Notes under the pieces: generated by a model | Seen by the model: the letters and a program-made list of their open reading frames with translations, nothing else | The model's database searches: none | Told to the model about the DNA's origin: nothing | Shown here: in pieces, positions 1 to 64,000 of the stretch | How the letters are laid out: each line of letters begins with the position of its first letter | How positions within the stretch are numbered: position 1 is the stretch's first letter | Position numbers and translations under genes: made by a program | Assembly (NCBI GenBank): GCA_041305385.1 | Contig: JBFYLO010000046.1 | Location: 491 to 64,490, forward strand | DNA: 64,000 nucleotides | DNA from: Candidatus Micrarchaeota archaeon | GTDB lineage: Archaea; Micrarchaeota; Micrarchaeia; Burarchaeales; JAKAKT01 | Direction of reading: 5' to 3'

Positions 1-223
1 GCGATGTTCTGGTTTCTCCTTAATGATTTCATTGACTATGCCTTTGGAACGCGTCCCCCAATTCCCGCGTCCCATCTCCAGGAAATTTTCACCTACACAA
101 TGATGATGACTTTCGTCTTCTCGCTCGGAAGCTACTGGCTGGTAAGGAAGTATACAGACTCGGGAATCAGTCCGAATATCGGCAAAAAGTTATCCTAGCT
201 GGATTCAGGATGAGAGCGAAAAA

Positions 224-1609
224 CTAGGCGACTGACCCAGCCAGCCCCTCCATGTTCTTGAGCAGCTTCTTCTTCGCAGCCCCGTCCTGGAGCGCAGCAG
301 CGAGGACCTCGCAAATGGTTTTTACCGGGACAATCTCGATTTTTTTCTTCGCGTCCTTCCCCAAATAAACGTCCTTGAGGTTCGAGGCAGGTATCACCAC
401 CTTCTTCGCCCCGGCCTCGATTGCAGCCTCGATTTTCGCCGTGACTCCGCCAACTGGGAGCACTTCCCCCCGCACGCTGAGCGAGCCGGTCATGGCAACA
501 GTCTGGTCAATCGCGATGCCCTCCATTGCCGAGAGCACTGAAACCGCTGTTGCCACGCTCGCACTGTCCCCCTCGACTCCCTCGTAGGTCTGGAGGAACT
601 GCACGTGAATATCATACTGCGACACGTCCTTCCCGATGTGCTTCTTTATGATTGCCGAAACGTTCTCAACAGCCTCCTTCGCAATCTCCCCGAGCTTTCC
701 AGTTGCAATCAGTTTTCCCTCGCTCCTGGATGAAGACGGGGTCACTTCCGCGACAATTGGCAATATCAGCCCGCTCATCGCGTCGCCTAGCACTGCAAGT
801 CCGTTGACTTTCCCGACAAGATACCCGCTGGTCACGAACACCTGGTACTCCTTCTTTATGTCTATGAACTCCTGGGACATCTGCTGCTCGAGAGTCCTCG
901 CCACTCCCTTGGACCGTACGACGTGGTCGCGGGTGACGAGCTTTGCCCCCTCCTCCTTTGCGATGTCCCCGGCAGCCCTAACCATCCCCCCGAGCTCCCT
1001 CAGCTTGAGCGACAGCTTGTCCTTCCTCCCAGCCTTCTTCCTGGCCTCCTCAATCATCTCTTCTACAGCCGCCTTCTCGAAATGCGGTATCTTGCCGTCC
1101 TTCTTTACCTCCTGGGCGATGAACTGGACAACCCTCTCCTGGTTCTCGGGAGTGTCCGGCATCGTGTCCTCGACATAAATCTCATAGCCATATCCCCGAA
1201 TCCTCGACCTCAGGGCCGGGTGCATGTTTCGAAGGTCAATCACGTTCCCTGCAGCCACAAGCACGAAATCGCAAGGGACAGGCTCGGTCCTCACAATCGC
1301 CCCGGAGCTCATCTCGCTCTGGCCGGTAATGGAGAACTTCTTGTCCTGCATCGCTGAGAGCAAATCCTGCTGGGACCTCGGTCCAAGTGACGAGACCTCA
1401 TCCAAAAACAGGACGCCCTTGTTCGCCCTGTGAATCGCCCCTGCTTCGACCCTCAAATGAGGGGGAGTTCCCAATCCCCCGGAGTTCTTAACCAAAACGT
1501 CGTTTACGAAGAGCTTGCCCCCCTCAGTGGTGATATTGTAGACATATCCCCGGTATTCCTCGCTTTCGAGGCGGGTTACTCTAGTCGGCTTTATCCTTTT
1601 CTCCCCCAT
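224..1609 (-). CDS. lon: Archaeal LonB protease C-terminal fragment (AAA+ Walker B/sensor region plus Ser-Lys protease domain), preceded by a split-intein C-fragment (IntC); Walker A and membrane-insertion regions absent
   Basis: Strong similarity to Thermococcus LonB from SGGLGTP..HRA.KGVLF.DE onward; GDSAS and K of catalytic dyad present; N-terminal ~42 aa ends [21 protein letters not shown]|S, an intein block F/G pattern like Neq Pol IntC; no GxPGxGKS motif; TATA-like TTTAATAATTTATAAG 15-30 nt upstream of ATG at 1609 (ORF track start 1645 is upstream of that box). Confidence 0.7.
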
Positions 1610-1668
1610 AAAGACGGATATTAGCTTATAAATTATTAAAGGCAAACGGTTAACACGGGGGGATTGGC

Positions 1669-2622
1669 GTGCGAAATTGGTTCATACTTGCAGTTGCCTT
1701 GGCGTTGCTATTTTCGGGTTGCACCGCCAAATCGAAGCTCGACCAGGCGCTTGACGAGTGCAGCAGCATCCAATACGAGACCTTCAAGGAAAGCTGCAGG
1801 GCTACAGTATTCCAGGAATCAGGGGAATTCGAGCGATGCAGCGAAACAGGATACAATAACCAGACGTGCCAATCATTCATAGCAGCCAAATCCGACGTTT
1901 TGCTCTGCGAGAAAGCGGACTGTCCCGATAAGTGCTATTTCGATGCCGCCAAGAAAGCAAACAATTTCTCAATATGCGGCAGGATTTCTGACCCTGGAGT
2001 CATGGACTATTGCTATGTCACCATGTTCACGGACACCATAACCACGGATACTTCCGGCATATGTGAAAAAATAAAGTCGGAGAGGGTTATCGAACTATCC
2101 GGGTGCTTCGGTTCCGGCACAGTCGGGGATTCTGCGTTGAACCATACTTTCAAGGAATACTGCATCGCCGAAACCAAAAGCAGCCCAGAGGAATGCGCGA
2201 CATTAAGTGACGACCTGAGGGACTCGTGCCTACTCCAGCTCGCATTCAGAACTGGCGATTGCAATCTCATCAATTACACTTCAAACGACCTCGAGAACAT
2301 CACGATTTCGCGTGCCTACTGCCGCATGTTCAAAGGCATCGCTAAAAACGACAGCCGTGAATGTGATTTCCTCCAAGAAGAGAATATGCAACTACTTGCC
2401 ACCAATTGTTACCTGACGCTCGGGGTAGTAATGGGCGACGAGTCCCTTTGCGGAAAGATTGAGGAAGACTTTCTTACGACGGGCGCAAGAGACCTTTGCA
2501 CGGCATCCTCCAGAGCAACAAGCGGGGGCCTCGAGTCTTGCAACTCTCTCCAAGATAAAGATACGATGCATCTTTGCAGGGCCTTTGCGATTATGGGTGT
2601 GGGCGGGGACTGGGTAAGGTAG
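1669..2622 (+). CDS. Secreted cysteine-rich protein, probable lipoprotein (signal peptide ending LLFSGC)
   Basis: N-terminal hydrophobic signal with LFSGC lipobox-like motif; ~38 Cys spread through the 317 aa; no recognisable family. Confidence 0.45.
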
Positions 2623-2627
2623 ATTAG

Positions 2628-3788
2628 ATGTTCATAGGGGTAGTCGGCAAGCCCAATGCGGGAAAAAGCACGTTTTTCGCAGGCGCAACCCTAGTCGATG
2701 CCAAGATTGCTCCCTTCCCATTCACAACAATCGAGCCGAACCGCGGGAAAGCCTATGTCCGCGCTGAATGCCCATGCAAATCCCTCGGAACCGCCTGCAA
2801 GCCGAGGAACAGCCTCTGCGAGAATGGAACCCGCCTTCTCCCCATTGAGATGATGGATGTCGCAGGCCTGGTTCCTGATGCCCATGCAGGCCGAGGACTA
2901 GGTCTCAAATTCCTAGACGACCTTCGGGCAGCCGATGCGTTGATTCAGGTCGTTGATGCCTCTGGAAGAACTGACTTGGAGGGAAAGGATTGCGATGGCC
3001 GCGACCCTTCTGAAGAAGTCCGCTTCCTTTCCCGTGAGATAGAATACTGGATTGCCGACATCCTGAAGCGGAACATGAGCAAGATAAAAGGGCGTGGGAT
3101 AGACGAGCTGCTCACCGCGCTCACAGGGCTCAAGGTCACACGGGCCCAGATAGAAGAGGTTTCGGTGAAGAAGGGGATTCCAGTGGAAGGAATAAACTGG
3201 AACGATGAGGAGATTCTCTCATTCGCAAAGGAGATTCGCGCCATTTCAAAGCCCATTGCAATTGCAGCGAATAAGGTTGATTCACCAAATGGAAGGAAAA
3301 ATTTCGAGAAATTAAAGGCGGATTTCCCGAATCTGCTCGTGGTTCCAACGTGCGCCGAGGCAGAACTGGCCCTCAGGCGGGCAAATGAGAAAAAATTGGT
3401 GAAGTATATCCCCGGGAGCGCCGAGTTCGAGGTTTTGGGGGGCGAGCCGAAGCAGAGGGAAGCATTGGCTAAGATTCAAGACATCCTAAGAGCGAATAAC
3501 GGGACAGGAGTCCAGCAGCTCATCGACCGCGTAGTTTTCGACCTCCTGAACCTAATTGTCGTTTACCCAGTAGAAGACGAGCACAAGTTCAGCGACCATT
3601 TCGGCAACGTCCTTCCAGATGGCTATCTGCTCAAGAAAGGGAGCAGCTGCCACGCCCTGGCTGAGAAAATCCACACTGACCTCGCCCAGAAATTCGTCTG
3701 CGGCATCGATGCCAGAAAGCACATGCGAGTTGGGAAGGAGCACGTTCTGCAAAATGGGGACGTGATTAAGATTGTGGCTGGACGGTAG
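2628..3788 (+). CDS. Obg-like ATPase/GTPase of the YchF/OLA1 family with C-terminal TGS domain and a Cys4 insertion
   Basis: G1 motif GVVGKPNAGKSTFF, G3 DVAGLV, NKVD G4, C-terminal KIHTDLAQKF...GDVIKIV TGS signature; inserted ECPCKSLGTACKPRNSLCENG Cys cluster. Confidence 0.7.
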   Translation: MFIGVVGKPNAGKSTFFAGATLVDAKIAPFPFTTIEPNRGKAYVRAECPCKSLGTACKPRNSLCENGTRLLPIEMMDVAGLVPDAHAGRGLGLKFLDDLRAADALIQVVDASGRTDLEGKDCDGRDPSEEVRFLSREIEYWIADILKRNMSKIKGRGIDELLTALTGLKVTRAQIEEVSVKKGIPVEGINWNDEEILSFAKEIRAISKPIAIAANKVDSPNGRKNFEKLKADFPNLLVVPTCAEAELALRRANEKKLVKYIPGSAEFEVLGGEPKQREALAKIQDILRANNGTGVQQLIDRVVFDLLNLIVVYPVEDEHKFSDHFGNVLPDGYLLKKGSSCHALAEKIHTDLAQKFVCGIDARKHMRVGKEHVLQNGDVIKIVAGR

Positions 3789-4266
3789 AACTAGTTTATA
3801 TTCGATTACCATGGAGTTGGCAGCGATGGAGTTCCACGAATATCTAACCTTTTCTAATTGGTGGGTCGGGGTTAGGTCAATGTTGTTGCTGTTACTCTTC
3901 ACAATCCCAGCCATTATTATTGCAATAATCCCAATCCTCGGCTTGATTGCTCTGGTAGTTTGGATAGTAACCCTAATACCCTGGTCAATCGATATTACTA
4001 GGAAGGGGATACTCAAGTCCGGATTCGGAATCAACGAAATCTCGAATTATCTAAACGTAGCTAATTTCGTGATCGGTATTCAGGCAATCATCATGGGGTT
4101 TATCATAGCTGCCATCCCAATCTACACCATAGGATTAATTCCAGAAATAGGCCCGCTCCTGTCTTTTCTCGTTCAGATAACTTGGGGACTTATGACTAAT
4201 CCATTAACCGTGGACATTGCGAGAGGAAATTTTGGGTCAACACCGCATAAAACCGAAATACAATAA
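3772..4266 (+). CDS. Hypothetical polytopic membrane protein
   Basis: Four hydrophobic helices; real start may be an internal Met near 3811; no family recognised. Confidence 0.3.
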   Translation: MWLDGRTSLYSITMELAAMEFHEYLTFSNWWVGVRSMLLLLLFTIPAIIIAIIPILGLIALVVWIVTLIPWSIDITRKGILKSGFGINEISNYLNVANFVIGIQAIIMGFIIAAIPIYTIGLIPEIGPLLSFLVQITWGLMTNPLTVDIARGNFGSTPHKTEIQ

Positions 4267-4269
4267 ATT

Positions 4270-5205
4270 CTACCAAGGTGCTACTTTCCCCACGATTCTG
4301 CCCTTGTCTTGATATTCATTCCCGTTCTGGTCTGCATAGTTTATCGTTATTTCCGAAGCGAATTTGTCCATGCTGTTCAGTGGAACTTTCGGGCCTGCGC
4401 ATACAACTATAAACGTCTTACCTACCGGCACTCGTTCTGGCAAGTCAGATCTTATCTCACAGGAAGAGAATTCCGGAACGACTACATCATTTACTCGAAT
4501 GTCAAATTTTTCAGTGTTTTCCATACCGACCAGAAGACTCGTCGTGGTAACGCTTGCACCACTGCAATAAAGTCGCGTGAAACCAGGGCATTCTTCAGGA
4601 TGCCCAGACTGAAAATTAACCGGTATGGCCGAAGAGATTACTACGCCCAATAGGGACAAGGCTACCAGGAAAGAGACTACTGCGGCAACCGCCTTTTTCA
4701 AACCAAACCCATGAATCTCTCCAAGTGCAAGGGCTATCAAATAGACGTAATAGAGACCGAGCGCAATGAAGGCAACCTGCCCTAGTGAAAAGTACGAAAG
4801 ACCCCAGCTAAGCAGATAAACAACTGAAAATACAAACAGATTAAGGGAAAAAAGACGAAAGTGCTCTGCGAACTGTCCTTTCCCCCCAAGCACCTTTGCA
4901 AATGCAAAACAACCAGAAGCCACCACAAGCGTCATCAAAGAATACACGACTAAAAACATAAACACAAAGAGGAAGACCATGACTAAGGGAATCCAGAATG
5001 AAGCAGTTCCTTTTGGTAAAAATTCCGGAAGGCCCGTGCCAACTACAAAAAACATCAATGCAACTAACACCAAGGAGCTAATGAGGCTCGATACCCCGAT
5101 GCTCATGATTGCAGTCTCATATCCTGCCCGCTTCTTTTCTTCTCCGAAAGTTTCTCTAGGCGAAATGATTATTCCCTTCCAAACGGAGAGGATGTTAATG
5201 TTCAC
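4270..5205 (-). CDS. Membrane protein with N-terminal multi-TM (Yip1-like) domain and C-terminal extracytoplasmic domain
   Basis: Five predicted TM helices followed by a ~120 aa soluble Cys-containing domain. Confidence 0.4.
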   Translation of the reverse strand: MNINILSVWKGIIISPRETFGEEKKRAGYETAIMSIGVSSLISSLVLVALMFFVVGTGLPEFLPKGTASFWIPLVMVFLFVFMFLVVYSLMTLVVASGCFAFAKVLGGKGQFAEHFRLFSLNLFVFSVVYLLSWGLSYFSLGQVAFIALGLYYVYLIALALGEIHGFGLKKAVAAVVSFLVALSLLGVVISSAIPVNFQSGHPEECPGFTRLYCSGASVTTTSLLVGMENTEKFDIRVNDVVVPEFSSCEIRSDLPERVPVGKTFIVVCAGPKVPLNSMDKFASEITINYADQNGNEYQDKGRIVGKVAPW

Positions 5206-5214
5206 GCTTCCACC

Positions 5215-6279
5215 TCACTTCCTCCTTATCACTCTTGTCCTTCCCCTGTCAGCCTTCACTTCGGTCTCAATGAGCCCGAGCTTTTCGAGAGTTTCGAGAT
5301 GATTCCTAATAGTCCTATCGGTGACTCCCTCGCCCTTAATCTTGTCATAAAGCTCCCCACTGGTTAGCGGACCAGCTTCGAGCATTTTCAATATCTTTTT
5401 CTCAACAGGCTCCAGATTCCCAAGTTTTTCGTGCTCGACCTTCTCCTGGCTCGCTTCTTTCACGTGCTCGACAGTCACTTTCTTCGCCCCCCTCCTGTCC
5501 GCGAGCTTTCCCGCTTTCCAGAGTGTCGCAATGGCAACTCTCGCATCCCCGCCCCTCTTCGCTCCAATCCCAGCGCACAGGGGAATCACTTCCTCTTCGA
5601 GAACTCCCTTCCCGAAGGCTGATTTCACCCTCTCATTCAGTATGTCTTTTAGCTGCTGCGGTGAATATGGCTTGAAATAAATGCGGTGCTGTGAGAGCGA
5701 GCTGATGATTCTGGAGTCAAGTTTTGCCAGGAACTCTTCGTGATTGGTTATCCCAACAACTCCAATTGGAACTCCGAACACCTCGCTCCCCCTAGCCAGG
5801 TCATAGAGAATCGACTCCTCACCGTACTGGCTTGCAATCAGCCTGTCCACCTCATCGAGCACAAGAACCGGAATTCTTTTCTCCTTAGTTAAGAACTCGG
5901 CAATCCTCTCGGAAACCTCATCAGTGGCGACCCCCCTTCTCGGAACGATTTCCCCGAGCGCAGTCGCAAGCTTGTTCAGAATCGCGTGCCTAGTTGACAA
6001 CTCCCAGCAATTAATGTAGATGGGCAGAGCCCTTTTCGAATATTCTGACAGCTGCTTGAGCACATGCTTCGCGCAGGAGGTCTTCCCAGTCCCAGGCTGG
6101 CCGACCAGAACAATGTTTTCAGGCTTTCCGCCCTTTGTAGCCGACCTGAGGGTGAATGCCATCTCCTTGATTTCGGAGTCCCTGTGCGGGAGAACCGCCG
6201 GTAGATATTCCGGCATCAGGACCCGCTCGTCCCTGAAAACGCTTCCCTCGGCATCGAGCGAGCCGAAAATGTTCGCCAT
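5215..6279 (-). CDS. cdc6: Orc1/Cdc6 replication initiator
   Basis: Walker A LVGQPGTGKTS, Walker B VLVLDEVD, sensor motifs, C-terminal winged helix; typical 354 aa length. Confidence 0.85.
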   Translation of the reverse strand: MANIFGSLDAEGSVFRDERVLMPEYLPAVLPHRDSEIKEMAFTLRSATKGGKPENIVLVGQPGTGKTSCAKHVLKQLSEYSKRALPIYINCWELSTRHAILNKLATALGEIVPRRGVATDEVSERIAEFLTKEKRIPVLVLDEVDRLIASQYGEESILYDLARGSEVFGVPIGVVGITNHEEFLAKLDSRIISSLSQHRIYFKPYSPQQLKDILNERVKSAFGKGVLEEEVIPLCAGIGAKRGGDARVAIATLWKAGKLADRRGAKKVTVEHVKEASQEKVEHEKLGNLEPVEKKILKMLEAGPLTSGELYDKIKGEGVTDRTIRNHLETLEKLGLIETEVKADRGRTRVIRRK

Positions 6280-6310
6280 GAAAAGATATTCCCCAAACTA
6301 ATTTTTAATC

Positions 6311-6679
6311 TTACTCGTGGCTCGCCGCAGCCCTGTAAGCCACCATGAGCATGGCGAGGAAAACGAGCAGCGTGCTTATGAAAAAGGCAGCAATCCGGTT
6401 CGACCAGATGTCGATTCCCGGGAGTGGCTTGTAATGGAGCGTCAGGAGCAGGAGCGCCGTGGCCCAGTACATGGGCCTAAATGCCTTCATCCCTTCGCTC
6501 ACATAGCTGGTGAGCCTGAAGCCCCTCACTTTCGATTCCATTGCCACCATTGCGATTGCAAAAAGCGAGAGCAGTATCACCGAAGGGAGTTCATTCTTGT
6601 TCGGAAGGATGGCAATCACCGCTGCCAACACAAGGACGTCGATAATCAGGTCGGCGCCCGAGGACTCCTCGTAGGGCAT
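6311..6679 (-). CDS. Hypothetical small membrane protein (4 TM)
   Basis: Hydrophobicity pattern only. Confidence 0.35.
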   Translation of the reverse strand: MPYEESSGADLIIDVLVLAAVIAILPNKNELPSVILLSLFAIAMVAMESKVRGFRLTSYVSEGMKAFRPMYWATALLLLTLHYKPLPGIDIWSNRIAAFFISTLLVFLAMLMVAYRAAASHE

Positions 6680-6732
6680 AGTTATGCCTTGTTAACTCGG
6701 TTATTTATAGTTGTCCTTTCGAGTATACTCTC

Positions 6733-7992
6733 GTGAGACTTATCGCAGACCTCCACCTCCATTCCAAGTATTCCAGGGCCACGAGCCCGGACATGGACGT
6801 ATCGGGAATCGCGAAGTGGGCGAAGACAAAGGGCATAGGCTTAGTGGGAACCGGGGATTTTACCCACCCCCAATACCTCTCGGAACTCAAGCAGAACCTC
6901 AAGCCATTGGGAAACGGCCTTTTCGAATTCGATGGCGTCAAATTCATCCTCTCCTCCGAAGTCAGCAACATCTTCCAGCAGAATGGGCTCAAGAAAACGC
7001 ATCACGTAATACTCGCCCCGGGGTTTGAGGAAGTCGAGCAGCTTAACGATAAACTGGCGAAATGGGGGAATTTGGAGGCAGACGGGAGGCCGACTTTCGG
7101 GAGCAGAAGTGCGAGCGAGCTCGTGGAGTTGGTAATGGAAACCTCCAGGGACTTCTTCATCATTCCCGCCCATGTCTGGACCCCCTGGTTCTCAATTTTT
7201 GGGGCAAACTCGGGCTTCGATTCAGTCAAGGAGTGCTATGGGGACATGGAGAAGCACATTCACTCATTGGAGACAGGGCTCTCGAGCAACCCTGAAATGA
7301 ACTGGCGCCTCTCCTCGCTTGACAAGTATTCCTTGGTGAGCAACAGCGACGCCCATTCCCCGTCTAAACTCGGCCGGGAGGCAAACGTTTTCGAGCTCGA
7401 GGAGGCAAGCTACAAGGAACTCACCGAAGCCCTCAAAACAAAAGACAAATCCAAGTTCATCCTCACCTACGAATTCTACCCAGAAGAGGGAAAGTATCAC
7501 TTCGATGGCCATAGAGGCTGCTCAATCAGATTATCGCCCGAGGAAAGCAAAAAACACAACAACATCTGCCCTGTTTGCAGGAGAGAGCTGACAATCGGAG
7601 TCCTGCACCGAGTTGAGGAGTTGGCGGACCGGGAGCCAGGCTTCATTCCAAAGGACTCGGTTCCTTTCGAGAGCCTGGTCCCATTGGAGGAGATACTGAG
7701 CGAAGCAATAGGCAAAGGCAGGGGAACTAAATTGGTCGATCAGGAATACTGGAAATTAATCAAAAAATTTGGGAATGAGCTTGAAGTTTTGCACGCAGAT
7801 GAAAAGGAAATCGAAACCATTTCAGGGGAAAGAATTGCTCATGGAATCGCTAATGTTAGGGCCGGAAAAGTGCGGGTCCTCCCGGGCTATGATGGGGTTT
7901 ACGGAACAGTGAGCGTTTTCGGGAACGAGAAAAAAGACGAAAAAGCACCAGATTCAAGCTCAAAACAAAGTTCACTCGGGGACTTCGGCTGA
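6733..7992 (+). CDS. Endonuclease Q (EndoQ)-like PHP-domain nuclease with C-terminal zinc finger
   Basis: N-terminal ADLHLHSKYSRATS PHP motif, FDGVKFILSSEV, SNSDAHSP, CPVCRREL zinc finger; length ~420 aa matches Pyrococcus EndoQ. Confidence 0.7.
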   Translation: MRLIADLHLHSKYSRATSPDMDVSGIAKWAKTKGIGLVGTGDFTHPQYLSELKQNLKPLGNGLFEFDGVKFILSSEVSNIFQQNGLKKTHHVILAPGFEEVEQLNDKLAKWGNLEADGRPTFGSRSASELVELVMETSRDFFIIPAHVWTPWFSIFGANSGFDSVKECYGDMEKHIHSLETGLSSNPEMNWRLSSLDKYSLVSNSDAHSPSKLGREANVFELEEASYKELTEALKTKDKSKFILTYEFYPEEGKYHFDGHRGCSIRLSPEESKKHNNICPVCRRELTIGVLHRVEELADREPGFIPKDSVPFESLVPLEEILSEAIGKGRGTKLVDQEYWKLIKKFGNELEVLHADEKEIETISGERIAHGIANVRAGKVRVLPGYDGVYGTVSVFGNEKKDEKAPDSSSKQSSLGDFG

Positions 7993-8034
7993 GCCAAACC
8001 AAAGGCTTTTAAACAAAAAGTGGTAAAAGTGTAA

Positions 8035-8307
8035 TTGGTGGTAAAAGTGGAAGAGTACATAACGAAGAAACTTCCCAGAAGGATAAACGGGCGGCTCAGG
8101 CTACTGCAGGCGAGGTACCAGATTAAGCAGAAAAAGAGAATCTCCGAGGGCAGGCTTGTCGAGATGCTAGTGGACTATGCCCTGAGAAACGAGAAGAAAG
8201 TCCTAGGCGGAAAAAAGGGAAACATCTCATCCATTTTCGGCCTTTATACAACCAGGGAAAAAGTCAATTCAGTGAGGGAAATCGATTCGGTAGTTTATGG
8301 TGTCTGA
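8035..8307 (+). CDS. Putative VapB-type antitoxin
   Basis: Small basic ORF immediately upstream of and abutting (TGAATG) a PIN-domain gene. Confidence 0.45.
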   Translation: MVVKVEEYITKKLPRRINGRLRLLQARYQIKQKKRISEGRLVEMLVDYALRNEKKVLGGKKGNISSIFGLYTTREKVNSVREIDSVVYGV

Positions 8308-8691
8308 ATGATAATTGACAGCTCGGTTTTCATCGCTGCCGCAAACAAGAACGACGAGAACTTCAAACGCGCCAATGAACTTCTGGTTATGGCGGAGCGG
8401 GCGGGCGCGAAGACCACGGATCACGTTCTCGAAGAAGTTGTTACTTACTTATGCAAGAAAGCAGGCAGCGATATCGCCTACAAGACCGGGAGTGGGATGC
8501 TGAACTCGTTCGAGTTAGTTTTCTTCTCTGAGGAAAATCTCCGTGAGGCTCTCGAACTGGTGAAGAAGTACAAGCGGCTCAGCCTCTGCGATGCCCTGAG
8601 CGTGGTCGCAGCCAGCGAGATGAGGGATAAGTCAATATGCTCTTTTGATTCCGACTTTGATGTTGTTAAGGGGATAAAGAGAATATTCTAG
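8308..8691 (+). CDS. vapC: PIN-domain ribonuclease, VapC toxin
   Basis: Conserved acidic residues IIDSSVFIA (D4), E39, SLCDA, SFDSDFD; 127 aa. Confidence 0.75.
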   Translation: MIIDSSVFIAAANKNDENFKRANELLVMAERAGAKTTDHVLEEVVTYLCKKAGSDIAYKTGSGMLNSFELVFFSEENLREALELVKKYKRLSLCDALSVVAASEMRDKSICSFDSDFDVVKGIKRIF

Positions 8692-9155
8692 GGGACTTCG
8701 GCTGATTTTCGCTTGTTCTCCATCATTCTTTCGTAAATTTCCCCGACCCTTTTCTCATTAATTTTCTGCCCGAAGCACGTGTGCGGGACCAGGGCCCCGC
8801 TGAACGTCTTGGGGATGTGGAGCAGCTCGTGGATTAGGATTTTTTGCTTCTTTTCATCGTCCAATTTGTCGAAATACTCCGCCAGAACCTCAATCACGTA
8901 ATAAGCCTTAATCTCGAGCGCCACCTGCCAGATTCTCGGCATGCTCCAAATGCGGGCATACGCCCTCGCTTTAGAACCTCTGCTCCTCATGTAGATTAAG
9001 CGATATGAGTTTATGTGCGGGAGCTCTAGGAACGGGAGGATTTCCTCGGCCATCGCCTTTACATCGGGGGCAAGCTCAAAGTCCATGAAAAGATAGTGCC
9101 AATCAGTTTTATTTTGCTGTCTATCCCGGTTATTTTCCCCTATGCCCTGACCCAA
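8688..9155 (-). CDS. Predicted zinc metallopeptidase (HExxH; SprT/WLM/DUF45-like minimal fold)
   Basis: Single HELLH motif near C-terminus with downstream acidic residue; overlaps upstream 446-aa ORF by 26 nt (probable operon). Confidence 0.45.
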   Translation of the reverse strand: MGQGIGENNRDRQQNKTDWHYLFMDFELAPDVKAMAEEILPFLELPHINSYRLIYMRSRGSKARAYARIWSMPRIWQVALEIKAYYVIEVLAEYFDKLDDEKKQKILIHELLHIPKTFSGALVPHTCFGQKINEKRVGEIYERMMENKRKSAEVP

Positions 9156-10470
9156 TACCGGTTACACGATGAGTGGCAGTTATCTGTTCCGCAGTGGCAG
9201 TTCCAATAGTGCCATTGCGCCGAAGTGATTTAAGATTCCTCTCAGTGTTGGCAGGTCCTTTGTGCGTGCTCAGTACTCCCGCCCATACGTTCTCTGGAAC
9301 GCCGTACTGTTTGAGCATCTCAATTATTTTCTCTTGGTTGTTGGCCCTCGTGGTTTCTCTCGCATATGGCGACCACGTCCCGCGAATTTCTCCAGGCCTA
9401 ACTCCAAAATCCTGTGCAAGTTCACGAATTTCCGGGTCCTTAAACAGGCCTGCCATAATCTGGTCATGCGTTAGCTTCGCAAGGTATCTGCCCGTTCCGA
9501 CTTCTTGGGCAATGACTGCCAATGGTCGCATCTCAGAGTCAGCTAGGTACTCCTCCCAAATTGCTAAACCTATTTCGACTCTACTCATTACCAATCCAGC
9601 TATCTGCTCTTCCAGTTTCCGTTCAAGTATCCCCCTGGCTTCTGGCAAAGTAAGCGTTTTGAACACTCCATCGGTATCAGTTATCGAAATCATTTCCTGA
9701 GGAGGGCGCTCGCCGTCTTTTACATGGTCTAAAAATACACTTTCACCGTTTGCCTCCAACAGTATGTGATTAAGCCTCTCTAACTGCCTTTGTTTTCTTT
9801 CCAGGGTAGGTTTTCCTTTTCCTGTAAGTTGCCCCATCAAAACGTTCTCGCTAATCCTGAATCGCTTAGCGGTTTCCTTTACTTTCTGCCCATCAACCTC
9901 GCACCCCTGCTCCAGATAGTAAACGGCAGCCTTTACGGTTCGGATATGGTACAGCGTTCCCACGGTTATTGCTATTCTCTGGTTGGATTCTCTTGTATCG
10001 AAGATGCACGATTCGACACAGCGATACAATATGCAATTGAATTCATCATGGAAAAGGGGCTTTTCATTCAAAGTGCGCCCGATTCCCTCTCCAACGGCCG
10101 TCTGGTAATATTCTACCAGCGAGCCGTTCTCAGCAAGAACAGACTGAGCCATGTTGCGCCTGCCCAGTATGCGATTCGTATATCCCACTGCCAGTTTCCA
10201 GTGGGTGGCAACGAGCTGCTCCATTCCCCTCTTTGCCTCAAGCCTCATGCGTTCGAAAGTCGGGCCCGGCCTATTCCCGTTGAGTTTCTCTTTCGCCTCT
10301 GTAAAGTCAAAAACAGCTTTGCTTGCCCGAGCGTACTCCCCTTCACTCATCACCAGCCCATTTCCATTCCTAACGCTATGTTGGAAGTTCATCATGCTCT
10401 GGAACCATGCCTGAACTGAAAGGGGAGGGTGTCCATCCTCCCGCTGGCGCTGCTTCGCGCTAGTGTGCAT
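9130..10470 (-). CDS. Hypothetical protein, 446 aa, possible helix-turn-helix segments; no family recognised
   Basis: Long uninterrupted ORF with coding-like composition; co-oriented and overlapping with the metallopeptidase gene. Confidence 0.45.
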   Translation of the reverse strand: MHTSAKQRQREDGHPPLSVQAWFQSMMNFQHSVRNGNGLVMSEGEYARASKAVFDFTEAKEKLNGNRPGPTFERMRLEAKRGMEQLVATHWKLAVGYTNRILGRRNMAQSVLAENGSLVEYYQTAVGEGIGRTLNEKPLFHDEFNCILYRCVESCIFDTRESNQRIAITVGTLYHIRTVKAAVYYLEQGCEVDGQKVKETAKRFRISENVLMGQLTGKGKPTLERKQRQLERLNHILLEANGESVFLDHVKDGERPPQEMISITDTDGVFKTLTLPEARGILERKLEEQIAGLVMSRVEIGLAIWEEYLADSEMRPLAVIAQEVGTGRYLAKLTHDQIMAGLFKDPEIRELAQDFGVRPGEIRGTWSPYARETTRANNQEKIIEMLKQYGVPENVWAGVLSTHKGPANTERNLKSLRRNGTIGTATAEQITATHRVTGIGSGHRGK

Positions 10471-10582
10471 AGTTGCATTATTATCGCTTTTAAGGTATAT
10501 AAACGCAGCCGGTCAGGCAGATTCTCCTTCGTAAACCCCGCCGGCATAAGCTATTTATAACTTTAAAACCACATATTTCTCG

Positions 10583-11005
10583 GTGATGCTAATGCCGGAT
10601 GACGAGACTGCCGAAGCTGTTGCAGATGACACTCACACAGACGAACTTGCTGCTGCTGGAGAGGAGGAAGTGGATGCGGCCCTCGACGAGAAATTGCCGT
10701 TCCCGACTGCCCGGGTTGTGCGGATAATCAAGGAGAACATGAAGAAGGAGCATCAGATCCGAAGCGAGGTCAAGATTGCGGCGAACATCCTTGCGGGCGA
10801 GATGCTCAAGGACATCGCGAGGCAGATGGACGAGGAGGAGTACTTCACGCTCTCCATTGAGCACTTCAACAAGGCGGCCAAGAAATACAGGGAGGTTGAC
10901 CTCCAGCTCAAGCGCCTCGAGAACATAAAAAAGATGCTGGAGAAGCAAAGGGCCGACCTTGAAGAGAAGATAATGCAGATAGAGAAAGCGGAAGAGTGGA
11001 AGTAA
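10583..11005 (+). CDS. Histone-fold protein of NF-Y/NC2/Dpb4 type with acidic N-terminal tail and C-terminal coiled coil
   Basis: LPFPTARVVRIIKENM...IAANILAGEMLKDIARQ matches the LP(x)ARI(K)KIMK alpha1-L1-alpha2 pattern of NF-YC/NC2 histone folds; N-terminus rich in D/E; C-terminus heptad-like K/E-rich. Confidence 0.5.
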   Translation: MMLMPDDETAEAVADDTHTDELAAAGEEEVDAALDEKLPFPTARVVRIIKENMKKEHQIRSEVKIAANILAGEMLKDIARQMDEEEYFTLSIEHFNKAAKKYREVDLQLKRLENIKKMLEKQRADLEEKIMQIEKAEEWK

Positions 11006-13686
11006 ACTATTCGGGGGTGAGGAACCTCCAGGTCCCTCAGCTAGACGTGGTCAAACTTGTTCTGTTCCTTCTGGTGATTCTTCCCTCTGCATCGGCGATT
11101 CCAGAACCGAAGCTTTCTTATTCGGAAACATATCCCGAGGCCAGGCCCTGGCCGGGCTGTTGGCCCGAAGAAGGAACCTCGATGCCCTGCTTCTACAGCC
11201 ACAACAGCGTTTCACTCAGCAGCAGATACGATTGCGGGTTCGATTCCGGGATAAACGCATACTTCGCGAGGAACGCGAGCTTCTCGTTCAGCATTCCGAG
11301 AACCGGGAATGCCACCCTCGCTTTCAGGATGTATGAATGCACCTACAACCCGCGCTGGATTACGGTGCTAGTAAACGGGATTTGCAGCATACAAGTCGAA
11401 AACAGGGCTTCCGGAGGCACGAACAGGGGCCCAACAACAAAAACAATCAACATAGCCGAAGATTGCCTGGTGGAAGGAGAAAACAGAATGGAGATAATCG
11501 GAGACGTTGAACTAGGCCTTGGAAAAATGGGGTGTCCGCAGCTTACCTGTCGAAAAGCCCCGCTTTACGCCGACTTTCGAATCCCGGAGCAAGTGAGAAG
11601 CTCGGAAGTTTACGGAAGCGTTTTTCTTGCGGAGAGTTTCTCCAGTTACCTTTTCAAGCCATTAATAGGTGAGGGAGCCAACGGAAGGCTCACTCTCCTG
11701 CCTGGTGCAGTTATTAATGAATGCACGGGTTGCGAGCTGTCTGGCTCAGAGATAAATCTCGGGCCAGGGACCCACAGGATAAACTATTCACTTGAAAACC
11801 TCCAGGTTCACCTCGCTTTCCCAAATTCCCACAACGCATTCCTCGCAAACGAAAGCCGAAAAATCAACGTCACGGTTTCCTACTTGGGAACCCCGACTTC
11901 GGCAGGCGTCTATTTCCCAGAAGGCACCCTTGCCTGCAATGCGGTTGGAGGTTCTTGTGGTCTCTTGCTTCCAGAGGCGGCAGTCGGCACCCATTCCATC
12001 GAGGTCCAGGCAATCGAGAGCCCCATTGGGAGAAGAGGAAAGGCCTCAGCTGGATATAAAATCGACCCGGACCCGGAAGTCAACGTTTCCGAGACTTCGG
12101 GTAGCTCGCTCCTAGTCACGTTCGAAATAATAAACCCAACTCACGAGAATTTCGTCCGCCTTCTCGCCTACTCCCTCCCAGAGGACTTCGAGGGCAATTT
12201 CAGCATAACGCCGCACCCAGAGAGCCTCTCCACATCGAATAGTTCCATCTCTTTCTCCGCCACCTGCCCGGCCTATTCAAACTGCACCTACAATGCGGTT
12301 TTCCCAATAAAAGGAGTTTTAGTCTCAGTTTCGCCAACTTCATTCCCGAAAATCTCCAGAGTCAGTGAGAGCATACTCTCTAAGGGCACGATTCTCCTTA
12401 CCAACACCAACCCAAAAAAGCCAATGCATTCAACCGGCAGAATTTGGAACTGCACCGAAGGGTGCGCGTGGGACTTAGAGCTCGCCCCGCTCGAGAGCAG
12501 GAGCCTCGAATACTCACTCGAACAAGCAGGAGCATCACCATGTGGTTCAAGAAAGACCGCGAGCGCAGGGGCGAGGGAAGAGCTGGAACTCTGTATCCGA
12601 GTGCCGGCCGGCTTTCCTGCGGCCACTAGTATCGAGTATTCGGTTCCGTTCGTTTCAATGCAAGGCTATTCCGGGAGTCCTGAAGCCAGAGTTAAAGGAG
12701 TTTCTGTTCCAATCACCGTCGGTTCGTCCGGACTTCTTATCTCCCTAGGGCTCCTTGCCCCCGGGGAGCACCAGGCAACCATCTCATACCTAAAAACAGC
12801 AGACCAAGCGCCAACCCAGAAAAACGATGCGCCGGAAACCAAAAAGCAAGAGGCGAAACAAGAGGAGTCACCCCCACCAGCCCCTCTCCCAGACAAGCCA
12901 GAAGTTTCAAAGCAGCCAGAACTCCTAATCACCGCTCCAGATGCATCGATGCTCTCCGAAATCGTCCAGGTGGTCGCCATATCCGGCGACTCGCCTGCTG
13001 AAGGCGAGATGTCATTCGTCTCACCGAGCGGAAGGGAGTTTTTGCTAAGACTCGATAATGGCCGGGCAGCCCTCAGGCTCGACGAGGTTGGAATTTGGAA
13101 AGTCAGCTATCAGGGACAGGAGCGTTCGATTCTGGTGGGGAGAACCATAACCGAAATCCCCAAGGAAACAGCAGGCCAACCAACACAGCACGAACTTTCC
13201 GATTTCTCCGTAGCTAGCAAAAGCTCCCCATCATCTGGTTTGGAATTGGGCTCGTGGGTTCTCCTCCTGCTGTTCATTCCGTTCCTTGCCATGCCCGCCC
13301 TTGGCTATCTCCTCATGGTGAGCTCTCGCGGGCCCCAGGTGCTTGTTTCGAAAAGATACGACGGAAAAAAAATCTATCTCGAAGTTGAGAACAGCGGAGG
13401 CGCCCTTACTGACATCTGGATTTCCGATTCCCTCCCAGATGATGCAGTCCTAGGGACTACCGGGGAAGGGAGCTTCAAGAAAACCATTTTTGGGAACGTG
13501 CTTAAGTGGAGGCTTCCTTCTCTCGATGGTGGTGCGAAGTGGAGTGCGAGCTATGAGATGAGGACAGTTTCCGAGAACATTGGAGGCGCGCGCCTCCAGG
13601 CGATAGACCTAAAGGGAAACCAGCTCAAGGCCGCGAGCGGGGAAACCGAGAAGTCAACAAGCAACAATTTAAATGGGGCCAGCTAA
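10996..13686 (+). CDS. Large cell-surface protein (signal peptide, Pro/Thr/Lys-rich linker, C-terminal TM anchor)
   Basis: Signal peptide better explained by GTG at 11047 (VKLVLFLLVILPSASA); many N-x-S/T sequons; PAPLPDKPEVSKQPE linker; C-terminal hydrophobic helix followed by a ~120 aa domain. Confidence 0.5.
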   Translation: MEVNYSGVRNLQVPQLDVVKLVLFLLVILPSASAIPEPKLSYSETYPEARPWPGCWPEEGTSMPCFYSHNSVSLSSRYDCGFDSGINAYFARNASFSFSIPRTGNATLAFRMYECTYNPRWITVLVNGICSIQVENRASGGTNRGPTTKTINIAEDCLVEGENRMEIIGDVELGLGKMGCPQLTCRKAPLYADFRIPEQVRSSEVYGSVFLAESFSSYLFKPLIGEGANGRLTLLPGAVINECTGCELSGSEINLGPGTHRINYSLENLQVHLAFPNSHNAFLANESRKINVTVSYLGTPTSAGVYFPEGTLACNAVGGSCGLLLPEAAVGTHSIEVQAIESPIGRRGKASAGYKIDPDPEVNVSETSGSSLLVTFEIINPTHENFVRLLAYSLPEDFEGNFSITPHPESLSTSNSSISFSATCPAYSNCTYNAVFPIKGVLVSVSPTSFPKISRVSESILSKGTILLTNTNPKKPMHSTGRIWNCTEGCAWDLELAPLESRSLEYSLEQAGASPCGSRKTASAGAREELELCIRVPAGFPAATSIEYSVPFVSMQGYSGSPEARVKGVSVPITVGSSGLLISLGLLAPGEHQATISYLKTADQAPTQKNDAPETKKQEAKQEESPPPAPLPDKPEVSKQPELLITAPDASMLSEIVQVVAISGDSPAEGEMSFVSPSGREFLLRLDNGRAALRLDEVGIWKVSYQGQERSILVGRTITEIPKETAGQPTQHELSDFSVASKSSPSSGLELGSWVLLLLFIPFLAMPALGYLLMVSSRGPQVLVSKRYDGKKIYLEVENSGGALTDIWISDSLPDDAVLGTTGEGSFKKTIFGNVLKWRLPSLDGGAKWSASYEMRTVSENIGGARLQAIDLKGNQLKAASGETEKSTSNNLNGAS

Positions 13687-13695
13687 CTTTCAACC

Positions 13696-14523
13696 ATGCG
13701 GGCATTGGGCATCGCGGCGTTGTTTCTTCTCCTAGCACAGGCAATGGCAAAGGACTGCTCGGAACTCGGGACCAACGGCACAATCTATTCAACCACGATC
13801 CTTTCAGAAGACTACTCTTCCCAAGGGGATTGCATCACCATCGGCTCCGACAACGTTACCCTAGACTGCGCCGGTCATTCCCTGACGGGCCGCGGGGGAG
13901 GGACGGGCATCTATGCCTTCGGCAGAAGAGGAGTCGAGATTAGGAACTGCCACGTCTCCAAATTCAACTATGGGGCACACTTCTCCTATGCAGACTCCTC
14001 CTTTCTAGAGGACAGCGCCTTTTCAGAATCTTATATCGGCATATACATTTCGTCTTCATCGAGCATAATTCTGCAAAAGAACTCCGCAGACAGGAACGGC
14101 CAGGGAATCTATGCCTACGACTTGCGCGATGGCATGATAGCAGCCGGAAGCGCAAAGAACAACAAGGGCCACGGACTAGAAATGAGGTCCTCCATCTCCA
14201 ACAAAATACGGGGCAACGACTTTTCCTCCAATCAAATAGGAATCGGGATATACTCCTCGTCAGACGTAGAGATAACTGGCAACGACCTGCGGGCCTGCTA
14301 TGAGGGAATCAAGCAAACCACAGCAAGGTCCATCAGCCAGTCCGGCAATGCCCAGGACATAATCTCAGGAAGCGGCTGGGACTCCCTGAGCGAAAACACC
14401 AGGACGATTGTCGCCATTGCGCTCGTCATCATGCTACTGGCGGCGCTCACGTTCATCATCGGAATTACCAAGCCGAAAAAGCCGGAGGACAAGCTCCCGT
14501 CAAGGGATGCTTGGGAGCACTAG
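13696..14523 (+). CDS. Secreted right-handed parallel beta-helix (NosD/PbH1-like) repeat protein with C-terminal TM anchor
   Basis: Signal peptide; repeated GxxGIYxxxSxxNxIxxN beta-helix repeats; C-terminal hydrophobic segment. Confidence 0.6.
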   Translation: MRALGIAALFLLLAQAMAKDCSELGTNGTIYSTTILSEDYSSQGDCITIGSDNVTLDCAGHSLTGRGGGTGIYAFGRRGVEIRNCHVSKFNYGAHFSYADSSFLEDSAFSESYIGIYISSSSSIILQKNSADRNGQGIYAYDLRDGMIAAGSAKNNKGHGLEMRSSISNKIRGNDFSSNQIGIGIYSSSDVEITGNDLRACYEGIKQTTARSISQSGNAQDIISGSGWDSLSENTRTIVAIALVIMLLAALTFIIGITKPKKPEDKLPSRDAWEH

Positions 14524-15303
14524 CAGGCGCTTGTATTCCTCAAAGGAAGACAGGACCTCCTCTTTCGATAGGGTTATCACGCGCCGCTCCCCGAGGCCCA
14601 CGCCGCCCGCCACTCTTTTTGCCGTCATGTTCTCAAGCCCAAGCAGTTCCCTCGAGTCATTGATTGCATTCCTGAGTTTTTTATTCCGGTGCTGGAACAC
14701 AGCGTTTATGAACAAGGAGAGCGGCCCCGGCACAGTGCCCCGCTTCCTCAGCCTCACCAGTGCCGAATCCACTTTCGGCTTCGGGCAGAATGCCCCCGCA
14801 GGGACAGAGCAAAGGCTTTCGACCTCAAAAAGAAGCTGGCACATCACCGAGAAGCGCGAGTAGTCCCTGGAACCAGGGGATGCGTCCATCCTCCCAGCAA
14901 GCTCTTTCTGAATGCAGATTACCGCTTCCTTGAAATCGAACGCAGGGAACTTCAGAATCAGTTTTGAGGCGATGCAATAGGGAAGATTTGAGACTATCAG
15001 GTCGAATTTCCCGCCCTCCAGAGCAAGGGCATCCCCGCAGATTATTTCAATATTCTTGAACTCCCGGAGCCTTTCCTTCAGGATGGGGACAAATCGCTCG
15101 TCAATCTCCACAACCGTCAGATGTTTCGCCTCTTTCGCCAGCCCAATTGACAATGCCCCGAGCCCAGGGCCTATCTCGAGAACCGTTTTCCCGCTCGGGC
15201 TGCAGAAGGAGAGCTCGCGCTCAATGTAATTGTTGTCGATGAGGAAGTTCTGCCCCAATCTCCTGTCAGCACCCAGTCCGCGTATGAGGCCTGCGTCGCT
15301 CAT
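14500..15303 (-). CDS. ksgA: 16S rRNA (adenine1518/1519-N6)-dimethyltransferase KsgA/Dim1
   Basis: GQNFL, VLEIGPGLGALS SAM motif, LIVSNLPY. Confidence 0.85.
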   Translation of the reverse strand: MSDAGLIRGLGADRRLGQNFLIDNNYIERELSFCSPSGKTVLEIGPGLGALSIGLAKEAKHLTVVEIDERFVPILKERLREFKNIEIICGDALALEGGKFDLIVSNLPYCIASKLILKFPAFDFKEAVICIQKELAGRMDASPGSRDYSRFSVMCQLLFEVESLCSVPAGAFCPKPKVDSALVRLRKRGTVPGPLSLFINAVFQHRNKKLRNAINDSRELLGLENMTAKRVAGGVGLGERRVITLSKEEVLSSFEEYKRLLVLPSIP

Positions 15304-15369
15304 CAGCTCCCCATCACATCAACACGAGTATACTCGCATTCGAATCGCCCGAGTTCATTCGCGTTCGCT

Positions 15370-15933
15370 TTAATACATCGGCTCCCGGTGCGGGGGCCTC
15401 GTGAGAACATAGTATTTTGAATCTCCCTTAAGTTCCTCTTCTATCCTGTCAACCAGTATGTGAACTGGGTTCGGGAGCAGCGGCACCCTCTTGCTGATGT
15501 CTGCGAAACTCTCGAAGGGCTTCTTTTCCCTCTCGGCGATTAGGTTGTGCATGTGCTTCTTTCCAACCCCTGGCAGGAGCTCGAGCTGGTGGAGCCTTAT
15601 GGTTATCGGACCGCACTTGTTTAGGAAATTGACATACTCCGGCTCGCGGGTCTTCAGTATCTGTTCGATGACTGACTTGAGGCTGCTGCGAGCCGAAGAA
15701 GTGAGGTCCATGAAGTTGATTCTGCCCTTTATGTGGTCTATCCTGTCCCTGTCTCCCTTCCCAATGTAAATTCTTTCTCCGACTTTCATTTGGGCTTCAG
15801 GCTTCGGGGTTACCTCGAGAATGGTAAAGTACGTTTCGCCTATCACCTGGGCCAGGGACTCCTTCTTAGTATCCGTGCTCTTGCCGTACGGCAGGAAGTC
15901 CAATACGACCGCGTACTCTTCCATCGTAGCCAT
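15370..15933 (-). CDS. DUF655 family protein (HhH nucleic-acid-binding protein conserved next to rpoF/ksgA in archaea)
   Basis: LELLPGVGKKHMHNLI helix-hairpin-helix; conserved archaeal gene order rpoF-L21e-DUF655-ksgA. Confidence 0.65.
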   Translation of the reverse strand: MATMEEYAVVLDFLPYGKSTDTKKESLAQVIGETYFTILEVTPKPEAQMKVGERIYIGKGDRDRIDHIKGRINFMDLTSSARSSLKSVIEQILKTREPEYVNFLNKCGPITIRLHQLELLPGVGKKHMHNLIAEREKKPFESFADISKRVPLLPNPVHILVDRIEEELKGDSKYYVLTRPPHREPMY

Positions 15934-15944
15934 TGACCATCGCC

Positions 15945-16295
15945 CTATGCAGGTGAATACTTCTCAACAATCTTGAGCATCTCCGCCATTTCAGCCTTGC
16001 TGAACGCGTGCCTCTCCTTCGCAACTATGACGCTCAGCTGCGCCTCGCTCTTAGGGAGTAGGTCCACCATCTTTATCACTATCTCTGGAGTGACCTTGTC
16101 GAGCTTTGTAAGCTCCTCGACCATCTCGTCAGCCTTCTTCCTGTCAAGAATCGTGCGCGCTTTCAGGTAATCATAGGTTGCCTGCTGCTCGAAGCCGAGC
16201 TCGCCTTCTGCCTTTCTGGCTTCCATTACCTTTTGGACTTCGGCCAGAGTCACCGGCTTCTGCGAGCTTATTCCCTTTCCAATCATTGAATTCAC
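15945..16295 (-). CDS. rpoF: DNA-directed RNA polymerase subunit F (Rpo4/RpoF)
   Basis: Similarity to M. jannaschii subunit F C-terminal half (VDLLP...VIVAKE...AEMLKIVEKY); gene order. Confidence 0.65.
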   Translation of the reverse strand: MNSMIGKGISSQKPVTLAEVQKVMEARKAEGELGFEQQATYDYLKARTILDRKKADEMVEELTKLDKVTPEIVIKMVDLLPKSEAQLSVIVAKERHAFSKAEMAEMLKIVEKYSPA

Positions 16296-16567
16296 CTTAA
16301 ATGAACCGGGGGTATTGTCAGCTCCTTCTCGCTGTCACCAACCCCGACTTTTACAACGCAAGCGTTTCCCCTCTTGCCAACGACTATCCCGGTCAGGCCC
16401 CTGTACCGTGGGTGGGGCATCCCGGAGTGGCCGGATTTCGGGTCGATTGAGACCCTCGCCCCATTCTTGAATTCACGGATGATTGCGCCTATGGTTACTC
16501 CGACCCTGTTCTTCTTGCGCAGAAGCCTGCTTCTCTTCGATAGCTTTCCTCGCGATCTCTTTGCCAT
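16292..16567 (-). CDS. rpl21e: 50S ribosomal protein L21e
   Basis: SGHSGMPHPRYRGLTGIVVGKRGNACVVKV matches the L21e core; start taken at the internal MAKRSRGK; 4-nt overlap with rpoF. Confidence 0.8.
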   Translation of the reverse strand: MAKRSRGKLSKRSRLLRKKNRVGVTIGAIIREFKNGARVSIDPKSGHSGMPHPRYRGLTGIVVGKRGNACVVKVGVGDSEKELTIPPVHLR

Positions 16568-16627
16568 GCTACCCCCTCTTCGTCGAGTATGTCTCCTACC
16601 CTTTATATACATATTTAAATCATTAGG

Positions 16628-16637
16628 TTTATAAATA
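16628..16637 (+). promoter_or_regulatory. TATA box (TTTATAAATA) for the TBP-repeat gene; the same AT-rich region serves the divergent L21e operon
   Basis: About 29 nt upstream of ATG 16666, consistent with leaderless archaeal transcription. Confidence 0.45.
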
Positions 16638-16665
16638 GTTCCAGAGTCTCTTTCGGGTGGTTCTC

Positions 16666-16977
16666 ATGGTTAAGAAGAAAGGGGTAAGCCCATCGAAAAT
16701 CGATACGCGTTTTAAGATTGAAAACATTGTCGCTTCCGCGAACCTTGGCATAGAGCTCGACCTCTATTCCATAGCGCAGAAGGTCAAGGACGTCGAGTAC
16801 GAGCCAGAGCAGTTCCCGGGCGCTATCCTTAAACTTAAGGACCCGAGGGCTTCGCTCCTGCTTTTCAAGAACGGAAAGATAATCTGCACGGGCTCGAAGA
16901 GCGAGAAGGAAGTGAAATTCGCCCTTGAGAGGGCAGTGAAGCTCCTGGCAGCTCACGCGAGGGCGAAGCCTGCATAG
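16666..16977 (+). CDS. Single-repeat TATA-box-binding protein (one TBP domain, 103 aa)
   Basis: IENIVASANL..LDL...EYEPEQFPGAILKL.DP.ASLLLFKNGKIICTGSKSE aligns along the full length of one TBP repeat (hybrid of N- and C-repeat signatures); no second repeat upstream (divergent L21e promoter) or downstream (5S rRNA). Confidence 0.7.
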   Translation: MVKKKGVSPSKIDTRFKIENIVASANLGIELDLYSIAQKVKDVEYEPEQFPGAILKLKDPRASLLLFKNGKIICTGSKSEKEVKFALERAVKLLAAHARAKPA

Positions 16978-16978
16978 T

Positions 16979-16986
16979 TTTATAAA
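16979..16986 (+). promoter_or_regulatory. TATA box (TTTATAAA) for the 5S rRNA gene
   Basis: Located ~22 nt upstream of the predicted 5S 5' end. Confidence 0.45.
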
Positions 16987-17005
16987 CCCTGTCGGGCAGA
17001 ATATC

Positions 17006-17129
17006 CCCTGGTCAGCGACCACAGGAGAGGGGAAACACCCGAACCCATTCCGAACTCGGAAGTTAAGCTCTCTCACGATGTTGCTTGTACTGCCCTTGCG
17101 GGCGGGAACGCGCATTGTTGCTGACCATT
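17006..17129 (+). rRNA. rrf: 5S ribosomal RNA (orphan copy, not linked to 16S/23S in this window)
   Basis: CCCGAACCCATTCCGAACTCGGAAGTTAAGC matches the conserved 5S loop B/helix III region; terminal helix I pairing TGGTCAGC/GCTGACCA; length ~124 nt; boundaries +/-3 nt. Confidence 0.75.
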
Positions 17130-17220
17130 TTACAACCCTTAGCGTAGGCCTTAGAGGAACCGAGTTTCATTAACACCGGCAACTATAACCTTTTTATTCG
17201 CCTTTTGTCATAATATCGGC

Positions 17221-18186
17221 ATGCTTAGAGAGAAACAGACTTCTAATCAGGGTGTTCCCCATGTGAATACCTACGATTTGATTAGAAACAGCCCCTTCCT
17301 CAGGGAACATGGAGCTAAGGCAGTTGACCGTTTTATGAAAGCCTTGGACCGAGGAGATGCAGTGCAGATAGAAAAGGAATCTAACCTGCTCCAAAGAGTG
17401 CACTCCCTCTCCGAGAAAAGCAAAAGTCTATTCTTTTCCGAAGAACGCCAGGCGAACCTGGAGTGGATACTGGCCAGAAGCCTGGACTCCGGAAGGCTTC
17501 CGTTAGTCTCTTACGAAAGGACCAACACGTTTACTCCCATCGGGCATAAACCTCCGACCATTGAAGAGCAGGTGAGAACTCTGGGATATGATTTGAGCCC
17601 AACGGCACCTGGAGGAAAAGCAAACATTCCTGGTCCAGTAGCCAACGGTCCTTTAGATAAAGAAATCCGAAAACAGATAGCAAACGAGGAGAGCGATAAT
17701 GCGATTGCATATAAGAAGACCCTGGACGAAATACGAGAAGCAAACAAACATTCTGACAAAACTGGAATTGAAAAAACAATGTTCGAGAAAATGCTCGCCG
17801 GCGAACTGCCCCCCGCCCAGATGAATGTTTTCAAATATACGGACCCAGCCGGGGAAACGAAGAGCATAGCAATTGTCTACTATATCAACGAAGAAGGCGC
17901 ATTCGTGCCCCTCGGGGAACTCAAGAAAGAATTCGTCTCAGATTCAATGCGAATAGACCGGGAGACCGCAGACCGAGCCAGCGCCTTCTATAATGACGAC
18001 AAGGCCGGGAACTTCGGGAGTTATTCCCCGGCTGTCGAGGATGACCCGATTGCAGCAGTCAACAAAACAGTTGGCAAGCAGTCAGCCAAGGCAATTGTTT
18101 TCTACGAAGCGGGGATGGGAGCGATGGAGCGCATTGCCTCCATAACAGATGAAGAGATAAAAAGAGTCATTTCAGGAAAAGCCTAA
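17221..18186 (+). CDS. Hypothetical protein (321 aa), no family recognised
   Basis: Long ORF with coding-like composition; AT-rich promoter-like sequence upstream. Confidence 0.4.
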   Translation: MLREKQTSNQGVPHVNTYDLIRNSPFLREHGAKAVDRFMKALDRGDAVQIEKESNLLQRVHSLSEKSKSLFFSEERQANLEWILARSLDSGRLPLVSYERTNTFTPIGHKPPTIEEQVRTLGYDLSPTAPGGKANIPGPVANGPLDKEIRKQIANEESDNAIAYKKTLDEIREANKHSDKTGIEKTMFEKMLAGELPPAQMNVFKYTDPAGETKSIAIVYYINEEGAFVPLGELKKEFVSDSMRIDRETADRASAFYNDDKAGNFGSYSPAVEDDPIAAVNKTVGKQSAKAIVFYEAGMGAMERIASITDEEIKRVISGKA

Positions 18187-18192
18187 TTCCAG

Positions 18193-18393
18193 CTACCCCC
18201 CGCCACTAACTGTAAGGGCCGTCCCAACTCCAGCAAGAGTGGCCCCTGCTCCGACTAACCCCCCATCGCTTAAACCTAGGGGCGGGTTCATCCCGAAGAT
18301 TATGCTCATTCCCCCAGCAACGCCTGCGGCCATCATGGTCCAGCCAGTAGCCACCATGAAGAACCCTCGCCATCCTCCTCCCCCTGCAGCCAT
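18193..18393 (-). CDS. Possible small Gly/Ala-rich hydrophobic protein
   Basis: 66-aa ORF with TATTTTATAC box ~28 nt upstream; could equally be noncoding. Confidence 0.2.
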   Translation of the reverse strand: MAAGGGGWRGFFMVATGWTMMAAGVAGGMSIIFGMNPPLGLSDGGLVGAGATLAGVGTALTVSGGG

Positions 18394-18431
18394 GGTACCC
18401 CTTTTTGGTGAATCCAGTATAAAATACTAAC

Positions 18432-19232
18432 CTACTGCCATCTCCCGAGCTTCAGTGAGAATATCCTCGGCGGGCTTCGCTTGTGCGATGATGAGGTCAC
18501 CAGTTTGTAGAGCTTTCTTACTTTCTTCTCCTTTCCCACTTCTTTTATGATGTCTCCCCCATCCATCCCGAGCTCAACGAACATCCCGAGCACCTGGTCC
18601 GCGAAACCGTAGGAGAATCCTAGCTCGCCTTCGTCAGTCTGGTTTTTCCAGAGCCCGGCAGTCGGAGTCTTTTTTATTATCCTCTCCGGAACCCCGAGCC
18701 AGCGGGCAAGCTCCGCCACCTGCCACTTGTAAAGGTCGCCGATGGGGAGCAGGTCCGCCCCCCCATCCCCGTATTTCGTGAAATACCCGAGCAGGAGCTC
18801 GCTCTTGTTCCCAGTCCCGAGCACAAGGTAATCTTTACAGGACGCAGTCCCGTAGAGGAGTATCATTCTGGTCCTCGCAGCAATATTCCCAGAATCAACT
18901 TTCGAGCATCTCTTTCCCCTAGTTTTCTCAAGAAGCTCCTCGAGAGCCTCGGTTCCCGATTTTATGTCGATTGTTTTGTATTCGATTCCAACCCTCTTGG
19001 CAACCTCAACAGCATCCATTGTCTCCTCTGGAAAGACATCCCCATTTGGCATAACCAGCCCTAGGACGTTCTTTTTTCCCAGGGCCCTGGCTGCAAGCAT
19101 CGCGCAGACAGCGGAATCGATTCCTCCGCTCACTCCCAACACAACTCCTTTTCTCCCGGAATTTCGGACATAGTCCCTAATCCCACTGAGTATAAGTTTC
19201 CCAGCGCGTTCAGGGCCGAAGCCGGTTTTCAA
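18432..19232 (-). CDS. nadE: NH3-dependent NAD+ synthetase NadE
   Basis: PP-loop GVSGGIDSAV; length 266 aa. Confidence 0.85.
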   Translation of the reverse strand: MKTGFGPERAGKLILSGIRDYVRNSGRKGVVLGVSGGIDSAVCAMLAARALGKKNVLGLVMPNGDVFPEETMDAVEVAKRVGIEYKTIDIKSGTEALEELLEKTRGKRCSKVDSGNIAARTRMILLYGTASCKDYLVLGTGNKSELLLGYFTKYGDGGADLLPIGDLYKWQVAELARWLGVPERIIKKTPTAGLWKNQTDEGELGFSYGFADQVLGMFVELGMDGGDIIKEVGKEKKVRKLYKLVTSSSHKRSPPRIFSLKLGRWQ

Positions 19233-21835
19233 GCAACCGCCCCCCCGCCCGCGCGCTTCTCATCGATTCTCCTAAGGAAAAACTTTCTCGCCTCCTCTGC
19301 CAAAATCACTGTGCTCGCAACCCCGACTATGAGAATCCAGTCTTCGAATTCCAGTGGAGCGGTTTTGAAAACCTCTTGCAGGGCGGGCGTGTAGATGATG
19401 AGCAGCTGAAGCACAGCCGAGGCAGCGAGCGCGAGCATCAGGTACTTGTTGCGCCAGAACTCCTTTATGAACGAATCCCGGTTGGACCTGCAGTTGAGCG
19501 CGTTGAAGAGCTGGAATACGACGAATCCGGTGAATGCGATTGTTCCGGTTTCAGCAGGGTCCCTTTTTTCTGCGAGCAGGAGAAGAAAGATGGTGCCAGC
19601 GCACATCATCACCCCGGTTGTCAAAACACCTACGGACAGGCCTGAAATGATGCTGTCTTTCGGGTTGCGGGGCTTTCTCTTCATTATCTCTCCCCTCGTA
19701 GGCTCGAGCCCAAGCGCGAGCGCGGGCGGGCCGTCCATTATTATGTTTATCCAGAGCAGCTGGAGCGGAGTAAACGGCATCGGAAGGCGAGTAAACGTCA
19801 CTATGAACATCGTTGCGACTGCTGCAACATTAGTCGAGAACTGGAAGCGCACGAAGTTCCTGATGTTGTCATAGATATTCCGGCCATACTTCACGGCGCG
19901 GACTATTGTCGCGAAATTATCATCTGCAAGAACGACATCCGAAGATTCCTTGGCAACATCGGTCCCGGAGCCCATCGCCACCCCAACATCCGCCTTCTTG
20001 ATTCCAGGGACATCATTCACTCCGTCTCCAGTCATTGCTACGATGTTGCCGCTCAACTGAAGCGCATTGACGATGCGGAGCTTCTGTTCAGGCAGGACTC
20101 GGGCGTAGATGCTCACCGACTCGGATATGGCATGCAGCTCCCTGTCGCTTATCGAGTTCATCTCAGCCCCGGTGACAACCCTGTCGCCCTTCTTGAATAT
20201 TCCAACTTCCCCGGCAATCGCCATCGCAGTCACCGGATTGTCCCCAGTTATCATAACGACCCTGATTCCAGCCTCCTTGCAATGGCGGACAGACTCGTAA
20301 ACATCCTCTCTCGGAGGGTCAATCATGCCCACGAGCCCGAGAAAAACAAGGTCCTCATCAGTCGCCTTTCCCCTCTTGTCGAGCTTTCTATATGCAAAGG
20401 CGAGGACCCTGAGTCCCTGCTTCGCAAGCTCCTCATTCTCAGCAGCGAGCCGTTGGGCATCCGCCTTTCTCATCGCCCCTTCCCCGTCCTCAGTCATGAG
20501 GCGCGTTGACCTCTCGACGATGGATTCAAAGGCGCCCTTCACGAAGACAAACTTGCCGGACCTCTTACTATTCACAGAGACCATGAGCTTCTTCTTCGAG
20601 TCGAACAGGGGCTCGTTCTCCCCGGGCGTCGCCTTCCTGATTCCCACGTACTCAAGCCCAGCTTTCTCTGCAAGAACGAGCAGTGCGACTTCAGTTGGGT
20701 CTCCGACAACCTCCGCCCTGCCCCCCTTTCTTGATATCGAAGAGGCGTTGCAAAGGACCGCAGCCTCGAGCAAGAGCGCGAGGGTCCCAACAGGCTTTCC
20801 CATGGGCTCCCCGTCCATGATGAGCCTTCCTGGTCCGTCATACCCCTCCCCAGTAACCTCTACTTCCTTCATGTCTACAAACACTTTTCGGACAGTCATC
20901 TTGTTCTGCGTTATCGTTCCGGTCTTGTCCGTGCAAATGACTGTCACGCTCCCCAACGATTCGACTGCCAGGAGCTTCCTCACGATCGCATTTCTGGCAG
21001 CCATCTTTTTCATCCCGATTGCAAGCGTTATGGTGACAGTCGTCGCTAGTCCCTCTGGGACGGATGCAACTGCAAGCGTGACTGCAATCAGGAACATCTC
21101 ACCCCAGGGCTTCGGATAAAGCAGCGTGCCGACAATGAAAACTACGAAGCAGGAGACGATGCCCGCGAATCCCACCCGGCTTGCAAGCCAATCGAGCTTC
21201 CTCTGGAGCGGGGTTTTGTCCTCCCTCACCATTATCGTCTTGACTATCCTTCCCATCTCCGTGCCCATGCCGGTCTCCTTTACGAGGCACGTTCCCTTGC
21301 CACGGGCAATCACCGTTCCCATGTAAAGGCGCCTCCCTTCACCCTCCACGCCAGCGTCCTTCTCTACAGTGGTGGACTCGCCGGTCAGCATCGACTCATC
21401 CACAAGGAGCCCAGTTGATTTCAATATCTCCAGGTCAGCAGGCACCTTGTCCCCTTCGCAAACAATCACGAGGTCCCCGGGAACAATCTCCCTGGTGTCA
21501 ATTATCCGCTCCTCTCCATCCCTAACCACCCGCGCCTTGAGTGCAGTCATCTTGATGAGGCTCTCCATCGCCTGCTCTCCCCTGTACTCCTGCATGACGC
21601 TCAGGCAGACGGAGAGCATGGCAGCTATGAATATGGCGATTGCCTCGAGCTGGTCTCCGATGTAGAGGGAAATGGCTGCCGCCGCCAAAAGAAGCATTAT
21701 GATGAAGTTGTTGAACTGGTCGAGAAACAGCCCGAGAAGTGTGACCTTGCCCTTCCGCTCCAGCTCGTTCGGCCCGAATTTCGCAAGCCTCTCCGCAGCT
21801 TCAACGCTTGAAAGCCCTAGGTTTTCCAAATTCAC
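19229..21835 (-). CDS. P-type cation-transporting ATPase (type IIA, Ca2+-ATPase-like)
   Basis: DKTGTIT phosphorylation motif, TGES, MITGDN, MTGDGVNDVPGIKKADVGVAMG; 10 TM helices; 4-nt overlap with nadE. Confidence 0.85.
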   Translation of the reverse strand: MNLENLGLSSVEAAERLAKFGPNELERKGKVTLLGLFLDQFNNFIIMLLLAAAAISLYIGDQLEAIAIFIAAMLSVCLSVMQEYRGEQAMESLIKMTALKARVVRDGEERIIDTREIVPGDLVIVCEGDKVPADLEILKSTGLLVDESMLTGESTTVEKDAGVEGEGRRLYMGTVIARGKGTCLVKETGMGTEMGRIVKTIMVREDKTPLQRKLDWLASRVGFAGIVSCFVVFIVGTLLYPKPWGEMFLIAVTLAVASVPEGLATTVTITLAIGMKKMAARNAIVRKLLAVESLGSVTVICTDKTGTITQNKMTVRKVFVDMKEVEVTGEGYDGPGRLIMDGEPMGKPVGTLALLLEAAVLCNASSISRKGGRAEVVGDPTEVALLVLAEKAGLEYVGIRKATPGENEPLFDSKKKLMVSVNSKRSGKFVFVKGAFESIVERSTRLMTEDGEGAMRKADAQRLAAENEELAKQGLRVLAFAYRKLDKRGKATDEDLVFLGLVGMIDPPREDVYESVRHCKEAGIRVVMITGDNPVTAMAIAGEVGIFKKGDRVVTGAEMNSISDRELHAISESVSIYARVLPEQKLRIVNALQLSGNIVAMTGDGVNDVPGIKKADVGVAMGSGTDVAKESSDVVLADDNFATIVRAVKYGRNIYDNIRNFVRFQFSTNVAAVATMFIVTFTRLPMPFTPLQLLWINIIMDGPPALALGLEPTRGEIMKRKPRNPKDSIISGLSVGVLTTGVMMCAGTIFLLLLAEKRDPAETGTIAFTGFVVFQLFNALNCRSNRDSFIKEFWRNKYLMLALAASAVLQLLIIYTPALQEVFKTAPLEFEDWILIVGVASTVILAEEARKFFLRRIDEKRAGGGAVA

Positions 21836-21840
21836 ACCGC

Positions 21841-23439
21841 CTAAACATAGTCGCTTATCTTAGTCTGCCCCCCAGACTGCCCTTTCTCCGCTTGCGCTTT
21901 TAATTCTTTTTCCTTTCTTTTGGGCCCGGTCCCACTACCCCTCCTTTCTCCTTCAGCCACTTCATCCCGTTTTATCCTGTCTATCGCCCCCATCATCTTC
22001 TTCTCCTTTCTTCTTGAAACCCAATAATACGCCTCATCCCTCGTTCCCCGTGTTACGAGCACCAACACCTCCCCGGCCCTCGTCCTCGCGGTCCTTCCCC
22101 TTCTCTGGATGCTCCTTATCTCGCTCGCCACAGGCTCGTAGAATATCACGCAGTCAACTGAAGGGATGTCAAGGCCCTCTTCCCCGATTTGGGTCGCGAC
22201 AAGGACGTTGTATTCGCCCGCCCTGAATCTTTCAATGGTCTCCTTCTGCTCCTTCTGCGAGACTCCGTCCTTCTTCCCGACAAACCGGACAGGCTTCACG
22301 CCAGGAATTTTTCCAAGGTCCTCCACAACTCTCCGTATCTGGTCCCGGTATTGCACAAACACGATGAACGTCTTGCTCTCCCTCTCGATGATAAGCTCCC
22401 GCAGCCTCTCCATCTTCGGGTGCTCGATGTCGGAATTCCGCGCAATTTCGAGAATCCCGTTCAGCTCCTCATCTGCCAGAAGCCTCTGGACGGCCTTGCT
22501 CTTCTCCTCCCGCCCCCCCATTCTCTCGAAGAAGTCAAGGAAGGTTCCGACTCCCTGCGTCTCGAGGAGCTCGTGCGCATGAAGGAGATTGAAGAGCTCC
22601 GCATACCTTGAGAGCGCAGAGTACCTCCACCCTCCCCCGGAACGCTCGATTTTCCCCCTCAGCTCAATCAGCTTCCTCTTGGACAGCTTTTTCGGGTTCC
22701 CGACCAGTCCCAGTTTCACAAACATCCCGGCCCGCTTCTCGATAAGCGCTTCGAGCCCGAACTTCATCCCCTCAATCGACTCTGGCAGCTCGACCCCGAC
22801 CCACTTGATGCTCACTGGCTGGACATAATCCTTTACGTCATCGTCTTCCTCGCCCCTGATTTCCACTTTGCTTATCCCGAGGGTTTCCATTATCACCCTT
22901 ATCTTCCTCTCATCCGCCCCAGGCGAAGCAGTGAGGGCGAGCGCCATAACCCCGTTTTCCTTGCACTTGCCAGCCACATAAGTATACGCGTATTTCCCGA
23001 CGCACCGATGCGCCTCATCAAAGACGACAAGGCCCACGCCCCCAAGGCTCGCCCTGGATGTTTTCAAATCGTTCTCGAGCGTCTGGGGAGTCGCGAGTGC
23101 AACAGTTGCGTCCTTCCAAAGCTCGGCCCTTTTTTTCGCAGGGGTTGCCCCAGTTATGAGAATTACCCGACTCCCCTCCAAATTCATCAGTTCCGTTATC
23201 GTTTTTCTGTGCTGCTCAGCGAGGGGCTTTGTCGGCGCGAGCAGGATAATCTTTTTCCCCTCCCCGAGATGCTTCGCCATCACCAGGGCTGCGATGAGCG
23301 TCTTTCCCATTCCAGTCGGAAGAACGACCAGGGTGTTCTCGAGCTTCGCCTTCTCGGCAATGGCTAGCTGGTAATCCCTCGGAACAGGGGCATTTTCTTT
23401 GAAAATCTTATCTCGCACCAAATCTCTCCAATGGGCCAA
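21841..23439 (-). CDS. Hef/FANCM-like SF2 helicase (helicase core only, Lys-rich C-terminal tail, no XPF nuclease domain)
   Basis: LPTGMGKT Walker A, DEAH box, QRRGRTAR motif VI; ends after helicase domain with KRKEKELKAQAEKGQ tail. Confidence 0.65.
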   Translation of the reverse strand: MAHWRDLVRDKIFKENAPVPRDYQLAIAEKAKLENTLVVLPTGMGKTLIAALVMAKHLGEGKKIILLAPTKPLAEQHRKTITELMNLEGSRVILITGATPAKKRAELWKDATVALATPQTLENDLKTSRASLGGVGLVVFDEAHRCVGKYAYTYVAGKCKENGVMALALTASPGADERKIRVIMETLGISKVEIRGEEDDDVKDYVQPVSIKWVGVELPESIEGMKFGLEALIEKRAGMFVKLGLVGNPKKLSKRKLIELRGKIERSGGGWRYSALSRYAELFNLLHAHELLETQGVGTFLDFFERMGGREEKSKAVQRLLADEELNGILEIARNSDIEHPKMERLRELIIERESKTFIVFVQYRDQIRRVVEDLGKIPGVKPVRFVGKKDGVSQKEQKETIERFRAGEYNVLVATQIGEEGLDIPSVDCVIFYEPVASEIRSIQRRGRTARTRAGEVLVLVTRGTRDEAYYWVSRRKEKKMMGAIDRIKRDEVAEGERRGSGTGPKRKEKELKAQAEKGQSGGQTKISDYV

Positions 23440-23501
23440 AAAAAGCCCAACAGGGTTTTATTCGCCGAGAACGCTTATTAAAATTCCCATTTTTCGAAAG
23501 A

Positions 23502-23510
23502 TATTTAAAA
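23502..23510 (+). promoter_or_regulatory. TATA box (TATTTAAAA) for the histone gene
   Basis: ~31 nt upstream of ATG 23542 with purine-rich BRE-like AAAG before it. Confidence 0.4.
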
Positions 23511-23541
23511 CCTAACAGTGCGAACGTAACCTTGTGAGTTT

Positions 23542-23739
23542 ATGGCTGTGTTGCCAAAGGCACCAATTGAGCGTTTGATAAGGAAGGCCGGGGCGGACCG
23601 CGTTTCCGATGATGCTGCCGAGGCGCTGGCCAACATTCTCGAGGACCTGGCTGCTGAAATTTCAATGAAGGCGGTGAAGCTTGCCAAGCACGCCGGCAGA
23701 AAGACCGTAACCGAGGATGACATAAAGCTCGCCCGCTGA
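23542..23739 (+). CDS. Archaeal histone (HMf family)
   Basis: [22 protein letters not shown]...[19 protein letters not shown] is the canonical archaeal histone fold, 65 aa. Confidence 0.85.
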
Positions 23740-23783
23740 TTCTCCTGGCCCGCCATATCGCCTAGAAACATATTTATTCCAGT

Positions 23784-24638
23784 TTGTCCACAATTAACAG
23801 CGCTAAAGAGGTGGTTATCGTGAGAGGAATCATGTTTGTTCTCGCGCTTCTTGCGCTCTCGATGTCTGTTTTTGCATTCGACTTAATCGTGAATAACATA
23901 TACTACTACCCGCAAAATCCAACGCCTGGCAGTTTGATTCCCGTAATCGTAGAGGTAATGAATATCGGTAACTCAACTGCGAACTCATCAATGACTGGCC
24001 TGGTCGTCGACGGGGCGTTATATGGGGCACGCATGGTCGGCCCGATTCAACCAATGCAAGCAGCATACGCGAACTTCACTTACAATGTTACGGCATCACC
24101 GAATCCGCACACTCTTGCTGGAGTCGCCGACTACTTCAAGGCAATTTCGGAGACGAATGAGAACAATAACCAGAAGGTAGTTTATCTCACAGTGACAATC
24201 CCCATCTACTGCGGGGACGGCATCTGCAACGGGAACGAAACCTACTATTCCTGCCCGAGTGATTGCCCGCCACCAATCTACTGCGGGGACGGCATCTGCA
24301 ACGGGAACGAAACCTGCAGCACCTGCCCAGGAGACTGCGGCCTATGCCCGAACTGCACTCCGCAGTGGTACTGCAAGAACCCGAACACAAGGGCTTACAA
24401 GAGTTCCACCTGTCAGGTGACGTATTTCCCATGCGGCAACAACTACTGCTGCAATAACGGAAAATGCATTAAGGACCTCTCTAACAAGTGCAGGAACGTG
24501 CAAATCAGCTATGCAGACGATGCGCTGGCACAAATGAAAGGCGCGCAATTACAGCTGAGCGCGCTGGCGTCCCTCCTTCTCGCAGCCCTAGTGGGAATCG
24601 TGCTCTATTCCTTCATGAAGATGGAGTCGCACCTCTAG
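23784..24638 (+). CDS. Cell-surface protein: CARDB-like N-terminal domain, tandem Cys-rich IYCGDGICNGNET..CP.DC modules, C-terminal TM anchor
   Basis: Signal/TM at N-terminus, NENNNQ..VYL CARDB-like motif, two 24-aa Cys modules, C-terminal hydrophobic helix. Confidence 0.5.
   Translation: MSTINSAKEVVIVRGIMFVLALLALSMSVFAFDLIVNNIYYYPQNPTPGSLIPVIVEVMNIGNSTANSSMTGLVVDGALYGARMVGPIQPMQAAYANFTYNVTASPNPHTLAGVADYFKAISETNENNNQKVVYLTVTIPIYCGDGICNGNETYYSCPSDCPPPIYCGDGICNGNETCSTCPGDCGLCPNCTPQWYCKNPNTRAYKSSTCQVTYFPCGNNYCCNNGKCIKDLSNKCRNVQISYADDALAQMKGAQLQLSALASLLLAALVGIVLYSFMKMESHL
24204..24315. repeat. Intragenic direct repeat: 40-bp unit ATCTACTGCGGGGACGGCATCTGCAACGGGAACGAAACCT twice (24204-24243 and 24276-24315)
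   Basis: Exact 40/40 nucleotide identity read directly from the sequence; encodes the duplicated Cys-rich module. Confidence 0.8.
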
Positions 24639-24696
24639 GCACAATGGGGCCCCCCTAGGTGCCCCATTTAAATTCTTTTTTCCCCAATTCTTTCCC

Positions 24697-25413
24697 ATGA
24701 AGCTCAACGTGAAGGACCTTAACCTAGAATTCAACGGAAGCACCCTCTATCTTGACGACGTTCCGGTCAAGCCGGACATACGGACCCTCGGGCAGATGAG
24801 GAAAGTCCTATTCGACCCGGAGGCAGGGAAAGGCGACCAGAACACGCCTCTTTACCACATGTACCGCGACCTGGCCCCAAAACTCAAGGCCAGCAGCATC
24901 CGCTATGACATAACCATAATCTTTCCCAAAAAACTAGGGGCCGAGTTCAACAAGACCCTGGGCCATTACCACCCGGCGGCAGCCCCGGGCCTTTCCTACA
25001 CAGAGCTTTATAATATCCTCGAGGGCGAGGCGCACTACCTTCTCCAGAAGCCAGGCCCCGGCCTGATTGAAGACGCCCTGCTGATACGGGCGAAGAAGGG
25101 CGATGCGGTCCCAATGCCCCCGAACTATGGCCACATAACGATTAATCCTGGCAGCGGGCCCCTCGTCATGGCCAATTTGGTGGAGGCCAATTTCTCTTCC
25201 GAGTATACCGAATACGAGAAGCACAGGGGCGGAGCCTATTACGAGCTTGCAAATGGAAAGTTCATCCAAAACCCGACTTATGGCACGCTTCCAAAGCTAA
25301 GGACAATTGCTGCAGTCTCCTGGAAAGGGCTCGGGCCAGACATTCTCGCTTCTTATCTTAAGGACCAGAAGCCATTCGAATTCCTGAAAGACCCGAGGCT
25401 ATACGAGGAATAA
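24697..25413 (+). CDS. pgiA: Cupin-type glucose-6-phosphate isomerase (cPGI)
   Basis: TLGHYH metal-binding motif, conserved E, and VPMPPNYGHITINPG matching the Pyrococcus cPGI VPPYWAHRTVNIG signature. Confidence 0.6.
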   Translation: MKLNVKDLNLEFNGSTLYLDDVPVKPDIRTLGQMRKVLFDPEAGKGDQNTPLYHMYRDLAPKLKASSIRYDITIIFPKKLGAEFNKTLGHYHPAAAPGLSYTELYNILEGEAHYLLQKPGPGLIEDALLIRAKKGDAVPMPPNYGHITINPGSGPLVMANLVEANFSSEYTEYEKHRGGAYYELANGKFIQNPTYGTLPKLRTIAAVSWKGLGPDILASYLKDQKPFEFLKDPRLYEE

Positions 25414-25460
25414 AAAAGAAAAATAAGTGGGCATCGAGCGCCCGTTCCAGACTATCTTCC

Positions 25461-27566
25461 TCAGAAGCTTGCGGCCCCGCCAACGATGAGCCCTGCAATC
25501 AGCAGCCCAATGACGCTCAATATCTTCATCATGATGTTGAGCGACGGCCCTGCGGTGTCCTTGAACGGGTCCCCGACAGTGTCCCCAACTACTGCTGCCG
25601 CATGGGTCGGCGTTCCCTTGCCCCCGAAGTTCCCGTCCTCGATGTACTTCTTCGCGTTGTCCCACGCCCCTCCTGCGTTGCACATGAACACCGCGAGCAT
25701 CAGCGAGGACACAATTGCCCCGCCCAGGAATCCCCCGAGCGGTTCTATCCCAAGCAGGTAGACAATGGCAATCGGGGAGAGCACAGTGATGATTACCGGG
25801 ACCACAAGCTCGCCCAGAGCGCCCTTGGTCGCGATGTCAACGCACCGCGCGTAGTCAGGTTTGTCCTTCCCTTCCATTATCTTCTTCGTCTTGAACTGCC
25901 TCCTGACTTCTTCAACTATCAGGAATGCCGTCTTCCCGACAGCTTTGATTGCCATCGATGAGAAGAGGAATGGGAACGCAGCCCCGAGCAGGAACCCGAT
26001 GAACACCACGGGTTCGGACACCCTTATTGAGGTTATCCCTACAACCCCGACTTTTGTGAGGAATGCGGCAAACAGCGCAACTGCCGAGACTGCAGCAGAT
26101 GCTATCGCAAACCCCTTCGTAAGCGCTTTCACGGTGTTCCCCACAGAGTCGAGCTCGCTCGTTATCTTTGCAGCCTTCTTGTCGGTCTTGTCCAGGCCGC
26201 TCATTTCGACAATCCCCTGCGCGTTGTCAGAAACAGGGCCGAACGTGTCCATCGAGACAGTAATGCCCGTCGTCCCGAGCATTCCTACGCCGACAAGGGC
26301 AATCCCGTAGAAACCCATCGCCCAGTAGCCGACATATATCGCAACAGAAACAATAATCGCCATTGCAAAAGAGCTTTCATATCCATATGCGACCCCGCTG
26401 ATTATCGTTGTTCCAGCACCGGTCTGCGCTGATTTCGCTATCTCCTGAACCGGGACCTTGCCCGTTATCCTGCCGAAGAGGCTCTTGTGCGGTGCAGTGT
26501 AATATTCAGTCATCCAGCCAATGAGCTGAGTTGCTGCCAAGCCCGCGAAAGCAGCTACAAACGGCCTCCAGTCGTTGAACAGCACCATGGAGATGATGAG
26601 AAACAGGCCAGCCATTATCAGGTTCGCCCGCAGCAGGCCCTTGTCCATCGCTTTCATGGCACTCTCTCCCTTCTTTGCTTTCACAAAGAATGTCCCGGCG
26701 ATTGCCGAGAATGCGGCTGCAGCGTAGAAGAGAATCGGCAGGGCCATTCCGGAAATCCCGTATGTCCCTCCACTTAGCGTTGGGACAGTGGCCCCCAGTA
26801 TTATCGCAGCCACAAGGGAGGCGACATAAGATTCGTAAATATCCGCGCCCATCCCAGCGCAGTCACCAACGTTGTCCCCGACATTATCCGCAATGACTGC
26901 CGGATTCCTCGGGTCGTCTTCTGGAATCCCTTTCTCGATTTTTCCCACGAGGTCTGCCCCGACATCAGCTCCCTTTGTGAATATTCCTCCCCCTACCCTC
27001 ATGAACAGGGCGAGTAGCGATGCTCCGAAGCTGAACCCGACAACCACGTTGCTCATGACCGGGATAGCTTGCTCAGCGTTCCCCCCATAAAGGAAATAAG
27101 CACCAGTGAATATCGCAGTAACCCCGAAGAGGCCTAGGCCTGCAAGCACCATCCCGTTTACAATGCCCGCGCTGAACGCAGTCCTCAACGCGTAATTCAG
27201 GTCAGTTCTCGCAGCATTCGCGCACCTGACATTGGACCTTATCGCAACAAACATCCCGGTGTAGCCTGCGCTAGCGGAGAATATCGCACCGATGACAAAC
27301 GTTATCGGGAGCGCCCATCCCGCAGGCGTGTTCCAGAATGCAACTCCTAGAAGAATCGCAATCAATACGACAACCACAGCAATGGTCCTGAACTGCCTTC
27401 TAAGATAAGCTTCCGCGCCCTCGCGGACAGCCCTTGAGATTTCAATCATCTTGGGCGTCCCCTCTGGCTGTGCAAGCACTCCTTTTCCCATGTGCCATGC
27501 AAAGGCAAGGGCAGCTAAAGCCCCAATAAAACCTAGCGCTATGGCCAGAATCACGATAAAGTCCAT
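25461..27566 (-). CDS. hppA: Membrane-bound H+/Na+-translocating pyrophosphatase (V-type PPase)
   Basis: GGIFTKGADVGADLVGK, DNVGDNVGDCAGMGADIYESY, ~16 TM helices, 701 aa. Confidence 0.9.
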   Translation of the reverse strand: MDFIVILAIALGFIGALAALAFAWHMGKGVLAQPEGTPKMIEISRAVREGAEAYLRRQFRTIAVVVVLIAILLGVAFWNTPAGWALPITFVIGAIFSASAGYTGMFVAIRSNVRCANAARTDLNYALRTAFSAGIVNGMVLAGLGLFGVTAIFTGAYFLYGGNAEQAIPVMSNVVVGFSFGASLLALFMRVGGGIFTKGADVGADLVGKIEKGIPEDDPRNPAVIADNVGDNVGDCAGMGADIYESYVASLVAAIILGATVPTLSGGTYGISGMALPILFYAAAAFSAIAGTFFVKAKKGESAMKAMDKGLLRANLIMAGLFLIISMVLFNDWRPFVAAFAGLAATQLIGWMTEYYTAPHKSLFGRITGKVPVQEIAKSAQTGAGTTIISGVAYGYESSFAMAIIVSVAIYVGYWAMGFYGIALVGVGMLGTTGITVSMDTFGPVSDNAQGIVEMSGLDKTDKKAAKITSELDSVGNTVKALTKGFAIASAAVSAVALFAAFLTKVGVVGITSIRVSEPVVFIGFLLGAAFPFLFSSMAIKAVGKTAFLIVEEVRRQFKTKKIMEGKDKPDYARCVDIATKGALGELVVPVIITVLSPIAIVYLLGIEPLGGFLGGAIVSSLMLAVFMCNAGGAWDNAKKYIEDGNFGGKGTPTHAAAVVGDTVGDPFKDTAGPSLNIMMKILSVIGLLIAGLIVGGAASF

Positions 27567-27618
27567 CGCCGCACCTCCTTGTTTAAGGATAATTTCCCGA
27601 AGCTAATTAAAAATCTTT

Positions 27619-28005
27619 CTAATCAACCACTTCGATGGGAACCGGCTTTCCATCTCTATCATAAGCTCGTGCATCCTGCTCCCTGTATGGATAGCCAGCG
27701 ATTATGTGCACTTTTCCGAGCCTCCCGAAAAAAAGTCTATCGCCCCTCGACGGCCTTGCATCTGGGACTGGGTGCGAGTGGAAACTGCCACAAGAGTGCG
27801 AGAACATCGGGAGCATGTTGAAGTCGATGCTCGAGAACCCATTTCCATAGGTGCTTCTTGGGAGGATTAAAACGTGGGTTATCAATCCCTCATCGTCATC
27901 CCTGAGCAAGGCGATGAACTCATCTGGGTAAACATTCTTGGATGCGCCGAGCGCCAGCTCAAGGGCTTCCCGCTTGATTTTGACCATCAGGCTCGCCAGT
28001 TCCAT
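27619..28005 (-). CDS. JAMM/MPN+ metalloprotease (AfJAMM-like, possible SAMP/ubiquitin-like deconjugase)
   Basis: E...HSHPxxxxxxxSxxD JAMM motif (FHSHPVPDARPSRGD); 128 aa. Confidence 0.65.
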   Translation of the reverse strand: MELASLMVKIKREALELALGASKNVYPDEFIALLRDDDEGLITHVLILPRSTYGNGFSSIDFNMLPMFSHSCGSFHSHPVPDARPSRGDRLFFGRLGKVHIIAGYPYREQDARAYDRDGKPVPIEVVD

Positions 28006-28597
28006 TCGCTCCTTTTTCCCGAGTGCTCGCCGTTCCCGCTTTCCTCGCGAATACCAGGTAAGCAGTGTGGGTCAACCCGGTGTTCTCGGGCCTGAAGCCC
28101 TGCTCCCTCACAAGCATCTCCCGGACAATCGACTCTATGCAAAAAGGATTTGTGAAGCCGACTTTCACGCATTCCTTCACGAACTTGCTCACCTGCTCCG
28201 CGTGCGGCAGATACCCGACCACAAACCCGCCCTCTTTCAGCGCCTTGAAAGCATGCGGAAGAACCCTGTCCGAATCCGCCAAGTCCAGGGCAACCAAGTC
28301 CAGATTTTTTTCACCGATTCCTTGAAAAACATCCCCGAGCTTTACCTTTACATTTTTCAGCTTCGCCCTTTCAACATTCATTTTCGCAAGCTCAGCGAAC
28401 TCCTCCCTTCTTTCGTAAGTCACTACGCTCTTGCACACATTCCCCAAAGCGATTGCAAGCCACCCGCTTCCTGCCCCGGCATCCACTACCTTGCTCGTCT
28501 TCCCAACCCCGGTGAAAGCCAGAATCATCCCGATGTCCTTGGGCAAAATGACCTGTGGCCCTCTCTTCAATTTGTCCAGCAATGGATTGAATTTCAT
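27959..28597 (-). CDS. trmI: tRNA (adenine57/58-N1)-methyltransferase TrmI/Gcd14 family
   Basis: QVILPKDIGMI, VVDAGAGSGWLAIAL SAM-binding motif, VALDL; low-complexity C-terminal tail overlaps JAMM gene. Confidence 0.65.
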   Translation of the reverse strand: MKFNPLLDKLKRGPQVILPKDIGMILAFTGVGKTSKVVDAGAGSGWLAIALGNVCKSVVTYERREEFAELAKMNVERAKLKNVKVKLGDVFQGIGEKNLDLVALDLADSDRVLPHAFKALKEGGFVVGYLPHAEQVSKFVKECVKVGFTNPFCIESIVREMLVREQGFRPENTGLTHTAYLVFARKAGTASTREKGANGTGEPDGQNQAGSP

Positions 28598-28659
28598 AGT
28601 GTTTAATCTCGCAAGACAAACGTTAAATTACTTTTCAGAGGATACACTTCAAGGAGGTT

Positions 28660-29649
28660 GTGCTTATGGCAGTTAACATCTTGGTCGGCGGTCAGTTTGG
28701 TGATGAGGGGAAGGGAAAAATCATATCCTACTTAGCCTTGAAGGACAAGCCCGAAATCGTAGCTCGCGGGGGAGTTGGCCCGAATGCCGGGCATACGGTC
28801 ATCTACAAGGGGCGGACCTACAAGCTGAGGCAATTGCCCTCAGGCATCATTTACGAAAAGTCCCGCATACTGATCGGAGCAGGAGTGCTCGTGAACCACG
28901 AAGTTTTTTTGAAGGAGATTGAGGACTGCGGGGTGAAGAACCGGGTCGGAATCGACTTTAGGTGCACCGCGATAACCCAGGCCCACATAGTCGAGGACAC
29001 TGAGACAGGCGCAAAGATTGGGACGACAAAGACAGGCTGTGGTCCCGCGAACATAGACCGCGTTCGAAGGACTGCGAAACTAGTTTCCGAAGTCCCGGAA
29101 CTGAAGCCTTACTTGACTGATGTCCAGAAAGAAGTGAACAGGGCGAAGAACGTTCTCATTGAGGGCTCCCAGGGGTTCATGCTTTCACTGCTTTACGGGA
29201 CTTACCCATTTGTCACCTCGAAGGACACGAGCGCAAGCACAGTTGCAGCAGATGTCGGCTTGGGCCCGACAAAGATTGATGACGTCATTCTGGTCCTGAA
29301 AGCTTACACCACCAGGGTGGGAAACGGGCCATTCGAGGGCGAGGTTCCCCACGAGCGGGCTGTTGAATTGGGTTATGCGGAATACGGGACCGTTACTGGA
29401 AGACCACGCAGGGTTTCCGAAACCCTCCACTGGGATGAACTGAAGCTCGCTTGCGAGATAAACTCCGCAACCATGCTCGCAGTGACAAAACTCGATGTGA
29501 AATTCCCATCGTGCAAGGGAATCAGGGATTACAAGAAATTGCCCAAGGAAGCGAAGTCCTTCATTCAGGAGATTGAGAAGAAATTGAACGTCCCGGTCAA
29601 GTTCATCGGAACCGGGGCAGACGCAGAGGAGATTATTGACCGGCGATGA
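28660..29649 (+). CDS. purA: Adenylosuccinate synthetase (short archaeal form)
   Basis: GGQFGDEGKGKI P-loop, GPNAGHTV, TTKTGCGP, C-terminal GTGADAEEII; start may be the Met at 28666. Confidence 0.85.
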   Translation: MLMAVNILVGGQFGDEGKGKIISYLALKDKPEIVARGGVGPNAGHTVIYKGRTYKLRQLPSGIIYEKSRILIGAGVLVNHEVFLKEIEDCGVKNRVGIDFRCTAITQAHIVEDTETGAKIGTTKTGCGPANIDRVRRTAKLVSEVPELKPYLTDVQKEVNRAKNVLIEGSQGFMLSLLYGTYPFVTSKDTSASTVAADVGLGPTKIDDVILVLKAYTTRVGNGPFEGEVPHERAVELGYAEYGTVTGRPRRVSETLHWDELKLACEINSATMLAVTKLDVKFPSCKGIRDYKKLPKEAKSFIQEIEKKLNVPVKFIGTGADAEEIIDRR

Positions 29650-30259
29650 GACTATGGACACCGAATTATTGGCCGTCATATGTTTTGTCCCAATGGCCCT
29701 AATCCTCGTCCTCATAGGACTGCTCTACCAAAGGATGCAGAGGAGCGGTGCATCCGCCCTCTTCCACGAGCTTCGCGATTCGCTTGGCGGCCAACTCACG
29801 ACCCCGAGCCACAGCATACTGGAGTTCATTCCCTACTTTTATCCGGATTACGTAATCAGGGGAATCACGGGTTCATGTAATGGCACTGATTACAGAATAG
29901 AGGAGATTATACGCAACCCAGGCCAAGGAGGCAGTTCATTGGCAATACGGGTCTCAGTTGCGTTTGTCTCTCCGTTCTCGCTTTATGTGCGGCACCACAA
30001 CAACAGGTTCAAATACTCGCCGGTCATTCTGGATGGAAAGAAATATGGCGATTTTTGGTTTAAGGCAGACGATGAGAAGTCAGCAAAGGAGTTTATGGGC
30101 AAGAACCTCGAGGACCTCAAGAAACTGCTCGCGCCGGGCAGATTCCTGGACCTTAAGGTTGAACACAACAGACTAAACGCCCTCCTTGGCTATGACAGGA
30201 AACAGATACTCGAGGCTCTTGAACTTCTCTCCGTAATCGCGAAAAAAGAAATAAGGTGA
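29636..30259 (+). CDS. Hypothetical N-terminally membrane-anchored protein (207 aa)
   Basis: One N-terminal TM helix, soluble remainder; first of three co-oriented membrane-protein ORFs. Confidence 0.35.
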   Translation: MTGDETMDTELLAVICFVPMALILVLIGLLYQRMQRSGASALFHELRDSLGGQLTTPSHSILEFIPYFYPDYVIRGITGSCNGTDYRIEEIIRNPGQGGSSLAIRVSVAFVSPFSLYVRHHNNRFKYSPVILDGKKYGDFWFKADDEKSAKEFMGKNLEDLKKLLAPGRFLDLKVEHNRLNALLGYDRKQILEALELLSVIAKKEIR

Positions 30260-30484
30260 TTGAAAATGGAAGGCAAGCGAGCCAGACTAATACTTTTTCT
30301 CGCTTTCGGAATTATCGTTTTACCCGCAGCGTATCTATCATATAAATTAGAGATGAAACAAGCATCCGAGATAGAACTGGTTATTCTCTTGATATTACTC
30401 GGGTTGTTGGTTGTAGGTTTCTATCTTATTGCTAAAGCCAGAAAGGGCAATAAATTTCCGTTTGATGATATAAAAAGAGGGTGA
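30260..30484 (+). CDS. Small membrane protein (2 TM)
   Basis: 74 aa, two hydrophobic helices, starts 1 nt after previous stop. Confidence 0.3.
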   Translation: MKMEGKRARLILFLAFGIIVLPAAYLSYKLEMKQASEIELVILLILLGLLVVGFYLIAKARKGNKFPFDDIKRG

Positions 30485-30489
30485 TTTGA

Positions 30490-30759
30490 ATGGCGTTAGG
30501 AGTAATGGCCGCCTTGATTGCGGCAGTAATCGGCGCAATCGTCGTGATTGTGGGGATAATCGCAATATTCTTCTTCGCGATAATCGGGGCCCTCATGGGC
30601 GCGATAACGGGCTTCATTTTGCATTTCGTCCCGGTTCTCGGCCCGCTCGTCGAGAATGGGCTCACCCAAATCGGAATCCAGAACCCGGACCTGACCTCAA
30701 TCGGGGCAGCGCTCGGGTTCATCGCAGGGTTCTTCAAGAGCGCCCAGGAGCACAAGTAA
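30490..30759 (+). CDS. Small membrane protein (2-3 TM, Gly/Ala/Ile-rich)
   Basis: 89 aa; GxxxG-rich helices. Confidence 0.3.
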   Translation: MALGVMAALIAAVIGAIVVIVGIIAIFFFAIIGALMGAITGFILHFVPVLGPLVENGLTQIGIQNPDLTSIGAALGFIAGFFKSAQEHK

Positions 30760-30799
30760 AGCTTCCCTCTCGAGGGCGCACGTTTTTATTAGTATTTCC

Positions 30800-31010
30800 C
30801 CATATTTCTACTTCGCGGGCCCGTAGTCGAAAGCTCGCCTTTTTGGCGAGCCGACAATGGTAAGACGTCAGTCTCACACACTGAAGATTCGGAGTTCGAT
30901 TTTAGTTCGAGAAGCTCGAGCAAACGAAAACCTCCGCGGGCCCACTCCCTAAACCGCAGGGGGAGCGCCCCCTTCAGTTTTAGGGCTAATCCTGATTCCC
31001 CCCACGAAAA
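30800..31010. other. Hairpin-dense intergenic region (possible small RNA and/or terminators)
   Basis: GCTCGCC-TTTTT-GGCGAGC hairpin, TCAG(N9)CTGA hairpin, TCGAGaagCTCGA hairpin, GGGGGagcgCCCCC followed by TTCAGTTTTAG; CGCGGGCCC direct repeat at both ends. Confidence 0.3.
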
Positions 31011-31018
31011 GACTTCAA

Positions 31019-31588
31019 CTATCTTATCCTAAAATCAGCGCTCAGGCTTCTCGGGCTCTTCTCCCAGCTCACCCAGTAAACGAACGTAATCGAGTAGTTT
31101 CCCCCCGGAACCTGCTCTCCCCTCCTAATGGTTGCAAAACTGCTTCCGCAGGGAATTTTCTGGTCCTTCCACTCCCGCTGGTCCCAGAGGAAAAGAAGCC
31201 CATAGGATTCGGCCTGGAGCACAACCCTTTCCTCGCCCCCCTCAGGAGGCACCAAGATGTTCACTGCCCCCCCTTCGCAGGTGCTGAAGTCCCTCATCTG
31301 CCTATATTCGACGTTCTCGCAGGAGGAATTGGTTTTTCGGCATATCCAAACAGACGGATAAGAGCCGAGGGAATACCCGCCCGAGCGGTTGTTATATGAG
31401 ATTGAGTAATTTGTCGTCTTCAGCTGAATTGCAATCGGTTCGCCGACTGAATAACTCTCGCCAACGATGAGCGCGACCTCGCTGTCATCGCTCACAGGCT
31501 TTTCGGCTGCTTTCTCAGGGCCTGGGCCAAGGCAGCCGAACAGGAGCAAAAGCAGGAGAAGGGCGAGGGAGAGAGCAAACGTCTTCAT
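31019..31588 (-). CDS. Secreted protein, probable lipoprotein (LLLFGC lipobox-like)
   Basis: Signal peptide MKTFALSLALLLLLLLFGC; start taken at the internal Met. Confidence 0.45.
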   Translation of the reverse strand: MKTFALSLALLLLLLLFGCLGPGPEKAAEKPVSDDSEVALIVGESYSVGEPIAIQLKTTNYSISYNNRSGGYSLGSYPSVWICRKTNSSCENVEYRQMRDFSTCEGGAVNILVPPEGGEERVVLQAESYGLLFLWDQREWKDQKIPCGSSFATIRRGEQVPGGNYSITFVYWVSWEKSPRSLSADFRIR

Positions 31589-31690
31589 GATACTATCTCC
31601 TCCTCGAAACAATTAAAACATACCCGATTAAACAAAAAACGAATCTTTATTAACCCCAAATGAGCAATAAGCCATCAATAGGGGTTAGAC

Positions 31691-32275
31691 ATGGACATAG
31701 GGGCAAGCGCTTCAAAGGGGCCTAAACACACCGTAAAGGCGAGAATAGAGACTTGGCGAGACGTAACCAGGACTGAAACTGCATTTTTCAGGACAAAAGA
31801 CAAACACCTGCGCCCGGCAGCTCTAAAGCGAAAACCCAACGAATGCTTCATCAGGCTCCCAAAAGAGGGGGACAAATCCCTTGTCCATACGCATATATAT
31901 GATCGAAAAAAACCACTATCTGAACAGAGGGAGATCTGCAGGGAAAGTTTTGACGACCTGATCATGTTCACGGCGTGGCAGGCCCTAAAAACTAAAATTT
32001 CATATTTTCATATCGCAGTGGTCGATAAGGAAAGCGGAAACCTGATGGGCACTGTATCGTATTTGGTCCGGCAGCCACTCAGAAATTCGGTCGATAAACT
32101 CGTTAAACAGGGCTCCACAATAGAAGGCATTAAATACAGTTGCAGGTTGTGTGGAATCGACGTTGAAAACAGCTTCAGGATCAGGCACGTCCCTGCCGAA
32201 GGTTACATGTTCCACAAGGAAGCGCGAATTTTCAGGCCAACCAAAGAATCACAACAGACTCCTGCAAAACCTTAA
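31691..32275 (+). CDS. Hypothetical protein (194 aa)
   Basis: ORF only; basic N-terminus; no family recognised. Confidence 0.3.
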   Translation: MDIGASASKGPKHTVKARIETWRDVTRTETAFFRTKDKHLRPAALKRKPNECFIRLPKEGDKSLVHTHIYDRKKPLSEQREICRESFDDLIMFTAWQALKTKISYFHIAVVDKESGNLMGTVSYLVRQPLRNSVDKLVKQGSTIEGIKYSCRLCGIDVENSFRIRHVPAEGYMFHKEARIFRPTKESQQTPAKP

Positions 32276-32397
32276 AACCTTTTTAATCCGAAAGCAATAA
32301 CAAACCAAAGGAACAATATGGGCTCGCCCGAGTTCAACCAGGGCTTCGAGGAGCCTGCGAGACCCGCGGTCCCGAATCACATTGTTTTTGTGGGGTA

Positions 32398-35028
32398 TTG
32401 CTCATGCTCACGAAAGATTTGCTTCGAAAGGAGTTCTCCCAGAACTACAAGGACTACTACCAGGTCGAGGTGTTCGAGAAGGAGGGCTTCACCAGGAAAA
32501 CATGTTCCTGCGGGAAGAGCTACTGGAGCGTTGGCGATACTCCCAACTGCGGGGACTCGATTCACGCGCCCTACTCCTTCTTCAAGCAGGCCAAGAGCAG
32601 GGATGATTACGTCAGCTTCTGGAAGAAATACGCCGCATTCTGGAAGAAGAACGGCCACACCATCATAACCCGCTACCCAGTGGTCAGCAGGTGGAGGCCT
32701 GACCTCTATTTCACAATGGCCTCCATTCAGGACTTCCAGAGGCTCGAGAAGGGCAAGATGACCTTCGAATATCCCGCTAACCCACTGATGGTCCCGCAAA
32801 TCTCTCTCCGCTTCAACGACATAGCGAATGTCGGGGTCACTGGCAGGCACTTCTCCTGCTTCACCATGGCAGGCCAGCACGCCTTCAACTACCCGAAAGA
32901 GGGCTATTGGAAGGACAGGTGCCTGGAGCTCAATTTCGAGTTCCTCACCAAGGTCCTCGGGGTCAAGAAGGCCGACCTCACCTACACCGAGGACGTCTGG
33001 GCCATGGGCGACTTCTCGGCATTCGGCCCCTGCGTGGAATCTTTTGCCAACGGGCTCGAGCTCGTCAACAGCGTCTTCATGCAGTACAGCTTCCTGAAGG
33101 ACCAGCGCCGCGAGCTTGACATCAAAGTAATCGATGTGGGCTGGGGATTCGAGAGGCTCCTCTGGTATTCAAACGGTGACTACACAGCATTCGATTCAGT
33201 CTTCCCGCGCGAGATAAAGTTCATGGAGAGCAAGGCAGGGCTCCAGGTGGACAAGGCGCTCTTCCACAAATACGCGGCCCTTGCCTCCAAACTCGACGCG
33301 GACGAGGGCTCAGTGATGTCCTATGAGGAGAAACGAATCGCGAAGGAGCTCGGCAAGACCCCCGAAGAACTCAGGAAGAGCATCTTCCCGCTCCAGGCAA
33401 TCTACGCGATTGCGGACCATTCGAGGACGCTTTTGTTTGCGATTTCCGACGGTTCTCTTCCCTCGAATGTGGGCGGGGGCTATAATCTTCGGGTGATACT
33501 CAGGCGCGCGCTCGGGTTCATGGATGAGTATGGTTTCAATTTTACGCTCGATGAGATAATCGACATGGTGGCCGAGGACCTCAAGCCCGTCTATCCGGAG
33601 CTTGCTGAGAACCTGCCCTCAGTGCACAAGATTCTGGAAGTCGAGACTGCGCGCTATGGGGAGAGCAGGAAGAAGGCGACAGGCATAGTCGAGTCCCTAG
33701 TCTCAGCCACAGGAAAGCTGACTACAGAGAAGATGACAACCCTCTATGAGAGCCACGGGATTACCCCGGAGCTCATCGAGAAAGTGGCCTCGGACATGAA
33801 AAAGCAGATTGAAATCCCAACCAATTTCTACTCAAAAATAACCAAAAAGACATTCAAGGAGAAGGAGGAGGAGATTCAAATCGATGCGAGCGGGCTTCCC
33901 CCAACAGAAATCCTCTATTATGAGGGCAAAACTGAAGCCAAGGCGAAGGTGCTCAAAATCGACGGGAACCGGGTTGTTCTCGACAAAACAATCTTCTACC
34001 CTGAGGGGGGAGGGCAGGCAACTGACTCGGGAACAATGGGCGGAATTCCAGTAATCCGGGCGGACAAGGTTGGGGATATAATTGTTCATACTCTGAAGCA
34101 GGCCCCGAATTTCAAGGTCGGAGAGCAAGTGGCTTGCAGTGTTGACCTAGACAGGCGCAATGCACTCATGCGCCACCACACAGCCACCCACCTGGTAAAC
34201 GCAGCCTGCAGGAAGGTTCTCGGCACCCACGTCTGGCAGGCAGGCGCGAAGAAAGAGCCGGAGATGGCGCACCTAGACATAACCCATTATGAAAAGATTC
34301 CTGCACCGGTTCTAAGGGAAATCGAGATCCTCGCGAACCGCTATGTTTACGAAAACCACACTGTTAAGAAGACAGTGATGGACAGAGGCGAGGCGGAGCA
34401 GAAATACGGTTTCATCCTCTACCAGGGGGGCGGCTCTCCTGGGAAGCGGATTAGGGTCATTGACATTGACGGCCTCGATGCAGAGGCATGCGGGGGCTTG
34501 CATGTCGACAGGACAGGTGACATCGGGCTCATAAAAATCATCTCCGAATCCAGAATTCAGGATGGGATTAACAGGATTGAGTTCAAGGCAGGCGCCCCGG
34601 CAATCGCCTACATTCAGGGGCAGGAGGAGATAATCAGAAAGGCGTCCGAGGAGCTCCACGTCCAACCTCTCCATCTCCCTGAGGCAGTCAGTAAGTTCTT
34701 CAGGGAATGGAAGGAGATGGCGAAAAAGGCGGAATCCATGACGGGCGAGATCGCGTCAGCCCAAATCGAGAAGCTCATCGCAGGAAAGGAGGGCATGATA
34801 AAGGCGAACCTCCCAGTTGACCAGAAATCCCTCCGGACCCTTGCGCTCACTCTCCAGTCAGCCGGGAGAGCAGGAGTTCTCATCGGGAAAGAAAACATAG
34901 TTGTCTGCGTTGGGGATTCCAAACACAAGGCCCGCGAGATGCTTCTTGAACTGACAAAGCAATTCGGGGGGAACGGCGGCGGGGATGACAACCTAGCGAT
35001 GGGAAAATTGGAGAGGAAGCCATTCTGA
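32398..35028 (+). CDS. alaS: Alanyl-tRNA synthetase (archaeal type, full length)
   Basis: N-terminal FEKEGFTRKTCSCGKSYWS...CGDS Zn motif typical of archaeal AlaRS, class II motifs, editing domain HxxxH (HHTATHLVN), C-terminal DHHA1-like GGGG motif. Confidence 0.9.
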   Translation: MLMLTKDLLRKEFSQNYKDYYQVEVFEKEGFTRKTCSCGKSYWSVGDTPNCGDSIHAPYSFFKQAKSRDDYVSFWKKYAAFWKKNGHTIITRYPVVSRWRPDLYFTMASIQDFQRLEKGKMTFEYPANPLMVPQISLRFNDIANVGVTGRHFSCFTMAGQHAFNYPKEGYWKDRCLELNFEFLTKVLGVKKADLTYTEDVWAMGDFSAFGPCVESFANGLELVNSVFMQYSFLKDQRRELDIKVIDVGWGFERLLWYSNGDYTAFDSVFPREIKFMESKAGLQVDKALFHKYAALASKLDADEGSVMSYEEKRIAKELGKTPEELRKSIFPLQAIYAIADHSRTLLFAISDGSLPSNVGGGYNLRVILRRALGFMDEYGFNFTLDEIIDMVAEDLKPVYPELAENLPSVHKILEVETARYGESRKKATGIVESLVSATGKLTTEKMTTLYESHGITPELIEKVASDMKKQIEIPTNFYSKITKKTFKEKEEEIQIDASGLPPTEILYYEGKTEAKAKVLKIDGNRVVLDKTIFYPEGGGQATDSGTMGGIPVIRADKVGDIIVHTLKQAPNFKVGEQVACSVDLDRRNALMRHHTATHLVNAACRKVLGTHVWQAGAKKEPEMAHLDITHYEKIPAPVLREIEILANRYVYENHTVKKTVMDRGEAEQKYGFILYQGGGSPGKRIRVIDIDGLDAEACGGLHVDRTGDIGLIKIISESRIQDGINRIEFKAGAPAIAYIQGQEEIIRKASEELHVQPLHLPEAVSKFFREWKEMAKKAESMTGEIASAQIEKLIAGKEGMIKANLPVDQKSLRTLALTLQSAGRAGVLIGKENIVVCVGDSKHKAREMLLELTKQFGGNGGGDDNLAMGKLERKPF

Positions 35029-35051
35029 CGGCTGTCTCCTGAGCAAATTTT

Positions 35052-36071
35052 CTAATGCTGGTCGAATATCCTCTCTGCCCCGCCCTCCATTTTCGACCTC
35101 TGCCCCAGAATCGGGCTTGGGCTCGGCCCAGAACTGCTCTGCCCAGGCTGGCCCGGAGTGTCGATTAGAGAATATATCCCAACGCGGCCATACTCTTCAA
35201 CAAATATCCTTATGGGTGCGATAATGGAGCCCAAAACCAGGAGTATCGCCGTGCTGATGAGGGCAGGATTGTCAGGATTTCCGCCTTTTTCTATAAACAT
35301 CACAACGACGCCCGGGATTGCAACGGCAAATGTCACTGCGCCGAACAATATCCCAATCACGATTCCGAACACCAGGTTGGTCCCGAACACCTTCCAGAAC
35401 TTGCCCAGGGTGAGTTCCCAGGATTTTTTAATGGAATCCACGGCGCCGCCCTTTCCTGCAAGGAAAATGTACCTGGCGGCGAAGAGCCTGATGCCTACGA
35501 ACGTCCAGAGGATGCTCGCAGCCATCGCAAAAATAATGAAAAACCCGAGGGTCCCCAACATCGGGATGAGCGAACTGAGGTCAGGCCCACTGGAACTCCC
35601 AGAAAGATTGGAAATCATGCCGGCAATCGAGAGGAAGAAGCCAATTCCAGTCGCCGCCATCCCCACGAGAAGAAAAATCCCGGCGGCCAGGAGCTTCATG
35701 TCCATCCAGGGAAAAAGCACGCTCAGCCCCATGAATATGTGGAGGACAATATAGCTTACGAACGAGCCGATGTCGAGGTTTATGTTCCCGAAGCCTTTCC
35801 TATTGAGTCCAGAGAGGGCGATTTTTGCGCCCAGATAAAGGAACACGAACATGAATATGATTAGGACCGCAATCGAAAGCAAACCAAGGGTTGACGCCAA
35901 CACGGGGTTTGCATTCTCGAACTCCTCCGCATATTGCCCCGGTGTGCTCGAGATGAGTGAAGCGATAAAAATCAAGACGAACATCCCGAGAATCCAGCCC
36001 TCCGATTTCCAGGAAACAGAGAACTTCAGCACATCAACGCAATCGTCTACGAATCCCGCCACAGGAACCAC
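35052..36071 (-). CDS. Polytopic membrane protein (7-8 TM), unknown function
   Basis: Hydrophobicity; Ser/Gly/Pro-rich C-terminal tail. Confidence 0.45.
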   Translation of the reverse strand: MVPVAGFVDDCVDVLKFSVSWKSEGWILGMFVLIFIASLISSTPGQYAEEFENANPVLASTLGLLSIAVLIIFMFVFLYLGAKIALSGLNRKGFGNINLDIGSFVSYIVLHIFMGLSVLFPWMDMKLLAAGIFLLVGMAATGIGFFLSIAGMISNLSGSSSGPDLSSLIPMLGTLGFFIIFAMAASILWTFVGIRLFAARYIFLAGKGGAVDSIKKSWELTLGKFWKVFGTNLVFGIVIGILFGAVTFAVAIPGVVVMFIEKGGNPDNPALISTAILLVLGSIIAPIRIFVEEYGRVGIYSLIDTPGQPGQSSSGPSPSPILGQRSKMEGGAERIFDQH

Positions 36072-36110
36072 CCCATTTCTCTTCTTAGGTTAACATCGTT
36101 TTCGTGATTA

Positions 36111-36758
36111 TTAAAGCTTCCTTATGAAATCATGGCCCAGTTTTATCTCCTTTCTCCTGTGCTTTTTTGCGAGCTTGGCCGCCATCTTGCGCTCATGGTC
36201 GAGTATGAGGTGCTTCGACTCCATCCCTCCCTCCTCAACATCTTGTTTTTTAGCAGCAGCATTCTTCGGACCCATCTTCCCAAAGACTTCAGCCAGCTGT
36301 TTTCCCTTCAAAACGAAAACAGCAGCAAATATTATGAAGGCGATTGCCGCGGCCTGGCCGGTCTCAATGGGCGGGAGAGTGAGGTCTATGTTCGGTCCAA
36401 TGGGCCCCCCCAACTCTCCGGTCACGGTTATTGTCTTCTCAACGAGATTTTCCCCGCAGGCGACATTTATCCTGAGCCGCTCCCCAGGCCTCTTGGGGGT
36501 GTAGCTTATCACCGCCTTCCCCTTCGAATCAGTCATGTATGTGTATCTGCCCAGCGTAGTCTCTATCCCGGCTCTTGTTTCCATCACAGAGACAAGGATT
36601 TTGCAGTTCGAGTAAGGCCCTCCGTCCGGCTTCGTAACGTTCACAGCGCTCTTCCAGAGCGAGCAGCACTCGATGTTGTCATTCGAGAAAATCACGTCCG
36701 CCCAGCTAATCCCAATCAGGACAAGCAAAGCTATTGCTGCAGCCGAACGGTAGACCAT
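36111..36758 (-). CDS. Secreted membrane-anchored protein (signal peptide, C-proximal TM, Lys-rich cytoplasmic tail)
   Basis: N-terminal signal; TM AAIAFIIFAAVFVL; KK-rich tail. Confidence 0.4.
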   Translation of the reverse strand: MVYRSAAAIALLVLIGISWADVIFSNDNIECCSLWKSAVNVTKPDGGPYSNCKILVSVMETRAGIETTLGRYTYMTDSKGKAVISYTPKRPGERLRINVACGENLVEKTITVTGELGGPIGPNIDLTLPPIETGQAAAIAFIIFAAVFVLKGKQLAEVFGKMGPKNAAAKKQDVEEGGMESKHLILDHERKMAAKLAKKHRRKEIKLGHDFIRKL

Positions 36759-36794
36759 TGTCTCCTAAACCTATCTCAAGGGCGCTTAAAAAGG

Positions 36795-37307
36795 TTATTC
36801 TGTTATGGTGACTGGGATTATCTTAGTCCCAAGAACAGAACCGCTGGCATTAACTATCTCCATCCGCAGTTCCATCCTTCCCGGCATGCCCGGGCCCACC
36901 ACCTGGTTGAAGAAGAAGACAGGCTGTTCGAGGCTTTTTTCAATTCCTGGCTCAAGTGGGACCAGGCTTTCCGTCCCTCCCTCCAGCCCAGTCACACCGG
37001 TCCAGCTCCTGTCAGCCCCGTTTATCGCCTCCTCGGAATACAGGGGAACCCTCATCTCGTAAATGTCGTATTTCTGGTCAAGAACCTTCAGGTAATTGGT
37101 TATTGAGTCCCTGCTGGTTATGTTTGCCCGGATATGGAAATAGGTCGAATCCCTTGGAAAAGAGATGGAGTCATCGAAGGTCCCCTCGGTTTTCTGGCCA
37201 TCTGCGTCAATGAGAAGATAGCCGAGCTTGAAATCGACTTTCTCCTCTGGCTTGGGACAGCCGAAAAGCAATAGAAGGGCAATTGGGATTACCCACAGAA
37301 TCCTCAT
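36795..37307 (-). CDS. Secreted protein, probable lipoprotein (LLLFGC lipobox-like)
   Basis: MRILWVIPIALLLLFGCPKP signal; start taken at the internal Met. Confidence 0.45.
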   Translation of the reverse strand: MRILWVIPIALLLLFGCPKPEEKVDFKLGYLLIDADGQKTEGTFDDSISFPRDSTYFHIRANITSRDSITNYLKVLDQKYDIYEMRVPLYSEEAINGADRSWTGVTGLEGGTESLVPLEPGIEKSLEQPVFFFNQVVGPGMPGRMELRMEIVNASGSVLGTKIIPVTITE

Positions 37308-37311
37308 AGTC

Positions 37312-37569
37312 TCACAGACCGACAAAATCCTTCGTGCTCTTCCCTTTTGGGAAGACCTTTCCGTTCTTTGCGTATACCGGGAGCTGACATTCCTCGGAAA
37401 TCCTGAGCAATTCCTTCAGGTCGATGAACTTATTCACCTCAAGAACAGCGTATTTCCCGAACGGGGAGTCAATCCGCTTCACCACAAACTCCTCGTTCTG
37501 GTACATCCCGGCCCTGTAGACTCTTATCTCGCCCCTGCCCTTTCCGAGCAGTTCCTCCCTTGTTGCCAT
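37312..37569 (-). CDS. Small hypothetical protein (85 aa)
   Basis: ORF directly upstream of the lipoprotein gene; no family recognised. Confidence 0.25.
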   Translation of the reverse strand: MATREELLGKGRGEIRVYRAGMYQNEEFVVKRIDSPFGKYAVLEVNKFIDLKELLRISEECQLPVYAKNGKVFPKGKSTKDFVGL

Positions 37570-37631
37570 GGCGAATTGATGCCAGTAAATTTTTATAAAG
37601 CTAATAGGGCATTTAACTCGATGGTGATGCT

Positions 37632-38174
37632 ATGGCCACAGTCGTCGATATGGGTTTTGGGATAGGAATTGCGTTGCTTAAGCTGATAGCCGGCCTTGTG
37701 CTTAGCATGGGCTCAATTTACCTTGGAATCAAGATGTTCGACAGGATGACCCCAGGAATAAACGAGATGGAGGAGATAAAGAGGGGGAATGCAGCCGTAG
37801 GAATTCTCATGGCTGCGGTTGTGCTCTCCATCGCAACAGTTGTTCAGGGCGGAGTGCAGGCCTTCGGGTCGAACGTCTCTTCGGACATGAGCGTCATGAT
37901 GATTGCCATCGCGCTCATAATCAGCACTGTGAACCTGCTCTTCAGCGTTCTCGCGGCAATCTTCGCCATCTACCTTGCGCTCAAGATTCTAGACAAGATA
38001 ACAGTCGACATAAACGAGACCGAGGAATTCAAGCAGGGGAACGTGGCAGTCGCGGTCATGGAGGCGGGGGTGCTGCTCGCAGTGGCATTCGTGATTCAGG
38101 CAGGCATAAGCGGAATCACGCAGTCGAGCCTGCTCGACCCGAAAATCATTGCAGGGGCGCTGGGGATTTCCTAG
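37632..38174 (+). CDS. DUF350-domain membrane protein (two tandem DUF350 repeats)
   Basis: Twice-repeated pattern D(R/K)(M/I)T(P/V)(G/D)INE(M/T)EE(I/F)K(R/Q)GN(A/V)AV(G/A). Confidence 0.55.
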   Translation: MATVVDMGFGIGIALLKLIAGLVLSMGSIYLGIKMFDRMTPGINEMEEIKRGNAAVGILMAAVVLSIATVVQGGVQAFGSNVSSDMSVMMIAIALIISTVNLLFSVLAAIFAIYLALKILDKITVDINETEEFKQGNVAVAVMEAGVLLAVAFVIQAGISGITQSSLLDPKIIAGALGIS

Positions 38175-38584
38175 CCCTCTTTTATTTCTATTTTTCCCCG
38201 GACATTTTTTACTATTAGTTCGTCTCCCTCGCTTACCTCTACACTCCCTCCCCAGCTCTCGCACCTAAGCAGAGCGGTTATCTTCTTCCCATTTGCTTCA
38301 GCGGTCAATTCCTTTCCCGAGAGAACGAGTTTCACTTCCCATCCAACCTTCACCACTTTCGAGCTTCCCGGCCCCATCAGGCACACGCCATCGGCCCCTT
38401 CCTGAATGTCGGATGCGAGGGATTCGAGCCTAGAATACTCTAAAGAATTGCTCACTCCACTCTCGACGCTAAATATTAACGAGAGCCAGACCCCGATAAA
38501 CGCCAGAAAAGCAGCTAGCAAAACCAGGAATTCGAGCGAAACCTGCGCCCTTCTCCCCAAGAGCCTATCCGCACTTCCCATCAT
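38171..38584 (-). CDS. Archaeal type IV pilin-like protein (class III signal peptide)
   Basis: LLGRRAQVSLEFLVLLAAFLAF: basic residues, A/Q cleavage context, Q-x-S-x-EF motif and hydrophobic stretch; start taken at MMGSADR. Confidence 0.55.
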   Translation of the reverse strand: MMGSADRLLGRRAQVSLEFLVLLAAFLAFIGVWLSLIFSVESGVSNSLEYSRLESLASDIQEGADGVCLMGPGSSKVVKVGWEVKLVLSGKELTAEANGKKITALLRCESWGGSVEVSEGDELIVKNVRGKIEIKEG

Positions 38585-38837
38585 AGCCACAGTCGCCTGA
38601 CTCGCAATCCGAGTCCTTGGTGCAAGTGCTTCCAACTGCCTTCTTCTCAACCGGCGCTTTGGCAGCGTCGATAGTCTTGTCCACCCCGGAGTCGAGCTTC
38701 TTGTCTATCTCGGTCCCCTTCTTGCTCCACTCGGTGGCTGTCTTCTGGAGCTGCACCACGAGGATGAGGGCGACTGCCAGAAGGGCCGCTATGACTATAA
38801 TGAGCTCGGCGGATATCTGGGCCTTCCTCCCTCCCAT
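38565..38837 (-). CDS. Archaeal type IV pilin-like protein (class III signal peptide) with Cys-rich C-terminus
   Basis: MGGRKAQISAELIIVIAALLAVALIL prepilin-like N-terminus. Confidence 0.55.
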   Translation of the reverse strand: MGGRKAQISAELIIVIAALLAVALILVVQLQKTATEWSKKGTEIDKKLDSGVDKTIDAAKAPVEKKAVGSTCTKDSDCESGDCGYDGKCG

Positions 38838-38880
38838 GCAAGAAATTTAGGCGGAGAATTTTATATGTTTTTCGAACTCA

Positions 38881-40239
38881 TCAGAGCAGGCCAGGGAGCC
38901 TTTCATTATTGCTCCCACCTTCATAGAAACGGGCATACAGGAGCTTTGGGATTATGAGCGCCGCCTTCGTCCCAATTCCGCTCAGCCCCTCCTTCATCAT
39001 TTCCTGGACAATCGGGTTCTTCCTGAGCCTCCTGAATGTGTAAGCGAATATCTCATTGCCGAAAATCAGGTAGTGGTCAAGGGGAATCCCCTCGCTCTTC
39101 ACAAACCACATGAACTCATCAGTGTAGCACCCTTTCAGCACCTGCATCCTGAACTCGAGGTTCGGGCTTTCGTTTTCCAGGTATGCTTTCAAGGCAGCTT
39201 TCTGGGCTTTCAGGTCCATGGACCCAGAAGCTAGAAGCAGCGCGACATCGTATTTATTTGGTGCAGTTGCTAGGAATTCGTTGAGCTCGATGAATGTTCG
39301 AGTCCTCTCATCCATCGGTACATACACATTGAATGAATTGTCGAAATAGACGCCCTTGCAGCTCCTGAAAGAGTGTACTACCTCTGGCATCAAGGCAAAC
39401 AACAATTCAAGGTCAGTTTTCGTCCTTTTCAGGTTCCCTTGGAACACAACCCCGACGTTCCTGTCCTCATCAAGCAGGGCAGGATAAAGCACATGTGCAG
39501 TGAACGTAGTAAGCCTGTGGTCCTCCATATCTATCCAAACATCAACGTTCTTCTGCTTAGCATAATTTACAAGATACTGGATATTGTTGAACGCAAACAA
39601 AAAGCGGGCAATCCAGAGTGCCTCATCCCCCTCTTTCTCGAAAATCCCCGGAAAAATCTCGCGAAGTTCTGCCTCGCCCATATATGTCCCGAACTGGCTC
39701 GGCTTCATCGAAACAGTCGGGTCTTTGAAGTGGAGCCTTGTGCCTCCGGCAAGCTTGGATATCGTCAAAACGTAGTTGTACATGTTCTTCTGGACGCCAG
39801 AGAGAATCTCGGTGTGCTCGCCCGAGAAGTTTGCAATGCCAGTTGCACGTGAATAGTCTCTCCGTATCCTGGCAATCTCTGCAGCCACTTCGTTTGCAGT
39901 CGAGCCTGAGCAGTACCTGTTTGCAGTTAAATTCATGAATGGCCACTTTACAGGCGGGATCCGCATCGCCTTGCTCATAAGAAGAGTCGTAACGTTCTGC
40001 GCATTCCCCCAGCTGAAAGATTTTGGCTCTGGGTCTCCGGCGCCATAGGCAATTGTCGGGTATTGGGACTGCCAATACGCGAGCTTATCGACGAATGCCC
40101 TGATCTCAGAAACAGGCCTAGATTCCATGTTCGCATTGAAGAAAACGCGATTGCCGATGGTTTTCTGCCTCGTAGAAAGGTTAGCGAGCACCTTAGGGGA
40201 CAGATCAGCCCTTCTGGGTTCAACAATTGCTTGAGCCAT
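38881..40239 (-). CDS. Hypothetical protein (452 aa); weak resemblance to proline dehydrogenase-family TIM barrel
   Basis: IDMEDH and VLKGCY resemble the DMEDS and LVKGAY motifs of ProDH but the spacing differs, so the call is tentative. Confidence 0.35.
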   Translation of the reverse strand: MAQAIVEPRRADLSPKVLANLSTRQKTIGNRVFFNANMESRPVSEIRAFVDKLAYWQSQYPTIAYGAGDPEPKSFSWGNAQNVTTLLMSKAMRIPPVKWPFMNLTANRYCSGSTANEVAAEIARIRRDYSRATGIANFSGEHTEILSGVQKNMYNYVLTISKLAGGTRLHFKDPTVSMKPSQFGTYMGEAELREIFPGIFEKEGDEALWIARFLFAFNNIQYLVNYAKQKNVDVWIDMEDHRLTTFTAHVLYPALLDEDRNVGVVFQGNLKRTKTDLELLFALMPEVVHSFRSCKGVYFDNSFNVYVPMDERTRTFIELNEFLATAPNKYDVALLLASGSMDLKAQKAALKAYLENESPNLEFRMQVLKGCYTDEFMWFVKSEGIPLDHYLIFGNEIFAYTFRRLRKNPIVQEMMKEGLSGIGTKAALIIPKLLYARFYEGGSNNERLPGLL

Positions 40240-40308
40240 TCAACCCCTCAGAATAAGTGGTATTTCTAGGGATTTCAAATTTATATTCGTTTCCTGCCAA
40301 GTAATTCC

Positions 40309-41226
40309 ATGGCTTCGATTCTCATAACCGGCGGCGCAGGGTTCATCGGTTCAAACCTGGCCGAAGCTCTCTCGAAGGAAAATAACGTGATTGTTCTTGA
40401 CAACTTCTCCACAGGCAAGAGGAGCAATCTCTCGGGCCTCAAGAAAATAAAAATCATCCGGGGCGACATCTGCGACAGGGCTAAAGTCCAGGCTTCCCTG
40501 AAGGGAATCGACACAGTTATCCACCTGGCGGCAATTGCCTCTGTCCCAAGGTCAATTGCAAACCCCGCAGAAGCCAACCGGGTCAATGCAGGGGGAACCG
40601 TAAATCTTCTCTTCGAGTCCTGCAGGGCCGAGGTTGACAGGTTTATTTACGCCTCCTCCTCCGCAGTTTATGGCGATGCCCCCGGGCTCCCGAAAAAAGA
40701 GACTTCCCACCTAGCCCCAATCTCGCCCTATGCAGCAACCAAGCTCGCCGGAGAGAAATTCTGCCTCTTCTTCGGGCACAACTTCGGCCTCTCGACAGTG
40801 AGCTTCAGGTATTTCAACATATACGGGCAGAAGCAGGACCCAGGCTCGGAATATGCGGCAGTAATCCCGAAATTCATTTCTCTCATGAAGAGGGGAAAGA
40901 GGCCCACAATTTTCGGGGATGGGAAGCAGACCCGCGACTTCACATATATTGGGGACGTGATTCGGGCAAATGAGCTGGCACTAAACTCGAAAAAAGGCTC
41001 CGGCGAAGTGTTCAATATCGCCATGGGCAAAGAGCAGAGCCTGAACGGGCTTGTTAAAACTCTGAACAAAATACTCGGCACGAAGCTCGAGCCAATTTAC
41101 GGTAAGGAAAGGCCGGGGGACATAAGGCGCTCGTTCTCAGACATCTCGAAGGCAAGAAAGGCTTTGGGCTATGCTCCAAAATTCAATCTCGAGCAGGGGC
41201 TAAAGGACACGCTCGGGAAAAAATAA
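40309..41226 (+). CDS. NAD-dependent nucleotide-sugar 4-epimerase (extended SDR, WbpP/GalE-like)
   Basis: TGGAGFIGSNL Rossmann motif, S-Y-K triad (YAATK), LDNFSTGK. Confidence 0.8.
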   Translation: MASILITGGAGFIGSNLAEALSKENNVIVLDNFSTGKRSNLSGLKKIKIIRGDICDRAKVQASLKGIDTVIHLAAIASVPRSIANPAEANRVNAGGTVNLLFESCRAEVDRFIYASSSAVYGDAPGLPKKETSHLAPISPYAATKLAGEKFCLFFGHNFGLSTVSFRYFNIYGQKQDPGSEYAAVIPKFISLMKRGKRPTIFGDGKQTRDFTYIGDVIRANELALNSKKGSGEVFNIAMGKEQSLNGLVKTLNKILGTKLEPIYGKERPGDIRRSFSDISKARKALGYAPKFNLEQGLKDTLGKK

Positions 41227-41368
41227 CAAGACCAAAAAGTAAAGAAGGCCCGGGCGAATTGCATTCTTAGCTCTCCGAGAGCCGCTTATGGTTCTTGAGA
41301 ATTCGATTGGCTTTGGTTGTTGACTGAACCCCGCGGGGCTCGAGCCAGTTGCATTATTTTTTGTTTTT

Positions 41369-41420
41369 GTATTGGAATTTGCTAAATCCAATGCGGCCAA
41401 ATTTCTGCAGAAATTTGTCC
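41369..41420. repeat. 52-bp conserved intergenic element, copy 1 of 3 (GTATTGGAATTTGCTAAATCCAATGCGGCCAAATTTCTGCAGAAATTTGTCC)
   Basis: Near-identical copies at 45157-45208 and 62127-62178; contains perfect palindrome CAAATTTCTGCAGAAATTTG; 23 bp upstream of the GT4 gene start. Confidence 0.75.
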
Positions 41421-41442
41421 TGCTATAGCTCGTTCAACAGTC

Positions 41443-42501
41443 GTGTTTTTTAACATTCGAGCCCATACTCCCCTCATGAGAGTTGCGATATTCGGTCCCT
41501 TCCACCAATCCCCGAGGGAAGGGGGGGTGGAGCAGCATGTGGCAAGGCTTTCCGACTCACTGGAGAAATCTGGAGTTGAAGTGGAGAGATGGAGCTGGAA
41601 AGCCCCCGAGAGCACCGAATCTATAAGGAAGTTCAGCCTGTTTGGCATCAGCGGCGCAGCCAAGAGCACAGGGGCCGACATCGTCCATTTCCACTCAACG
41701 GCAACCACTTTTTCATTGATGTGCGGTCTCGGGCGTTTCAAGGGCAAATCAATCGCAACCATGCACGCATTCTACCACCCGGAGTTTGAAAACACCCTGA
41801 GGATGAAGGCATTGAGCATTGCATTCGCCAAGCCCTATGTGCTGGCACTCAGGAGGCTCGGCAGAAGGATAGCAGTCAGCGAGTTCATCAGGTCCGAGGC
41901 TGAGTCTAATGGAGTGAGGACAGATGCAGTGATAAACAATGGGATAACGCTCAGCGAGTTCAGGGGAATCAGCAGGAGAAGCGAACTCGAGTCCGAAGTG
42001 GTGATGGTGGGGAGGTTCACCGAGCAGAAGGGCGTTTTCGATTTCATCGAGGCGTTCTCAGGCTCGGGAATCCAGGCTGCATTGGCCGGCTACGGCGGAA
42101 AGGACGTTGAGGAGCGCGTCAGGAAGCTCTGCGAAAAAGGAGGCATCAGGTGCTTTGTCAATCCTGACAGGAAAGTTCTCATGGAGATCATCTCCTCCTC
42201 GAAGGTTTTTGCCTTTCCCTCCAAGTACGAGCCCTTTGGAATTGTGGGCCTTGAGGCGATGGCTCTCGGGAAGCCGGTGGTCGTCTACTCGAGGGCCGGC
42301 GGGCCGCTGGACTACGTTTCGAGCGGCAAGAACGGCATGGTTATAAGCGAGGGCCCGGCGAAACTCCGCGACGCAGTCAAATCCCTGCTTGCAGACAGCA
42401 AGAAGCTAGGCACATTCTCAAAAAACGCATTCCAAACAGCGTCCCCCTATGATTGGGATAAGATAGCGGAAAGGACCAAGGCCATCTATTCCTCCCTCTA
42501 G
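41443..42501 (+). CDS. Glycosyltransferase family 4 (GT-B, group 1)
   Basis: EPFGIVGLEAMALGKPVV EX7E motif. Confidence 0.8.
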   Translation: MFFNIRAHTPLMRVAIFGPFHQSPREGGVEQHVARLSDSLEKSGVEVERWSWKAPESTESIRKFSLFGISGAAKSTGADIVHFHSTATTFSLMCGLGRFKGKSIATMHAFYHPEFENTLRMKALSIAFAKPYVLALRRLGRRIAVSEFIRSEAESNGVRTDAVINNGITLSEFRGISRRSELESEVVMVGRFTEQKGVFDFIEAFSGSGIQAALAGYGGKDVEERVRKLCEKGGIRCFVNPDRKVLMEIISSSKVFAFPSKYEPFGIVGLEAMALGKPVVVYSRAGGPLDYVSSGKNGMVISEGPAKLRDAVKSLLADSKKLGTFSKNAFQTASPYDWDKIAERTKAIYSSL

Positions 42502-43481
42502 CCGAACAGCCTCGGCCATCTTCTCATCATTCCTTTCTCGAGCCGTGCTGAAATTTCCGAGAAATACGGGTCTTCGATGTCTAGATGCTCCTTTTTGAAA
42601 ACCTCTTTTGCCAGGGCGATGCTTTCGCTGCCATCCCCAATGACCTCCCTCAAGCGCCCCTCCCATTCCTCCTCCCCAAATCCGCGGACCACCCATTTTT
42701 CAGGCAGGAAAGACGCCGCTCCAACGCGGGCAGAGGCGAGAACCGGAGTCGAGGCGCTCAGCGCCTCAGTGACAACAAACCCAATGGGGTCGCTCAGGGG
42801 CGGATGGATGAGCGCCTTTGCCCTAGAGTAGTACGAAAAGAGCTCCTCCCGTTTCTCCAGGAAAGGGATATACTCCAGGTTTGGAATCGACTTGGCCCGC
42901 TCTGCTATCTCGCTCTCCATCCTTCCCCGGCCTATGAAAACAAACTGCTCTTCCTTCATCTTTTCAGCGAGCCTCAGGAACAGAAGCGGGTTCTTGGAAG
43001 CCTCGGCCCTCCCAACGAAAAGTATGAGGTCCCGTTTCTTCGAGCCGCATTTCTTCTCATCCGCAGGCGGAACGAAGAAGCACTCGAGCCCAAGGCCCCT
43101 GAGGAACGCGGCCCCGGCCTTGGTCTGTGAGATGAAGGGCATTCCTGAGAAAGCCCTAAGCCCCAGGCTAGCAGCAGAATCCTTAATCACGCCTCTTGGG
43201 GTATACTCCTCGCAGAAAACAGCGGGAACTCCGGAGGTGAGAATCTTCCAACACTCAAGCGCGATTAGCGGCGAATTCGCCAAATAAATATTTTCCCTGC
43301 TCAGTTCGAGGGGCATATACCAAAGGATTTTCGTCTTGGAAAGAAACAGGCGCCGCGTGGTGTACTCGCCAGGCGCTATGTCCATAACCCCAAAACCTAT
43401 TTTTTCAGCTATCCTCAGAAGGACAGTTTTTGGGGCCTGGTAGACCGGATGCGACCCGAGCAGAGATATGACCTTTCCCAT
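42498..43481 (-). CDS. Glycosyltransferase family 4 (GT-B, group 1)
   Basis: DPIGFVVTEALSASTPVLA EX7E-like motif; 327 aa. Confidence 0.65.
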   Translation of the reverse strand: MGKVISLLGSHPVYQAPKTVLLRIAEKIGFGVMDIAPGEYTTRRLFLSKTKILWYMPLELSRENIYLANSPLIALECWKILTSGVPAVFCEEYTPRGVIKDSAASLGLRAFSGMPFISQTKAGAAFLRGLGLECFFVPPADEKKCGSKKRDLILFVGRAEASKNPLLFLRLAEKMKEEQFVFIGRGRMESEIAERAKSIPNLEYIPFLEKREELFSYYSRAKALIHPPLSDPIGFVVTEALSASTPVLASARVGAASFLPEKWVVRGFGEEEWEGRLREVIGDGSESIALAKEVFKKEHLDIEDPYFSEISARLEKGMMRRWPRLFG

Positions 43482-43489
43482 AAAAACGC

Positions 43490-44230
43490 CTAGAGCCTTT
43501 TTTTGAAAAGCCCGATGAACCGCTGGGCGAGTTCAGCTGCCGCATAGGGCACCACTGCGCCCTGCTCCTTCTTTATCCGCCTGACTTCGGGCTCGAACTT
43601 CTTCCTCTGCGACATCGTTTTTGAGCTCGAGTGCAGCCTCAAATCCGCGAGCACAATCCCGGGGAGATACTCGATTCTACAACGCTTCGATACCCTCACA
43701 AGGAAGTCATAATCCATGGCGAAGTTGAACCGCTCATCTATAAAGCCGACTTTTTCGAAGACCCCCCGCCTGAAGAAAATTGTCTGCTGCGGAATCATCT
43801 GGAAGTAGTTTAAGTTTCGGAAATAACTGAAGCGGGCGGTTCTCCACACCGCAAGCTCCTTGTCGTTCTCATCTATGAACCTGCAATCCGAATAAATAAG
43901 GTCGGTTTCAGGATGTCCCCCAAGGTAATCTATGGCTTTCTTGAAGGCCCCTGGCTCATAAACATCATCTGCATTTATCCAGCCGATTAGCCCGCCAGTT
44001 GCCATCTTGAACCCAACATTCAGGGCTTGGGACTGGTTGGTCTTCTCTGCCAAAACAAATTTCACATTGGGATATTTCTTAGCTACCCTGTCCGTTCCAT
44101 CATTCGAGCCCGCATCCACAATTATGTGCTCATAGTTCGGGTAGTTTTGGTTTTTCACCGAGAGGATGGTCCTCTCGATGAACGCCCCAGATTTGTAGGA
44201 CGGAGTGATTATGCTTATCTTTTCCATCAA
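43490..44230 (-). CDS. Glycosyltransferase family 2
   Basis: ISIITPSYKSGAFIERTILSVKNQ, DAGSNDGT, DxD region. Confidence 0.8.
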   Translation of the reverse strand: MMEKISIITPSYKSGAFIERTILSVKNQNYPNYEHIIVDAGSNDGTDRVAKKYPNVKFVLAEKTNQSQALNVGFKMATGGLIGWINADDVYEPGAFKKAIDYLGGHPETDLIYSDCRFIDENDKELAVWRTARFSYFRNLNYFQMIPQQTIFFRRGVFEKVGFIDERFNFAMDYDFLVRVSKRCRIEYLPGIVLADLRLHSSSKTMSQRKKFEPEVRRIKKEQGAVVPYAAAELAQRFIGLFKKRL

Positions 44231-45117
44231 GACCCCTCGCGTTTAAGGAATGGATCATATCTGATGAGCCCCAGCTTCTTCTTAAAGGCCACCTCCAAAT
44301 ATCCTGCTCTCGCGAAATAGGAGGCTAAGAAATGGTTGGTGGCAATACCCGCCCATCCATCAAGGAACGCCCCGTAAGTTATGAGCCCGTGGAGGAAATA
44401 GACGGGGTAGCCCAGGAGTATGAAGGCCCATTTCACCAGGGGGTTCCTAGAGAGATACTCCCCTTTCTGCTCTCTCTCGACTTTCACGTAGATATCATGC
44501 TTTTGCCTTATTCTCTCCGCCCCGGCAGTGTAATAAAGATGATCATAGGCGATGTTGGAGTAGAAGTGCTTCCCCTCAATTCTCGGGGCCTCGTGAATTT
44601 TCATGTTCCAATTGATTTTGCAGTTTTTCCTGTAAAACCTGGGCTCATGGTGGGGCCTGTAAAATCCATGCCCAAACCATTTCCCAGGCGCGTAGAAGTG
44701 TTTTGAGAGGAGCCAAATTACATCGTAATCGCTTTGTTTTGCGAGCTTCGGGAGCTCAGCCCGGGCTTCTTCAGTAAGCCTTTCATCTGCATCTATGTGA
44801 AGTATCCACTCATAGCGTGCGTTCTCGTTCAAGAGTGCCCTCTCCACATCTGCCCAGTTCTTTTCAGTCGGGTTCTTTTTTCGGATTACCCTGGCGCCAG
44901 CACCCAAAAGAATCTCAGCCGTCCTGTCATTGCTCTCATGGTCTATCGCGACTATCTCGTCTACGACCCCCCGCAGGTTCGGGAGGAGTTCCGAGAGGTT
45001 CTTCTCCTCGTTTTTTACCATCATGCACGCGGTTATCCATTTTTTTGCAGTTGCCATTTTCCACGCCTTCCCATACGCCAGCGCTTGCTGAAGAACTTCT
45101 AGGGATACATGAAGCAA
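44227..45117 (-). CDS. Glycosyltransferase family 2-like
   Basis: ACMMVKNEE, IDHESND, HIDADE DxD-type motifs; start uncertain (several in-frame Met). Confidence 0.55.
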   Translation of the reverse strand: MLHVSLEVLQQALAYGKAWKMATAKKWITACMMVKNEEKNLSELLPNLRGVVDEIVAIDHESNDRTAEILLGAGARVIRKKNPTEKNWADVERALLNENARYEWILHIDADERLTEEARAELPKLAKQSDYDVIWLLSKHFYAPGKWFGHGFYRPHHEPRFYRKNCKINWNMKIHEAPRIEGKHFYSNIAYDHLYYTAGAERIRQKHDIYVKVEREQKGEYLSRNPLVKWAFILLGYPVYFLHGLITYGAFLDGWAGIATNHFLASYFARAGYLEVAFKKKLGLIRYDPFLKREGS

Positions 45118-45156
45118 ATTTCCGCATGTTGCTTAGACCACAGGCAGTTTTTTATT

Positions 45157-45208
45157 GTATTGGAATTTGCTAATCCCAATGCGGCCAAATTTCTACGGAA
45201 ATTTGTCC
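45157..45208. repeat. 52-bp conserved intergenic element, copy 2 of 3
   Basis: 48/52 identical to copy 1; 40 bp upstream of the start (45117) of the minus-strand GT2 gene. Confidence 0.75.
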
Positions 45209-45490
45209 CGCCATCCCCAGGCTTAAATAAACTAGCCTATCGTTTTAATGTTTTCTCCCAAGCCCAAAGAACACAGAAAAAGCCAAGCAACAAACCCGAG
45301 CTTGAGCTGGCCCGCAGGAGCTACACCACTCCAACCTGATTTTTCGGGTTCGCCGGCGTTGCGCGCTCGGCGTTGGCGAGGCTCGGGCGCAACCCGAGTT
45401 ATCTCGTTGGTTGGGCGCATATGTCCAGGCTTATTGAGAAGTATATCCTCTCAGACAAAAAGTGGCTTCTTTTAAGAAATGCAGGAAATG

Positions 45491-46759
45491 CTAATCCTGG
45501 TTTATCCGCTTAAGCCCAAAGCCCACAAGCGCATATTTTTTTCTGCCAGCAAACCTGTGCCGAAGGAGATTGAATTCAAACCTTATAACCATCAAGGAAG
45601 CGAAAACTCCAGCGGAGAGGATGTTCGAGACTATCTGGAGAGAGCTGTTCTCTAAGTAGTAGTAGAACTTCTGGCTCGGTTCGTGGTAAAGGATTATTTT
45701 CCTGCTCATTATAAGGTTCGTGAGCGCAAGCTCGTTGAAAATTACGACCTCCCGATTCAGCCTGCGGGCGAATCTCAGTAGCCTAGCGAGCGGATTTGCA
45801 GAAAAAACCGTAATATCCTTTTCCTTTATGGGCATCTTTTTCGACAACTCCCCCTTAATCTTGCCAAAGAGAGTTGAAGAAGAGGAATCCAGGTCTGCGG
45901 TTGGCCGCGAGAACGAGAAACTTGTGCACTCCTGAGGGAAGGAGTTTGCGAATTCTTTTTTCAGAAGTTTTGCGTGAATCGCATCTTCGACCGCTTCTTT
46001 CATAAGTCTTCCTGCAGGATTCCCCGTCCTCCTAAAGTAGATTTTAAGCGAGAAAGCGAACATCGCAGAGTTCAGGAAGCGGAGCAGGTTCGGCTTCTGG
46101 TAGAGATAGTAAAACATCTGGTTCCTAGTTAAGTAAAACAGAGCGGAGAGCGGCCTGACTTTTGGTCTTGGGTGGTCGAAGAACACGCCCACGTAGGCGG
46201 AGTTGATGCCTGCGGCCCCTATGCGGTTTGAAAGCTCTATGTCCTCCCAGAACATGTAATAAGGGGCATAGGAGAAGCCGATTTTCTCGAAAGCGCTGCG
46301 GTGGAACATCGTGCACATGGCGACGTTCGCCCTGCAATCCCCATAGTGCTGGTGCTTTGCGTGGGAGACGAGCGCCCCATCGCCGAGTGCTTTTGAAAGT
46401 CCCTCTATGAGGTTTTTTGAAAGCGGGACTGCATCATCATCAGTCACCATTATCTTCTCATAGCCCCGGTCAAAAGCCCACTTCTGCCCTGAAAAAAACC
46501 CGCCAGCCGCCCCGGTGTCTTCTTTGCGCTCAAGCAGGTTCACAGGGCCCCTGAGTTTTGAAACAATTGGAATCAGGGGTGCAGCATCGGTAGCGATTAT
46601 AATGAGGTCCGAGGGCTCCGTCTGCATCTTCCAGGCTTCAATCTGGGCGAGCGCCAGTTTCTCGTTTGTCCCCAAGGTCGGGAAAACCCAAGCTACGCTG
46701 TTTACTTTTTGCTTTACGGAAATGCTTTTCAATTCCCAGAGCCCAAATTCATCGCTCAT
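45491..46759 (-). CDS. Putative glycosyltransferase (GT-A-like N-terminal domain, long C-terminal extension)
   Basis: VTDDDAVP DxD-like motif after a Rossmann-like beta-alpha start; weak. Confidence 0.4.
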   Translation of the reverse strand: MSDEFGLWELKSISVKQKVNSVAWVFPTLGTNEKLALAQIEAWKMQTEPSDLIIIATDAAPLIPIVSKLRGPVNLLERKEDTGAAGGFFSGQKWAFDRGYEKIMVTDDDAVPLSKNLIEGLSKALGDGALVSHAKHQHYGDCRANVAMCTMFHRSAFEKIGFSYAPYYMFWEDIELSNRIGAAGINSAYVGVFFDHPRPKVRPLSALFYLTRNQMFYYLYQKPNLLRFLNSAMFAFSLKIYFRRTGNPAGRLMKEAVEDAIHAKLLKKEFANSFPQECTSFSFSRPTADLDSSSSTLFGKIKGELSKKMPIKEKDITVFSANPLARLLRFARRLNREVVIFNELALTNLIMSRKIILYHEPSQKFYYYLENSSLQIVSNILSAGVFASLMVIRFEFNLLRHRFAGRKKYALVGFGLKRINQD

Positions 46760-46821
46760 GCGCTTCCCTCAAATGCATTGCATAGCAATGGCCGTTTTCT
46801 GCCCACTTTTCAAGTCCCGGC

Positions 46822-48138
46822 TCAGTGCTTGCTTAAGAACTCAGCGAACTTATCCGCGACGTACTCCCGCATCTCATCTATAAGCCCCGGGTAGACTCCG
46901 ACCCAGAACGCGCAGTTCATTATCGTGTCTGAGTTTTTAAGTTCCCCGGCAACTTCGAATTTCTCCTCAAGATACGCGGGCTGCCTCGTTAAGTTTCCCC
47001 CAAAAAGCATCCGCGTAGCTATCCCCCTGGACTCAAGATAGTCTACGATTTCCCCCCTGGTGAATCCGGCGTCCTTGCGTACAGTCAGGAGGAAGCCGAA
47101 TGGAGATGGGTCCGAGCCCTTCGTCTTTACGGGCAGGATGAGCTTGTGCTTCCACACGGAGAGCTTTTTATGGAGGAATTCCCAGTTTTCACGCCTTTTC
47201 CTTACGAACTCCGGCAATTTCTCGAGCTGTGCAAGCCCTATTGCCCCCTGGATATCGAGCATTTTCAAATTATACCCTATGTGTGAATAGATGTACTTGT
47301 GGTCGTATCCATATGGCAGGTCCCCGAGCTTCCACTTGAACCTCTTCTTGCATGTGTTGTCATTCCCAGTCGCGCACCAGCAGTCCCTACCCCAGTCCCT
47401 GAAGGACTCAACTGCTCTCTTGAGGACCGGGTTCGAGGTGAGTACTGCACCTCCTTCCCCGGTTGTAATATGGTGCGCAGGATAAAAGCTGAGAGTCGCC
47501 AGGTCCCCGAACGTCCCAACATGCTTTCCGCGAATCGTCGAACCAAGGGCGTCGCAGCAGTCCTCGACCAAATAGAGGCCATGTTCCTTTGCAATCTTCC
47601 CAATCCTCTCAGCGTCGAAAGTGTTCCCAAGAGTATGCGCAAGGACTATGGCTTTTGTCTTTTCGTCGATTGCCTCCTCGACCATCTCTGGAGTTGGGTT
47701 ATATGTATCCAGTTCAACATCAATGAATCTCGGGACCAGTCCATTCTGGAAAATCGGATTCAGCGTAGTTGGGAATCCGGCTGCAGCAGTGATTACTCTG
47801 TCCCCGTTCTTCAGCCTTTTCTCCCCGAGCAAATGGGAGGTGAGAGCTGAAACCGCAAGGAGATTTGCCGATGAGCCGGAGTTTGTCAGCGAGCAGTATT
47901 TCAGCCCAGTGAATTTCGCAAGGCCCTTGCTGAACTCCCGGCAAAACCTCCCTTCCGTAAGCCAGAATTCGAGGCAGGCGTCAACAGCACCAACTACCTC
48001 GTTTTCATCATAAACCCTGCCGGCATAATTTATCCGCGACTTTTCTGGCAAAAACGGAGGTGCGTTTTTTGCCTTAAGCGAACAATGCCTTCTAACCAGC
48101 TTTAGAATTTCCTCTTTAACTGCTGTTTCATCGGTCAT
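46822..48138 (-). CDS. DegT/DnrJ/EryC1 family PLP enzyme of the dehydrase type (RfbH/DdhC E1-like or ColD-like; catalytic Lys replaced by His)
   Basis: SFYPAHHITTGEGG where aminotransferases have SFHxxKxxxxGEGG; 438 aa matches RfbH length. Confidence 0.65.
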   Translation of the reverse strand: MTDETAVKEEILKLVRRHCSLKAKNAPPFLPEKSRINYAGRVYDENEVVGAVDACLEFWLTEGRFCREFSKGLAKFTGLKYCSLTNSGSSANLLAVSALTSHLLGEKRLKNGDRVITAAAGFPTTLNPIFQNGLVPRFIDVELDTYNPTPEMVEEAIDEKTKAIVLAHTLGNTFDAERIGKIAKEHGLYLVEDCCDALGSTIRGKHVGTFGDLATLSFYPAHHITTGEGGAVLTSNPVLKRAVESFRDWGRDCWCATGNDNTCKKRFKWKLGDLPYGYDHKYIYSHIGYNLKMLDIQGAIGLAQLEKLPEFVRKRRENWEFLHKKLSVWKHKLILPVKTKGSDPSPFGFLLTVRKDAGFTRGEIVDYLESRGIATRMLFGGNLTRQPAYLEEKFEVAGELKNSDTIMNCAFWVGVYPGLIDEMREYVADKFAEFLSKH

Positions 48139-48198
48139 GCATTTTATTTAAAACGTTGCATTTTTATGCTATCCGCAGGAAATGTATTTGGGCATGAA

Positions 48199-49089
48199 AT
48201 GCGAAAGAAGATTCTCCTCACAGGCGGAAGCGGTTTCATAGGGCGAAACATCCTAGAAGAGCTCTGCAAAAAATATGAGATATCCGCTCCAAAGCACGCG
48301 GAGCTCGAGCTTGCGGATAGCGGGGCGGTCGAGACCTACTTGAAAGTGAACGATTTTGACATAGTGATACATGCGGCAAACATCGGGGGTAACCGGAAAA
48401 CCAACGGAATCGGTGGGATATGCGAGAAAAATCTCCGCTCTTTTTTCAACATCGCCAGGTGCAAGGGACACTTCGGCAGGATGATACAACTTGGGAGCGG
48501 GGCCGAATATGATAAAGGAAGGCCGCTAAAGCTAGTAAAGGAAACTGACTTTGATTCATTTGTCCCAACCGATGAGTTCGGTTTCTACAAGTATCTCTGT
48601 TCCAAATATATAACAAAAGAGGAAGGGATAACATGCATCCGGATATTTGGCTGTTACGGGAAATATGAGGATTACGAAGTTCGCTTCATCTCAAATGCAA
48701 TATGCAAAGCGGTGTTTGGCCTCCCAATCACAATAACCAACAAAAACGTCTTCTTCAGTTACCTTTATGCGAAAGATTTGGCAAAAATCCTCGACCGGTT
48801 CATCGAAAAATCTCCGACGCAAAAATTCTACAATGTTGCGCCAGATAGTCCAGTTGATTTGCTTTCAATAGCGAAAAAAGTCATCCAGGTTTCTGGCAAA
48901 AACCTAAAAATAATCCTGAAAAACGAGGGCCTTGGCCCGGAATATAGCGCTGACAACTCATTGCTCAGGAAGGAACTGCCCCATTTCAAGTTCACGAGCC
49001 TTGAAGACGGGGTTCAAGAGCTCTACAACTGGTATTCTCTTAACAAAGGCAAACTAGACAAACGAAAGCTCGAGGCAGACAGGTATTGA
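48199..49089 (+). CDS. NAD(P)-dependent nucleotide-sugar reductase/epimerase (short SDR; RfbJ/YerF-like 4-ketoreductase candidate)
   Basis: LTGGSGFIGRNI, YxxxK (YLCSK); start taken at MRKKILLTGG. Confidence 0.65.
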   Translation: MRKKILLTGGSGFIGRNILEELCKKYEISAPKHAELELADSGAVETYLKVNDFDIVIHAANIGGNRKTNGIGGICEKNLRSFFNIARCKGHFGRMIQLGSGAEYDKGRPLKLVKETDFDSFVPTDEFGFYKYLCSKYITKEEGITCIRIFGCYGKYEDYEVRFISNAICKAVFGLPITITNKNVFFSYLYAKDLAKILDRFIEKSPTQKFYNVAPDSPVDLLSIAKKVIQVSGKNLKIILKNEGLGPEYSADNSLLRKELPHFKFTSLEDGVQELYNWYSLNKGKLDKRKLEADRY

Positions 49090-49099
49090 GCCAGTGGCC

Positions 49100-49609
49100 C
49101 TATTTCTTCTTAACTAGCTTTAGTACCTCTTTCATCCACGGGCCCATGTCCTTAAAGTGCGGCGAGGTTATTATGTTCCCGTCGACTACGACTGGAGCGT
49201 CTATATATTCAGCACCGCTATTTATGAGGTCATCCTTGCATCCCTTATAACACGTCGCCTTCTTTCCTCGCATTATCCCTGCGGATATAAGCACCCATGG
49301 CCCATGGCACACGGCTGCAACAATCCTCTTTTTCTCGTACATTTTTTTGACAAACTCAAGGACTTCAGGAATTTGCCTCACTCTGTCAGGAGCCTCAAGG
49401 CCCCCAGGGATAACCACCAAATCATATCCATCTGCAGTGAGGTCCTTTGTGTCGATTGTCGCCTTGATTGTGACGCCATGCTTTCCTCTGACCTCTAACT
49501 TGTCTTTTGTCGCTACATCTACGGTGAACCCCTCTTCAAGGAGGCGGTAGTATGGGTATACGAGTTCAGAATCCTCAAATCCCGGGCCAGTTATAATGAC
49601 AGCTTTCAT
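49100..49609 (-). CDS. DJ-1/PfpI family protein (intracellular protease I-like)
   Basis: Conserved nucleophile elbow AAVCHGP and VIPGG motif; 169 aa. Confidence 0.8.
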   Translation of the reverse strand: MKAVIITGPGFEDSELVYPYYRLLEEGFTVDVATKDKLEVRGKHGVTIKATIDTKDLTADGYDLVVIPGGLEAPDRVRQIPEVLEFVKKMYEKKRIVAAVCHGPWVLISAGIMRGKKATCYKGCKDDLINSGAEYIDAPVVVDGNIITSPHFKDMGPWMKEVLKLVKKK

Positions 49610-49613
49610 ATGT

Positions 49614-50663
49614 TCACCTCTTCAATTCCTTAATCCCTGTTAATGCAGCTATTTCAGCGAATCCCGCTAGGTCAGCATCAGTGACTGGGATTCCCGTTTT
49701 CAAGCGCTCGGCGAATGCTTTTTTTTCAGGATCGTTCGCAACCATTACGGGCTTTGCAGTGTCAACCGGTTCCAAGGCACGCAACTCATCCATAAGCGCC
49801 TGCATCCTTTTCTTGAATGTCTTTTGGTTCTCAAACCTGGATATATCCATCGCCATGACGAAATGCCCAAGCTTTCTCCTCCTGCTGATGTCGTCAGAAT
49901 AAAGCTTCTCAACATGCGGCCCATACGCCATCCCTGTGAGAATGCTTGAGAGAACTTCAACAACAAGCCCTAACCCATATCCCTTATACCCCCCAATCGG
50001 GAGAAGCCCTGCAACCTTGTCCGGGTCAAGGCATTCGTTTCCTTTAGCATCTACTGCCATCCCGGGCTCAAGGCTCTTCCCTTTTTCCTTATAAGCAAGC
50101 ACCTTGTTTCTGGGAATCACGCTTGTCGCCATATCAAGGCAGAACGGCTCCTTTTCCATACAAGGGGCTGCAAAGCATATCGGGTTTGTGCCTAGAAACG
50201 GCTTTTTGCCATTGAACGGAACCACTTGGGCCTCGGCATGCGTGGCACAAATGCCAATCATTCCCAACCTCGCAGCCCGGAGCGAATAGAGTGCAGCTGC
50301 CCCGAAGTGGGTCGAGTTCTTTATTGCAACAGCTCCAATCCCGGTCTCCTTTGCAACCTCAATTGCCTTGTCCATCCCAGCGGTTGCTGCTGGGATACCA
50401 TACCCATGGTCTGCGTCCATAACTACCGTGGCCGGCCCAGTCCTTCTGAAGTCGTATTTAGGGCTTCCGTTTATCCTTCCAGAAAGCTTTGCCTTTACGT
50501 AGTGCGGCATAAGCCGAACCCCGTGGGAATCAACCCCCCGAAGCGAAGTCTCGATGAGGCCGCCAATCAAAAGGTCCCTCTGCCCCTGTTCGACACCTAT
50601 TTTAGATAACGCCATTTCGAAAAAGTTCTTAAGCACCTTGGGATTCAAGTAAGTTTCAGCCAT
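49614..50663 (-). CDS. Ldh_2 family malate/L-sulfolactate/L-lactate dehydrogenase (ComC-like)
   Basis: GVDSHGV, HFGAAALY and overall Ldh_2 pattern; 349 aa. Confidence 0.65.
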   Translation of the reverse strand: MAETYLNPKVLKNFFEMALSKIGVEQGQRDLLIGGLIETSLRGVDSHGVRLMPHYVKAKLSGRINGSPKYDFRRTGPATVVMDADHGYGIPAATAGMDKAIEVAKETGIGAVAIKNSTHFGAAALYSLRAARLGMIGICATHAEAQVVPFNGKKPFLGTNPICFAAPCMEKEPFCLDMATSVIPRNKVLAYKEKGKSLEPGMAVDAKGNECLDPDKVAGLLPIGGYKGYGLGLVVEVLSSILTGMAYGPHVEKLYSDDISRRRKLGHFVMAMDISRFENQKTFKKRMQALMDELRALEPVDTAKPVMVANDPEKKAFAERLKTGIPVTDADLAGFAEIAALTGIKELKR

Positions 50664-50673
50664 AAATACACCA

Positions 50674-52479
50674 CTAACTCTTATCGCTTACCAGTATGTT
50701 CTTCTTCAGTTCTTCTCTGCTGAGAAGCGGGTGGAGGTCCTCAAGAGGCCTTGAGACTATCTTCCCGTTCGCATCAATCGTTGAAGAAAGGCGCGGGGTT
50801 ATCTGTTGATCAGGCGAACCAACAAGCTCGCAGACAGTCGGTTCCTTCCAAGAGAGGACCTTTTTTATTTTTTCCCTTATCTCACCGTTGTGTCGTATTC
50901 TTTCAGTCTTAAACCCATATGCCTTAGCTACTTCCAGGATGTCGGGAAGGCAGACCCCTGACGTCTTGTCACACCCTACGAAATGGGAGCCAAAGTAATT
51001 CTTTTGAGTGTTTCTAATTGTGACATACCCGCCGTTACTCAGGACGAAAATCTTTATCGGCAGTGAGTAAGTGATGATAGTTTGGAGTTCCTGGATGTTC
51101 ATTTGTATACTCCCATCCCCAGTTATGCATATCGTGCGCCTCCCGCTCCCGACGCAAGCTCCTATTGCAGAAGGCAGGTCCCAGCCCATGGCGGCCATCC
51201 CCCTGGAAGTCAAAAAGCGCTGGCCCCTTTTTATCTTGAATGCCTGGGAGCTCGTTATGTACGCAGTGGCAGAACTTGATGGGACGATTACATCATTTTC
51301 ACTAAGCAAACCTGAAAGCACATCTACGAAAACATATGGGTTCACATGCCCCTGCTCTTCGCAATATTCCGGGAGCGAAACCGGGTACTTCTTATTCCAT
51401 TCCAAGCATCTTCCAATCCACTCAGCATGTTTTTTCGTCTTGTGTGCCTTTCCATTAAGCCGATTGAGCATCTCTTCCATGAACACTTTCGCATCGCTTT
51501 TGATTTTGAGCGCAGGATGCAGGATTTTCTTGTCAAGCTCGGCTTCAGAAATGTCCACCATTGCTAGTTTTGCTCCCCTCGCGAAGCTTTCATGATTATA
51601 CCCTATCTGCTGAATGCCAAGCCTCGCCCCTATTACCAGCAGGAAATCTGAGTTCTGTATTACGAAACTTGCTGCCCTCTGCCCTCCAAGCATATTCGGG
51701 CGCCCAAAATAGAGCTCGTGGTCATCTGGCAAGAAATCTATCGCGCCCCAGGTTAAGAGAACCGGTATTCTAAGGGCTTCGACTAGCCTCTCGAATTCTG
51801 GGAGCCCATGTGCGAGCCTTACCCCATTTCCCGCAAGGAGAACCGGGCGCTTTGCGGAAAGAAGGAGGGTTATCACTTCTTCGACTTGTCTACTTAAAGC
51901 CTTCTTGCCAAGCTCTTCATTTTCTTTTTCCGGGGTGAATCCCTTAAGAGTTTTTTCATCAACTTGCGTTGCTTGTATGTCAAGAGGTATGTCAAGCCAG
52001 ACCGGTCCGGGCCTCCCGCTCGTTGCAAGGTAAAGGGCCTTCTCGAGATGATAACGTATTTTCTCAGGCTCAATGACGAGCTCGGAATATTTTGTTATTG
52101 GCCTCACGATGTCTATGATGTTCAATTCCTGGTACCCGTTTTGCCTGAGCCCTCCGTTCAATAGGTCAGATTGCTTTACCTGACCGGATACGACAATTAC
52201 GGGTATCGAGTCAACCCATGCTCCTGCAATTCCGGTTATGGCGTTTGTGCTGCCAGGTCCCGTAGTTACATTCACTAATCCAACTCCATCCGTCACTCTT
52301 GCATATCCCTCAGCAGCAATCGAGGCCGCCTGCTCATGGAGCGTGCACACATACTTCATTTTCGTTGCCTTTCCAAAAGAGTCGTTCAGGTGCATGGCGC
52401 CACCTCCGCTGAGCATGAAAACGTGCCGTATCCCGCACTCTTCCAGAAACCTTACTATGTAATCAGATACCTTCAACAT
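50674..52479 (-). CDS. Thiamine-pyrophosphate enzyme of the acetolactate-synthase superfamily (YerE/sulfoacetaldehyde acetyltransferase-like)
   Basis: Three-domain ALS architecture: N-terminal pyrimidine-binding domain, central domain, C-terminal GDGS...N TPP-binding motif (ICITGDGSIQMNIQEL...NGGY). Confidence 0.8.
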   Translation of the reverse strand: MLKVSDYIVRFLEECGIRHVFMLSGGGAMHLNDSFGKATKMKYVCTLHEQAASIAAEGYARVTDGVGLVNVTTGPGSTNAITGIAGAWVDSIPVIVVSGQVKQSDLLNGGLRQNGYQELNIIDIVRPITKYSELVIEPEKIRYHLEKALYLATSGRPGPVWLDIPLDIQATQVDEKTLKGFTPEKENEELGKKALSRQVEEVITLLLSAKRPVLLAGNGVRLAHGLPEFERLVEALRIPVLLTWGAIDFLPDDHELYFGRPNMLGGQRAASFVIQNSDFLLVIGARLGIQQIGYNHESFARGAKLAMVDISEAELDKKILHPALKIKSDAKVFMEEMLNRLNGKAHKTKKHAEWIGRCLEWNKKYPVSLPEYCEEQGHVNPYVFVDVLSGLLSENDVIVPSSSATAYITSSQAFKIKRGQRFLTSRGMAAMGWDLPSAIGACVGSGRRTICITGDGSIQMNIQELQTIITYSLPIKIFVLSNGGYVTIRNTQKNYFGSHFVGCDKTSGVCLPDILEVAKAYGFKTERIRHNGEIREKIKKVLSWKEPTVCELVGSPDQQITPRLSSTIDANGKIVSRPLEDLHPLLSREELKKNILVSDKS

Positions 52480-52489
52480 CAGTTCGCCC

Positions 52490-55087
52490 CTATTCTTCAG
52501 GCAGCAAGTCTATCATCATATTCTTCTTCAGTTCATCTCGATTGAGGAACGGGAACATGTCTTCAAGCGGTTTCGAAACAAGGGTTCCGTCGGGCCGCAC
52601 GGCTGAGACAAGGCGTGGTTCTATCTCCTGCTCTTTGCTGACTTCAATGAAGCAGGCGAAAGCACCTTCACTTCTGAATAGTCCTGCCATCAGTTTGTCT
52701 AGCTCTGCGTCATTTTTTATGCGCAACGTCTTGAGCCCAAAAGCCGAGCATATCTTCTCGAGATTCGGGAATCCCTTCCCGCTTTCATCATCTGCGCCAA
52801 ATATCCTGTTCTTGAAATACGCCTTCTGTGCCTTCCTCACAGTGGAATGCCCGTGGTTGTCAAGAATGAAAATCTTTGCCGGAATCCTATACTTTACAAT
52901 CGTCGCAAGGTCTGAGAGGCCCGCGATAAGGCCGCCATCTCCACACACTGCAATTATGTTGTGTTCCTTGTCTGCTGCATACGCCCCTATTGCTCCAGAG
53001 ACGCCAAACCCTGGAACAGGGAGCCCGGAGAACGTGATTACTTTTTGGCATTTTTTGAGCGTTAGCGCCTGCACAACTACATTCAGACCCATGCCCCGGT
53101 CAGCAACAATCACGTCTCCCTCCTTCGCAAGTTCAGAAAGTTTTTCGATGAAATGATAAACGTCTACGAATTCGTCGCTTTTTCTCAGCCTAGCTTCTAC
53201 AAGATATTTCTTCTTCCACTCCCTGCACGTTCCCATCCATGTAGAGCAATCTGGGAGCTTCTCGTTTGCGAGTTGCCGCTCGAGTTCCGCTATGAAATCC
53301 TTTGCGTCAGCGACAATCGGAAGCTCGGGAGAGATAGTGAATTTCTTAACCTCTTCTGGGTCAATGTCAACCACAACCTTCTTTGCCTCCCTTGCGAAGG
53401 CATCGTGCTTGCACCCTATCTCCTGCATGGACAATCTGCTTCCTATCACTATCAGAAGGTCGGAATTCTGCACTGCGAAGTTGGCTGAGCGGTTGCCAAA
53501 CGAACCGAACACCCCGAGGAACTGGCGGTGCCCGGTTTCGATAAGGTCCTTTCCGTTAATGCTTACAACAATCGGGACTTTGAGTTTGCCAATGATTGTC
53601 CTCAGCTCTTTTTCAGCACTAGAAAGCCTTATTCCATGTCCAGCTATAATAAGGGGCCTTTTCGCGCCTTTCAGTAATTCGACCGTGCGGGCAACGTTTC
53701 TAGCGAGCCTCGCCCGAGCGAAGTCATTATCCTCCAGCGTCTCTCCTGGAGCAAATGCCCGCAGTTCATCCTCATCAATCACCCTGCTTTGTATGTCAAG
53801 AGGTATGTCAAGCCAGACCGGTCCGGGCCTCCCGCTCGTTGCAAGGTAAAGGGCCTTCTCGAGATGATAACGTATCTCTTCCGAGTTATCGACACGGGCA
53901 GCGTACTTTGTTATTGGTTTTACAAGCGAGATTGTGTCGAGTTCGCTTATGCCAACCTGCCGCAGCCCAGTGCCGCAGGCTGTTTCAGTAGATTTTGCCT
54001 GGCCCGATATGATAAGGCCGGGGACTGAGCTCACCCATAAGCTAGCAATTCCGCTTATCGTGTTTGCTGCTGAAGCGCCTGCCGCAACTACAGCTACTCC
54101 GGGCCTCCCGCTGACCCGAGAATAGGCGCCGAGAGCCATCACAGTATTCCTCTCGTCGTGAAGGAACACATACCGTATTTGTTCACTCTTGCCAACTGCA
54201 TCAAGCAGGTGAAGATTCGCCGGTCCCGGAGCCAAAAAGAACCCACCTAAACCTTTCCTCTCAAGGTACGAAACGATATAATCAGAAAGCCTAATCATCG
54301 TATCCCGCTTCTTTATGATTAGAAGTTCGACTTCCCCGCTCGCTTTGACGTTTTCCCGGTCTATTCCCTCAAGGTCAATAGTATCCCCGACAGTTGCAAT
54401 TGGTTTTCCCCCATGGCTGTTGATTCCTCCCGAAAGAAGGCTGATTGCATCCGCCTGAAGCCCCCGAAACGCCCTTCGGAACTCATTTGGTCCACTGTAG
54501 CGGGCTATGCGGATGCTGCAGCTCCCGAATTTTTTCATCGTGTTGTAATAAGCGTCGGAACCCTCAAGCGTTATGTAATTGTAGTTCTGGAGATTAATCG
54601 AGTAGTGCTCCTTGCTTTCATATGGCATTCCCGCTCTGCCGTGTGCGTCCTTGAAACGGACAAGGTCTCGCTTATTCACCGGGCTCTCTATTTCCATCAC
54701 GTAAATTCCGCCCTCAGATTTCGCAGTTGTACAATGAAAGACGCCTTTGTCTATCCTCAGTCCATCCCCTGCCGAGAGCTTGAACTCACCATTAAGTGAA
54801 GAGCAGACCGCCTCGCCGGCAATCAAAACAAGCGAGGTCTTTTTGTTTGGGTGGCAATGAAGGGAGGTCTGGAATCCTTTTTTTATGTATAATATCCAAA
54901 CGGCTACCCCCTTATTTACGAAAATCAAATATTCGTGGCCCCAGGGCTTGCGGACAACCACTCTTGAGTAATCAAAGAAGTCGTCAGCCTGGGTTGAGGG
55001 GTCAACATTAATGGCGCTCAGGGTCTTAATGTCAGACTCGCTGCGCTCAATCCGTCTTATCATATGCACCCATTGTTTTTTCAGCAT
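52490..55087 (-). CDS. Fusion protein: N-terminal cupin (sugar 3,4-ketoisomerase/MPI-like, ~260 aa) plus C-terminal ALS-like TPP enzyme (~600 aa)
   Basis: WGHEYLIF...SLHCHPNKKTSLVLIAGEA cupin metal-site motif; then full ALS fold with GDGG TPP motif (IIAVCGDGGLIAGL); paralogous to the adjacent TPP gene. Confidence 0.7.
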   Translation of the reverse strand: MLKKQWVHMIRRIERSESDIKTLSAINVDPSTQADDFFDYSRVVVRKPWGHEYLIFVNKGVAVWILYIKKGFQTSLHCHPNKKTSLVLIAGEAVCSSLNGEFKLSAGDGLRIDKGVFHCTTAKSEGGIYVMEIESPVNKRDLVRFKDAHGRAGMPYESKEHYSINLQNYNYITLEGSDAYYNTMKKFGSCSIRIARYSGPNEFRRAFRGLQADAISLLSGGINSHGGKPIATVGDTIDLEGIDRENVKASGEVELLIIKKRDTMIRLSDYIVSYLERKGLGGFFLAPGPANLHLLDAVGKSEQIRYVFLHDERNTVMALGAYSRVSGRPGVAVVAAGASAANTISGIASLWVSSVPGLIISGQAKSTETACGTGLRQVGISELDTISLVKPITKYAARVDNSEEIRYHLEKALYLATSGRPGPVWLDIPLDIQSRVIDEDELRAFAPGETLEDNDFARARLARNVARTVELLKGAKRPLIIAGHGIRLSSAEKELRTIIGKLKVPIVVSINGKDLIETGHRQFLGVFGSFGNRSANFAVQNSDLLIVIGSRLSMQEIGCKHDAFAREAKKVVVDIDPEEVKKFTISPELPIVADAKDFIAELERQLANEKLPDCSTWMGTCREWKKKYLVEARLRKSDEFVDVYHFIEKLSELAKEGDVIVADRGMGLNVVVQALTLKKCQKVITFSGLPVPGFGVSGAIGAYAADKEHNIIAVCGDGGLIAGLSDLATIVKYRIPAKIFILDNHGHSTVRKAQKAYFKNRIFGADDESGKGFPNLEKICSAFGLKTLRIKNDAELDKLMAGLFRSEGAFACFIEVSKEQEIEPRLVSAVRPDGTLVSKPLEDMFPFLNRDELKKNMMIDLLPEE

Positions 55088-55132
55088 AAATGGTTAAAAA
55101 TGCGAGGGCTCCAAAATTCCCGCGGGGCCCTT

Positions 55133-55762
55133 ATGCAGTTTAGAGCTGTTATTTTCGATTTTGATGGCACGGTTGTCCAGAGCGAGGGAATTCATTTTCG
55201 CCTCTTTCGGAAAACCCTCGCAAAGACAGGGGTAAAACTTACAAGAAAAAAATATTACACTGAGCTAATAGGCACTGGGACCGCAAGCATAATCGCTAAG
55301 TCAGTAGCCGATGCTGGAAAGGAATGTGACATCAATGCACTCGCTGAGCAGAAGCTTTCCGCTTATAGGGCGTACGTTTTCAGAAATAGCCTTCGGACAA
55401 CGCCAGGCCTTCGGACATTTCTTAAGCGCCTGAAGAAAAAAGGGATAAAAACCGCGATAGCGAGCAGCGGAAACAAGGAGACGATGTCTGAGCTCCTAAC
55501 GAGATTGAATCTAGACGCTTGGTTTTGCGTTTTAGTCGGCAGCCAAGACGTAAAGAACCGTAAACCAGATCCAGAAGTGTTCCTCAAGGCAGCAGAGAGG
55601 CTCGGAGTCAAGCCAGAAGAGTGCATAGTCATAGAGGATGCGCCACTAGGCATTGAAGCTGGGAGGCGTGCTGGGATGAGGGTAATACAATTAGAATCAA
55701 AACTCATACCGAAAGTCAACGGTTTTGAGTCCATAAAACGCTTCAGCGACCTTAAGATTTGA
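55133..55762 (+). CDS. HAD-superfamily hydrolase, subfamily IA (beta-phosphoglucomutase/phosphatase-like)
   Basis: VIFDFDGTV motif I, S/T motif II, K and EDAPLGIEAGRRAG motif IV. Confidence 0.65.
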   Translation: MQFRAVIFDFDGTVVQSEGIHFRLFRKTLAKTGVKLTRKKYYTELIGTGTASIIAKSVADAGKECDINALAEQKLSAYRAYVFRNSLRTTPGLRTFLKRLKKKGIKTAIASSGNKETMSELLTRLNLDAWFCVLVGSQDVKNRKPDPEVFLKAAERLGVKPEECIVIEDAPLGIEAGRRAGMRVIQLESKLIPKVNGFESIKRFSDLKI

Positions 55763-55789
55763 GTTAGGCGAAGGCTGTGCCCTGCCCCG

Positions 55790-56782
55790 TTATTCGCCTT
55801 TTTGCATAACGTTCTTTTTGATAAAAGAAACATACCACGGTATCGTTTCCTTCAAGCCTTTCTCTATAGGGTACTTCGCTTCCCATCCGAGCAGTTTTTT
55901 CGCCTTCTCGCTTGAGAGGTATTGGTTCTTTATTTCCCCTCCCGCCTCGTTCAGTATCACGGGCTTCAAGTCCGACTTCATCCCCTTGAGTATCTTCTGG
56001 ACGAGCTCAAGCACAGTGATCCTGTTCGCCGTGCTAAAGTTGAATGCCTGCCCAAGGACCTCTTTTCGCCCCATGTTCTCGGCTAGCCTGATGTATGCGT
56101 CCGCGGCATCCCTAACAAAAAAGTAGTCCCTTATGTAAGTCCCATCGCTCCTAATCACCGGCTTCTCGCCCAGGAGGACGGACTTGATAGTCCCCGGAAT
56201 TATTCGGTTGAAGTTCAAGTCCCCTGGCCCATAAAGGTTCCCGCATCTCGTGATGCAGACTGGGAGCCCGTAAGTATAATAGTAAGACTGCGCTATCAGG
56301 TCTGCGCAGCTTTTTGAGACGTCATATGGGTGCCTCCCATGCAATGGCGCTTCCTCAGTGTAGGGAAGCTTATCCTGGTCCCCATAGGCCTTGTCTGATG
56401 ATGCGAACACGACCTTCTTTACGAGCTTCGAGTTCCTCGCAGCTTCCATTACGTTCCAAGTTCCCTCAATGTTCGCCTTGAACGTTGCAACCGGGGAGCG
56501 ATTCGCTGCGCCAACTATTGCCTGCGCCCCAAGATGAAACACAGTTTCAATCTCGTACTCGTTCATCGCTCTCTCGACTGTCCAGTAGTCCTCAAAGTCT
56601 CCCCTGACGATTCTCGTTTTCTTGTAATCCCCCGTCTCAAACAACATTGACTCTGGGACAAGGTCCCTCATTATTATTGTTGTGTTGGCGCCTTTTGACG
56701 CAAGCTCGCCAACTACCCATGAACCCAAAAACCCGGAAGCCCCGGTCACAAGAACGTTTTTCTCGAGCCAGAATCCCTTCAT
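55790..56782 (-). CDS. rfbG: CDP-glucose 4,6-dehydratase (RfbG/DdhB-like)
   Basis: [16 protein letters not shown] catalytic motif, ~330 aa; 4-nt ATGA overlap with the rfbF-like gene. Confidence 0.65.
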
Positions 56783-57567
56783 TTCCACACCTTCCAGGGG
56801 GTCTTCCCCTCGTCCCACATCTTGTTAAGGTCGAGATAGTCTTTGTAAGTGTCCATGCCGAACCAGAATCCCCCGTGCTTTAGCATCGAGAACTGCCTAG
56901 CTTTAACGAGCTTCTCAAATGGTTCGGACTCCATGATGCAGGACTCATCGCCCGAAATGTAATCAAAGAAATCCTTCTTGAAGCAGTAGAATCCGCCATT
57001 CACATAATCCTCGAGCACGGGTTTCTCGACAAATTCCCTCACGATTCCGCTCTCGCCCTCCCGCACCATTCCCCACTTCGAGTGCGGGTGGACCGCAGTC
57101 ATTGTACCAATCCGTTTCTTCTTTTCGTGAAAGTCGAGAATTTTTTTTATGTTAACATCCGAGAGCCCATCCCCGTAGGTGAGCATGAACTCATCCCCAT
57201 CTATGTATCGTTCGATTCTCTTGACCCGGGCGCCAGTCATTGCCTTGAGCCCGGTTTCTACGAATGTTATTGTCCAGTCCTCCTCGTTCCCTCTGCGATG
57301 CACGATGTCGCTCTTCCTGTCCCGGAGCCTTATGGAAAAGTCATTGTGCATGAGCTCGTGAGTTAAGAAAAATTGTTTTATTGCGTCGCCCCTGTACCCG
57401 AGGCACAGGACGAACTCGTTGAACCCGTAGTGTGAATAAATTTTCATTATGTGCCAGAGGACAGGCATCCCACCAATTGTGACCATCGGCTTCGGCTTGA
57501 ACTCTGTCTCCTCTTTCAGCCTGGTCCCTTCGCCACCGCACAGTATTACTACCTTGGGATTTCCCAT
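56779..57567 (-). CDS. rfbF: Glucose-1-phosphate cytidylyltransferase (RfbF/DdhA-like)
   Basis: [26 protein letters not shown]...H signature of RfbF; 262 aa. Confidence 0.75.
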
Positions 57568-57628
57568 TGACTCCCCCCAGATTTCTTTCCCCGCAACACC
57601 TTAAGTAAGTTTCGCTTGAGTTGCGTTA

Positions 57629-57757
57629 GGGCGTTGACAAATACAATGCGCCATGGCACGGTGGGAAACGCCCGGGCGTTTCCCAGTCGGCCTCGGGGCC
57701 GACCAAGCGCCCCGAGGCGCTTGCCGTCGAATGCCGATGGCGCATTATTCAACGCCC
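57629..57757. other. 129-nt nested inverted-repeat element (outer ~25-bp imperfect stem enclosing two perfect palindromic hairpins)
   Basis: Outer arms GGGCGTTGACAAATACAATGCGCCATGGC / GCCGATGGCGCATTATTCAACGCCC; inner GGGAAACGCCCGGGCGTTTCCC (57663-57684, perfect 22-nt palindrome) and GCCTCGGGGC-N9-GCCCCGAGGC (57690-57718). Confidence 0.55.
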
Positions 57758-57874
57758 TATTGCTTCATACACCATACCAACTGACAAATGGCGTTTTGCA
57801 CTCGAGTCTGGGAATTCGAACCGATTCTCTCGAGAGGCCACGAGCCGTGAGGTGGAAAAGCCACTGCAGCGCGC

Positions 57875-59089
57875 TTAATATTGCGTCAAACCGTATCCCG
57901 TTGTGTGTGGGGTCTTAAGGGCTTTCACCAGGCTCGCGAGAAGCAGGTAGGGGGCGAGGAAAAGGGGCAGGAGGAAGAACAGACCGAGAATCTTAAGCAA
58001 ATGCAGGGGAAGGCTTTCGTTGTCGGCAATCAGCAAGAGATGTCCGTCATCAACCTCCATATACGCTTTCTTCGGAGCAATCGAAGTCAGCGTCGCAGCA
58101 AGCCCAGAAGTCACGTTGGTTAAAACAACCCTCTTCCTGAAAAGCGCCGGCAGGCCCCTGAGAGCCAGGCCCGGCCCTTTCCCAGAATAATCGACCCTCA
58201 GGAAGCTCCCGGCAAGCTCATTTTCCTGAACAACGAAGCTCGCGAATCCACTCTCAAGGTGTTTCTTGGATTCCTTTCCAATGGTGAACAGCAGGGTGAC
58301 CTTCAGGAGCCCCAGGAAAGTTTTCCTTCCGTAACCTGGGAAAAAGAGGAGCAGCATCGGAAGCGAAAGAGCTACTGTCCCCAGGAACCGGAAGAATGCT
58401 TTCGGAACCCCAGTTATGTGCGCAGTGTTCGTCGTGTATAGCCAGTACTTGTCGAACTTTCTGTAAGTAATCTCCGAAGAATGCTGGTAATAGCGCCTGA
58501 CGATGTAAGACCGCTCCTTTATCCTCTCACTGTACTCGCAGTCGTCCGCCCCATAATAAAGAGGCTTATAGCAGAGCCCGTATCTCCTGATGAGTTCGGA
58601 TGAATAAAGCTGATAATGGAATCCCGCCCCCTGGGAAGTCTTGTATCCTTGCTCGTCTATCTGTGGCTTTTCCCCATCCGCCTCATTGATGGAGCCTACA
58701 AGCCCGCGCTCCTTGTTCTTCATCAGCTCCTCCACAAGGTCCTTGTCATAGGGAAGGCAGTCTACATCCGTTAATATCATGTATCTGTAGCCGTTCTCCA
58801 AAGCATACCTCTGCCCGGCGAATATCCCCCCCGAGCATCCGCTGTTCTCCTTTCTAACTGCAGCCACGAGCCCGAACCCAAGTTTTTTTCCCTTCATGAA
58901 GCGGGCCACCCTTTCAACTTCCCCGCCCGGCTCCATTACCACAATCACATCAAAGGCACCCACCGTCTGCTTCGAAAGCCTCTCGAGGTGCTCGAACAGC
59001 AAAGGATATTCGTTATAGAAGGGAATCACTATCAGCAGGTCCTGCCCCTGCCTGTCGAATTCACGAACTTCTGAAAAAAGGGAAACCAT
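57875..59089 (-). CDS. Glycosyltransferase family 2-like protein with C-terminal membrane segments
   Basis: LLIVIPFYNE, DVDC/DxD-like region; hydrophobic C-terminal helices. Confidence 0.45.
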   Translation of the reverse strand: MVSLFSEVREFDRQGQDLLIVIPFYNEYPLLFEHLERLSKQTVGAFDVIVVMEPGGEVERVARFMKGKKLGFGLVAAVRKENSGCSGGIFAGQRYALENGYRYMILTDVDCLPYDKDLVEELMKNKERGLVGSINEADGEKPQIDEQGYKTSQGAGFHYQLYSSELIRRYGLCYKPLYYGADDCEYSERIKERSYIVRRYYQHSSEITYRKFDKYWLYTTNTAHITGVPKAFFRFLGTVALSLPMLLLFFPGYGRKTFLGLLKVTLLFTIGKESKKHLESGFASFVVQENELAGSFLRVDYSGKGPGLALRGLPALFRKRVVLTNVTSGLAATLTSIAPKKAYMEVDDGHLLLIADNESLPLHLLKILGLFFLLPLFLAPYLLLASLVKALKTPHTTGYGLTQY

Positions 59090-59100
59090 CCAATAACCAA

Positions 59101-59832
59101 TCAGCCCTTGTTTTTCTGGGGCGGCAGAATCCCCTCAACATGCCGGTTCGCCCGCCTGTAGGCTTCGATGGTCCCTATGTCAAGCCAGTAGTCCGGCTTG
59201 CAGACATACCCTGCGAGTTCGCCGCTTGAGGCAAGGGCTGGGAAAATCGTCTCCTCGACCCTTTTCCTCTCGAGCTTCAGCGCGCTATGCGCCCCTTGCT
59301 CCAGGATGTAATAGCCGGCATTGGCGAGGTTTGACGGGGCTTCCTCGAGCTTCGGTTTCTCTACGAACCTCTTAACAAGCCCATCGCCATAGTCCGCTAT
59401 CCCGAACCGGTTCACCTCATCGTCTGGAACCTCGAAAAGCGAGAGGGTCGCAGAGCGCTTCATCTTCTTGTGAAACGCAAACATGTCCACAGTGTCTATG
59501 TTCGAGACGACGTCCCCGTAGGCCACGAAAATCGGCCCGTGGACTGCCTTCTCAGTCAATACGATTTTCAGGTCCCCGCCGGTCTCCCATCCCAATGCAG
59601 TTACCAGTTCGACCTCGACCCCATAATCCATGTGGCTTATGTAGCTTTCAATGGTGGTCCTGGAGCGCGAGACTGCCACATAAATCTTCTTTACCTCAGG
59701 GCATTTTCTCAGGTTCTCTATGGCATAATCGAGCACAGGCTTCCCCCCGACCGGGAGAAGCGGTTTCGGGATGGCGTAGGTTATCGGCCTCATCCGTATC
59801 CCCTCTCCTGCTGCAAGCACAATCCCAATCAT
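59101..59832 (-). CDS. Sugar-1-phosphate nucleotidyltransferase (RmlA/G1P thymidylyl- or uridylyltransferase-like)
   Basis: GIVLAAGEGIRMRPIT..PKPLLPVGGKP signature; start taken at MIGIVLAAG (ATGA overlap with upstream gene). Confidence 0.7.
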   Translation of the reverse strand: MIGIVLAAGEGIRMRPITYAIPKPLLPVGGKPVLDYAIENLRKCPEVKKIYVAVSRSRTTIESYISHMDYGVEVELVTALGWETGGDLKIVLTEKAVHGPIFVAYGDVVSNIDTVDMFAFHKKMKRSATLSLFEVPDDEVNRFGIADYGDGLVKRFVEKPKLEEAPSNLANAGYYILEQGAHSALKLERKRVEETIFPALASSGELAGYVCKPDYWLDIGTIEAYRRANRHVEGILPPQKNKG

Positions 59833-60743
59833 AGAACCTCGCCCCTGAACCATTCAATCGTTCTCGCGAGCCCGTCCCGCATGTTCACCTCGGGCTCCCA
59901 ACCAACCGCCTTCTTTACCTTGCCTATGTCCGGCCTCCTCCTCTTCGGGTCATCCTGCGGAAGAGGCCCATAGACAACTTTCGAACTGCTCTTGCAGAGT
60001 TCCCCAATGGTTTTCGCTATCTCATTGACAGTGACCTCGTGCGGGTTGCCGAGGTTGAAGAAGTCGAATTTTATTTTTGAGAACGCGAGTTTTTCCATCC
60101 CTGCAGCCAGGTCGCTCACATAGCAAAGGCTCCTCGTTTGGCTCCCATCCCCGAACAGGGTCATGGGCTCGCCCTTCAGCGCCTGAGTTATGAGGGTCGG
60201 GACCACCCTTCCGTCATCGGTTCTCATCCTCTCGCCGTAGGTGTTGAATATGCGGACAATCACTGTTTCCACTCCGAATTTTTTATTGTAAAGATAGCAG
60301 GCGGTTTCCGCCAGCCTCTTGGACTCGTCATAGCAGGAGCGCGGGCCGATGGTGTTCACATTCCCAAAATAGGTCTCCTTCTGGGGGTGCTCTAGGGGGT
60401 CTCCGTAGATTTCAGATGTGGAGGCCTGGAGCACCCTTGCCTCGTGCTTCCTTGCGTTCTCGAGGACGTTCCTAATCCCGAACGCATTCACCTCGAGGGT
60501 CTCGAGCGGGTATCTCTGGTAGTCGATGGGCGAGGCAGGGGAAGCCATGTTGAAAACCACGTCGCACTTTATGTCGAAGGGCTTCCTCATGTCGTGCTTC
60601 TGGACCTCGATGTTCATCCCCCTTAGATTTTCCTTCTTCCCGGTTATGAAATTGTCTAGGCAGATTACCTCATGGTCCTTCGAGAGCCTCTCGCAGAGGT
60701 GGGAGCCGATGAATCCCGCCCCCCCGGTAACGAGCACTTTCAT
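59829..60743 (-). CDS. uxs: UDP-glucuronate decarboxylase (UDP-xylose synthase)
   Basis: STSEIYGDPLEHPQKETYFGNVNTIGPRSCYDESKRLAE is the hallmark UXS segment; VTGGAGFIGSHL. Confidence 0.8.
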   Translation of the reverse strand: MKVLVTGGAGFIGSHLCERLSKDHEVICLDNFITGKKENLRGMNIEVQKHDMRKPFDIKCDVVFNMASPASPIDYQRYPLETLEVNAFGIRNVLENARKHEARVLQASTSEIYGDPLEHPQKETYFGNVNTIGPRSCYDESKRLAETACYLYNKKFGVETVIVRIFNTYGERMRTDDGRVVPTLITQALKGEPMTLFGDGSQTRSLCYVSDLAAGMEKLAFSKIKFDFFNLGNPHEVTVNEIAKTIGELCKSSSKVVYGPLPQDDPKRRRPDIGKVKKAVGWEPEVNMRDGLARTIEWFRGEVL

Positions 60744-60805
60744 GTCGAAGGGAATGCAAATTCAGATTATTAACTTTTGCTACCAGCGATGATTTCTGCA
60801 GAGCC

Positions 60806-62065
60806 CTACCAGCAGACCCCTTCGTAGTTCCCGCCGCTCTTCTTCTTCAGGACTTTCCTTCCGTCAAAAACGATTTTTCCAGCATAGAGCTTCTCGTCCC
60901 GGAACTCCTTCCACTCAGTGACCACGAACACTACATCTGAGTAGGCGAGAGCCTCCGTGAGGCTTTTCGCATAGCCTATCTTGTTCCCGAATATCCCCCT
61001 GGCGTTCTCATTCGCCTCTGGGTCGTAAGCCATCACCGAAGCCCCTTCCTCGAGAAGCCTGTTGATTATCTTTATGCTCGGGGCTTCCCTCATGTCATCG
61101 CTGTCCGGCTTGAAAGCGAGCCCGAGGACCGCGATTTTTTCCCCTTTCAGGTTCATTCTCTTTTTCGCAATCTCCACGAGCCTGTAGGGCTGCCCCTCGT
61201 TCACTTCGAGCACCGAGCCAAGGAGCCTGGGTTTCACCCCATTCTCCTTGAAAAGGGAAACGATTGCCTTCACATCCTTCGGGAAGCAGCTCCCGCCGAA
61301 CCCGACCCCTGCATTCAGGAACTTCCTGTTGAGCCTGCTGTCGAGCCCCACGGCATCCATCACATCATAAACGTCTATGGAAAGCTCCTTGCACAGGTTC
61401 CCCATCTCGTTCGCGAAGCTGATTTTTGTCGCGAGCAGGGAGTTGCTCGCATATTTTATCATCTCAGCGGTTCTCCTGTTCGTCTTTATTATGGGGCACT
61501 TGAAGTGCGCATAGAGCTCCGAGACTTTATCCATCGTCCGCTCATCCTCGGCGCCTATGGCGAGCCTGTCAGGATTGAAGAAGTCGTTCACGGCCATGCC
61601 CTCCCTGAGGAACTCGGGGCTCATGGCGAGCCCGAAATCCACCCCGTCAATTTTTCCTTTCTTCTTTGCAAGCCCTGCGAGCCTGTCAGTGGTGCCCGGG
61701 ACAACCGTGCTCTTCACTACGATGGCCCGGAAGGAGTCAATGGCTGAAATGACATCAAGGAACGATTTGTCGATATAAGAAAGGTCTATGGACCCGTCAT
61801 TCCTGGACGGCGTCCCCACTGCGATGAAAATAATCTCGGCACCTGGAAGGGCTGCCCCGAGGTCAGTTGTGGCAGTCAGGTTCTTCCCCACAACATCATT
61901 CATGAGCTCCTGAAGCCCCTCCTCATAAATCGGCGGCTTCTTCCCGTTTATCATGTCAACTTTCTTTCTGTCAACATCGATGCAGGAAACATTATGGCCA
62001 AGCTTCGCGAAGCCGCAGCCCGTAATCAGTCCGACATATCCGGTCCCTACAATGCAAATTTTCAT
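60806..62065 (-). CDS. ugd: UDP-glucose 6-dehydrogenase
   Basis: MKICIVGTGYVGL NAD motif, catalytic GFGGSCFPKD, 419 aa. Confidence 0.85.
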   Translation of the reverse strand: MKICIVGTGYVGLITGCGFAKLGHNVSCIDVDRKKVDMINGKKPPIYEEGLQELMNDVVGKNLTATTDLGAALPGAEIIFIAVGTPSRNDGSIDLSYIDKSFLDVISAIDSFRAIVVKSTVVPGTTDRLAGLAKKKGKIDGVDFGLAMSPEFLREGMAVNDFFNPDRLAIGAEDERTMDKVSELYAHFKCPIIKTNRRTAEMIKYASNSLLATKISFANEMGNLCKELSIDVYDVMDAVGLDSRLNRKFLNAGVGFGGSCFPKDVKAIVSLFKENGVKPRLLGSVLEVNEGQPYRLVEIAKKRMNLKGEKIAVLGLAFKPDSDDMREAPSIKIINRLLEEGASVMAYDPEANENARGIFGNKIGYAKSLTEALAYSDVVFVVTEWKEFRDEKLYAGKIVFDGRKVLKKKSGGNYEGVCW

Positions 62066-62126
62066 GAAACCACTCTTTAACTAACGCGTACAACAATTAA
62101 AATTCTTCGGACGGGGTTTCCTTGTT

Positions 62127-62178
62127 GTATTGGAATTTGCTAATTCCGATGAGGCCAAATTTCTGCGGAAATTTGTCC
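62127..62178. repeat. 52-bp conserved intergenic element, copy 3 of 3
   Basis: 47/52 identical to copy 1; 62 bp upstream of the ugd start (62065, minus strand), between divergent genes. Confidence 0.75.
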
Positions 62179-62242
62179 CTTGGCTGCATCTCCATTGGCC
62201 AGAATACGGTAACGTTAAATAGTATGCAGTAGATATAATCTC

Positions 62243-62530
62243 ATGGAGACGCTCGATGAGCTCAGGCAGGAGATTGAACTCTGTGTTCGAATGAAGCGCG
62301 GTGGCCCTTACGACGAGGAATTCGTGAAAAAAGAGCTTCCAGAGAGGCAAAAGCGAATTCTAGAATCCCTTAGGGCAGTCAGCAGGGCTGTTTCCCTAAG
62401 CGAGGACCAGCGGTCGCTTCTTTATGAGATAACTGACATCATCGAGAACGAAAGCAAGTTCAACAACGCAGAATTCCTCGAAAGCGCCAAGAGAAAAACA
62501 GAGGATCTTGCGCAGAACGTAAGAGAATGA
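62243..62530 (+). CDS. Small hypothetical acidic protein (95 aa)
   Basis: ORF only. Confidence 0.25.
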   Translation: METLDELRQEIELCVRMKRGGPYDEEFVKKELPERQKRILESLRAVSRAVSLSEDQRSLLYEITDIIENESKFNNAEFLESAKRKTEDLAQNVRE

Positions 62531-62537
62531 GCCCCCC

Positions 62538-63056
62538 CTACTTTCCTATAAAGTGCTTTAATCTCTCACCAAGCCCTTCCTTCCGCTTCTTCTTGTCCCT
62601 CATGTACTCAATGGCGCAATCCTTGCAGAGGACCCTTTTTTCATCAAGCGGAAGGCCGATTCCAACGACGGGCTTTCCGCATTTATCGCATTTGCCCCCA
62701 ACGGACACCGCCATCCCCACCCCAGCAAATCCTTTCCTTGCACAGTCCTCGCAAAGGGTCTTTCCATCAGGCCCCTTGAACTTCTTCTGCCACTGCTTAA
62801 TCTCCTTCCGGCATGAGGCGCAAACCCACTCCTCCCTCCGCTGCAGCTCCTTCTTGTAGCAGTCGCGGCAAAGGGTGACCCCGAGCGAGCGGTTGACGTC
62901 GCTCTCGTTCATGCGCTTCAGGCACTTCGTGCAGAGCAGGTTCTTTCCTTCTGCACTGAACCTCCTCCTATAACAATCCGAACATATCTGGAAGCTGTCG
63001 TAATAGTGCCGTTCCCAGTCGTAAATCTCCCTGCCGCAGCCGGTGCAATTGGGCAT
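62538..63056 (-). CDS. Protein with four tandem zinc-ribbon (CxxC...CxxC) modules
   Basis: Four repeats of C-x2-C-x9-20-C-x2-C with conserved spacing; 172 aa. Confidence 0.45.
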   Translation of the reverse strand: MPNCTGCGREIYDWERHYYDSFQICSDCYRRRFSAEGKNLLCTKCLKRMNESDVNRSLGVTLCRDCYKKELQRREEWVCASCRKEIKQWQKKFKGPDGKTLCEDCARKGFAGVGMAVSVGGKCDKCGKPVVGIGLPLDEKRVLCKDCAIEYMRDKKKRKEGLGERLKHFIGK

Positions 63057-63110
63057 GTTTAGGATGTTGGACCAGGTTTAATAAAACAGTTCCCCCAGTC
63101 ACCACATAGC

Positions 63111-63854
63111 CTAATTTTTCTCGAGCCACTCGAGCGCTTCCAGGTATTTCCCAACAGGGGCTATCTGATGGCCCCCGCTGAACGAAATCCACCTGGTCTT
63201 TATCCCGGCGTTCCTCAAAAACTCCGCATCGCGCTTTAGGTTATCTGGTGTTTGGACAGTGTCCCTATCACCAGACAGTATTACGACCTTTTCTACCACT
63301 GAGCTGTCGAATCTTCCACTGTTGTCAAAGTTTTGTCCAACATATACCCTGCCATCTTGATTGACAGGAAGCTGGCCATCGTTGCAGATAATCCCATCCG
63401 CCAAACCTGGGTTCAGATAGGCCACGATGTATGCAATCTGACATCCGCCGGAGAACCCGCAGAGATACACATCAGCTGCTCCATGCGATTCCTGTATCTC
63501 AGCTATTGGGTCATCGAGATTTGCCAAATATTCCTCAGAATACGGGTTTTTCGAAACAGCAACAATCAAGCCGGAATCCTCTGCCAGGGGCTTAAGGGCC
63601 TCTACGTATGCCCCGCTGTCCCTGCTCGGATAAAAGCAATACAGGAGCCCATTTTGGGAGTAATCAGCAGGCAAGACCAAATCATACCCTGCGTGGCTTT
63701 CGATTTTCACCAGAGCCTTCTCTTCCTGTTGAACCCCGGAGATAGGGATTCCGGAACCCGCAGCAGACTTTTGGTCGTCTATCTTTTTTGTGCAGCCAAA
63801 CAGGAGTAAAAAGAGCAAGAGAGCGACAATCATTCCCGAATACTGGGGGCCCAT
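63111..63854 (-). CDS. Secreted lipoprotein with alpha/beta-hydrolase (esterase-like) fold
   Basis: LLLFLLLFGC lipobox-like signal; GFSGG nucleophile elbow; conserved D and H downstream. Confidence 0.45.
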   Translation of the reverse strand: MGPQYSGMIVALLLFLLLFGCTKKIDDQKSAAGSGIPISGVQQEEKALVKIESHAGYDLVLPADYSQNGLLYCFYPSRDSGAYVEALKPLAEDSGLIVAVSKNPYSEEYLANLDDPIAEIQESHGAADVYLCGFSGGCQIAYIVAYLNPGLADGIICNDGQLPVNQDGRVYVGQNFDNSGRFDSSVVEKVVILSGDRDTVQTPDNLKRDAEFLRNAGIKTRWISFSGGHQIAPVGKYLEALEWLEKN

Positions 63855-64000
63855 GCATTCACTCCTCCTTGCAGTTTATAATAAGTTTGTGCATCCGAAC
63901 CGCACTGCCAGTAATTCGACATGCCGACAGCCAAAACTTTACCCGAAGGGTTTTATCATTATCTCCCCAATTCCTTTTCATGTATGCGTTCGTCTCAGTC

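Follow-up and report, generated by a model that had tools for sequence, protein, structure and literature searches.

To our knowledge, natural split inteins in cellular chromosomal genes are few, the known cases being cyanobacterial DnaE and the PolB of Nanoarchaeum, and most other known split inteins come from phage or metagenomic replication genes. In the cyanobacterial DnaE system (Ssp and Npu), an essential host protein is made from two dispersed genes, as in the LonB system described here. The DnaE fragments are about 100–123 and 36 aa long, compared with 119 and 42 aa in LonB. An acidic N-terminal intein fragment (IntN) and a basic C-terminal intein fragment (IntC) are common to DnaE and to the clade of the window, by which we mean the whole 64,000-nucleotide stretch of Candidatus Micrarchaeota DNA analysed here. 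The DnaE inteins use Cys1/Cys+1 thioester chemistry, whereas the split intein of LonB has Ser1 and Ser+1 and occurs in another domain of life and in another host protein.

The PolB intein of Nanoarchaeum equitans (NEQ068/NEQ528; PDB 5oxx and 5oxz) likewise belongs to a DPANN archaeon and is naturally split within a chromosomal gene, at the canonical break site, and its IntC (LYDLSTESGKFYVNGLVLHN in the comparison) resembles that of the window. It differs in its host, which is DNA polymerase B rather than Lon protease, and in two residues, having Asp rather than the window's Asn at position F:4 and His rather than Lys at G:6. Nanoarchaeum is a single hyperthermophile, whereas the LonB split family spans Micrarchaeota, Diapherotrites and Woesearchaeota. 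The combination of Ser1 and Ser+1 seen in the window's clade is also found in the cysteine-less split inteins Aes123 PolB1, LCGC14 PolB2, CP21 PolB1 and PolB16 OarG. Aes123, LCGC14 and CP21 PolB are all broken at the site typical of split inteins (PMC12707363), whereas PolB16 OarG is atypically split and has a 15-aa IntN. These cysteine-less inteins, which are used in engineering, come from phage or metagenomic PolB, and the [R/K]-His 'NX' motif of Ser1 inteins (PMC10189870) is not evident in the IntN of LonB.

LonB is a known intein host. Ten LonB inteins have been reported in Euryarchaeota (Novikova et al. 2016; PMC4760082), InBase lists the Pab Lon (333 aa) and Pfu Lon (401 aa) inteins (PMC3906313), and a splicing study of Pab Lon is cited in PMC4031507 (its ref. 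84). The contiguous euryarchaeal LonB inteins interrupt the same host protein as the split intein of the window. They are single polypeptides, mostly with an endonuclease, and splice in cis, whereas the intein of the window is divided between two genes that are dispersed in its clade. A partial LonB of a Thermococcus sp. (P0258) begins with GNLLANGLFVKN followed directly by SGGLGTPAHERVE, which is the same site with a homologous block G and a Lys-Asn end. The homologue search that yielded P0258 returned proteins of up to 483 aa, mostly contig-truncated LonB fragments. The Thermococcales LonB allele thus appears to occupy the same insertion site as the split intein of the window, and the latter most probably derives from this known allele. 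Judged from P0258, the exact insertion site of the Pab and Pfu Lon inteins is presumably the same.

We consider it likely, and with good confidence, that the gene described below encodes the C-terminal half of a naturally split LonB, which is rejoined with its N-terminal half by protein trans-splicing.

The C-terminal half of LonB in the window

The gene lies on the minus strand, with a start ATG at 1609–1607 and a stop TAG at 226–224, and its 461-aa product is identical to the database protein P0001. The features of the locus are as follows.

224–1609, minus strand: complete coding sequence of the LonB C-half precursor (IntC, then C-extein), 461 aa plus TAG stop
1484–1609, minus strand: IntC, residues 1–42, with blocks F and G, penultimate Lys41 and terminal Asn42 (from the alignment and the PDB profile matches)
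1481–1483, minus strand: codon of Ser+1, the first C-extein residue and predicted transesterification nucleophile (S43, invariant in the alignment)
227–1483, minus strand: C-extein, residues 43–461 (Pfam and NCBIfam matches, collinear with 3K1J)
1463–1483, minus strand: SGGLGTP motif in the C-extein
1397–1417, minus strand: Walker B (GVLFLDE) in the C-extein
1187–1222, minus strand: 12-residue motif in the C-extein
557–571, minus strand: GDSAS in the Lon_C protease domain
422–451, minus strand: 10-residue C-extein motif in the Lon_C protease domain
1682–1684, minus strand: in-frame TGA closing the frame upstream of the ATG, 24 codons (75 nt) before it
1626–1640, minus strand: AT-rich TATA-like box TTTAATAATTTATAA, 17–31 nt before the ATG (read from the sequence)

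The initial annotation placed the beginning of LonB homology at the SGGLGTP and Walker B region, and this agrees with the match to TIGR00764 (LonB), in which residues 37–453 cover profile positions 191–606 of 608 with 651.8 bits (cut-off 516.6). Nothing in the ORF corresponds to the first approximately 190 positions of the profile, where Walker A and the membrane insertion lie, so that both elements are indeed missing, as had been claimed. Pfam detects the LonB AAA-lid and Lon_C, and the AAA+ module is represented by its Walker-B side only. The ORF alone does not hold the full LonB AAA+ module, and completeness is expected only of the predicted spliced product. The start listed earlier, at 1645, is a TTG that forms an upstream alternative. 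It has no support from the orthologues, and the ATG at 1609 was used instead. The view that there is no coding room upstream was borne out, because the TGA at 1684–1682 closes the frame, an ORF on the plus strand starts at 1669, beyond the 5′ end of the C-half, and tblastn found no LonB N-half or IntN in the 64-kb window. The queries were four LonB N-halves, the N-terminal 230 aa of P0010, a LonB without an intein, and residues 1–400 of P0008, and the sole match was the P-loop of Orc1/Cdc6.

A TATA-like box had been noticed just upstream of the Met codon at 1609. It is present at 1626–1640, and L003 and L026, two sister genomes, have a similar AT-rich box upstream of the start of IntC. Expression signals of a split gene are therefore present in the form of a conserved Met start, a closed upstream frame and a recurrent TATA-like box. 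The box is a putative independent promoter that would give a leaderless or short-leader mRNA, and the C-half gene is probably transcribed on its own.

Intein identity of the two fragments and the predicted splicing reaction

The leader of the window protein ends with VLVKN and is followed by SGGLGTP, which places Asn42 next to Ser+1 (residue 43). An alignment of 28 C-half sequences, comprising that of the window and 27 others among the best 120 matches to the window protein, shows that G21, Y24, N25, T28, G31, N42 and S43 are invariant. The two block G residues, terminal Asn and Ser+1, are thus present in all 28 sequences. At least 27 other C-halves of about 453–483 aa have their Met 37–68 residues (mostly 40–44) before SGGLGTP, and with this many homologues of the same design the architecture of the leader is far beyond chance. 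The assignment of the 42-aa leader to intein blocks F and G stood up to a profile test. With a family profile of IntC (45 positions), the top four matches in the PDB were all inteins, aligned within their C-terminal part: PI-PkoII (E 0.002), the Nanoarchaeum Pol IntC NEQ528 (E 0.005), Mja KlbA (E 0.009) and NrdJ-1 (E 0.011). The resemblance to the Nanoarchaeum Pol IntC that had been pointed out is real; the single IntC of the window matches 5oxx_B with E 1.5, and the family profile gives the value listed above. TIGR01443 and Pfam Intein_splicing match the window IntC weakly, at the correct C-terminal positions, and the fragment aligns with the C-terminus of the contiguous mini-intein of P0008. 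A phmmer search with the 45-aa IntC against 1.84 billion representatives gave 11 matches. The top one, P0245, was rejected as a chance match, being a repeat protein without an intein domain whose score sums weak 23-aa matches.

A search with the N-extein and the N-terminal part of the P0008 intein found 75 N-terminal LonB proteins in which an intein stands in place of SGGLGTP after HDP[LF]Q. Most of them (69 of the 75) carry an IntN tail of 105–146 aa and then stop. These N-halves are about 325–390 aa long, with Walker A and the membrane segment (TM helices) fused to an IntN of typically about 119 aa. They occur in Micrarchaeota, Diapherotrites and Woesearchaeota and are mostly annotated as "ATP-binding protein". 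IntN position 1 is Ser in 61 of the 75 proteins, Cys in 11 and Thr in three. Identity between IntN fragments falls to approximately 24%, yet the Thr and His of block B (TPEH) never vary. Besides the block B Thr-Pro...His, only a Tyr (in YE), an Asn (in NRR) and an Ala are nearly invariant inside IntN. IntN-bearing partner ORFs of the kind foreseen in the initial annotation, with Walker A, TM helices and a Ser- or Cys-initiated fragment with an invariant TxxH, therefore exist.

By sequence, the closest solved structure is the Mja KlbA mini-intein (PDB 2jmz), which the IntN profile matches with E 2.9e-15. Unlike the split intein of LonB, the KlbA intein is contiguous and lies in another host protein. 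It starts with Ala1 and follows the class 2 mechanism, whereas the LonB split intein has Ser1. Below KlbA, the IntN profile matches the VMA, CDC21, RadA, PolII, PI-PkoII, NrdJ-1 and RecA inteins, and also a bacterial intein-like domain, Hedgehog and a TFIIB entry. Down to E of about 0.07 the matches are inteins or Hint-fold proteins only, and the first matches outside the Hint fold are to HSP82 at E of about 0.3. When the IntN of P0131, a candidate partner discussed below, was fused to the IntC of the window, Pfam Intein_splicing matched with E 2.2e-7 and 31.2 bits, which is under the gathering cut-off of 35.8. The same fusion matched KlbA with E 1.9e-5 in an alignment that crosses the break. 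Fused split pairs are collinear with the contiguous mini-intein, and the break corresponds to the loop that houses the endonuclease in P0009 and P0254. The break site and the fragment sizes (IntN 119 aa, IntC 42 aa) are as for naturally split inteins, for which an IntN of about 100–120 aa and an IntC of about 35–40 aa are given as the size criterion (PMC12707363). In the window's clade neither fragment contains Cys, and the two are oppositely charged, with a net value of −2 to −6 for the acidic IntN and of +1 to +3 for the basic first 15 residues of IntC. Charge complementarity was rejected as a feature of the whole family, because it fails in a lineage with adjacent genes.

At three assisting positions the window IntC departs from the residue most often seen in inteins: G:6 and F:13 are Lys, not His, and F:4 is Asn (in VYN), not Asp. 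The Lys-Asn end had been singled out as a departure from the usual His-Asn. It is present in the window, but it is not new for Lon inteins, since KN is also the end of the Thermococcus LonB intein that occupies this site. The biochemically characterised Pab Lon intein is reported to splice although Lys replaces the penultimate His (O'Brien and colleagues, 2010). G:6, F:4 and F:13 are assisting, variable positions of inteins with documented exceptions (PMC4031507), and the usual His at G:6 and Asp at F:4 are not obligatory. These non-canonical residues, together with the drift of G:6 among H, K, S and F in the family, would fit a two-piece LonB that is never spliced and in which the intein fragments act as a high-affinity non-covalent dimerisation module. 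We regard such a protein as improbable. All residues that form or resolve the ester (Ser/Cys/Thr1, block B Thr and His, Asn and Ser+1) are kept despite the low identity between fragments, and pure docking would not preserve catalytic residues. Inteins without the penultimate His are known to splice (PMC4031507, refs 74 and 84). The junction lies in a near-invariant motif of LonB, where a retained insert of approximately 160 aa would likely be disruptive. Splicing of the halves, rather than their mere association, is what these observations argue for.

Splicing in silico of the P0131 N-extein with the C-extein of the window gave a product of 657 aa. It aligns with the LonB of T. onnurineus (3K1J) with E 1e-219, collinearly and without a gap at HDPLQ-SGGLGTP, and removal of the intein in silico restores the conserved LonB sequence exactly. 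A fragmented Lon that is reconstituted by trans-splicing, as first proposed for this locus, is thus supported by a contiguous relative, by the families of C-halves and N-halves, by sister metagenome-assembled genomes (MAGs) and by the alignment of the spliced product, with the splicing step itself deduced from them.

In the trans-splicing model, the window gene would be the C-terminal half of a naturally split LonB gene, and its product would consist of the 42-aa IntC and a C-extein with Walker B, the lid and the Ser-Lys protease domain. The N-extein, with the Walker A P-loop and the two-helix membrane anchor and ending in HDPLQ, would be encoded by a second gene elsewhere in the genome and be followed by an IntN of about 119 aa that is expected to start with Ser1 and to contain TPEH in block B. 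The membrane-anchored N-precursor and the soluble C-precursor would meet via the intein fragments, with the acidic IntN facing the basic start of IntC. Once together, the fragments might form a single HINT domain, in which class-1 trans-splicing would proceed through oxygen nucleophiles only. In the predicted order of steps, Ser1 undergoes an N-O acyl shift, the acyl group passes to Ser+1 by transesterification, Asn42 cyclises and an O-N shift completes the reaction. This would leave LonB as one continuous chain of about 657 aa, joined at HDPLQ-SGGLGTP as in the native protein.

Partner genes and locus in related genomes

Both halves were found in two sister MAGs, on different contigs, when a fused N+C query was compared with GTDB representative genomes, a set that excludes the window's own genome. 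In WY4.bin88, the C-half is on JAKAKT010000042 (about 90–92% identical to that of the window) and the N-half, P0132, is on JAKAKT010000048. In SRP141376_co3_467, the C-half is on CAZYPB010000007 and the N-half, P0124, is on CAZYPB010000004. P0132 and P0124 both have an appropriate residue at IntN position 1 and the block B Thr...His. Both fragments are intein parts, their catalytic residues are conserved, and the halves co-occur in sister genomes. In a more distant lineage (L032 and L033) the halves are adjacent on the same strand, 134 bp apart. The spacer has stops in all three frames and is identical at 133 of 134 positions between the ENA and the JGI assembly.

These genomes suggest that a partner N-half is present elsewhere in the window genome. 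The likeliest candidate, which we infer and do not regard as proven, is P0131 (357 aa). It is recorded in NCBI only, on a 38.6-kb contig. Among the N-halves of the clade that come from NCBI alone, it is the only one that is not tied to another assembly (P0124 belongs to CAZYPB01), and the distances fit, with 75% identity between N-halves and about 92% between C-halves in comparison with WY4.bin88, and 61% and 81%, respectively, in comparison with CAZYPB.

The lack of an N-half in the 64-kb window would also agree with a stand-alone, truncated Lon-like protease, the leader of which is a decaying relic of an intein. This is very unlikely in view of the selection on the gene. Between the window and L003, IntC has a pN of 0.18 and a pS of 0.91, and the extein has a pN of 0.058 and a pS of 0.59; pN and pS were used since synonymous sites are saturated for dN/dS. 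The values indicate that IntC and extein are both under purifying selection, and the catalytic positions of IntC are invariant. An intact, IntN-bearing N-half is also kept in the sister genomes. Walker A is needed for ATP binding by an AAA+ module, and a protease without it would be unable to bind ATP.

The C-half locus is syntenic in four genomes, namely those of the window, L003, L004 and L026. In all four, the gene directly upstream is that of a YchF-like GTPase in divergent orientation, and Orc1/Cdc6 lies beyond it. This shared order indicates that the relocation is older than the window's clade. It is scarcely credible that the gene is a pseudogene, or that an assembly or frameshift artefact has broken up an ordinary LonB gene or one that contains an intein. 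The contig is metagenome-assembled and one window by itself could not exclude misassembly, but at least 27 independent sequences show this break and a conserved start some 40 aa ahead of SGGLGTP. An in-frame stop lies 75 nt upstream, the neighbour gene is divergent, the GTPase gene directly upstream is shared by the four genomes, and tblastn finds no remnant of an N-half in the window. No stop interrupts the 461 codons of the ORF, on which purifying selection is strong. The recurrence of the split in many assemblies, the synteny and the stops in the nearly identical spacer of the adjacent form exclude a frameshift or misassembly, which had been named as a finding that would refute the proposal of a split LonB.

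Contiguous relatives and significance of the split

Among full-length relatives the closest is P0008, an 805-aa LonB in which a contiguous mini-intein of 164 aa sits exactly between GDVRHDPLQ and SGGLGTP. This intein starts with CIPAG, ends with FILTHN and matches Pfam Intein_splicing with 44.4 bits, above the gathering cut-off of 35.8. Two contiguous forms with the intein at the same site as in P0008, namely P0007 and P0009, are truncated by their contigs, and P0009 matches a LAGLIDADG endonuclease. In two more contiguous forms, P0248 and P0254, the intein begins with Ser or Thr and its last two residues are Ser-Asn. Judged from the forms present in the databases, a plausible order of fission would lead from an intein-free LonB to a contiguous intein with LAGLIDADG, a mini-intein, an adjacent split and finally a dispersed split, the last being the probable state in the window's clade. 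On this order, the adjacent and the dispersed halves appear to show intermediate stages of gene fission.

In the full-text literature, the coverage of which leaves out most subscription journals, we found no description of a split Lon or LonB intein, nor of a DPANN split intein besides that of Nanoarchaeum PolB. Lon is already known as an intein host, and only the split form appears to be undescribed. Judged from the hosts of the halves, the split arrangement of LonB seems to be common in DPANN archaea. DPANN genomes are known for split genes, so that a split LonB would not surprise specialists in principle.

On balance, we lean slightly towards a wider reading, in which a large, old and undescribed split-intein family divides the membrane LonB of many DPANN archaea (Micrarchaeota, Diapherotrites and Woesearchaeota) and is the first in a protease or AAA+ unfoldase. 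The window's clade would represent a cysteine-free, presumably mesophilic Ser1/Ser+1 form with a Lys-Asn end. As part of the same reading, the N-precursor would be in the membrane and the C-precursor would be soluble, and the assembly of the protease could be controlled after translation.

If this is true, a membrane AAA+ protease would be a new class of host for split inteins, with a large archaeal family that current annotation conceals by calling the N-halves "ATP-binding protein". LonB would also score as truncated or duplicated in the annotation of DPANN MAGs and in estimates of their completeness. The stages of fission (contiguous with endonuclease, mini-intein, adjacent and dispersed) would be found side by side in related genomes. 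The many natural Ser1/Ser+1 fragment pairs, which are cysteine-free in the window's clade, might be useful for protein engineering. The family also raises the question of whether Lon activity is regulated by trans-splicing at the membrane in genome-reduced symbionts.

Gene content around the LonB C-half

Apart from the LonB C-half, the gene content of the window is archaeal housekeeping of the ordinary kind, including Orc1/Cdc6, a P-type ATPase, an H+-PPase and AlaRS. Pfam gave no match for several ORFs of 400-900 aa (6733-7992, 9130-10470 and 10996-13686), and ARAGORN found no tRNA genes across the whole window (1-64000).

1669-2622, plus strand: cysteine-rich ORF, 317 aa, flanked by the LonB C-half and the GTPase gene
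5215-6279: Orc1/Cdc6 gene

The 317-aa product has a lipoprotein-like N-terminus (…LLFSGC…), and Pfam gave no match for it. This ORF looks like a lineage-specific insertion, because a gap of only about 68 bp separates its two flanking genes at the equivalent position of the sister MAG WY4.bin88.

Further intein sites and intein genes

LonB has a second intein insertion site, directly before the conserved DFVLVAAGN, which is seen in P0247, a protein matched by the IntC query. P0247 (345 aa) is itself a split LonB C-half with the junction …ILVHN|SGGLGTP, and its second intein begins further downstream, after …RTEPIP. The genome of L032, the locus with adjacent split LonB halves, contains a further intein gene near that pair, with a match to Intein_splicing and a faint match to LAGLIDADG.

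L032 5956-7956 (the same as L031 4727-6727): TPP-enzyme (PFOR-like) gene, 666 aa

Features of the LonB inteins

Residues 301-328 of P0131, the candidate N-half partner, form an IntN segment (RVMSMNRRAYEGRIVKVSS…TTP) that is weakly similar to the window IntC at 1511-1594 on the minus strand (tblastn E 0.38). A second, weaker internal match is also present in several of the intein profile matches. Both observations fit the pseudo-twofold symmetry of the HINT fold.

Intein residue 1, following …HDPLQ, is Thr instead of Ser or Cys in the N-halves P0205, P0232 and P0236 and likewise in P0254, a contiguous form (1159 aa). To our knowledge, Thr as the position-1 nucleophile is unusual among inteins. 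At the other end, the IntC of the LacPavin MAG orthologue (L004 3100-4500) terminates in Phe-Asn (…DDVLAFN|SGG), and other members of this intein family have His, Lys and Ser at the penultimate position. This position is highly variable across the family.

What the first reader, a model, noticed from the sequence alone, without database searches (positions are those of the whole stretch)
16628..16990. Stand-alone single-repeat TBP gene (103 aa) with its own TATA box
Archaeal and eukaryal TBPs are two tandem ~90-aa repeats. This ORF encodes exactly one complete repeat. It mixes N-repeat (IENIVAS) and C-repeat (EYEPEQFPG) signatures, carries a short Lys-rich N-terminal tail and ends at a stop codon. 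The other half cannot lie on either side, because the divergent L21e promoter is upstream and a 5S rRNA gene is downstream. It could be a homodimerising ancestral-like TBP, or one half of a split TBP. Either would be unusual for a core transcription factor.
Basis: partly seen in the sequence, partly recalled or inferred. Interest (0 to 1): 0.75.

Follow-up and report, generated by a model that had tools for sequence, protein, structure and literature searches.

The report
Half-size TATA-binding protein gene
This archaeon, like most sampled relatives in the phylum Micrarchaeota, encodes its TATA-binding protein as one 100-residue repeat instead of the usual fused pair, so the DNA-binding saddle probably forms from two copies of one small protein.

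Summary
Window 16666-16977 (+) encodes a 103-aa protein with exactly one complete TBP repeat (Pfam PF00352, 100.6 bits). L21e lies upstream on the other strand, and a 5S rRNA gene follows 34 nt after the stop. No second repeat exists in any frame of the 64 kb.

It is not an assembly artefact. 63 of 80 loci from Micrarchaeota species genomes carry the same about 100-aa single-repeat gene. In most of them it sits in the same slot (KsgA<-DUF655<-RpoF<-L21e | TBP), where the other 17 loci carry a two-repeat TBP. One identical 100-aa homologue recurs in four separate metagenomes. Against the closest orthologue, dN/dS is 0.006.

The kinking phenylalanines, the minor-groove residues and the TFB-binding stirrup are invariant among the close homologues. 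The predicted fold superposes on half of M. jannaschii TBP at 0.9 A.

Best reading (confidence about 0.6): this is the cell's general TBP and works as a symmetric homodimer, with TFB and the BRE setting direction. Dimerisation and the absence of another TBP elsewhere in the genome are not shown. Whether the single-repeat state is ancestral or a secondary collapse is unresolved.

I found no paper describing this. It is a new variant of a known kind; interest 0.7.

The parts
16666..16977 (+). Coding sequence of the single-repeat TBP. It is 103 aa plus a TAG stop. Residues 1-15 form a Lys-rich tail, 16-95 are one complete TBP repeat, and 96-103 form a short basic C-terminal tail.
   Evidence: ORF and translation. 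Pfam PF00352 at 100.6 bits. Gapless alignment to both halves of 2z8u, 1mp9, 1pcz and 1ais. AF2 model pLDDT 83.4, Foldseek 2z8u_B rmsd 0.9 A over 80 columns. dN/dS 0.006 against L001.
16628..16635 (.). Palindromic TATA-like box TTTATAAA, the likely promoter element of the TBP gene. Using the 5S promoter as a ruler, the transcription start would be near 16660, 6 nt before the ATG.
   Evidence: Pattern search found 3 matches in the window against 0.67 expected. Two of them are this one and the one upstream of 5S. The same octamer lies upstream of orthologues L001-L005, L014, L016, L021 and L032. The start-site position is inferred, not mapped.
16602..16619 (.). Two further TATA-like boxes in the divergent spacer: TTTATATA at 16602-16609 and TATTTAAA at 16612-16619 (TTTAAATA on the minus strand). 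They probably serve the L21e-RpoF-DUF655 genes. The assignment is ambiguous.
   Evidence: Sequence, pattern search, and the same arrangement in L001.
16655..16660 (+). GGGTGG, a Shine-Dalgarno-like motif 6 nt upstream of the ATG. A GGTG-type motif recurs at this position in most orthologous loci.
   Evidence: Upstream regions of 80 loci. Function is inferred only, and it conflicts partly with the predicted start site at about 16660.
16292..16567 (-). Ribosomal protein L21e gene, divergent from the TBP gene.
   Evidence: Pfam PF01157 at 64.4 bits. Conserved upstream neighbour of TBP in most related loci.
15945..16295 (-). RNA polymerase subunit F (Rpb4 family), part of the conserved block next to TBP.
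   Evidence: Pfam PF03874 at 41.5 bits; synteny.
15370..15933 (-). DUF655 protein, part of the conserved block.
   Evidence: Pfam PF04919 at 221.7 bits; synteny.
14500..15303 (-). rRNA adenine dimethylase (KsgA/Dim1 family), part of the conserved block.
   Evidence: Pfam PF00398 at 157 bits; synteny.
16979..16986 (+). TTTATAAA box of the 5S rRNA promoter. It starts 2 nt after the TBP stop codon, and its 3' end lies 24 nt upstream of the 5S gene.
17011..17126 (+). 5S rRNA gene immediately downstream. It rules out a second TBP repeat on this side.
   Evidence: Rfam RF00001 at 71.8 bits, full-length match. A 5S gene lies downstream of TBP in 26 of 80 related loci.

Best explanation
The gene encodes the organism's general TATA-binding protein in a one-repeat form. 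Two identical 103-aa subunits are proposed to pair through the surfaces that hold the N- and C-repeats together in ordinary TBP. This would give a perfectly two-fold symmetric ten-stranded saddle.

That dimer would bind and kink the A/T-rich box with four phenylalanines (F50 and F67 from each subunit). It would offer two identical acidic stirrups (E46-P47-E48-Q49). TFB would take whichever stirrup lies next to a BRE, so promoter direction would be set by TFB and the BRE, as already established for archaea, and not by TBP.

Shown here:
- the gene is complete and strongly constrained;
- it is widespread in Micrarchaeota and sits in the slot of the two-repeat TBP;
- all canonical contact residues are retained.

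Inferred:
- homodimerisation;
- DNA and TFB binding;
- the role as the only TBP of the cell.

The single-repeat state most likely arose by collapse of a two-repeat gene. Some Micrarchaeota lineages probably re-duplicated it later. The opposite polarity is not excluded.
For: 1. One complete repeat and nothing more. Pfam gives a single PF00352 hit. There is no second repeat in any frame of the window or within about 3 kb of the single-repeat loci.

2. Not an artefact.
- At least 13 protein clusters of 100-117 aa are 81-96% identical and come from JGI, ENA, NCBI and Logan.
- 63 of 80 GTDB species loci are single-repeat.
- The identical protein P0119 occurs in four different metagenomes in the same gene context.

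3. Positional orthology. In 69 of 80 loci the TBP gene, whether one- or two-repeat, follows the divergent KsgA<-DUF655<-RpoF<-L21e block.

4. Constraint.
- The 79-codon core is identical in protein to L001 while 12% of nucleotides differ, giving dN/dS 0.006.
- dN/dS is about 0.09 against L012, L014 and L016.
- 65 positions are invariant among 12 close homologues. These include N20, V22, F50, F67, T75, K71, K78 and E46-P47-E48-Q49. They map, by alignment and by my recollection of the yeast and P. woesei structures, to the DNA- and TFB-contacting residues.

5. Fold. The AF2 model has pLDDT 83.4 and strand/helix order S1-H1-S2-S3-S4-S5-H2. The top 44 Foldseek PDB hits are all TBPs, and TM-score normalised to the target is about 0.45, meaning half a saddle.

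6. Natural fusion evidence. Micrarchaeota two-repeat TBPs have N and C repeats that are 66-80% identical to each other and 70-76% identical to this protein. Two copies of essentially this sequence therefore do pack into one TBP.

7. Only two assemblies yielded more than one locus, and no assembly yielded both a single-repeat and a two-repeat gene.

8. Archaeal pre-initiation complex orientation depends on TFB and the BRE (Bell et al. 1999, cited in PMC4041446). A symmetric TBP is therefore mechanistically tolerable.
Against: - Dimerisation, DNA binding and TFB binding were not tested. A dimer could not be modelled with the tools allowed.
- Whole genomes could not be scanned. A divergent ordinary TBP elsewhere in the genome would have been missed.
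- One complete genome (CP058998.1) and one MAG (JAPLWT01) carry two or three distinct single-repeat genes (L004+L006; L005+L007a/b). Heterodimers are therefore possible in that clade, which is the sister group of the window's lineage in the marker tree.
- The AF2 monomer built from a shallow alignment was poor (pLDDT 59).
- There is no expression evidence.
Confidence: 0.6

Rival explanations
1. Split TBP. The protein is one half of a heterodimer. The partner is a second, different single-repeat TBP gene encoded elsewhere in the genome, outside this window.
For: The complete genome of Ca. Fermentimicrarchaeum limneticum (CP058998.1) has two separate single-repeat genes about 600 kb apart. L004 sits in the L21e slot and L006 sits in another context. 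MAG JAPLWT01 has L005 plus two tandem copies in L007. L008 and L010 belong to the same 'type B' group. This clade is the sister of the window's lineage in the marker tree.
Against: - Type B genes were found in only 4 of the 78 assemblies behind the 80 loci. They nest inside the type A radiation as a recent duplicate, so they are not a universal partner.
- The other assemblies yielded a single locus, although the scan could return two loci per genome.
- The type B cores differ from type A at only a few positions and keep every contact residue. They look like alternative TBP paralogues rather than a complementary half.
- The window contains no second repeat.
Confidence: 0.17
2. Accessory paralogue. 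An ordinary two-repeat TBP elsewhere in the genome does the general job. This half-size protein would be a regulator, a decoy or a specialised factor, like haloarchaeal TbpA or the Thermococcales single-domain proteins.
For: This is the precedent for the stand-alone TBP-domain proteins described so far (Brindefalk et al. 2013, PMC3597702). The rest of this genome could not be inspected.
Against: - The gene occupies the slot where related genomes have their two-repeat TBP.
- No genome gave both a single-repeat and a two-repeat locus, including a complete 1.18-Mb chromosome and contigs of 0.36-1.3 Mb. This holds only within the limits of the pattern scan.
- Conservation is as extreme as expected for an essential factor.
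- Unlike the Thermococcales proteins, it is 40-50% identical to the repeats of solved canonical archaeal TBPs and keeps every contact residue.
Confidence: 0.15
3. Artefact or pseudogene: an assembly deletion, a frameshift, or a decaying remnant of a two-repeat gene.
For: None beyond the unusual length. NCBI's TBP models score it below their cut-offs (94.7 bits against 270), and one homologue is labelled 'hypothetical protein' in an NCBI record.
Against: - The same architecture appears in 63 species-level genomes and many independent assemblies.
- The stop codon is followed directly by a functional-looking 5S promoter and gene.
- dN/dS is 0.006.
- There is no TBP-like remnant in any frame nearby.
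Confidence: 0.02

Closest known systems
Canonical archaeal TBP (two tandem repeats, about 180 aa; e.g. M. jannaschii 2Z8U, P. woesei 1PCZ/1AIS, S. acidocaldarius 1MP9)
   Same: Same Pfam family. It is 40-50% identical to either repeat, and the alignment has no gaps. Secondary-structure order and fold are the same. The Phe pair, the Asn/Val/Thr minor-groove residues and the acidic stirrup are conserved. The gene sits in the locus of the two-repeat TBP of related Micrarchaeota.
   Different: There is one repeat per polypeptide instead of two. A functional saddle therefore needs two chains and would be exactly symmetric, not pseudo-symmetric. NCBIfam TBP models score it below their cut-offs.
Two-repeat TBPs of some Micrarchaeota (including Anstonellaceae; loci L026-L031, L033-L040, L043, L057, L059)
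   Same: Same genomic slot. Each repeat is 70-76% identical to this protein, and the basic linker resembles its Lys-rich N-terminal tail.
   Different: They are covalently fused. Their repeats are unusually alike (66-80%, against 43-55% in other archaea), which suggests recent re-duplication or gene conversion.
Haloarchaeal TbpA (single TBP domain)
   Same: A stand-alone single TBP domain that clusters with true TBP repeats (Brindefalk et al. 2013).
   Different: TbpA coexists with full-length TBPs, is very similar to them and is not essential. Here the single-repeat gene is the positional orthologue of the main TBP, and no full-length TBP was detected in the same assemblies.
Thermococcales monopartite TBP-domain proteins (about 82-136 aa; e.g. 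P. furiosus NP_578195)
   Same: Small proteins that consist of one TBP-like domain.
   Different: They are strongly diverged from TBP, form their own cluster and coexist with a normal TBP. The present protein is a bona fide TBP repeat with 100 bits to PF00352.
TBP-like domains of RNase HIII and DNA glycosylases
   Same: The same helix-grip half-saddle fold occurs as a single copy.
   Different: Those domains sit inside multidomain enzymes, have no sequence similarity at this level and play no role in transcription initiation. Among Foldseek hits only TBPs were significant. mOGG1 appeared at E 0.43.

Membership tests
TBP family (Pfam PF00352) | Significant match to the TBP repeat profile over its full length | tested here: met
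   100.6 bits against a cut-off of 22.9, covering profile positions 2-83 of 85.
Canonical TBP (general transcription factor of Archaea and Eukarya) | Two tandem repeats in one polypeptide forming a pseudo-symmetric saddle | tested here: not met
   One domain only. No second repeat in the window. All NCBIfam TBP models score below cut-off, e.g. 94.7 against 270.
Canonical TBP | DNA-kinking Phe pair and minor-groove Asn/Val/Thr in each repeat | tested here: met
   F50, F67, N20, V22 and T75 are invariant in the family and aligned to the same columns of solved TBPs. The mapping to yeast F99/F116/N69/V71/T124 is from my own knowledge.
Canonical TBP | Acidic stirrup (E-P-E-Q/L) that contacts TFB/TFIIB | tested here: met
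   E46-P47-E48-Q49 is invariant among the 12 close homologues. E46, P47 and Q49 are also invariant, and E48 nearly so, across the 71-sequence alignment. Actual binding was not tested.
Canonical TBP | TBP half-saddle fold (S1-H1-S2-S3-S4-S5-H2) | tested here: met
   AF2 pLDDT 83.4. Foldseek 2z8u_B rmsd 0.9 A over 80 columns, and the top 44 hits are all TBPs.
Canonical TBP | Orthology to the organism's main TBP gene | tested here: met
   It occupies the same KsgA<-DUF655<-RpoF<-L21e | TBP slot as the two-repeat TBPs of related genomes, in 69 of 80 loci.
Canonical TBP | Binds and bends TATA DNA and recruits TFB and RNA polymerase | not testable with these tools
   Needs biochemistry or multimer modelling.
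Homodimeric single-repeat TBP (proposed) | Self-association of two identical chains into a saddle | not testable with these tools
   Indirect evidence only: natural fusions of two nearly identical repeats exist.
Homodimeric single-repeat TBP (proposed) | No other TBP gene in the genome | tested here: inconclusive
   None in the 64-kb window. No assembly had both a single- and a two-repeat locus.
Accessory monopartite TBP-domain proteins (TbpA / Thermococcales type) | Coexists with a full-length TBP in the same genome | tested here: inconclusive
   No full-length TBP was detected in the same assemblies. Sensitivity was limited.
Accessory monopartite TBP-domain proteins (Thermococcales type) | Strong divergence from TBP repeats, forming a separate sequence cluster | tested here: not met
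   40-50% identity to the repeats of solved archaeal TBPs and 70-76% to Micrarchaeota two-repeat TBPs.

The most novel reading that the evidence does not exclude
Across most of the phylum Micrarchaeota the only general TBP is an obligate homodimer of a single repeat. It would be a living equivalent of the hypothetical pre-duplication TBP. Repeat number at this locus has flipped between one and two more than once, through collapse and re-duplication. Such cycles would also explain why the two repeats of archaeal TBPs resemble each other within a lineage more than they resemble the same repeat in other phyla.
Probability: 0.45. Interest if true: 0.85.

Novelty: new variant of a known kind. Interest (0 to 1): 0.7.

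Why it matters
TBP is treated as a two-repeat protein throughout Archaea and Eukarya. Its internal symmetry is the standard argument that it arose from a homodimeric ancestor by gene duplication.

A natural lineage whose orthologous, highly constrained TBP is a single repeat makes that idea directly testable:
- Can a perfectly symmetric TBP support directional initiation?
- How do TFB and the BRE alone set polarity?
- What did covalent fusion add?

The finding also shows that repeat number in a core transcription factor is evolutionarily labile.

There is a practical warning too. These genes fall below the NCBIfam TBP cut-offs, and at least one homologue is labelled 'hypothetical protein' in an NCBI record. 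Genome surveys may therefore score TBP as missing in these DPANN archaea.

Tried and rejected
1. I looked up the exact window protein in the assembly index with both possible starts. It is not on record, so the source genome could not be identified or scanned.

2. An AF2 run with a shallow 12-sequence alignment gave pLDDT 59. I discarded it in favour of a 71-sequence alignment.

3. A dimer model was not possible, because the structure tool takes one natural chain only.

4. I tried to decide whether the single repeat descends from the N or the C repeat.
- Identities to Iainarchaeota (Diapherotrites) N and C repeats split the single-repeat genes about evenly (32 of 65 are closer to N).
- Bootstrap support for every deep grouping is low, 10-38%.
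- This question is unresolved.

5. The Biopython bootstrap timed out. I replaced it with my own NJ code.

6. I tested whether the palindromic TTTATAAA is a general promoter motif. There are only 3 copies in the window, too few to say.

7. Literature searches for single-repeat, monopartite or homodimeric TBP in Micrarchaeota or DPANN found nothing beyond Brindefalk et al. 2013.

8. No TFB gene turned up among the 25 window ORFs scanned against Pfam.

9. The antisense 166-aa ORF at 16615-17115 overlaps the TBP gene and the 5S gene and is taken as spurious.

Full report
**What is in the window**

The + strand ORF from ATG 16666 to the TAG stop at 16975-16977 encodes 103 aa. Pfam finds one TBP repeat and nothing else: PF00352, 100.6 bits, residues 16-95, profile positions 2-83 of 85.

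The upstream neighbours on the minus strand are:
- ribosomal protein L21e (16292-16567);
- RNA polymerase subunit F/Rpb4 (15945-16295);
- a DUF655 protein (15370-15933);
- the KsgA-type rRNA dimethylase (14500-15303).

Downstream, 34 nt after the stop, a full-length 5S rRNA gene runs from 17011 to 17126 (Rfam 71.8 bits).

tblastn of the protein against all six frames of the 64-kb window finds no second TBP-like stretch, even at E<10.

Two points need adjusting.
- 'IENIVAS' and 'EYEPEQFPG' do not separate N from C repeats in archaea. M. jannaschii TBP has EYEPEQFPG in both halves. The protein aligns without gaps and with near-equal scores to both halves of 2Z8U (72.0 and 73.0 bits), 1MP9 (70.3 and 60.8) and 1PCZ (61.5 and 64.5).
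- The 16602-16635 spacer contains three TATA-like boxes shared with the divergent L21e gene.

**Promoter**

The octamer TTTATAAA is a perfect palindrome. It occurs three times in the window, against 0.67 expected.
- One copy is at 16628-16635, upstream of the TBP gene.
- A second is at 16979-16986. Its 3' end lies 24 nt before the 5S gene, which is the expected archaeal TATA-to-start distance.

Using the 5S promoter as a ruler, the TBP transcript would start near 16660, 6 nt before the ATG. This is an inference, because no start-site data exist. The same octamer lies upstream of many orthologues. In some of them it sits too close to the start codon, so box-to-gene assignment in this divergent spacer stays ambiguous.

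**Not an artefact**

- The protein database search returned at least 13 clusters of 100-117-aa proteins that are 81-96% identical to this one. They come from JGI, ENA, NCBI and Logan assemblies, and all end at about the same place.
- The scan of one genome per GTDB species returned 80 loci, almost all labelled Micrarchaeota. By tblastn and phmmer, 63 of them carry a single repeat in an open frame of about 90-130 codons. The other 17 carry two repeats in one ORF.
- The identical 100-aa homologue P0119 is present in four different JGI metagenomes. In three of them, where the contig is long enough, it sits between the same neighbouring genes.
- Against the closest species (L001), the 79-codon core is identical in protein while 12% of nucleotides differ, giving dN/dS = 0.006. 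Against L012, L014 and L016, dN/dS is about 0.09.

A pseudogene or an assembly deletion is effectively excluded.

**It is the positional orthologue of the ordinary TBP**

In 69 of 80 loci the TBP gene, whether one- or two-repeat, lies directly after the divergent block KsgA<-DUF655<-RpoF<-L21e. In 26 loci a 5S gene lies downstream. The window gene therefore occupies the slot where related genomes, including Anstonellaceae, have their two-repeat TBP.

**It keeps everything a TBP repeat needs**

Among 12 close homologues, 65 positions are invariant. They include:
- N20, V22 and T75 (minor-groove contacts);
- F50 and F67 (the kinking phenylalanine pair);
- K71 and K78;
- the stirrup E46-P47-E48-Q49, which contacts TFB.

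The mapping to yeast N69/V71/F99/F116/T124 and to the TFIIB-contact residues is from my own knowledge of the TBP structures.

With a 71-sequence alignment, AlphaFold2 gives pLDDT 83.4, with the core above 90, and the order S1-H1-S2-S3-S4-S5-H2. In Foldseek against the PDB, the top 44 hits are all TBPs. The best is M. jannaschii TBP at 0.9 A over 80 columns. The TM-score is 0.75 normalised to the query and 0.45 normalised to the target, which means exactly half a saddle. The Lys-rich residues 1-13 are predicted to be disordered. They resemble the basic linker of the two-repeat relatives.

**How it most likely works**

Half a saddle cannot bind a TATA box like TBP, so two chains are needed.

The strongest indirect evidence that two copies of this sequence pair correctly comes from natural fusions. 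In Micrarchaeota two-repeat TBPs, the N and C repeats are 66-80% identical to each other and 70-76% identical to this protein. In M. jannaschii, P. woesei, S. acidocaldarius, Aenigmatarchaeota and Iainarchaeota, N-to-C identity is only 43-55%.

A homodimer would be exactly two-fold symmetric, with two identical TFB-binding stirrups. In archaea the direction of the pre-initiation complex is set by TFB reading the BRE (Bell et al. 1999, cited in PMC4041446). A symmetric TBP is therefore compatible with directional initiation.

I put this explanation at about 0.6. The steps not shown are dimerisation, DNA and TFB binding, and the absence of any other TBP in the genome.

**Rival explanations**

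*Split TBP or heterodimer (about 0.17).*
- The complete chromosome of Ca. Fermentimicrarchaeum limneticum has two separate single-repeat genes. L004 is in the L21e slot, and L006 lies about 600 kb away in another context.
- MAG JAPLWT01 has L005 plus two tandem copies in L007.
- L008 and L010 are of the same 'type B'.
- This clade is sister to the window's lineage in a DUF655+RpoF+L21e tree, so the window's genome might also have a type B gene.
- However, type B was seen in only four assemblies, nests within type A as a recent duplicate, and keeps all contact residues. It looks like an alternative TBP paralogue rather than an obligatory complementary half.

*Accessory paralogue beside a normal TBP elsewhere (about 0.15).*
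- This is the precedent for the single-domain cases described so far, haloarchaeal TbpA and the divergent Thermococcales proteins (Brindefalk et al. 2013).
- Against it stand the positional orthology, the extreme constraint, and the fact that no assembly gave both a single-repeat and a two-repeat locus.
A divergent TBP would have been missed, so this test is inconclusive.

*Artefact or pseudogene (about 0.02).* See the section 'Not an artefact' above.

**Evolution**

- A neighbour-joining tree of all repeats places every Micrarchaeota repeat (single, N and C) in one group in the full-data tree. The N and C repeats of L029 and of L039 come out as sisters.
- Both the N and the C repeats of all 17 Micrarchaeota two-repeat proteins are closer to the Iainarchaeota N repeat than to its C repeat.
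- In a tree of the three neighbouring marker genes, the two-repeat genomes sit between single-repeat lineages under midpoint rooting.
- Together these results favour one or more re-duplications of a single-repeat gene, or strong gene conversion. Bootstrap support for the deep splits is low: 35% for Micrarchaeota monophyly, 36% for a single two-repeat group and 10% for clade II plus Iainarchaeota C.
- One large single-repeat clade (L041-L080) is robust at 100%. At several N/C-discriminating columns it looks more C-like, while the window's clade looks more N-like. Independent collapses therefore cannot be excluded.
- Micrarchaeota repeats plus both Iainarchaeota repeats group together at 75% to the exclusion of other archaeal repeats. 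N and C identity is thus not conserved across phyla. Cycles of collapse and re-duplication would explain that.
- Whether the single-repeat state is a relic or a secondary reduction remains open. Because all other archaea and eukaryotes have fused repeats, I consider secondary collapse more likely.

**Comparison with what is known, and novelty**

The protein belongs to the TBP family by sequence, fold, contact residues and locus. It fails the defining two-repeat architecture of canonical TBP and scores below every NCBIfam TBP cut-off (94.7 bits against 270). That probably explains why one homologue is labelled 'hypothetical protein' in an NCBI record.

It differs from TbpA and from the Thermococcales proteins because it is the orthologue of the main TBP and is not diverged from true TBP repeats.

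Full-text searches for single-repeat, monopartite or homodimeric TBP in Micrarchaeota or DPANN returned only Brindefalk et al. 2013. Papers on Micrarchaeota genomics that I checked do not mention it. The searched library is incomplete, so prior mention elsewhere cannot be ruled out.

I class it as a new variant of a known kind and score interest at 0.7. A core initiation factor in a one-repeat form across much of a phylum would surprise specialists, and it would make the homodimeric-ancestor hypothesis experimentally testable. The key functional claims are still inferences.

Noticed in passing
L004 and L006 (CP058998.1); L005 and L007 (JAPLWT01); L008; L010: A second class of single-repeat TBP genes ('type B', 101-104 aa, with GCKNEREVKYALERAIKLL in helix H2) lies outside the L21e slot in the Fermentimicrarchaeum clade. 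L007 has two copies about 1.27 kb apart, and L007b shares a near-identical upstream region with L008. Homo- and heterodimer combinations would be possible.
   Followed up: partly
L026-L031, L033-L040, L043, L057, L059: Micrarchaeota two-repeat TBPs have N and C repeats that are 66-80% identical, against 43-55% in other archaea. In L029 and L039 the two repeats are each other's closest relatives. This points to recent re-duplication or gene conversion.
   Followed up: partly
repeat alignment built from L001-L080 plus outgroups: N and C repeats do not form domain-wide N and C clades. Both Iainarchaeota repeats group with all Micrarchaeota repeats (75% bootstrap) to the exclusion of the repeats of M. 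jannaschii, P. woesei, S. acidocaldarius and Aenigmatarchaeota. This suggests concerted evolution of the two halves.
   Followed up: partly
window 16975-17126 and 26 related loci: A solitary 5S rRNA gene with its own TTTATAAA box starts 34 nt after the TBP stop. The TBP-5S adjacency recurs in 26 of 80 Micrarchaeota loci. The T-run of the 5S TATA box abuts the TBP stop codon and could double as its terminator.
   Followed up: partly
window 16666-16974; P0081: All NCBIfam TBP models hit the protein but score far below their curated cut-offs (best 94.7 bits against 270). At least one homologue is labelled 'hypothetical protein' in an NCBI record. Surveys may score TBP as absent in these genomes.
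   Followed up: yes
window 10996-13686, 9130-10470, 17221-18186, 1669-2622, 36132-37106: Five sizeable ORFs (896, 446, 321, 317 and 324 aa) have no Pfam match at E<=0.001. The 321-aa ORF lies directly downstream of the 5S gene.
   Followed up: no
P0126, P0121, P0180: Odd TBP-family proteins turned up in the representative library. One is a 702-aa protein with four diverged TBP-like repeats and a long C-terminal extension. One is a 272-aa archaeal-type TBP with three repeats, the N repeat being duplicated. One is a 125-aa chimera of a Clp-type N-terminus and a Micrarchaeota TBP repeat, probably an assembly chimera.
   Followed up: no
window 16615-17115 (-): A 166-aa antisense ORF spans the TBP gene and the 5S gene. 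It is almost certainly spurious, but a naive longest-ORF gene caller picks it over the real TBP gene.
   Followed up: yes
L058, L062, L067: Three clade II single-repeat TBP genes have 3 kb of upstream sequence but lack the KsgA/DUF655/RpoF/L21e block. The locus is therefore not fixed in every lineage.
   Followed up: no
L081 3946-6423: An inositol-1-phosphate synthase gene interrupted by an intein with a LAGLIDADG domain lies about 4 kb from the TBP locus on an 81-kb Micrarchaeota contig.
   Followed up: no

Follow-up and report, generated by a model that had tools for sequence, protein, structure and literature searches.

The stretch of DNA analyzed here, referred to as the window, comprises 64 kb. 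It carries an AlaRS gene (32398-35028) whose best named relatives all belong to Candidatus Micrarchaeota, and a lone 5S rRNA gene (17011-17126) that was the only match in the window at Rfam gathering thresholds; no tRNA genes were found across the 64 kb. A glycan cluster spans 40.3-62.1 kb. On its left, an epimerase gene (40309-41226, plus strand) is followed by a plus-strand GT4 gene with a likely ATG at 41476 and by a minus-strand GT4-GT2-GT2 operon (42498-45117) that starts with TTG at 45117. A mostly minus-strand series extends from the UDP-glucose dehydrogenase gene (60806-62065, minus strand, ATG at 62065) down to 45491 and encodes NDP-sugar transferases, epimerases/dehydratases, a DegT aminotransferase, TPP enzymes and a GT2. 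Two small ORFs accompany these genes, an unsupported one of 75 aa (45248-45475) and one of 95 aa on the plus strand (ATG at 62243).

A 52-bp element in the spacers of the glycan cluster

Three copies of a 52-bp element are found in this cluster. Each consists of two adjacent hairpins by folding, H1 followed by H2. Copy 1 occupies 41369-41420 to the right of the epimerase gene (H1 41369-41394, H2 41395-41420), copy 2 occupies 45157-45208 (H1 45157-45182, H2 45183-45208 with the loop TACG) and copy 3 occupies 62127-62178 (H1 62127-62152, H2 62153-62178 with the loop TGCG). The covariance model described below scored them at 64.4 bits (E = 4e-14), 64.2 bits and 64.2 bits, respectively. The positions and the shared plus-strand orientation reported in the initial annotation were confirmed, and every pair of copies is identical at 48 of 52 positions. 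The copies are direct repeats spaced 3.8 and 17 kb apart.

Alignment of the copies together with 70-80 nt of flanking sequence showed that similarity ends sharply at the element edges and that the flanks are unrelated, with the exception of a T-rich left flank. At copy 1 we read this flank from the sequence as ATTATTTTTTGTTTTT (41353-41368, plus strand); it may serve as an oligo-T terminator of the epimerase gene, following GC palindromes at 41329-41346. A TT dinucleotide lies immediately 5' of the element in four of four copies of the window type (the three window copies and one at locus L069, described below) and may reflect a target preference. In a repeat scan the element was the sole dispersed non-coding repeat of the window, all other repeat families being paralogous coding segments. 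The H2 pattern GGCCAAATTTCTNCNGAAATTTGTCC matched exactly the three plus-strand sites, and none of 100 dinucleotide-preserving shuffles contained a match. A covariance-model scan with filters off found nothing better than E = 0.6 beyond the three copies, and no copy in the remaining 43 kb of the window. We estimate that under uniform placement the confinement of all three copies to the 21-kb glycan region has a chance of about 0.04, calculated as (22/64)^3. An isolated H2-type half-site, CAAATTTCCGCA (45115-45126, plus strand), is located 31 bp to the left of copy 2 in the promoter region of the GT2 operon. Outside the copies, the 8-mer CAAATTTC occurs only twice in the window, and this half-site, one of the two, could be due to chance.

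For many genes of the window a TATA-like box can be read from the sequence some 22-33 nt ahead of the start codon, which suggests leaderless transcripts. Boxes of this kind were also recognized next to the element. On the H2 side, plus-strand TATA-like boxes lie 26 bp from the H2 end of copy 1 (GT4), 14 bp from that of copy 2 (45222-45231) and 36 bp from that of copy 3 (62214-62222, plus strand, 95-aa ORF); the box at copy 2 precedes only the unsupported 75-aa ORF. On the H1 side, an A/T-rich box (45147-45156) before the minus-strand GT2-GT2-GT4 operon directly abuts copy 2 at a distance of 0 bp, and the TATA-like box of UDP-glucose dehydrogenase (62095-62104, minus strand) lies 23 bp from copy 3. 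Copy 3 sits between divergent promoters of a predicted leaderless type. Start codons are found 40 to 65 bp from the element on either side: the GT4 start is 56 bp from the H2 end of copy 1, the TTG of the minus-strand operon is 40 bp from the H1 side of copy 2, and the ATG of UDP-glucose dehydrogenase is 62 bp from the H1 side of copy 3. It is H2 that faces the glycan genes in copy 1 and H1 that faces them in copies 2 and 3. All three copies are located in spacers with predicted promoters, with no constant spacing and no uniform orientation to the glycan genes. The initial annotation had placed each copy 23-62 bp upstream of the first gene of an operon. Copies 2 and 3 do adjoin starts of minus-strand operons and copy 1 stands before the plus-strand GT4 gene, but this range mixes strands, and the figure of 23 bp derives from a mechanical GTG start of GT4.

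Two hairpins and their relatives in other Micrarchaeota

H1 of the window copies is formed by GTATTGGA and TCCAATGC and includes an internal loop; in copy 3 it is a 10-bp stem with G-U/G-T wobbles. H2 has the stem GCCAAATTTC-N4-GAAATTTG, or in its fuller form GG.CAAATTTC-NNNN-GAAATTTG.CC, and represents a dyad of 2 x 8-10 bp. The two hairpins are unlike each other and extend to within 0-3 nt of both element ends. Differences in H2 between the window copies are confined to the 4-nt centre (TGCA, TACG and TGCG). The perfect 20-bp palindrome ascribed to the element is present in copy 1, where H2 reads GGCCAAATTTC-TGCA-GAAATTTGTCC, but not in copies 2 and 3, whose central nucleotides are TACG and TGCG. 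The general anatomy, with two dyads in putative promoter-bearing spacers of a glycan cluster, was as originally described.

RNA folding energies of the window copies were better than those of shuffled controls on the plus strand (z of -3.3 to -3.6) as well as on the minus strand (-2.8 to -4.7), folding strength was about equal on both strands, and DNA folding parameters agreed with this picture. We then combined eight sequences of the family in an alignment termed A4, which covers H1 and H2. The two-helix structure paired 96.7% of the cells compared to 28-59% when the partners were slid, and RNAalifold independently predicted the identical structure. Compensatory changes were found at six pairs, five of them in H1 and one at the base of H2, where the closing pair changes from G-C to U-A. 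As the search pattern itself fixed the H2 stem, its identity across loci carries no weight as conservation. Wobble and A.C cells were balanced (6 versus 4) and favoured neither strand. The stems are capped by stable tetraloops (UUCG, UACG). Depending on the lineage, the loop or arm spacing of H1 is 4, 6 or 18 nt, and pairing is kept by compensatory changes. Such variation in spacing with retained pairing fits a hairpin and not a dimer site of fixed geometry.

Relatives of the element were sought by scanning GCCAAATTTCNNNNGAAATTTG against 185,579 species genomes (GTDB). Most of the about 60 loci obtained were chance matches; four were Micrarchaeota MAGs (L030, L038, L055 and L058), far above the share of this group in the collection. 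In each of these Micrarchaeota species genomes the exact H2 pattern occurred at a single locus. From a metagenome scan came L069, L092 and L098, together with duplicates of L030 (L068) and L055 (L072). A hairpin precedes H2 in every Micrarchaeota locus of the family (L030/L068, L058, L092, L098, L069, L038 and L055/L072). The covariance model R1, built from A4 and run with filters off, scored family loci at 65-74 bits, with L038 and L055 at 29-35 bits, and identified one copy per family locus outside the window. The 5' starts of the elements differ, being GTAT in the window, GTAG at L069 and CCAG or CCGG at the L030-type loci. Viral contigs, phage records and plasmid records yielded no meaningful match.

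Members of the family lie in contexts unrelated to glycans. The L038 copy is located 45 bp from a tRNA-Leu gene, and L055 is a tandem array after a tRNA in which two units carry H2 helices with entirely different, fully compensated sequences. The tandem units of L055 are tRNA-acceptor-like. Small divergent genes stand next to the elements of L030, L092 and L098. We rejected the idea that they encode a common regulator because they belong to different families: the L030 neighbour is DUF7557/VapB-like, that of L092 matches no Pfam family, and that of L098 was read by eye.

In the closest relatives of the window genome R1 detected no copy in about 90 kb of non-redundant sequence. These comprised loci around AlaRS with 82-86% identity to the window AlaRS (L061, L062/63, L113 and L114) and loci around UDP-glucose dehydrogenase orthologs with 69-72% identity (L110 and L111/112). 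The nearest relatives have their glycan cluster elsewhere and with a different gene content. Neither the spacers upstream of the UDP-glucose dehydrogenase orthologs nor the clusters of L110 and L111/112 contained a trace of the element, indicating that its presence at these promoters is lineage-specific.

The L069 copy lies on the antisense strand inside an ORF directly upstream of aroA. With the element included, this ORF matched the Pfam family SKI with 16.8 bits, and 79 residues were spread over 58 profile positions. Upon removal of 22 aa (66 nt) the match was gapless over SKI positions 99-156 and reached 27.4 bits (E = 4e-6), which is above the family cut-off; the shortened ORF matched residues 109-164 of the M. 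tuberculosis shikimate kinase. The extra 66 nt keep the reading frame open and are flanked by an 8-bp direct repeat, AAGGACAA, whose copies are exactly 66 nt apart. A homolog search with the kinase fragment returned no close homologs. The L069 element is a putative in-frame 66-nt insertion in a shikimate kinase gene, observed at this single locus. It falls into the lid region of a housekeeping enzyme, a position that is not expected of an operator or of an sRNA gene.

Operator, RNA and recombination-site readings

The initial annotation had proposed a cluster-specific operator for a dimeric regulator. In this case a dimeric archaeal transcription factor would bind duplex H2, possibly also H1, and co-regulate the divergent leaderless glycan promoters, either as the original role of the element or by co-option. 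Indeed, all three copies lie in spacers with predicted promoters of one 21-kb glycosyltransferase/nucleotide-sugar cluster, TATA-like boxes are found within 0-36 bp on one or both sides, the H2 dyad varies between copies only in the central 4 bp, an extra H2 half-site accompanies copy 2 at a distance of 31 bp, and the other 43 kb of the window are free of copies. As far as is known, archaeal operators sit at a constant distance from TATA/TSS and recur at orthologous promoters. H2 resembles them, for example the TrmB-family TGM motif (TATCAC-N5-GTGATA), in size and symmetry and in its location near BRE/TATA regions. Unlike such operators, the element keeps no fixed position to TATA, as the distances given above show, and it is absent from the promoters of the UDP-glucose dehydrogenase orthologs and from the glycan clusters of the nearest relatives. 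Furthermore, its orientation to the flanking glycan genes differs between copies, the H1 half-sites stay complementary while their spacing shifts from 4 to 18 nt, and family members reside beside unrelated genes, beside tRNA genes and inside coding sequence. The suggested co-occurrence with a regulator gene did not materialize either, as no HTH, RHH, wHTH or other DNA-binding regulator was found in the cluster (40-64 kb). These data speak against a cluster-specific operator, and we consider a shared regulatory dyad unlikely; a secondary, co-opted effect on neighbouring promoters may nevertheless exist in the window genome.

A short conserved element that recurs before glycan operons is also reminiscent of bacterial JUMPstart/ops. 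JUMPstart was reportedly described by Hobbs and Reeves in 1994 upstream of bacterial polysaccharide operons. JUMPstart is situated within the transcribed leader, with a fixed orientation, and works through the recruitment of RfaH. In contrast, the ops sequence (GGCGGTAG) is absent here, the orientation to the operons varies, and at the minus-strand operons the element precedes the predicted TATA boxes and does not follow them.

As an alternative, the hairpins might act in a transcript, as the 5' domain of an sRNA, as a leader or as a stabiliser, and the window copies would then be paralogs or fragments of a Micrarchaeota sRNA gene. Covariation supports the helices, the plus strand folds better than shuffled controls (z of -3.3 to -3.6), the stems bear the stable tetraloops UUCG and UACG, and in the L055 tandem units fully compensated changes leave the H2 helix intact. 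L030, L058, L092 and L098 each have a TATA box whose start lies a constant 24-25 nt ahead of model position 1, and T-runs come 110-170 nt downstream. The 3' tail of these four loci, CCATGCC(N)GTGG, repeats the 5' strand of H1, and L030 and L058 have two further covarying hairpins in common. All four look like single-copy small-RNA genes without an Rfam family. The window copies fit this picture less well, since neither copy 1 nor copy 2 has a TATA box at such a distance and the box of copy 3 is 5-7 nt out of register. In addition, both strands fold about equally well, the balance of wobble and A.C cells (6 versus 4) favours no strand, no Rfam match was obtained at gathering or permissive thresholds, and the L069 copy runs antisense within a coding gene. 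Permissive scans with Rfam 15 of the element regions and of L030, L038, L055 and L058 likewise returned nothing relevant. We regard an RNA module as unlikely as well. The 52-bp units could be promoter-less derivatives of an L030-type gene, or the L030-type loci could be elements that landed next to a promoter or carry one.

Several known RNA classes were dismissed. By eye, neither the window element nor the L030-type loci qualified as C/D-box, H/ACA, SRP or RNase P RNA, as they lack the boxes, have the wrong size and have no Rfam match. An IscB/TnpB guide RNA was rejected for L030 and L058 (in L030 the long ORF that follows is either spurious or convergent and shows only a cytochrome b5 fragment), and R1 found no match at the TnpB gene of L062.

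The two preceding ideas can be joined. The element might be the portable 5' domain (H1-H2) of a promoter-equipped Micrarchaeota sRNA gene that was multiplied and co-opted as a cis-element coupling divergent glycan promoters, a DPANN counterpart of JUMPstart that is capable of in-frame insertion. We think that this is quite unlikely.

Very improbable, finally, is a role of the direct repeats as site-specific recombination sites that delimit exchangeable blocks, here a glycosyltransferase block (41.4-45.2 kb) and a nucleotide-sugar block (45.2-62.1 kb), for recombinase-driven excision or exchange: although three direct copies bracket functionally coherent blocks and the inverted arms of H2 around a short spacer resemble a recombinase core, the unequal central spacers (TGCA, TACG and TGCG) would block strand exchange, no recombinase or integrase gene was found in the window, and the relatives display no cassette-like pattern of presence and absence. 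The architecture is also unlike that of the integron attC site, which is a single imperfect hairpin (R''-L''/L'-R') at the 3' end of co-oriented cassettes with intI nearby; an attC identity was rejected because the element has two independent hairpins, the genes are of mixed orientation and the window holds no integrase. Origin recognition boxes occur in clusters, frequently as inverted copies, that surround an AT-rich unwinding element beside orc1/cdc6. They were rejected because the copies are direct, lie 3.8 and 17 kb apart and are 35 kb away from orc1/cdc6 (5215-6279), beside which we found a membrane-protein ORF and no repeats. H1 of L030 (TTCCAGTGGAAC) bears what we take to be a resemblance to the core of these boxes.

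Comparison with small mobile repeats

We hold, with moderate confidence, that the element is a palindromic repeat of the REP/RPE/MITE kind, non-autonomous and low in copy number, whose copies landed in T-rich spacers near promoters. The young, sharply bounded copies, the conserved hairpins, the family members in unrelated contexts, the in-frame insertion at L069, the TT 5' of all window-type copies, the uniform strand, the lack of a fixed geometry to promoters and the absence from orthologous sites in relatives all point to a mobile repeat. Moreover, a gene for TnpB, of the IS200/IS605 family, is present in the sister locus L062 (14460-15593). A miniature repeat had been the second choice of the initial annotation, and it is this alternative that the evidence favours, albeit with qualifications. 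No terminal inverted repeats were found: GTATTGGAAT at the left end bears no relation to the reverse complement of the right end GGACAAATTT, and the inverted repeats that do exist lie inside one half or the other, H1 or H2. No flanking direct repeat indicative of a target-site duplication was seen at the three window copies, and in none of the scanned window ORFs did we detect a transposase, integrase or RAYT. The low copy number in all sequence covered also argues against a mobile repeat: the 64 kb hold three copies, and the roughly 90 kb from relatives hold none. The exact H2 pattern was limited to a single locus per Micrarchaeota species genome in the GTDB scan, whereas numerous matches would be expected of a classical REP or MITE family. 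The clustering of all three window copies within the 21-kb glycan region, the restriction of the insertion evidence to one locus (L069) and the appearance of L030, L058, L092 and L098 as single-copy small-RNA genes and not selfish repeats have to be weighed on the same side.

REPs are single stem-loops of 20-40 bp with a conserved GTAG or CGTC tag, for which more than 100 copies are usual and an arrangement as inverted doublets is frequent, and the GTAG survey of REP/RAYT lists bacterial phyla (PMC3733652). Like REP/BIME with RAYT (PMC2817692, PMC3733652), the element is made of short palindromic extragenic stem-loops near gene ends or promoters and has no terminal inverted repeats or target duplication, and its L069 copy begins with GTAG. 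It differs from REPs by the combination of two unlike hairpins, the GTAT start in the window, the low copy number in the sequence covered, the lack of a RAYT gene in the window and the DPANN host.

In-frame insertion as at L069 is a hallmark of the Rickettsia palindromic elements (PMC10969869). These RPEs, which measure about 100-150 bp, fall into about ten families, account for dozens of intragenic insertions and are confined to Rickettsia (PMC10969869). The L069 copy behaves in the same manner, being inserted in frame into a housekeeping gene that stays open, albeit as a single case. In contrast to RPEs, the element is 52-66 bp in size, has one intragenic case and shows no sequence relation to them.

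Archaeal MITEs are known from Sulfolobus, Halobacterium and Haloquadratum, the latter including PATE, which derives from IS200/IS605 and has subterminal palindromes and no terminal inverted repeats; the same review does not list Micrarchaeota or DPANN among the hosts (PMC10969869). In common with MITEs, which are able to affect neighbouring promoters, the element is small, non-coding, non-autonomous, mostly intergenic and AT-rich. It is much shorter, however, its window copies are devoid of terminal inverted repeats and target-site duplications, and no parent IS was identified. As to the PATE type, the hairpins near both ends, the 5' TT, the uniform strand and the lack of terminal inverted repeats or target-site duplication in the window would fit; H1 and H2 are unlike each other, however, L069 has a flanking repeat, no TnpA was found, and TnpB was seen only in the sister locus L062. 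In its behaviour the element is closest to these small palindromic repeats of the REP, RPE and MITE kind, but it departs from each of these named families in defining features. In the literature we found nothing on such repeats in Micrarchaeota.

If the element is a mobile repeat, the 52-bp unit would belong to a small Micrarchaeota family of interspersed repeats that bear hairpins and are non-autonomous, with a function acting in trans that makes the copies and inserts them at new sites. In the window genome three or more young copies, 92% identical, would have ended up in T-rich spacers near promoters of the glycan cluster, always directly 3' of TT and on one strand. From the subterminal hairpins, the lack of terminal inverted repeats, window copies that show no target duplication, a left flank that always ends in TT and the uniform strand we infer, with low confidence, that the element might move as folded single-stranded DNA via a Y1 transposase of the IS200/IS605 or RAYT type. 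Were the neighbouring promoters affected at all, this would be incidental or due to later co-option.

The genomes of DPANN archaea are very small and are considered to hold little selfish DNA. To our knowledge, short palindromic repeats have hardly been described in these organisms. As a low-copy selfish repeat and nothing else, the element would be an ordinary finding. The related loci that are equipped with a promoter suggest that Micrarchaeota possess a small RNA family that has escaped annotation. If the reading as a hairpin repeat is correct, its presence next to glycan promoters and its in-frame entry into a gene would offer a handle on genome plasticity in these episymbionts, on assembly breaks and strain variation in MAGs, and possibly on variation of the cell surface that mediates contact with the host.

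Promoter-equipped and tandem forms of the module

The paired hairpins, a variable H1 followed by H2, also occur in promoter-equipped form on four other Micrarchaeota contigs: L030 (5040-5193, minus strand), L058 (3338-3530, plus strand), L092 (about 490-622, minus strand) and L098 (1964-2113, plus strand). In all four, H1 lies 24-25 nt beyond the start of a TATA box, and the two hairpins are followed on their 3' side by a tail that repeats the H1 5' strand and then by T-runs. Two additional covarying hairpins are present in L030 and L058. None of these loci had a match in Rfam, and we consider them a candidate for an unannotated small-RNA family of Micrarchaeota.

A tandem arrangement was found in L055, where five units of ~60 bp each (5176-5460, minus strand; the same array as in L072) lie directly 3' of a tRNA gene (5470-5628) that contains an intron. 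Every unit consists, in this order, of a copy of the tRNA 3' acceptor strand (CCCCTGGCCCA), its complement, TCT and an H2-type hairpin. The hairpin stems of two units are wholly different in sequence yet compensated. The array resembles a chain of tRNA-acceptor minihelices. The element can also lie within a coding sequence: in L069 (49-122, plus strand), a 66-nt insertion of the element is accommodated in frame within the shikimate kinase gene that precedes aroA, and the 8-bp direct repeat AAGGACAA is found on both sides of the insertion.

Surroundings of the copies in the window

Just 3' of the epimerase gene and immediately 5' of copy 1, two overlapping GC palindromes, CCCCGCGGGG and GGCTCGAGCC, are followed by ATTATTTTTTGTTTTT (41329-41368), an arrangement that appears terminator-like. 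Downstream of copy 2, a TATA-like box precedes by ~20 nt the start of a 75-aa arginine-rich ORF (45248-45475, plus strand), which had no family match. This ORF is probably non-coding, and the promoter-like box may therefore drive an untranslated or antisense transcript. Beyond copy 3, a 110-aa Pro/Ser-rich ORF (62527-62859, plus strand) that follows a 95-aa ORF is probably spurious; opposite it lies the gene of a 172-aa multi-zinc-ribbon protein (62538-63056, minus strand).

Other genes of the window and its lineage

Within the glycan cluster, two neighbouring genes for paralogous TPP-dependent enzymes (50674-52479 and 52490-55087, minus strand) share a 146-nt segment with 83% identity, the second enzyme carrying a fused N-terminal cupin domain. 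Together with the adjoining Ldh_2 and DJ-1/PfpI genes, they form an unusual sugar-modification module. Elsewhere, a CARDB-domain protein (23784-24638) contains a tandem 72-nt coding repeat with a Cys-rich CGDGICNGNET...C motif (24201-24338, plus strand). A stand-alone 5S rRNA gene (17011-17126; 71.8 bits) was detected, and no 16S rRNA, 23S rRNA or tRNA genes across the whole 64 kb. An Orc1/Cdc6 gene with Cdc6 lid, AAA+ and wHTH domains occupies 5215-6279 (minus strand). The adjoining 6280-6732 is filled by a small membrane-protein ORF and contains no ORB-like repeats, so no obvious origin lies beside this gene.

In L062 and L063, a gene for TnpB (OrfB_IS605/Cas12f-like; L062 14460-15593) has been inserted between two conserved genes, which are direct neighbours both in the window (36111-37325 region) and in the related loci L061 and L113. 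This insertion shows activity of the IS200/IS605 family in this lineage of Micrarchaeota.
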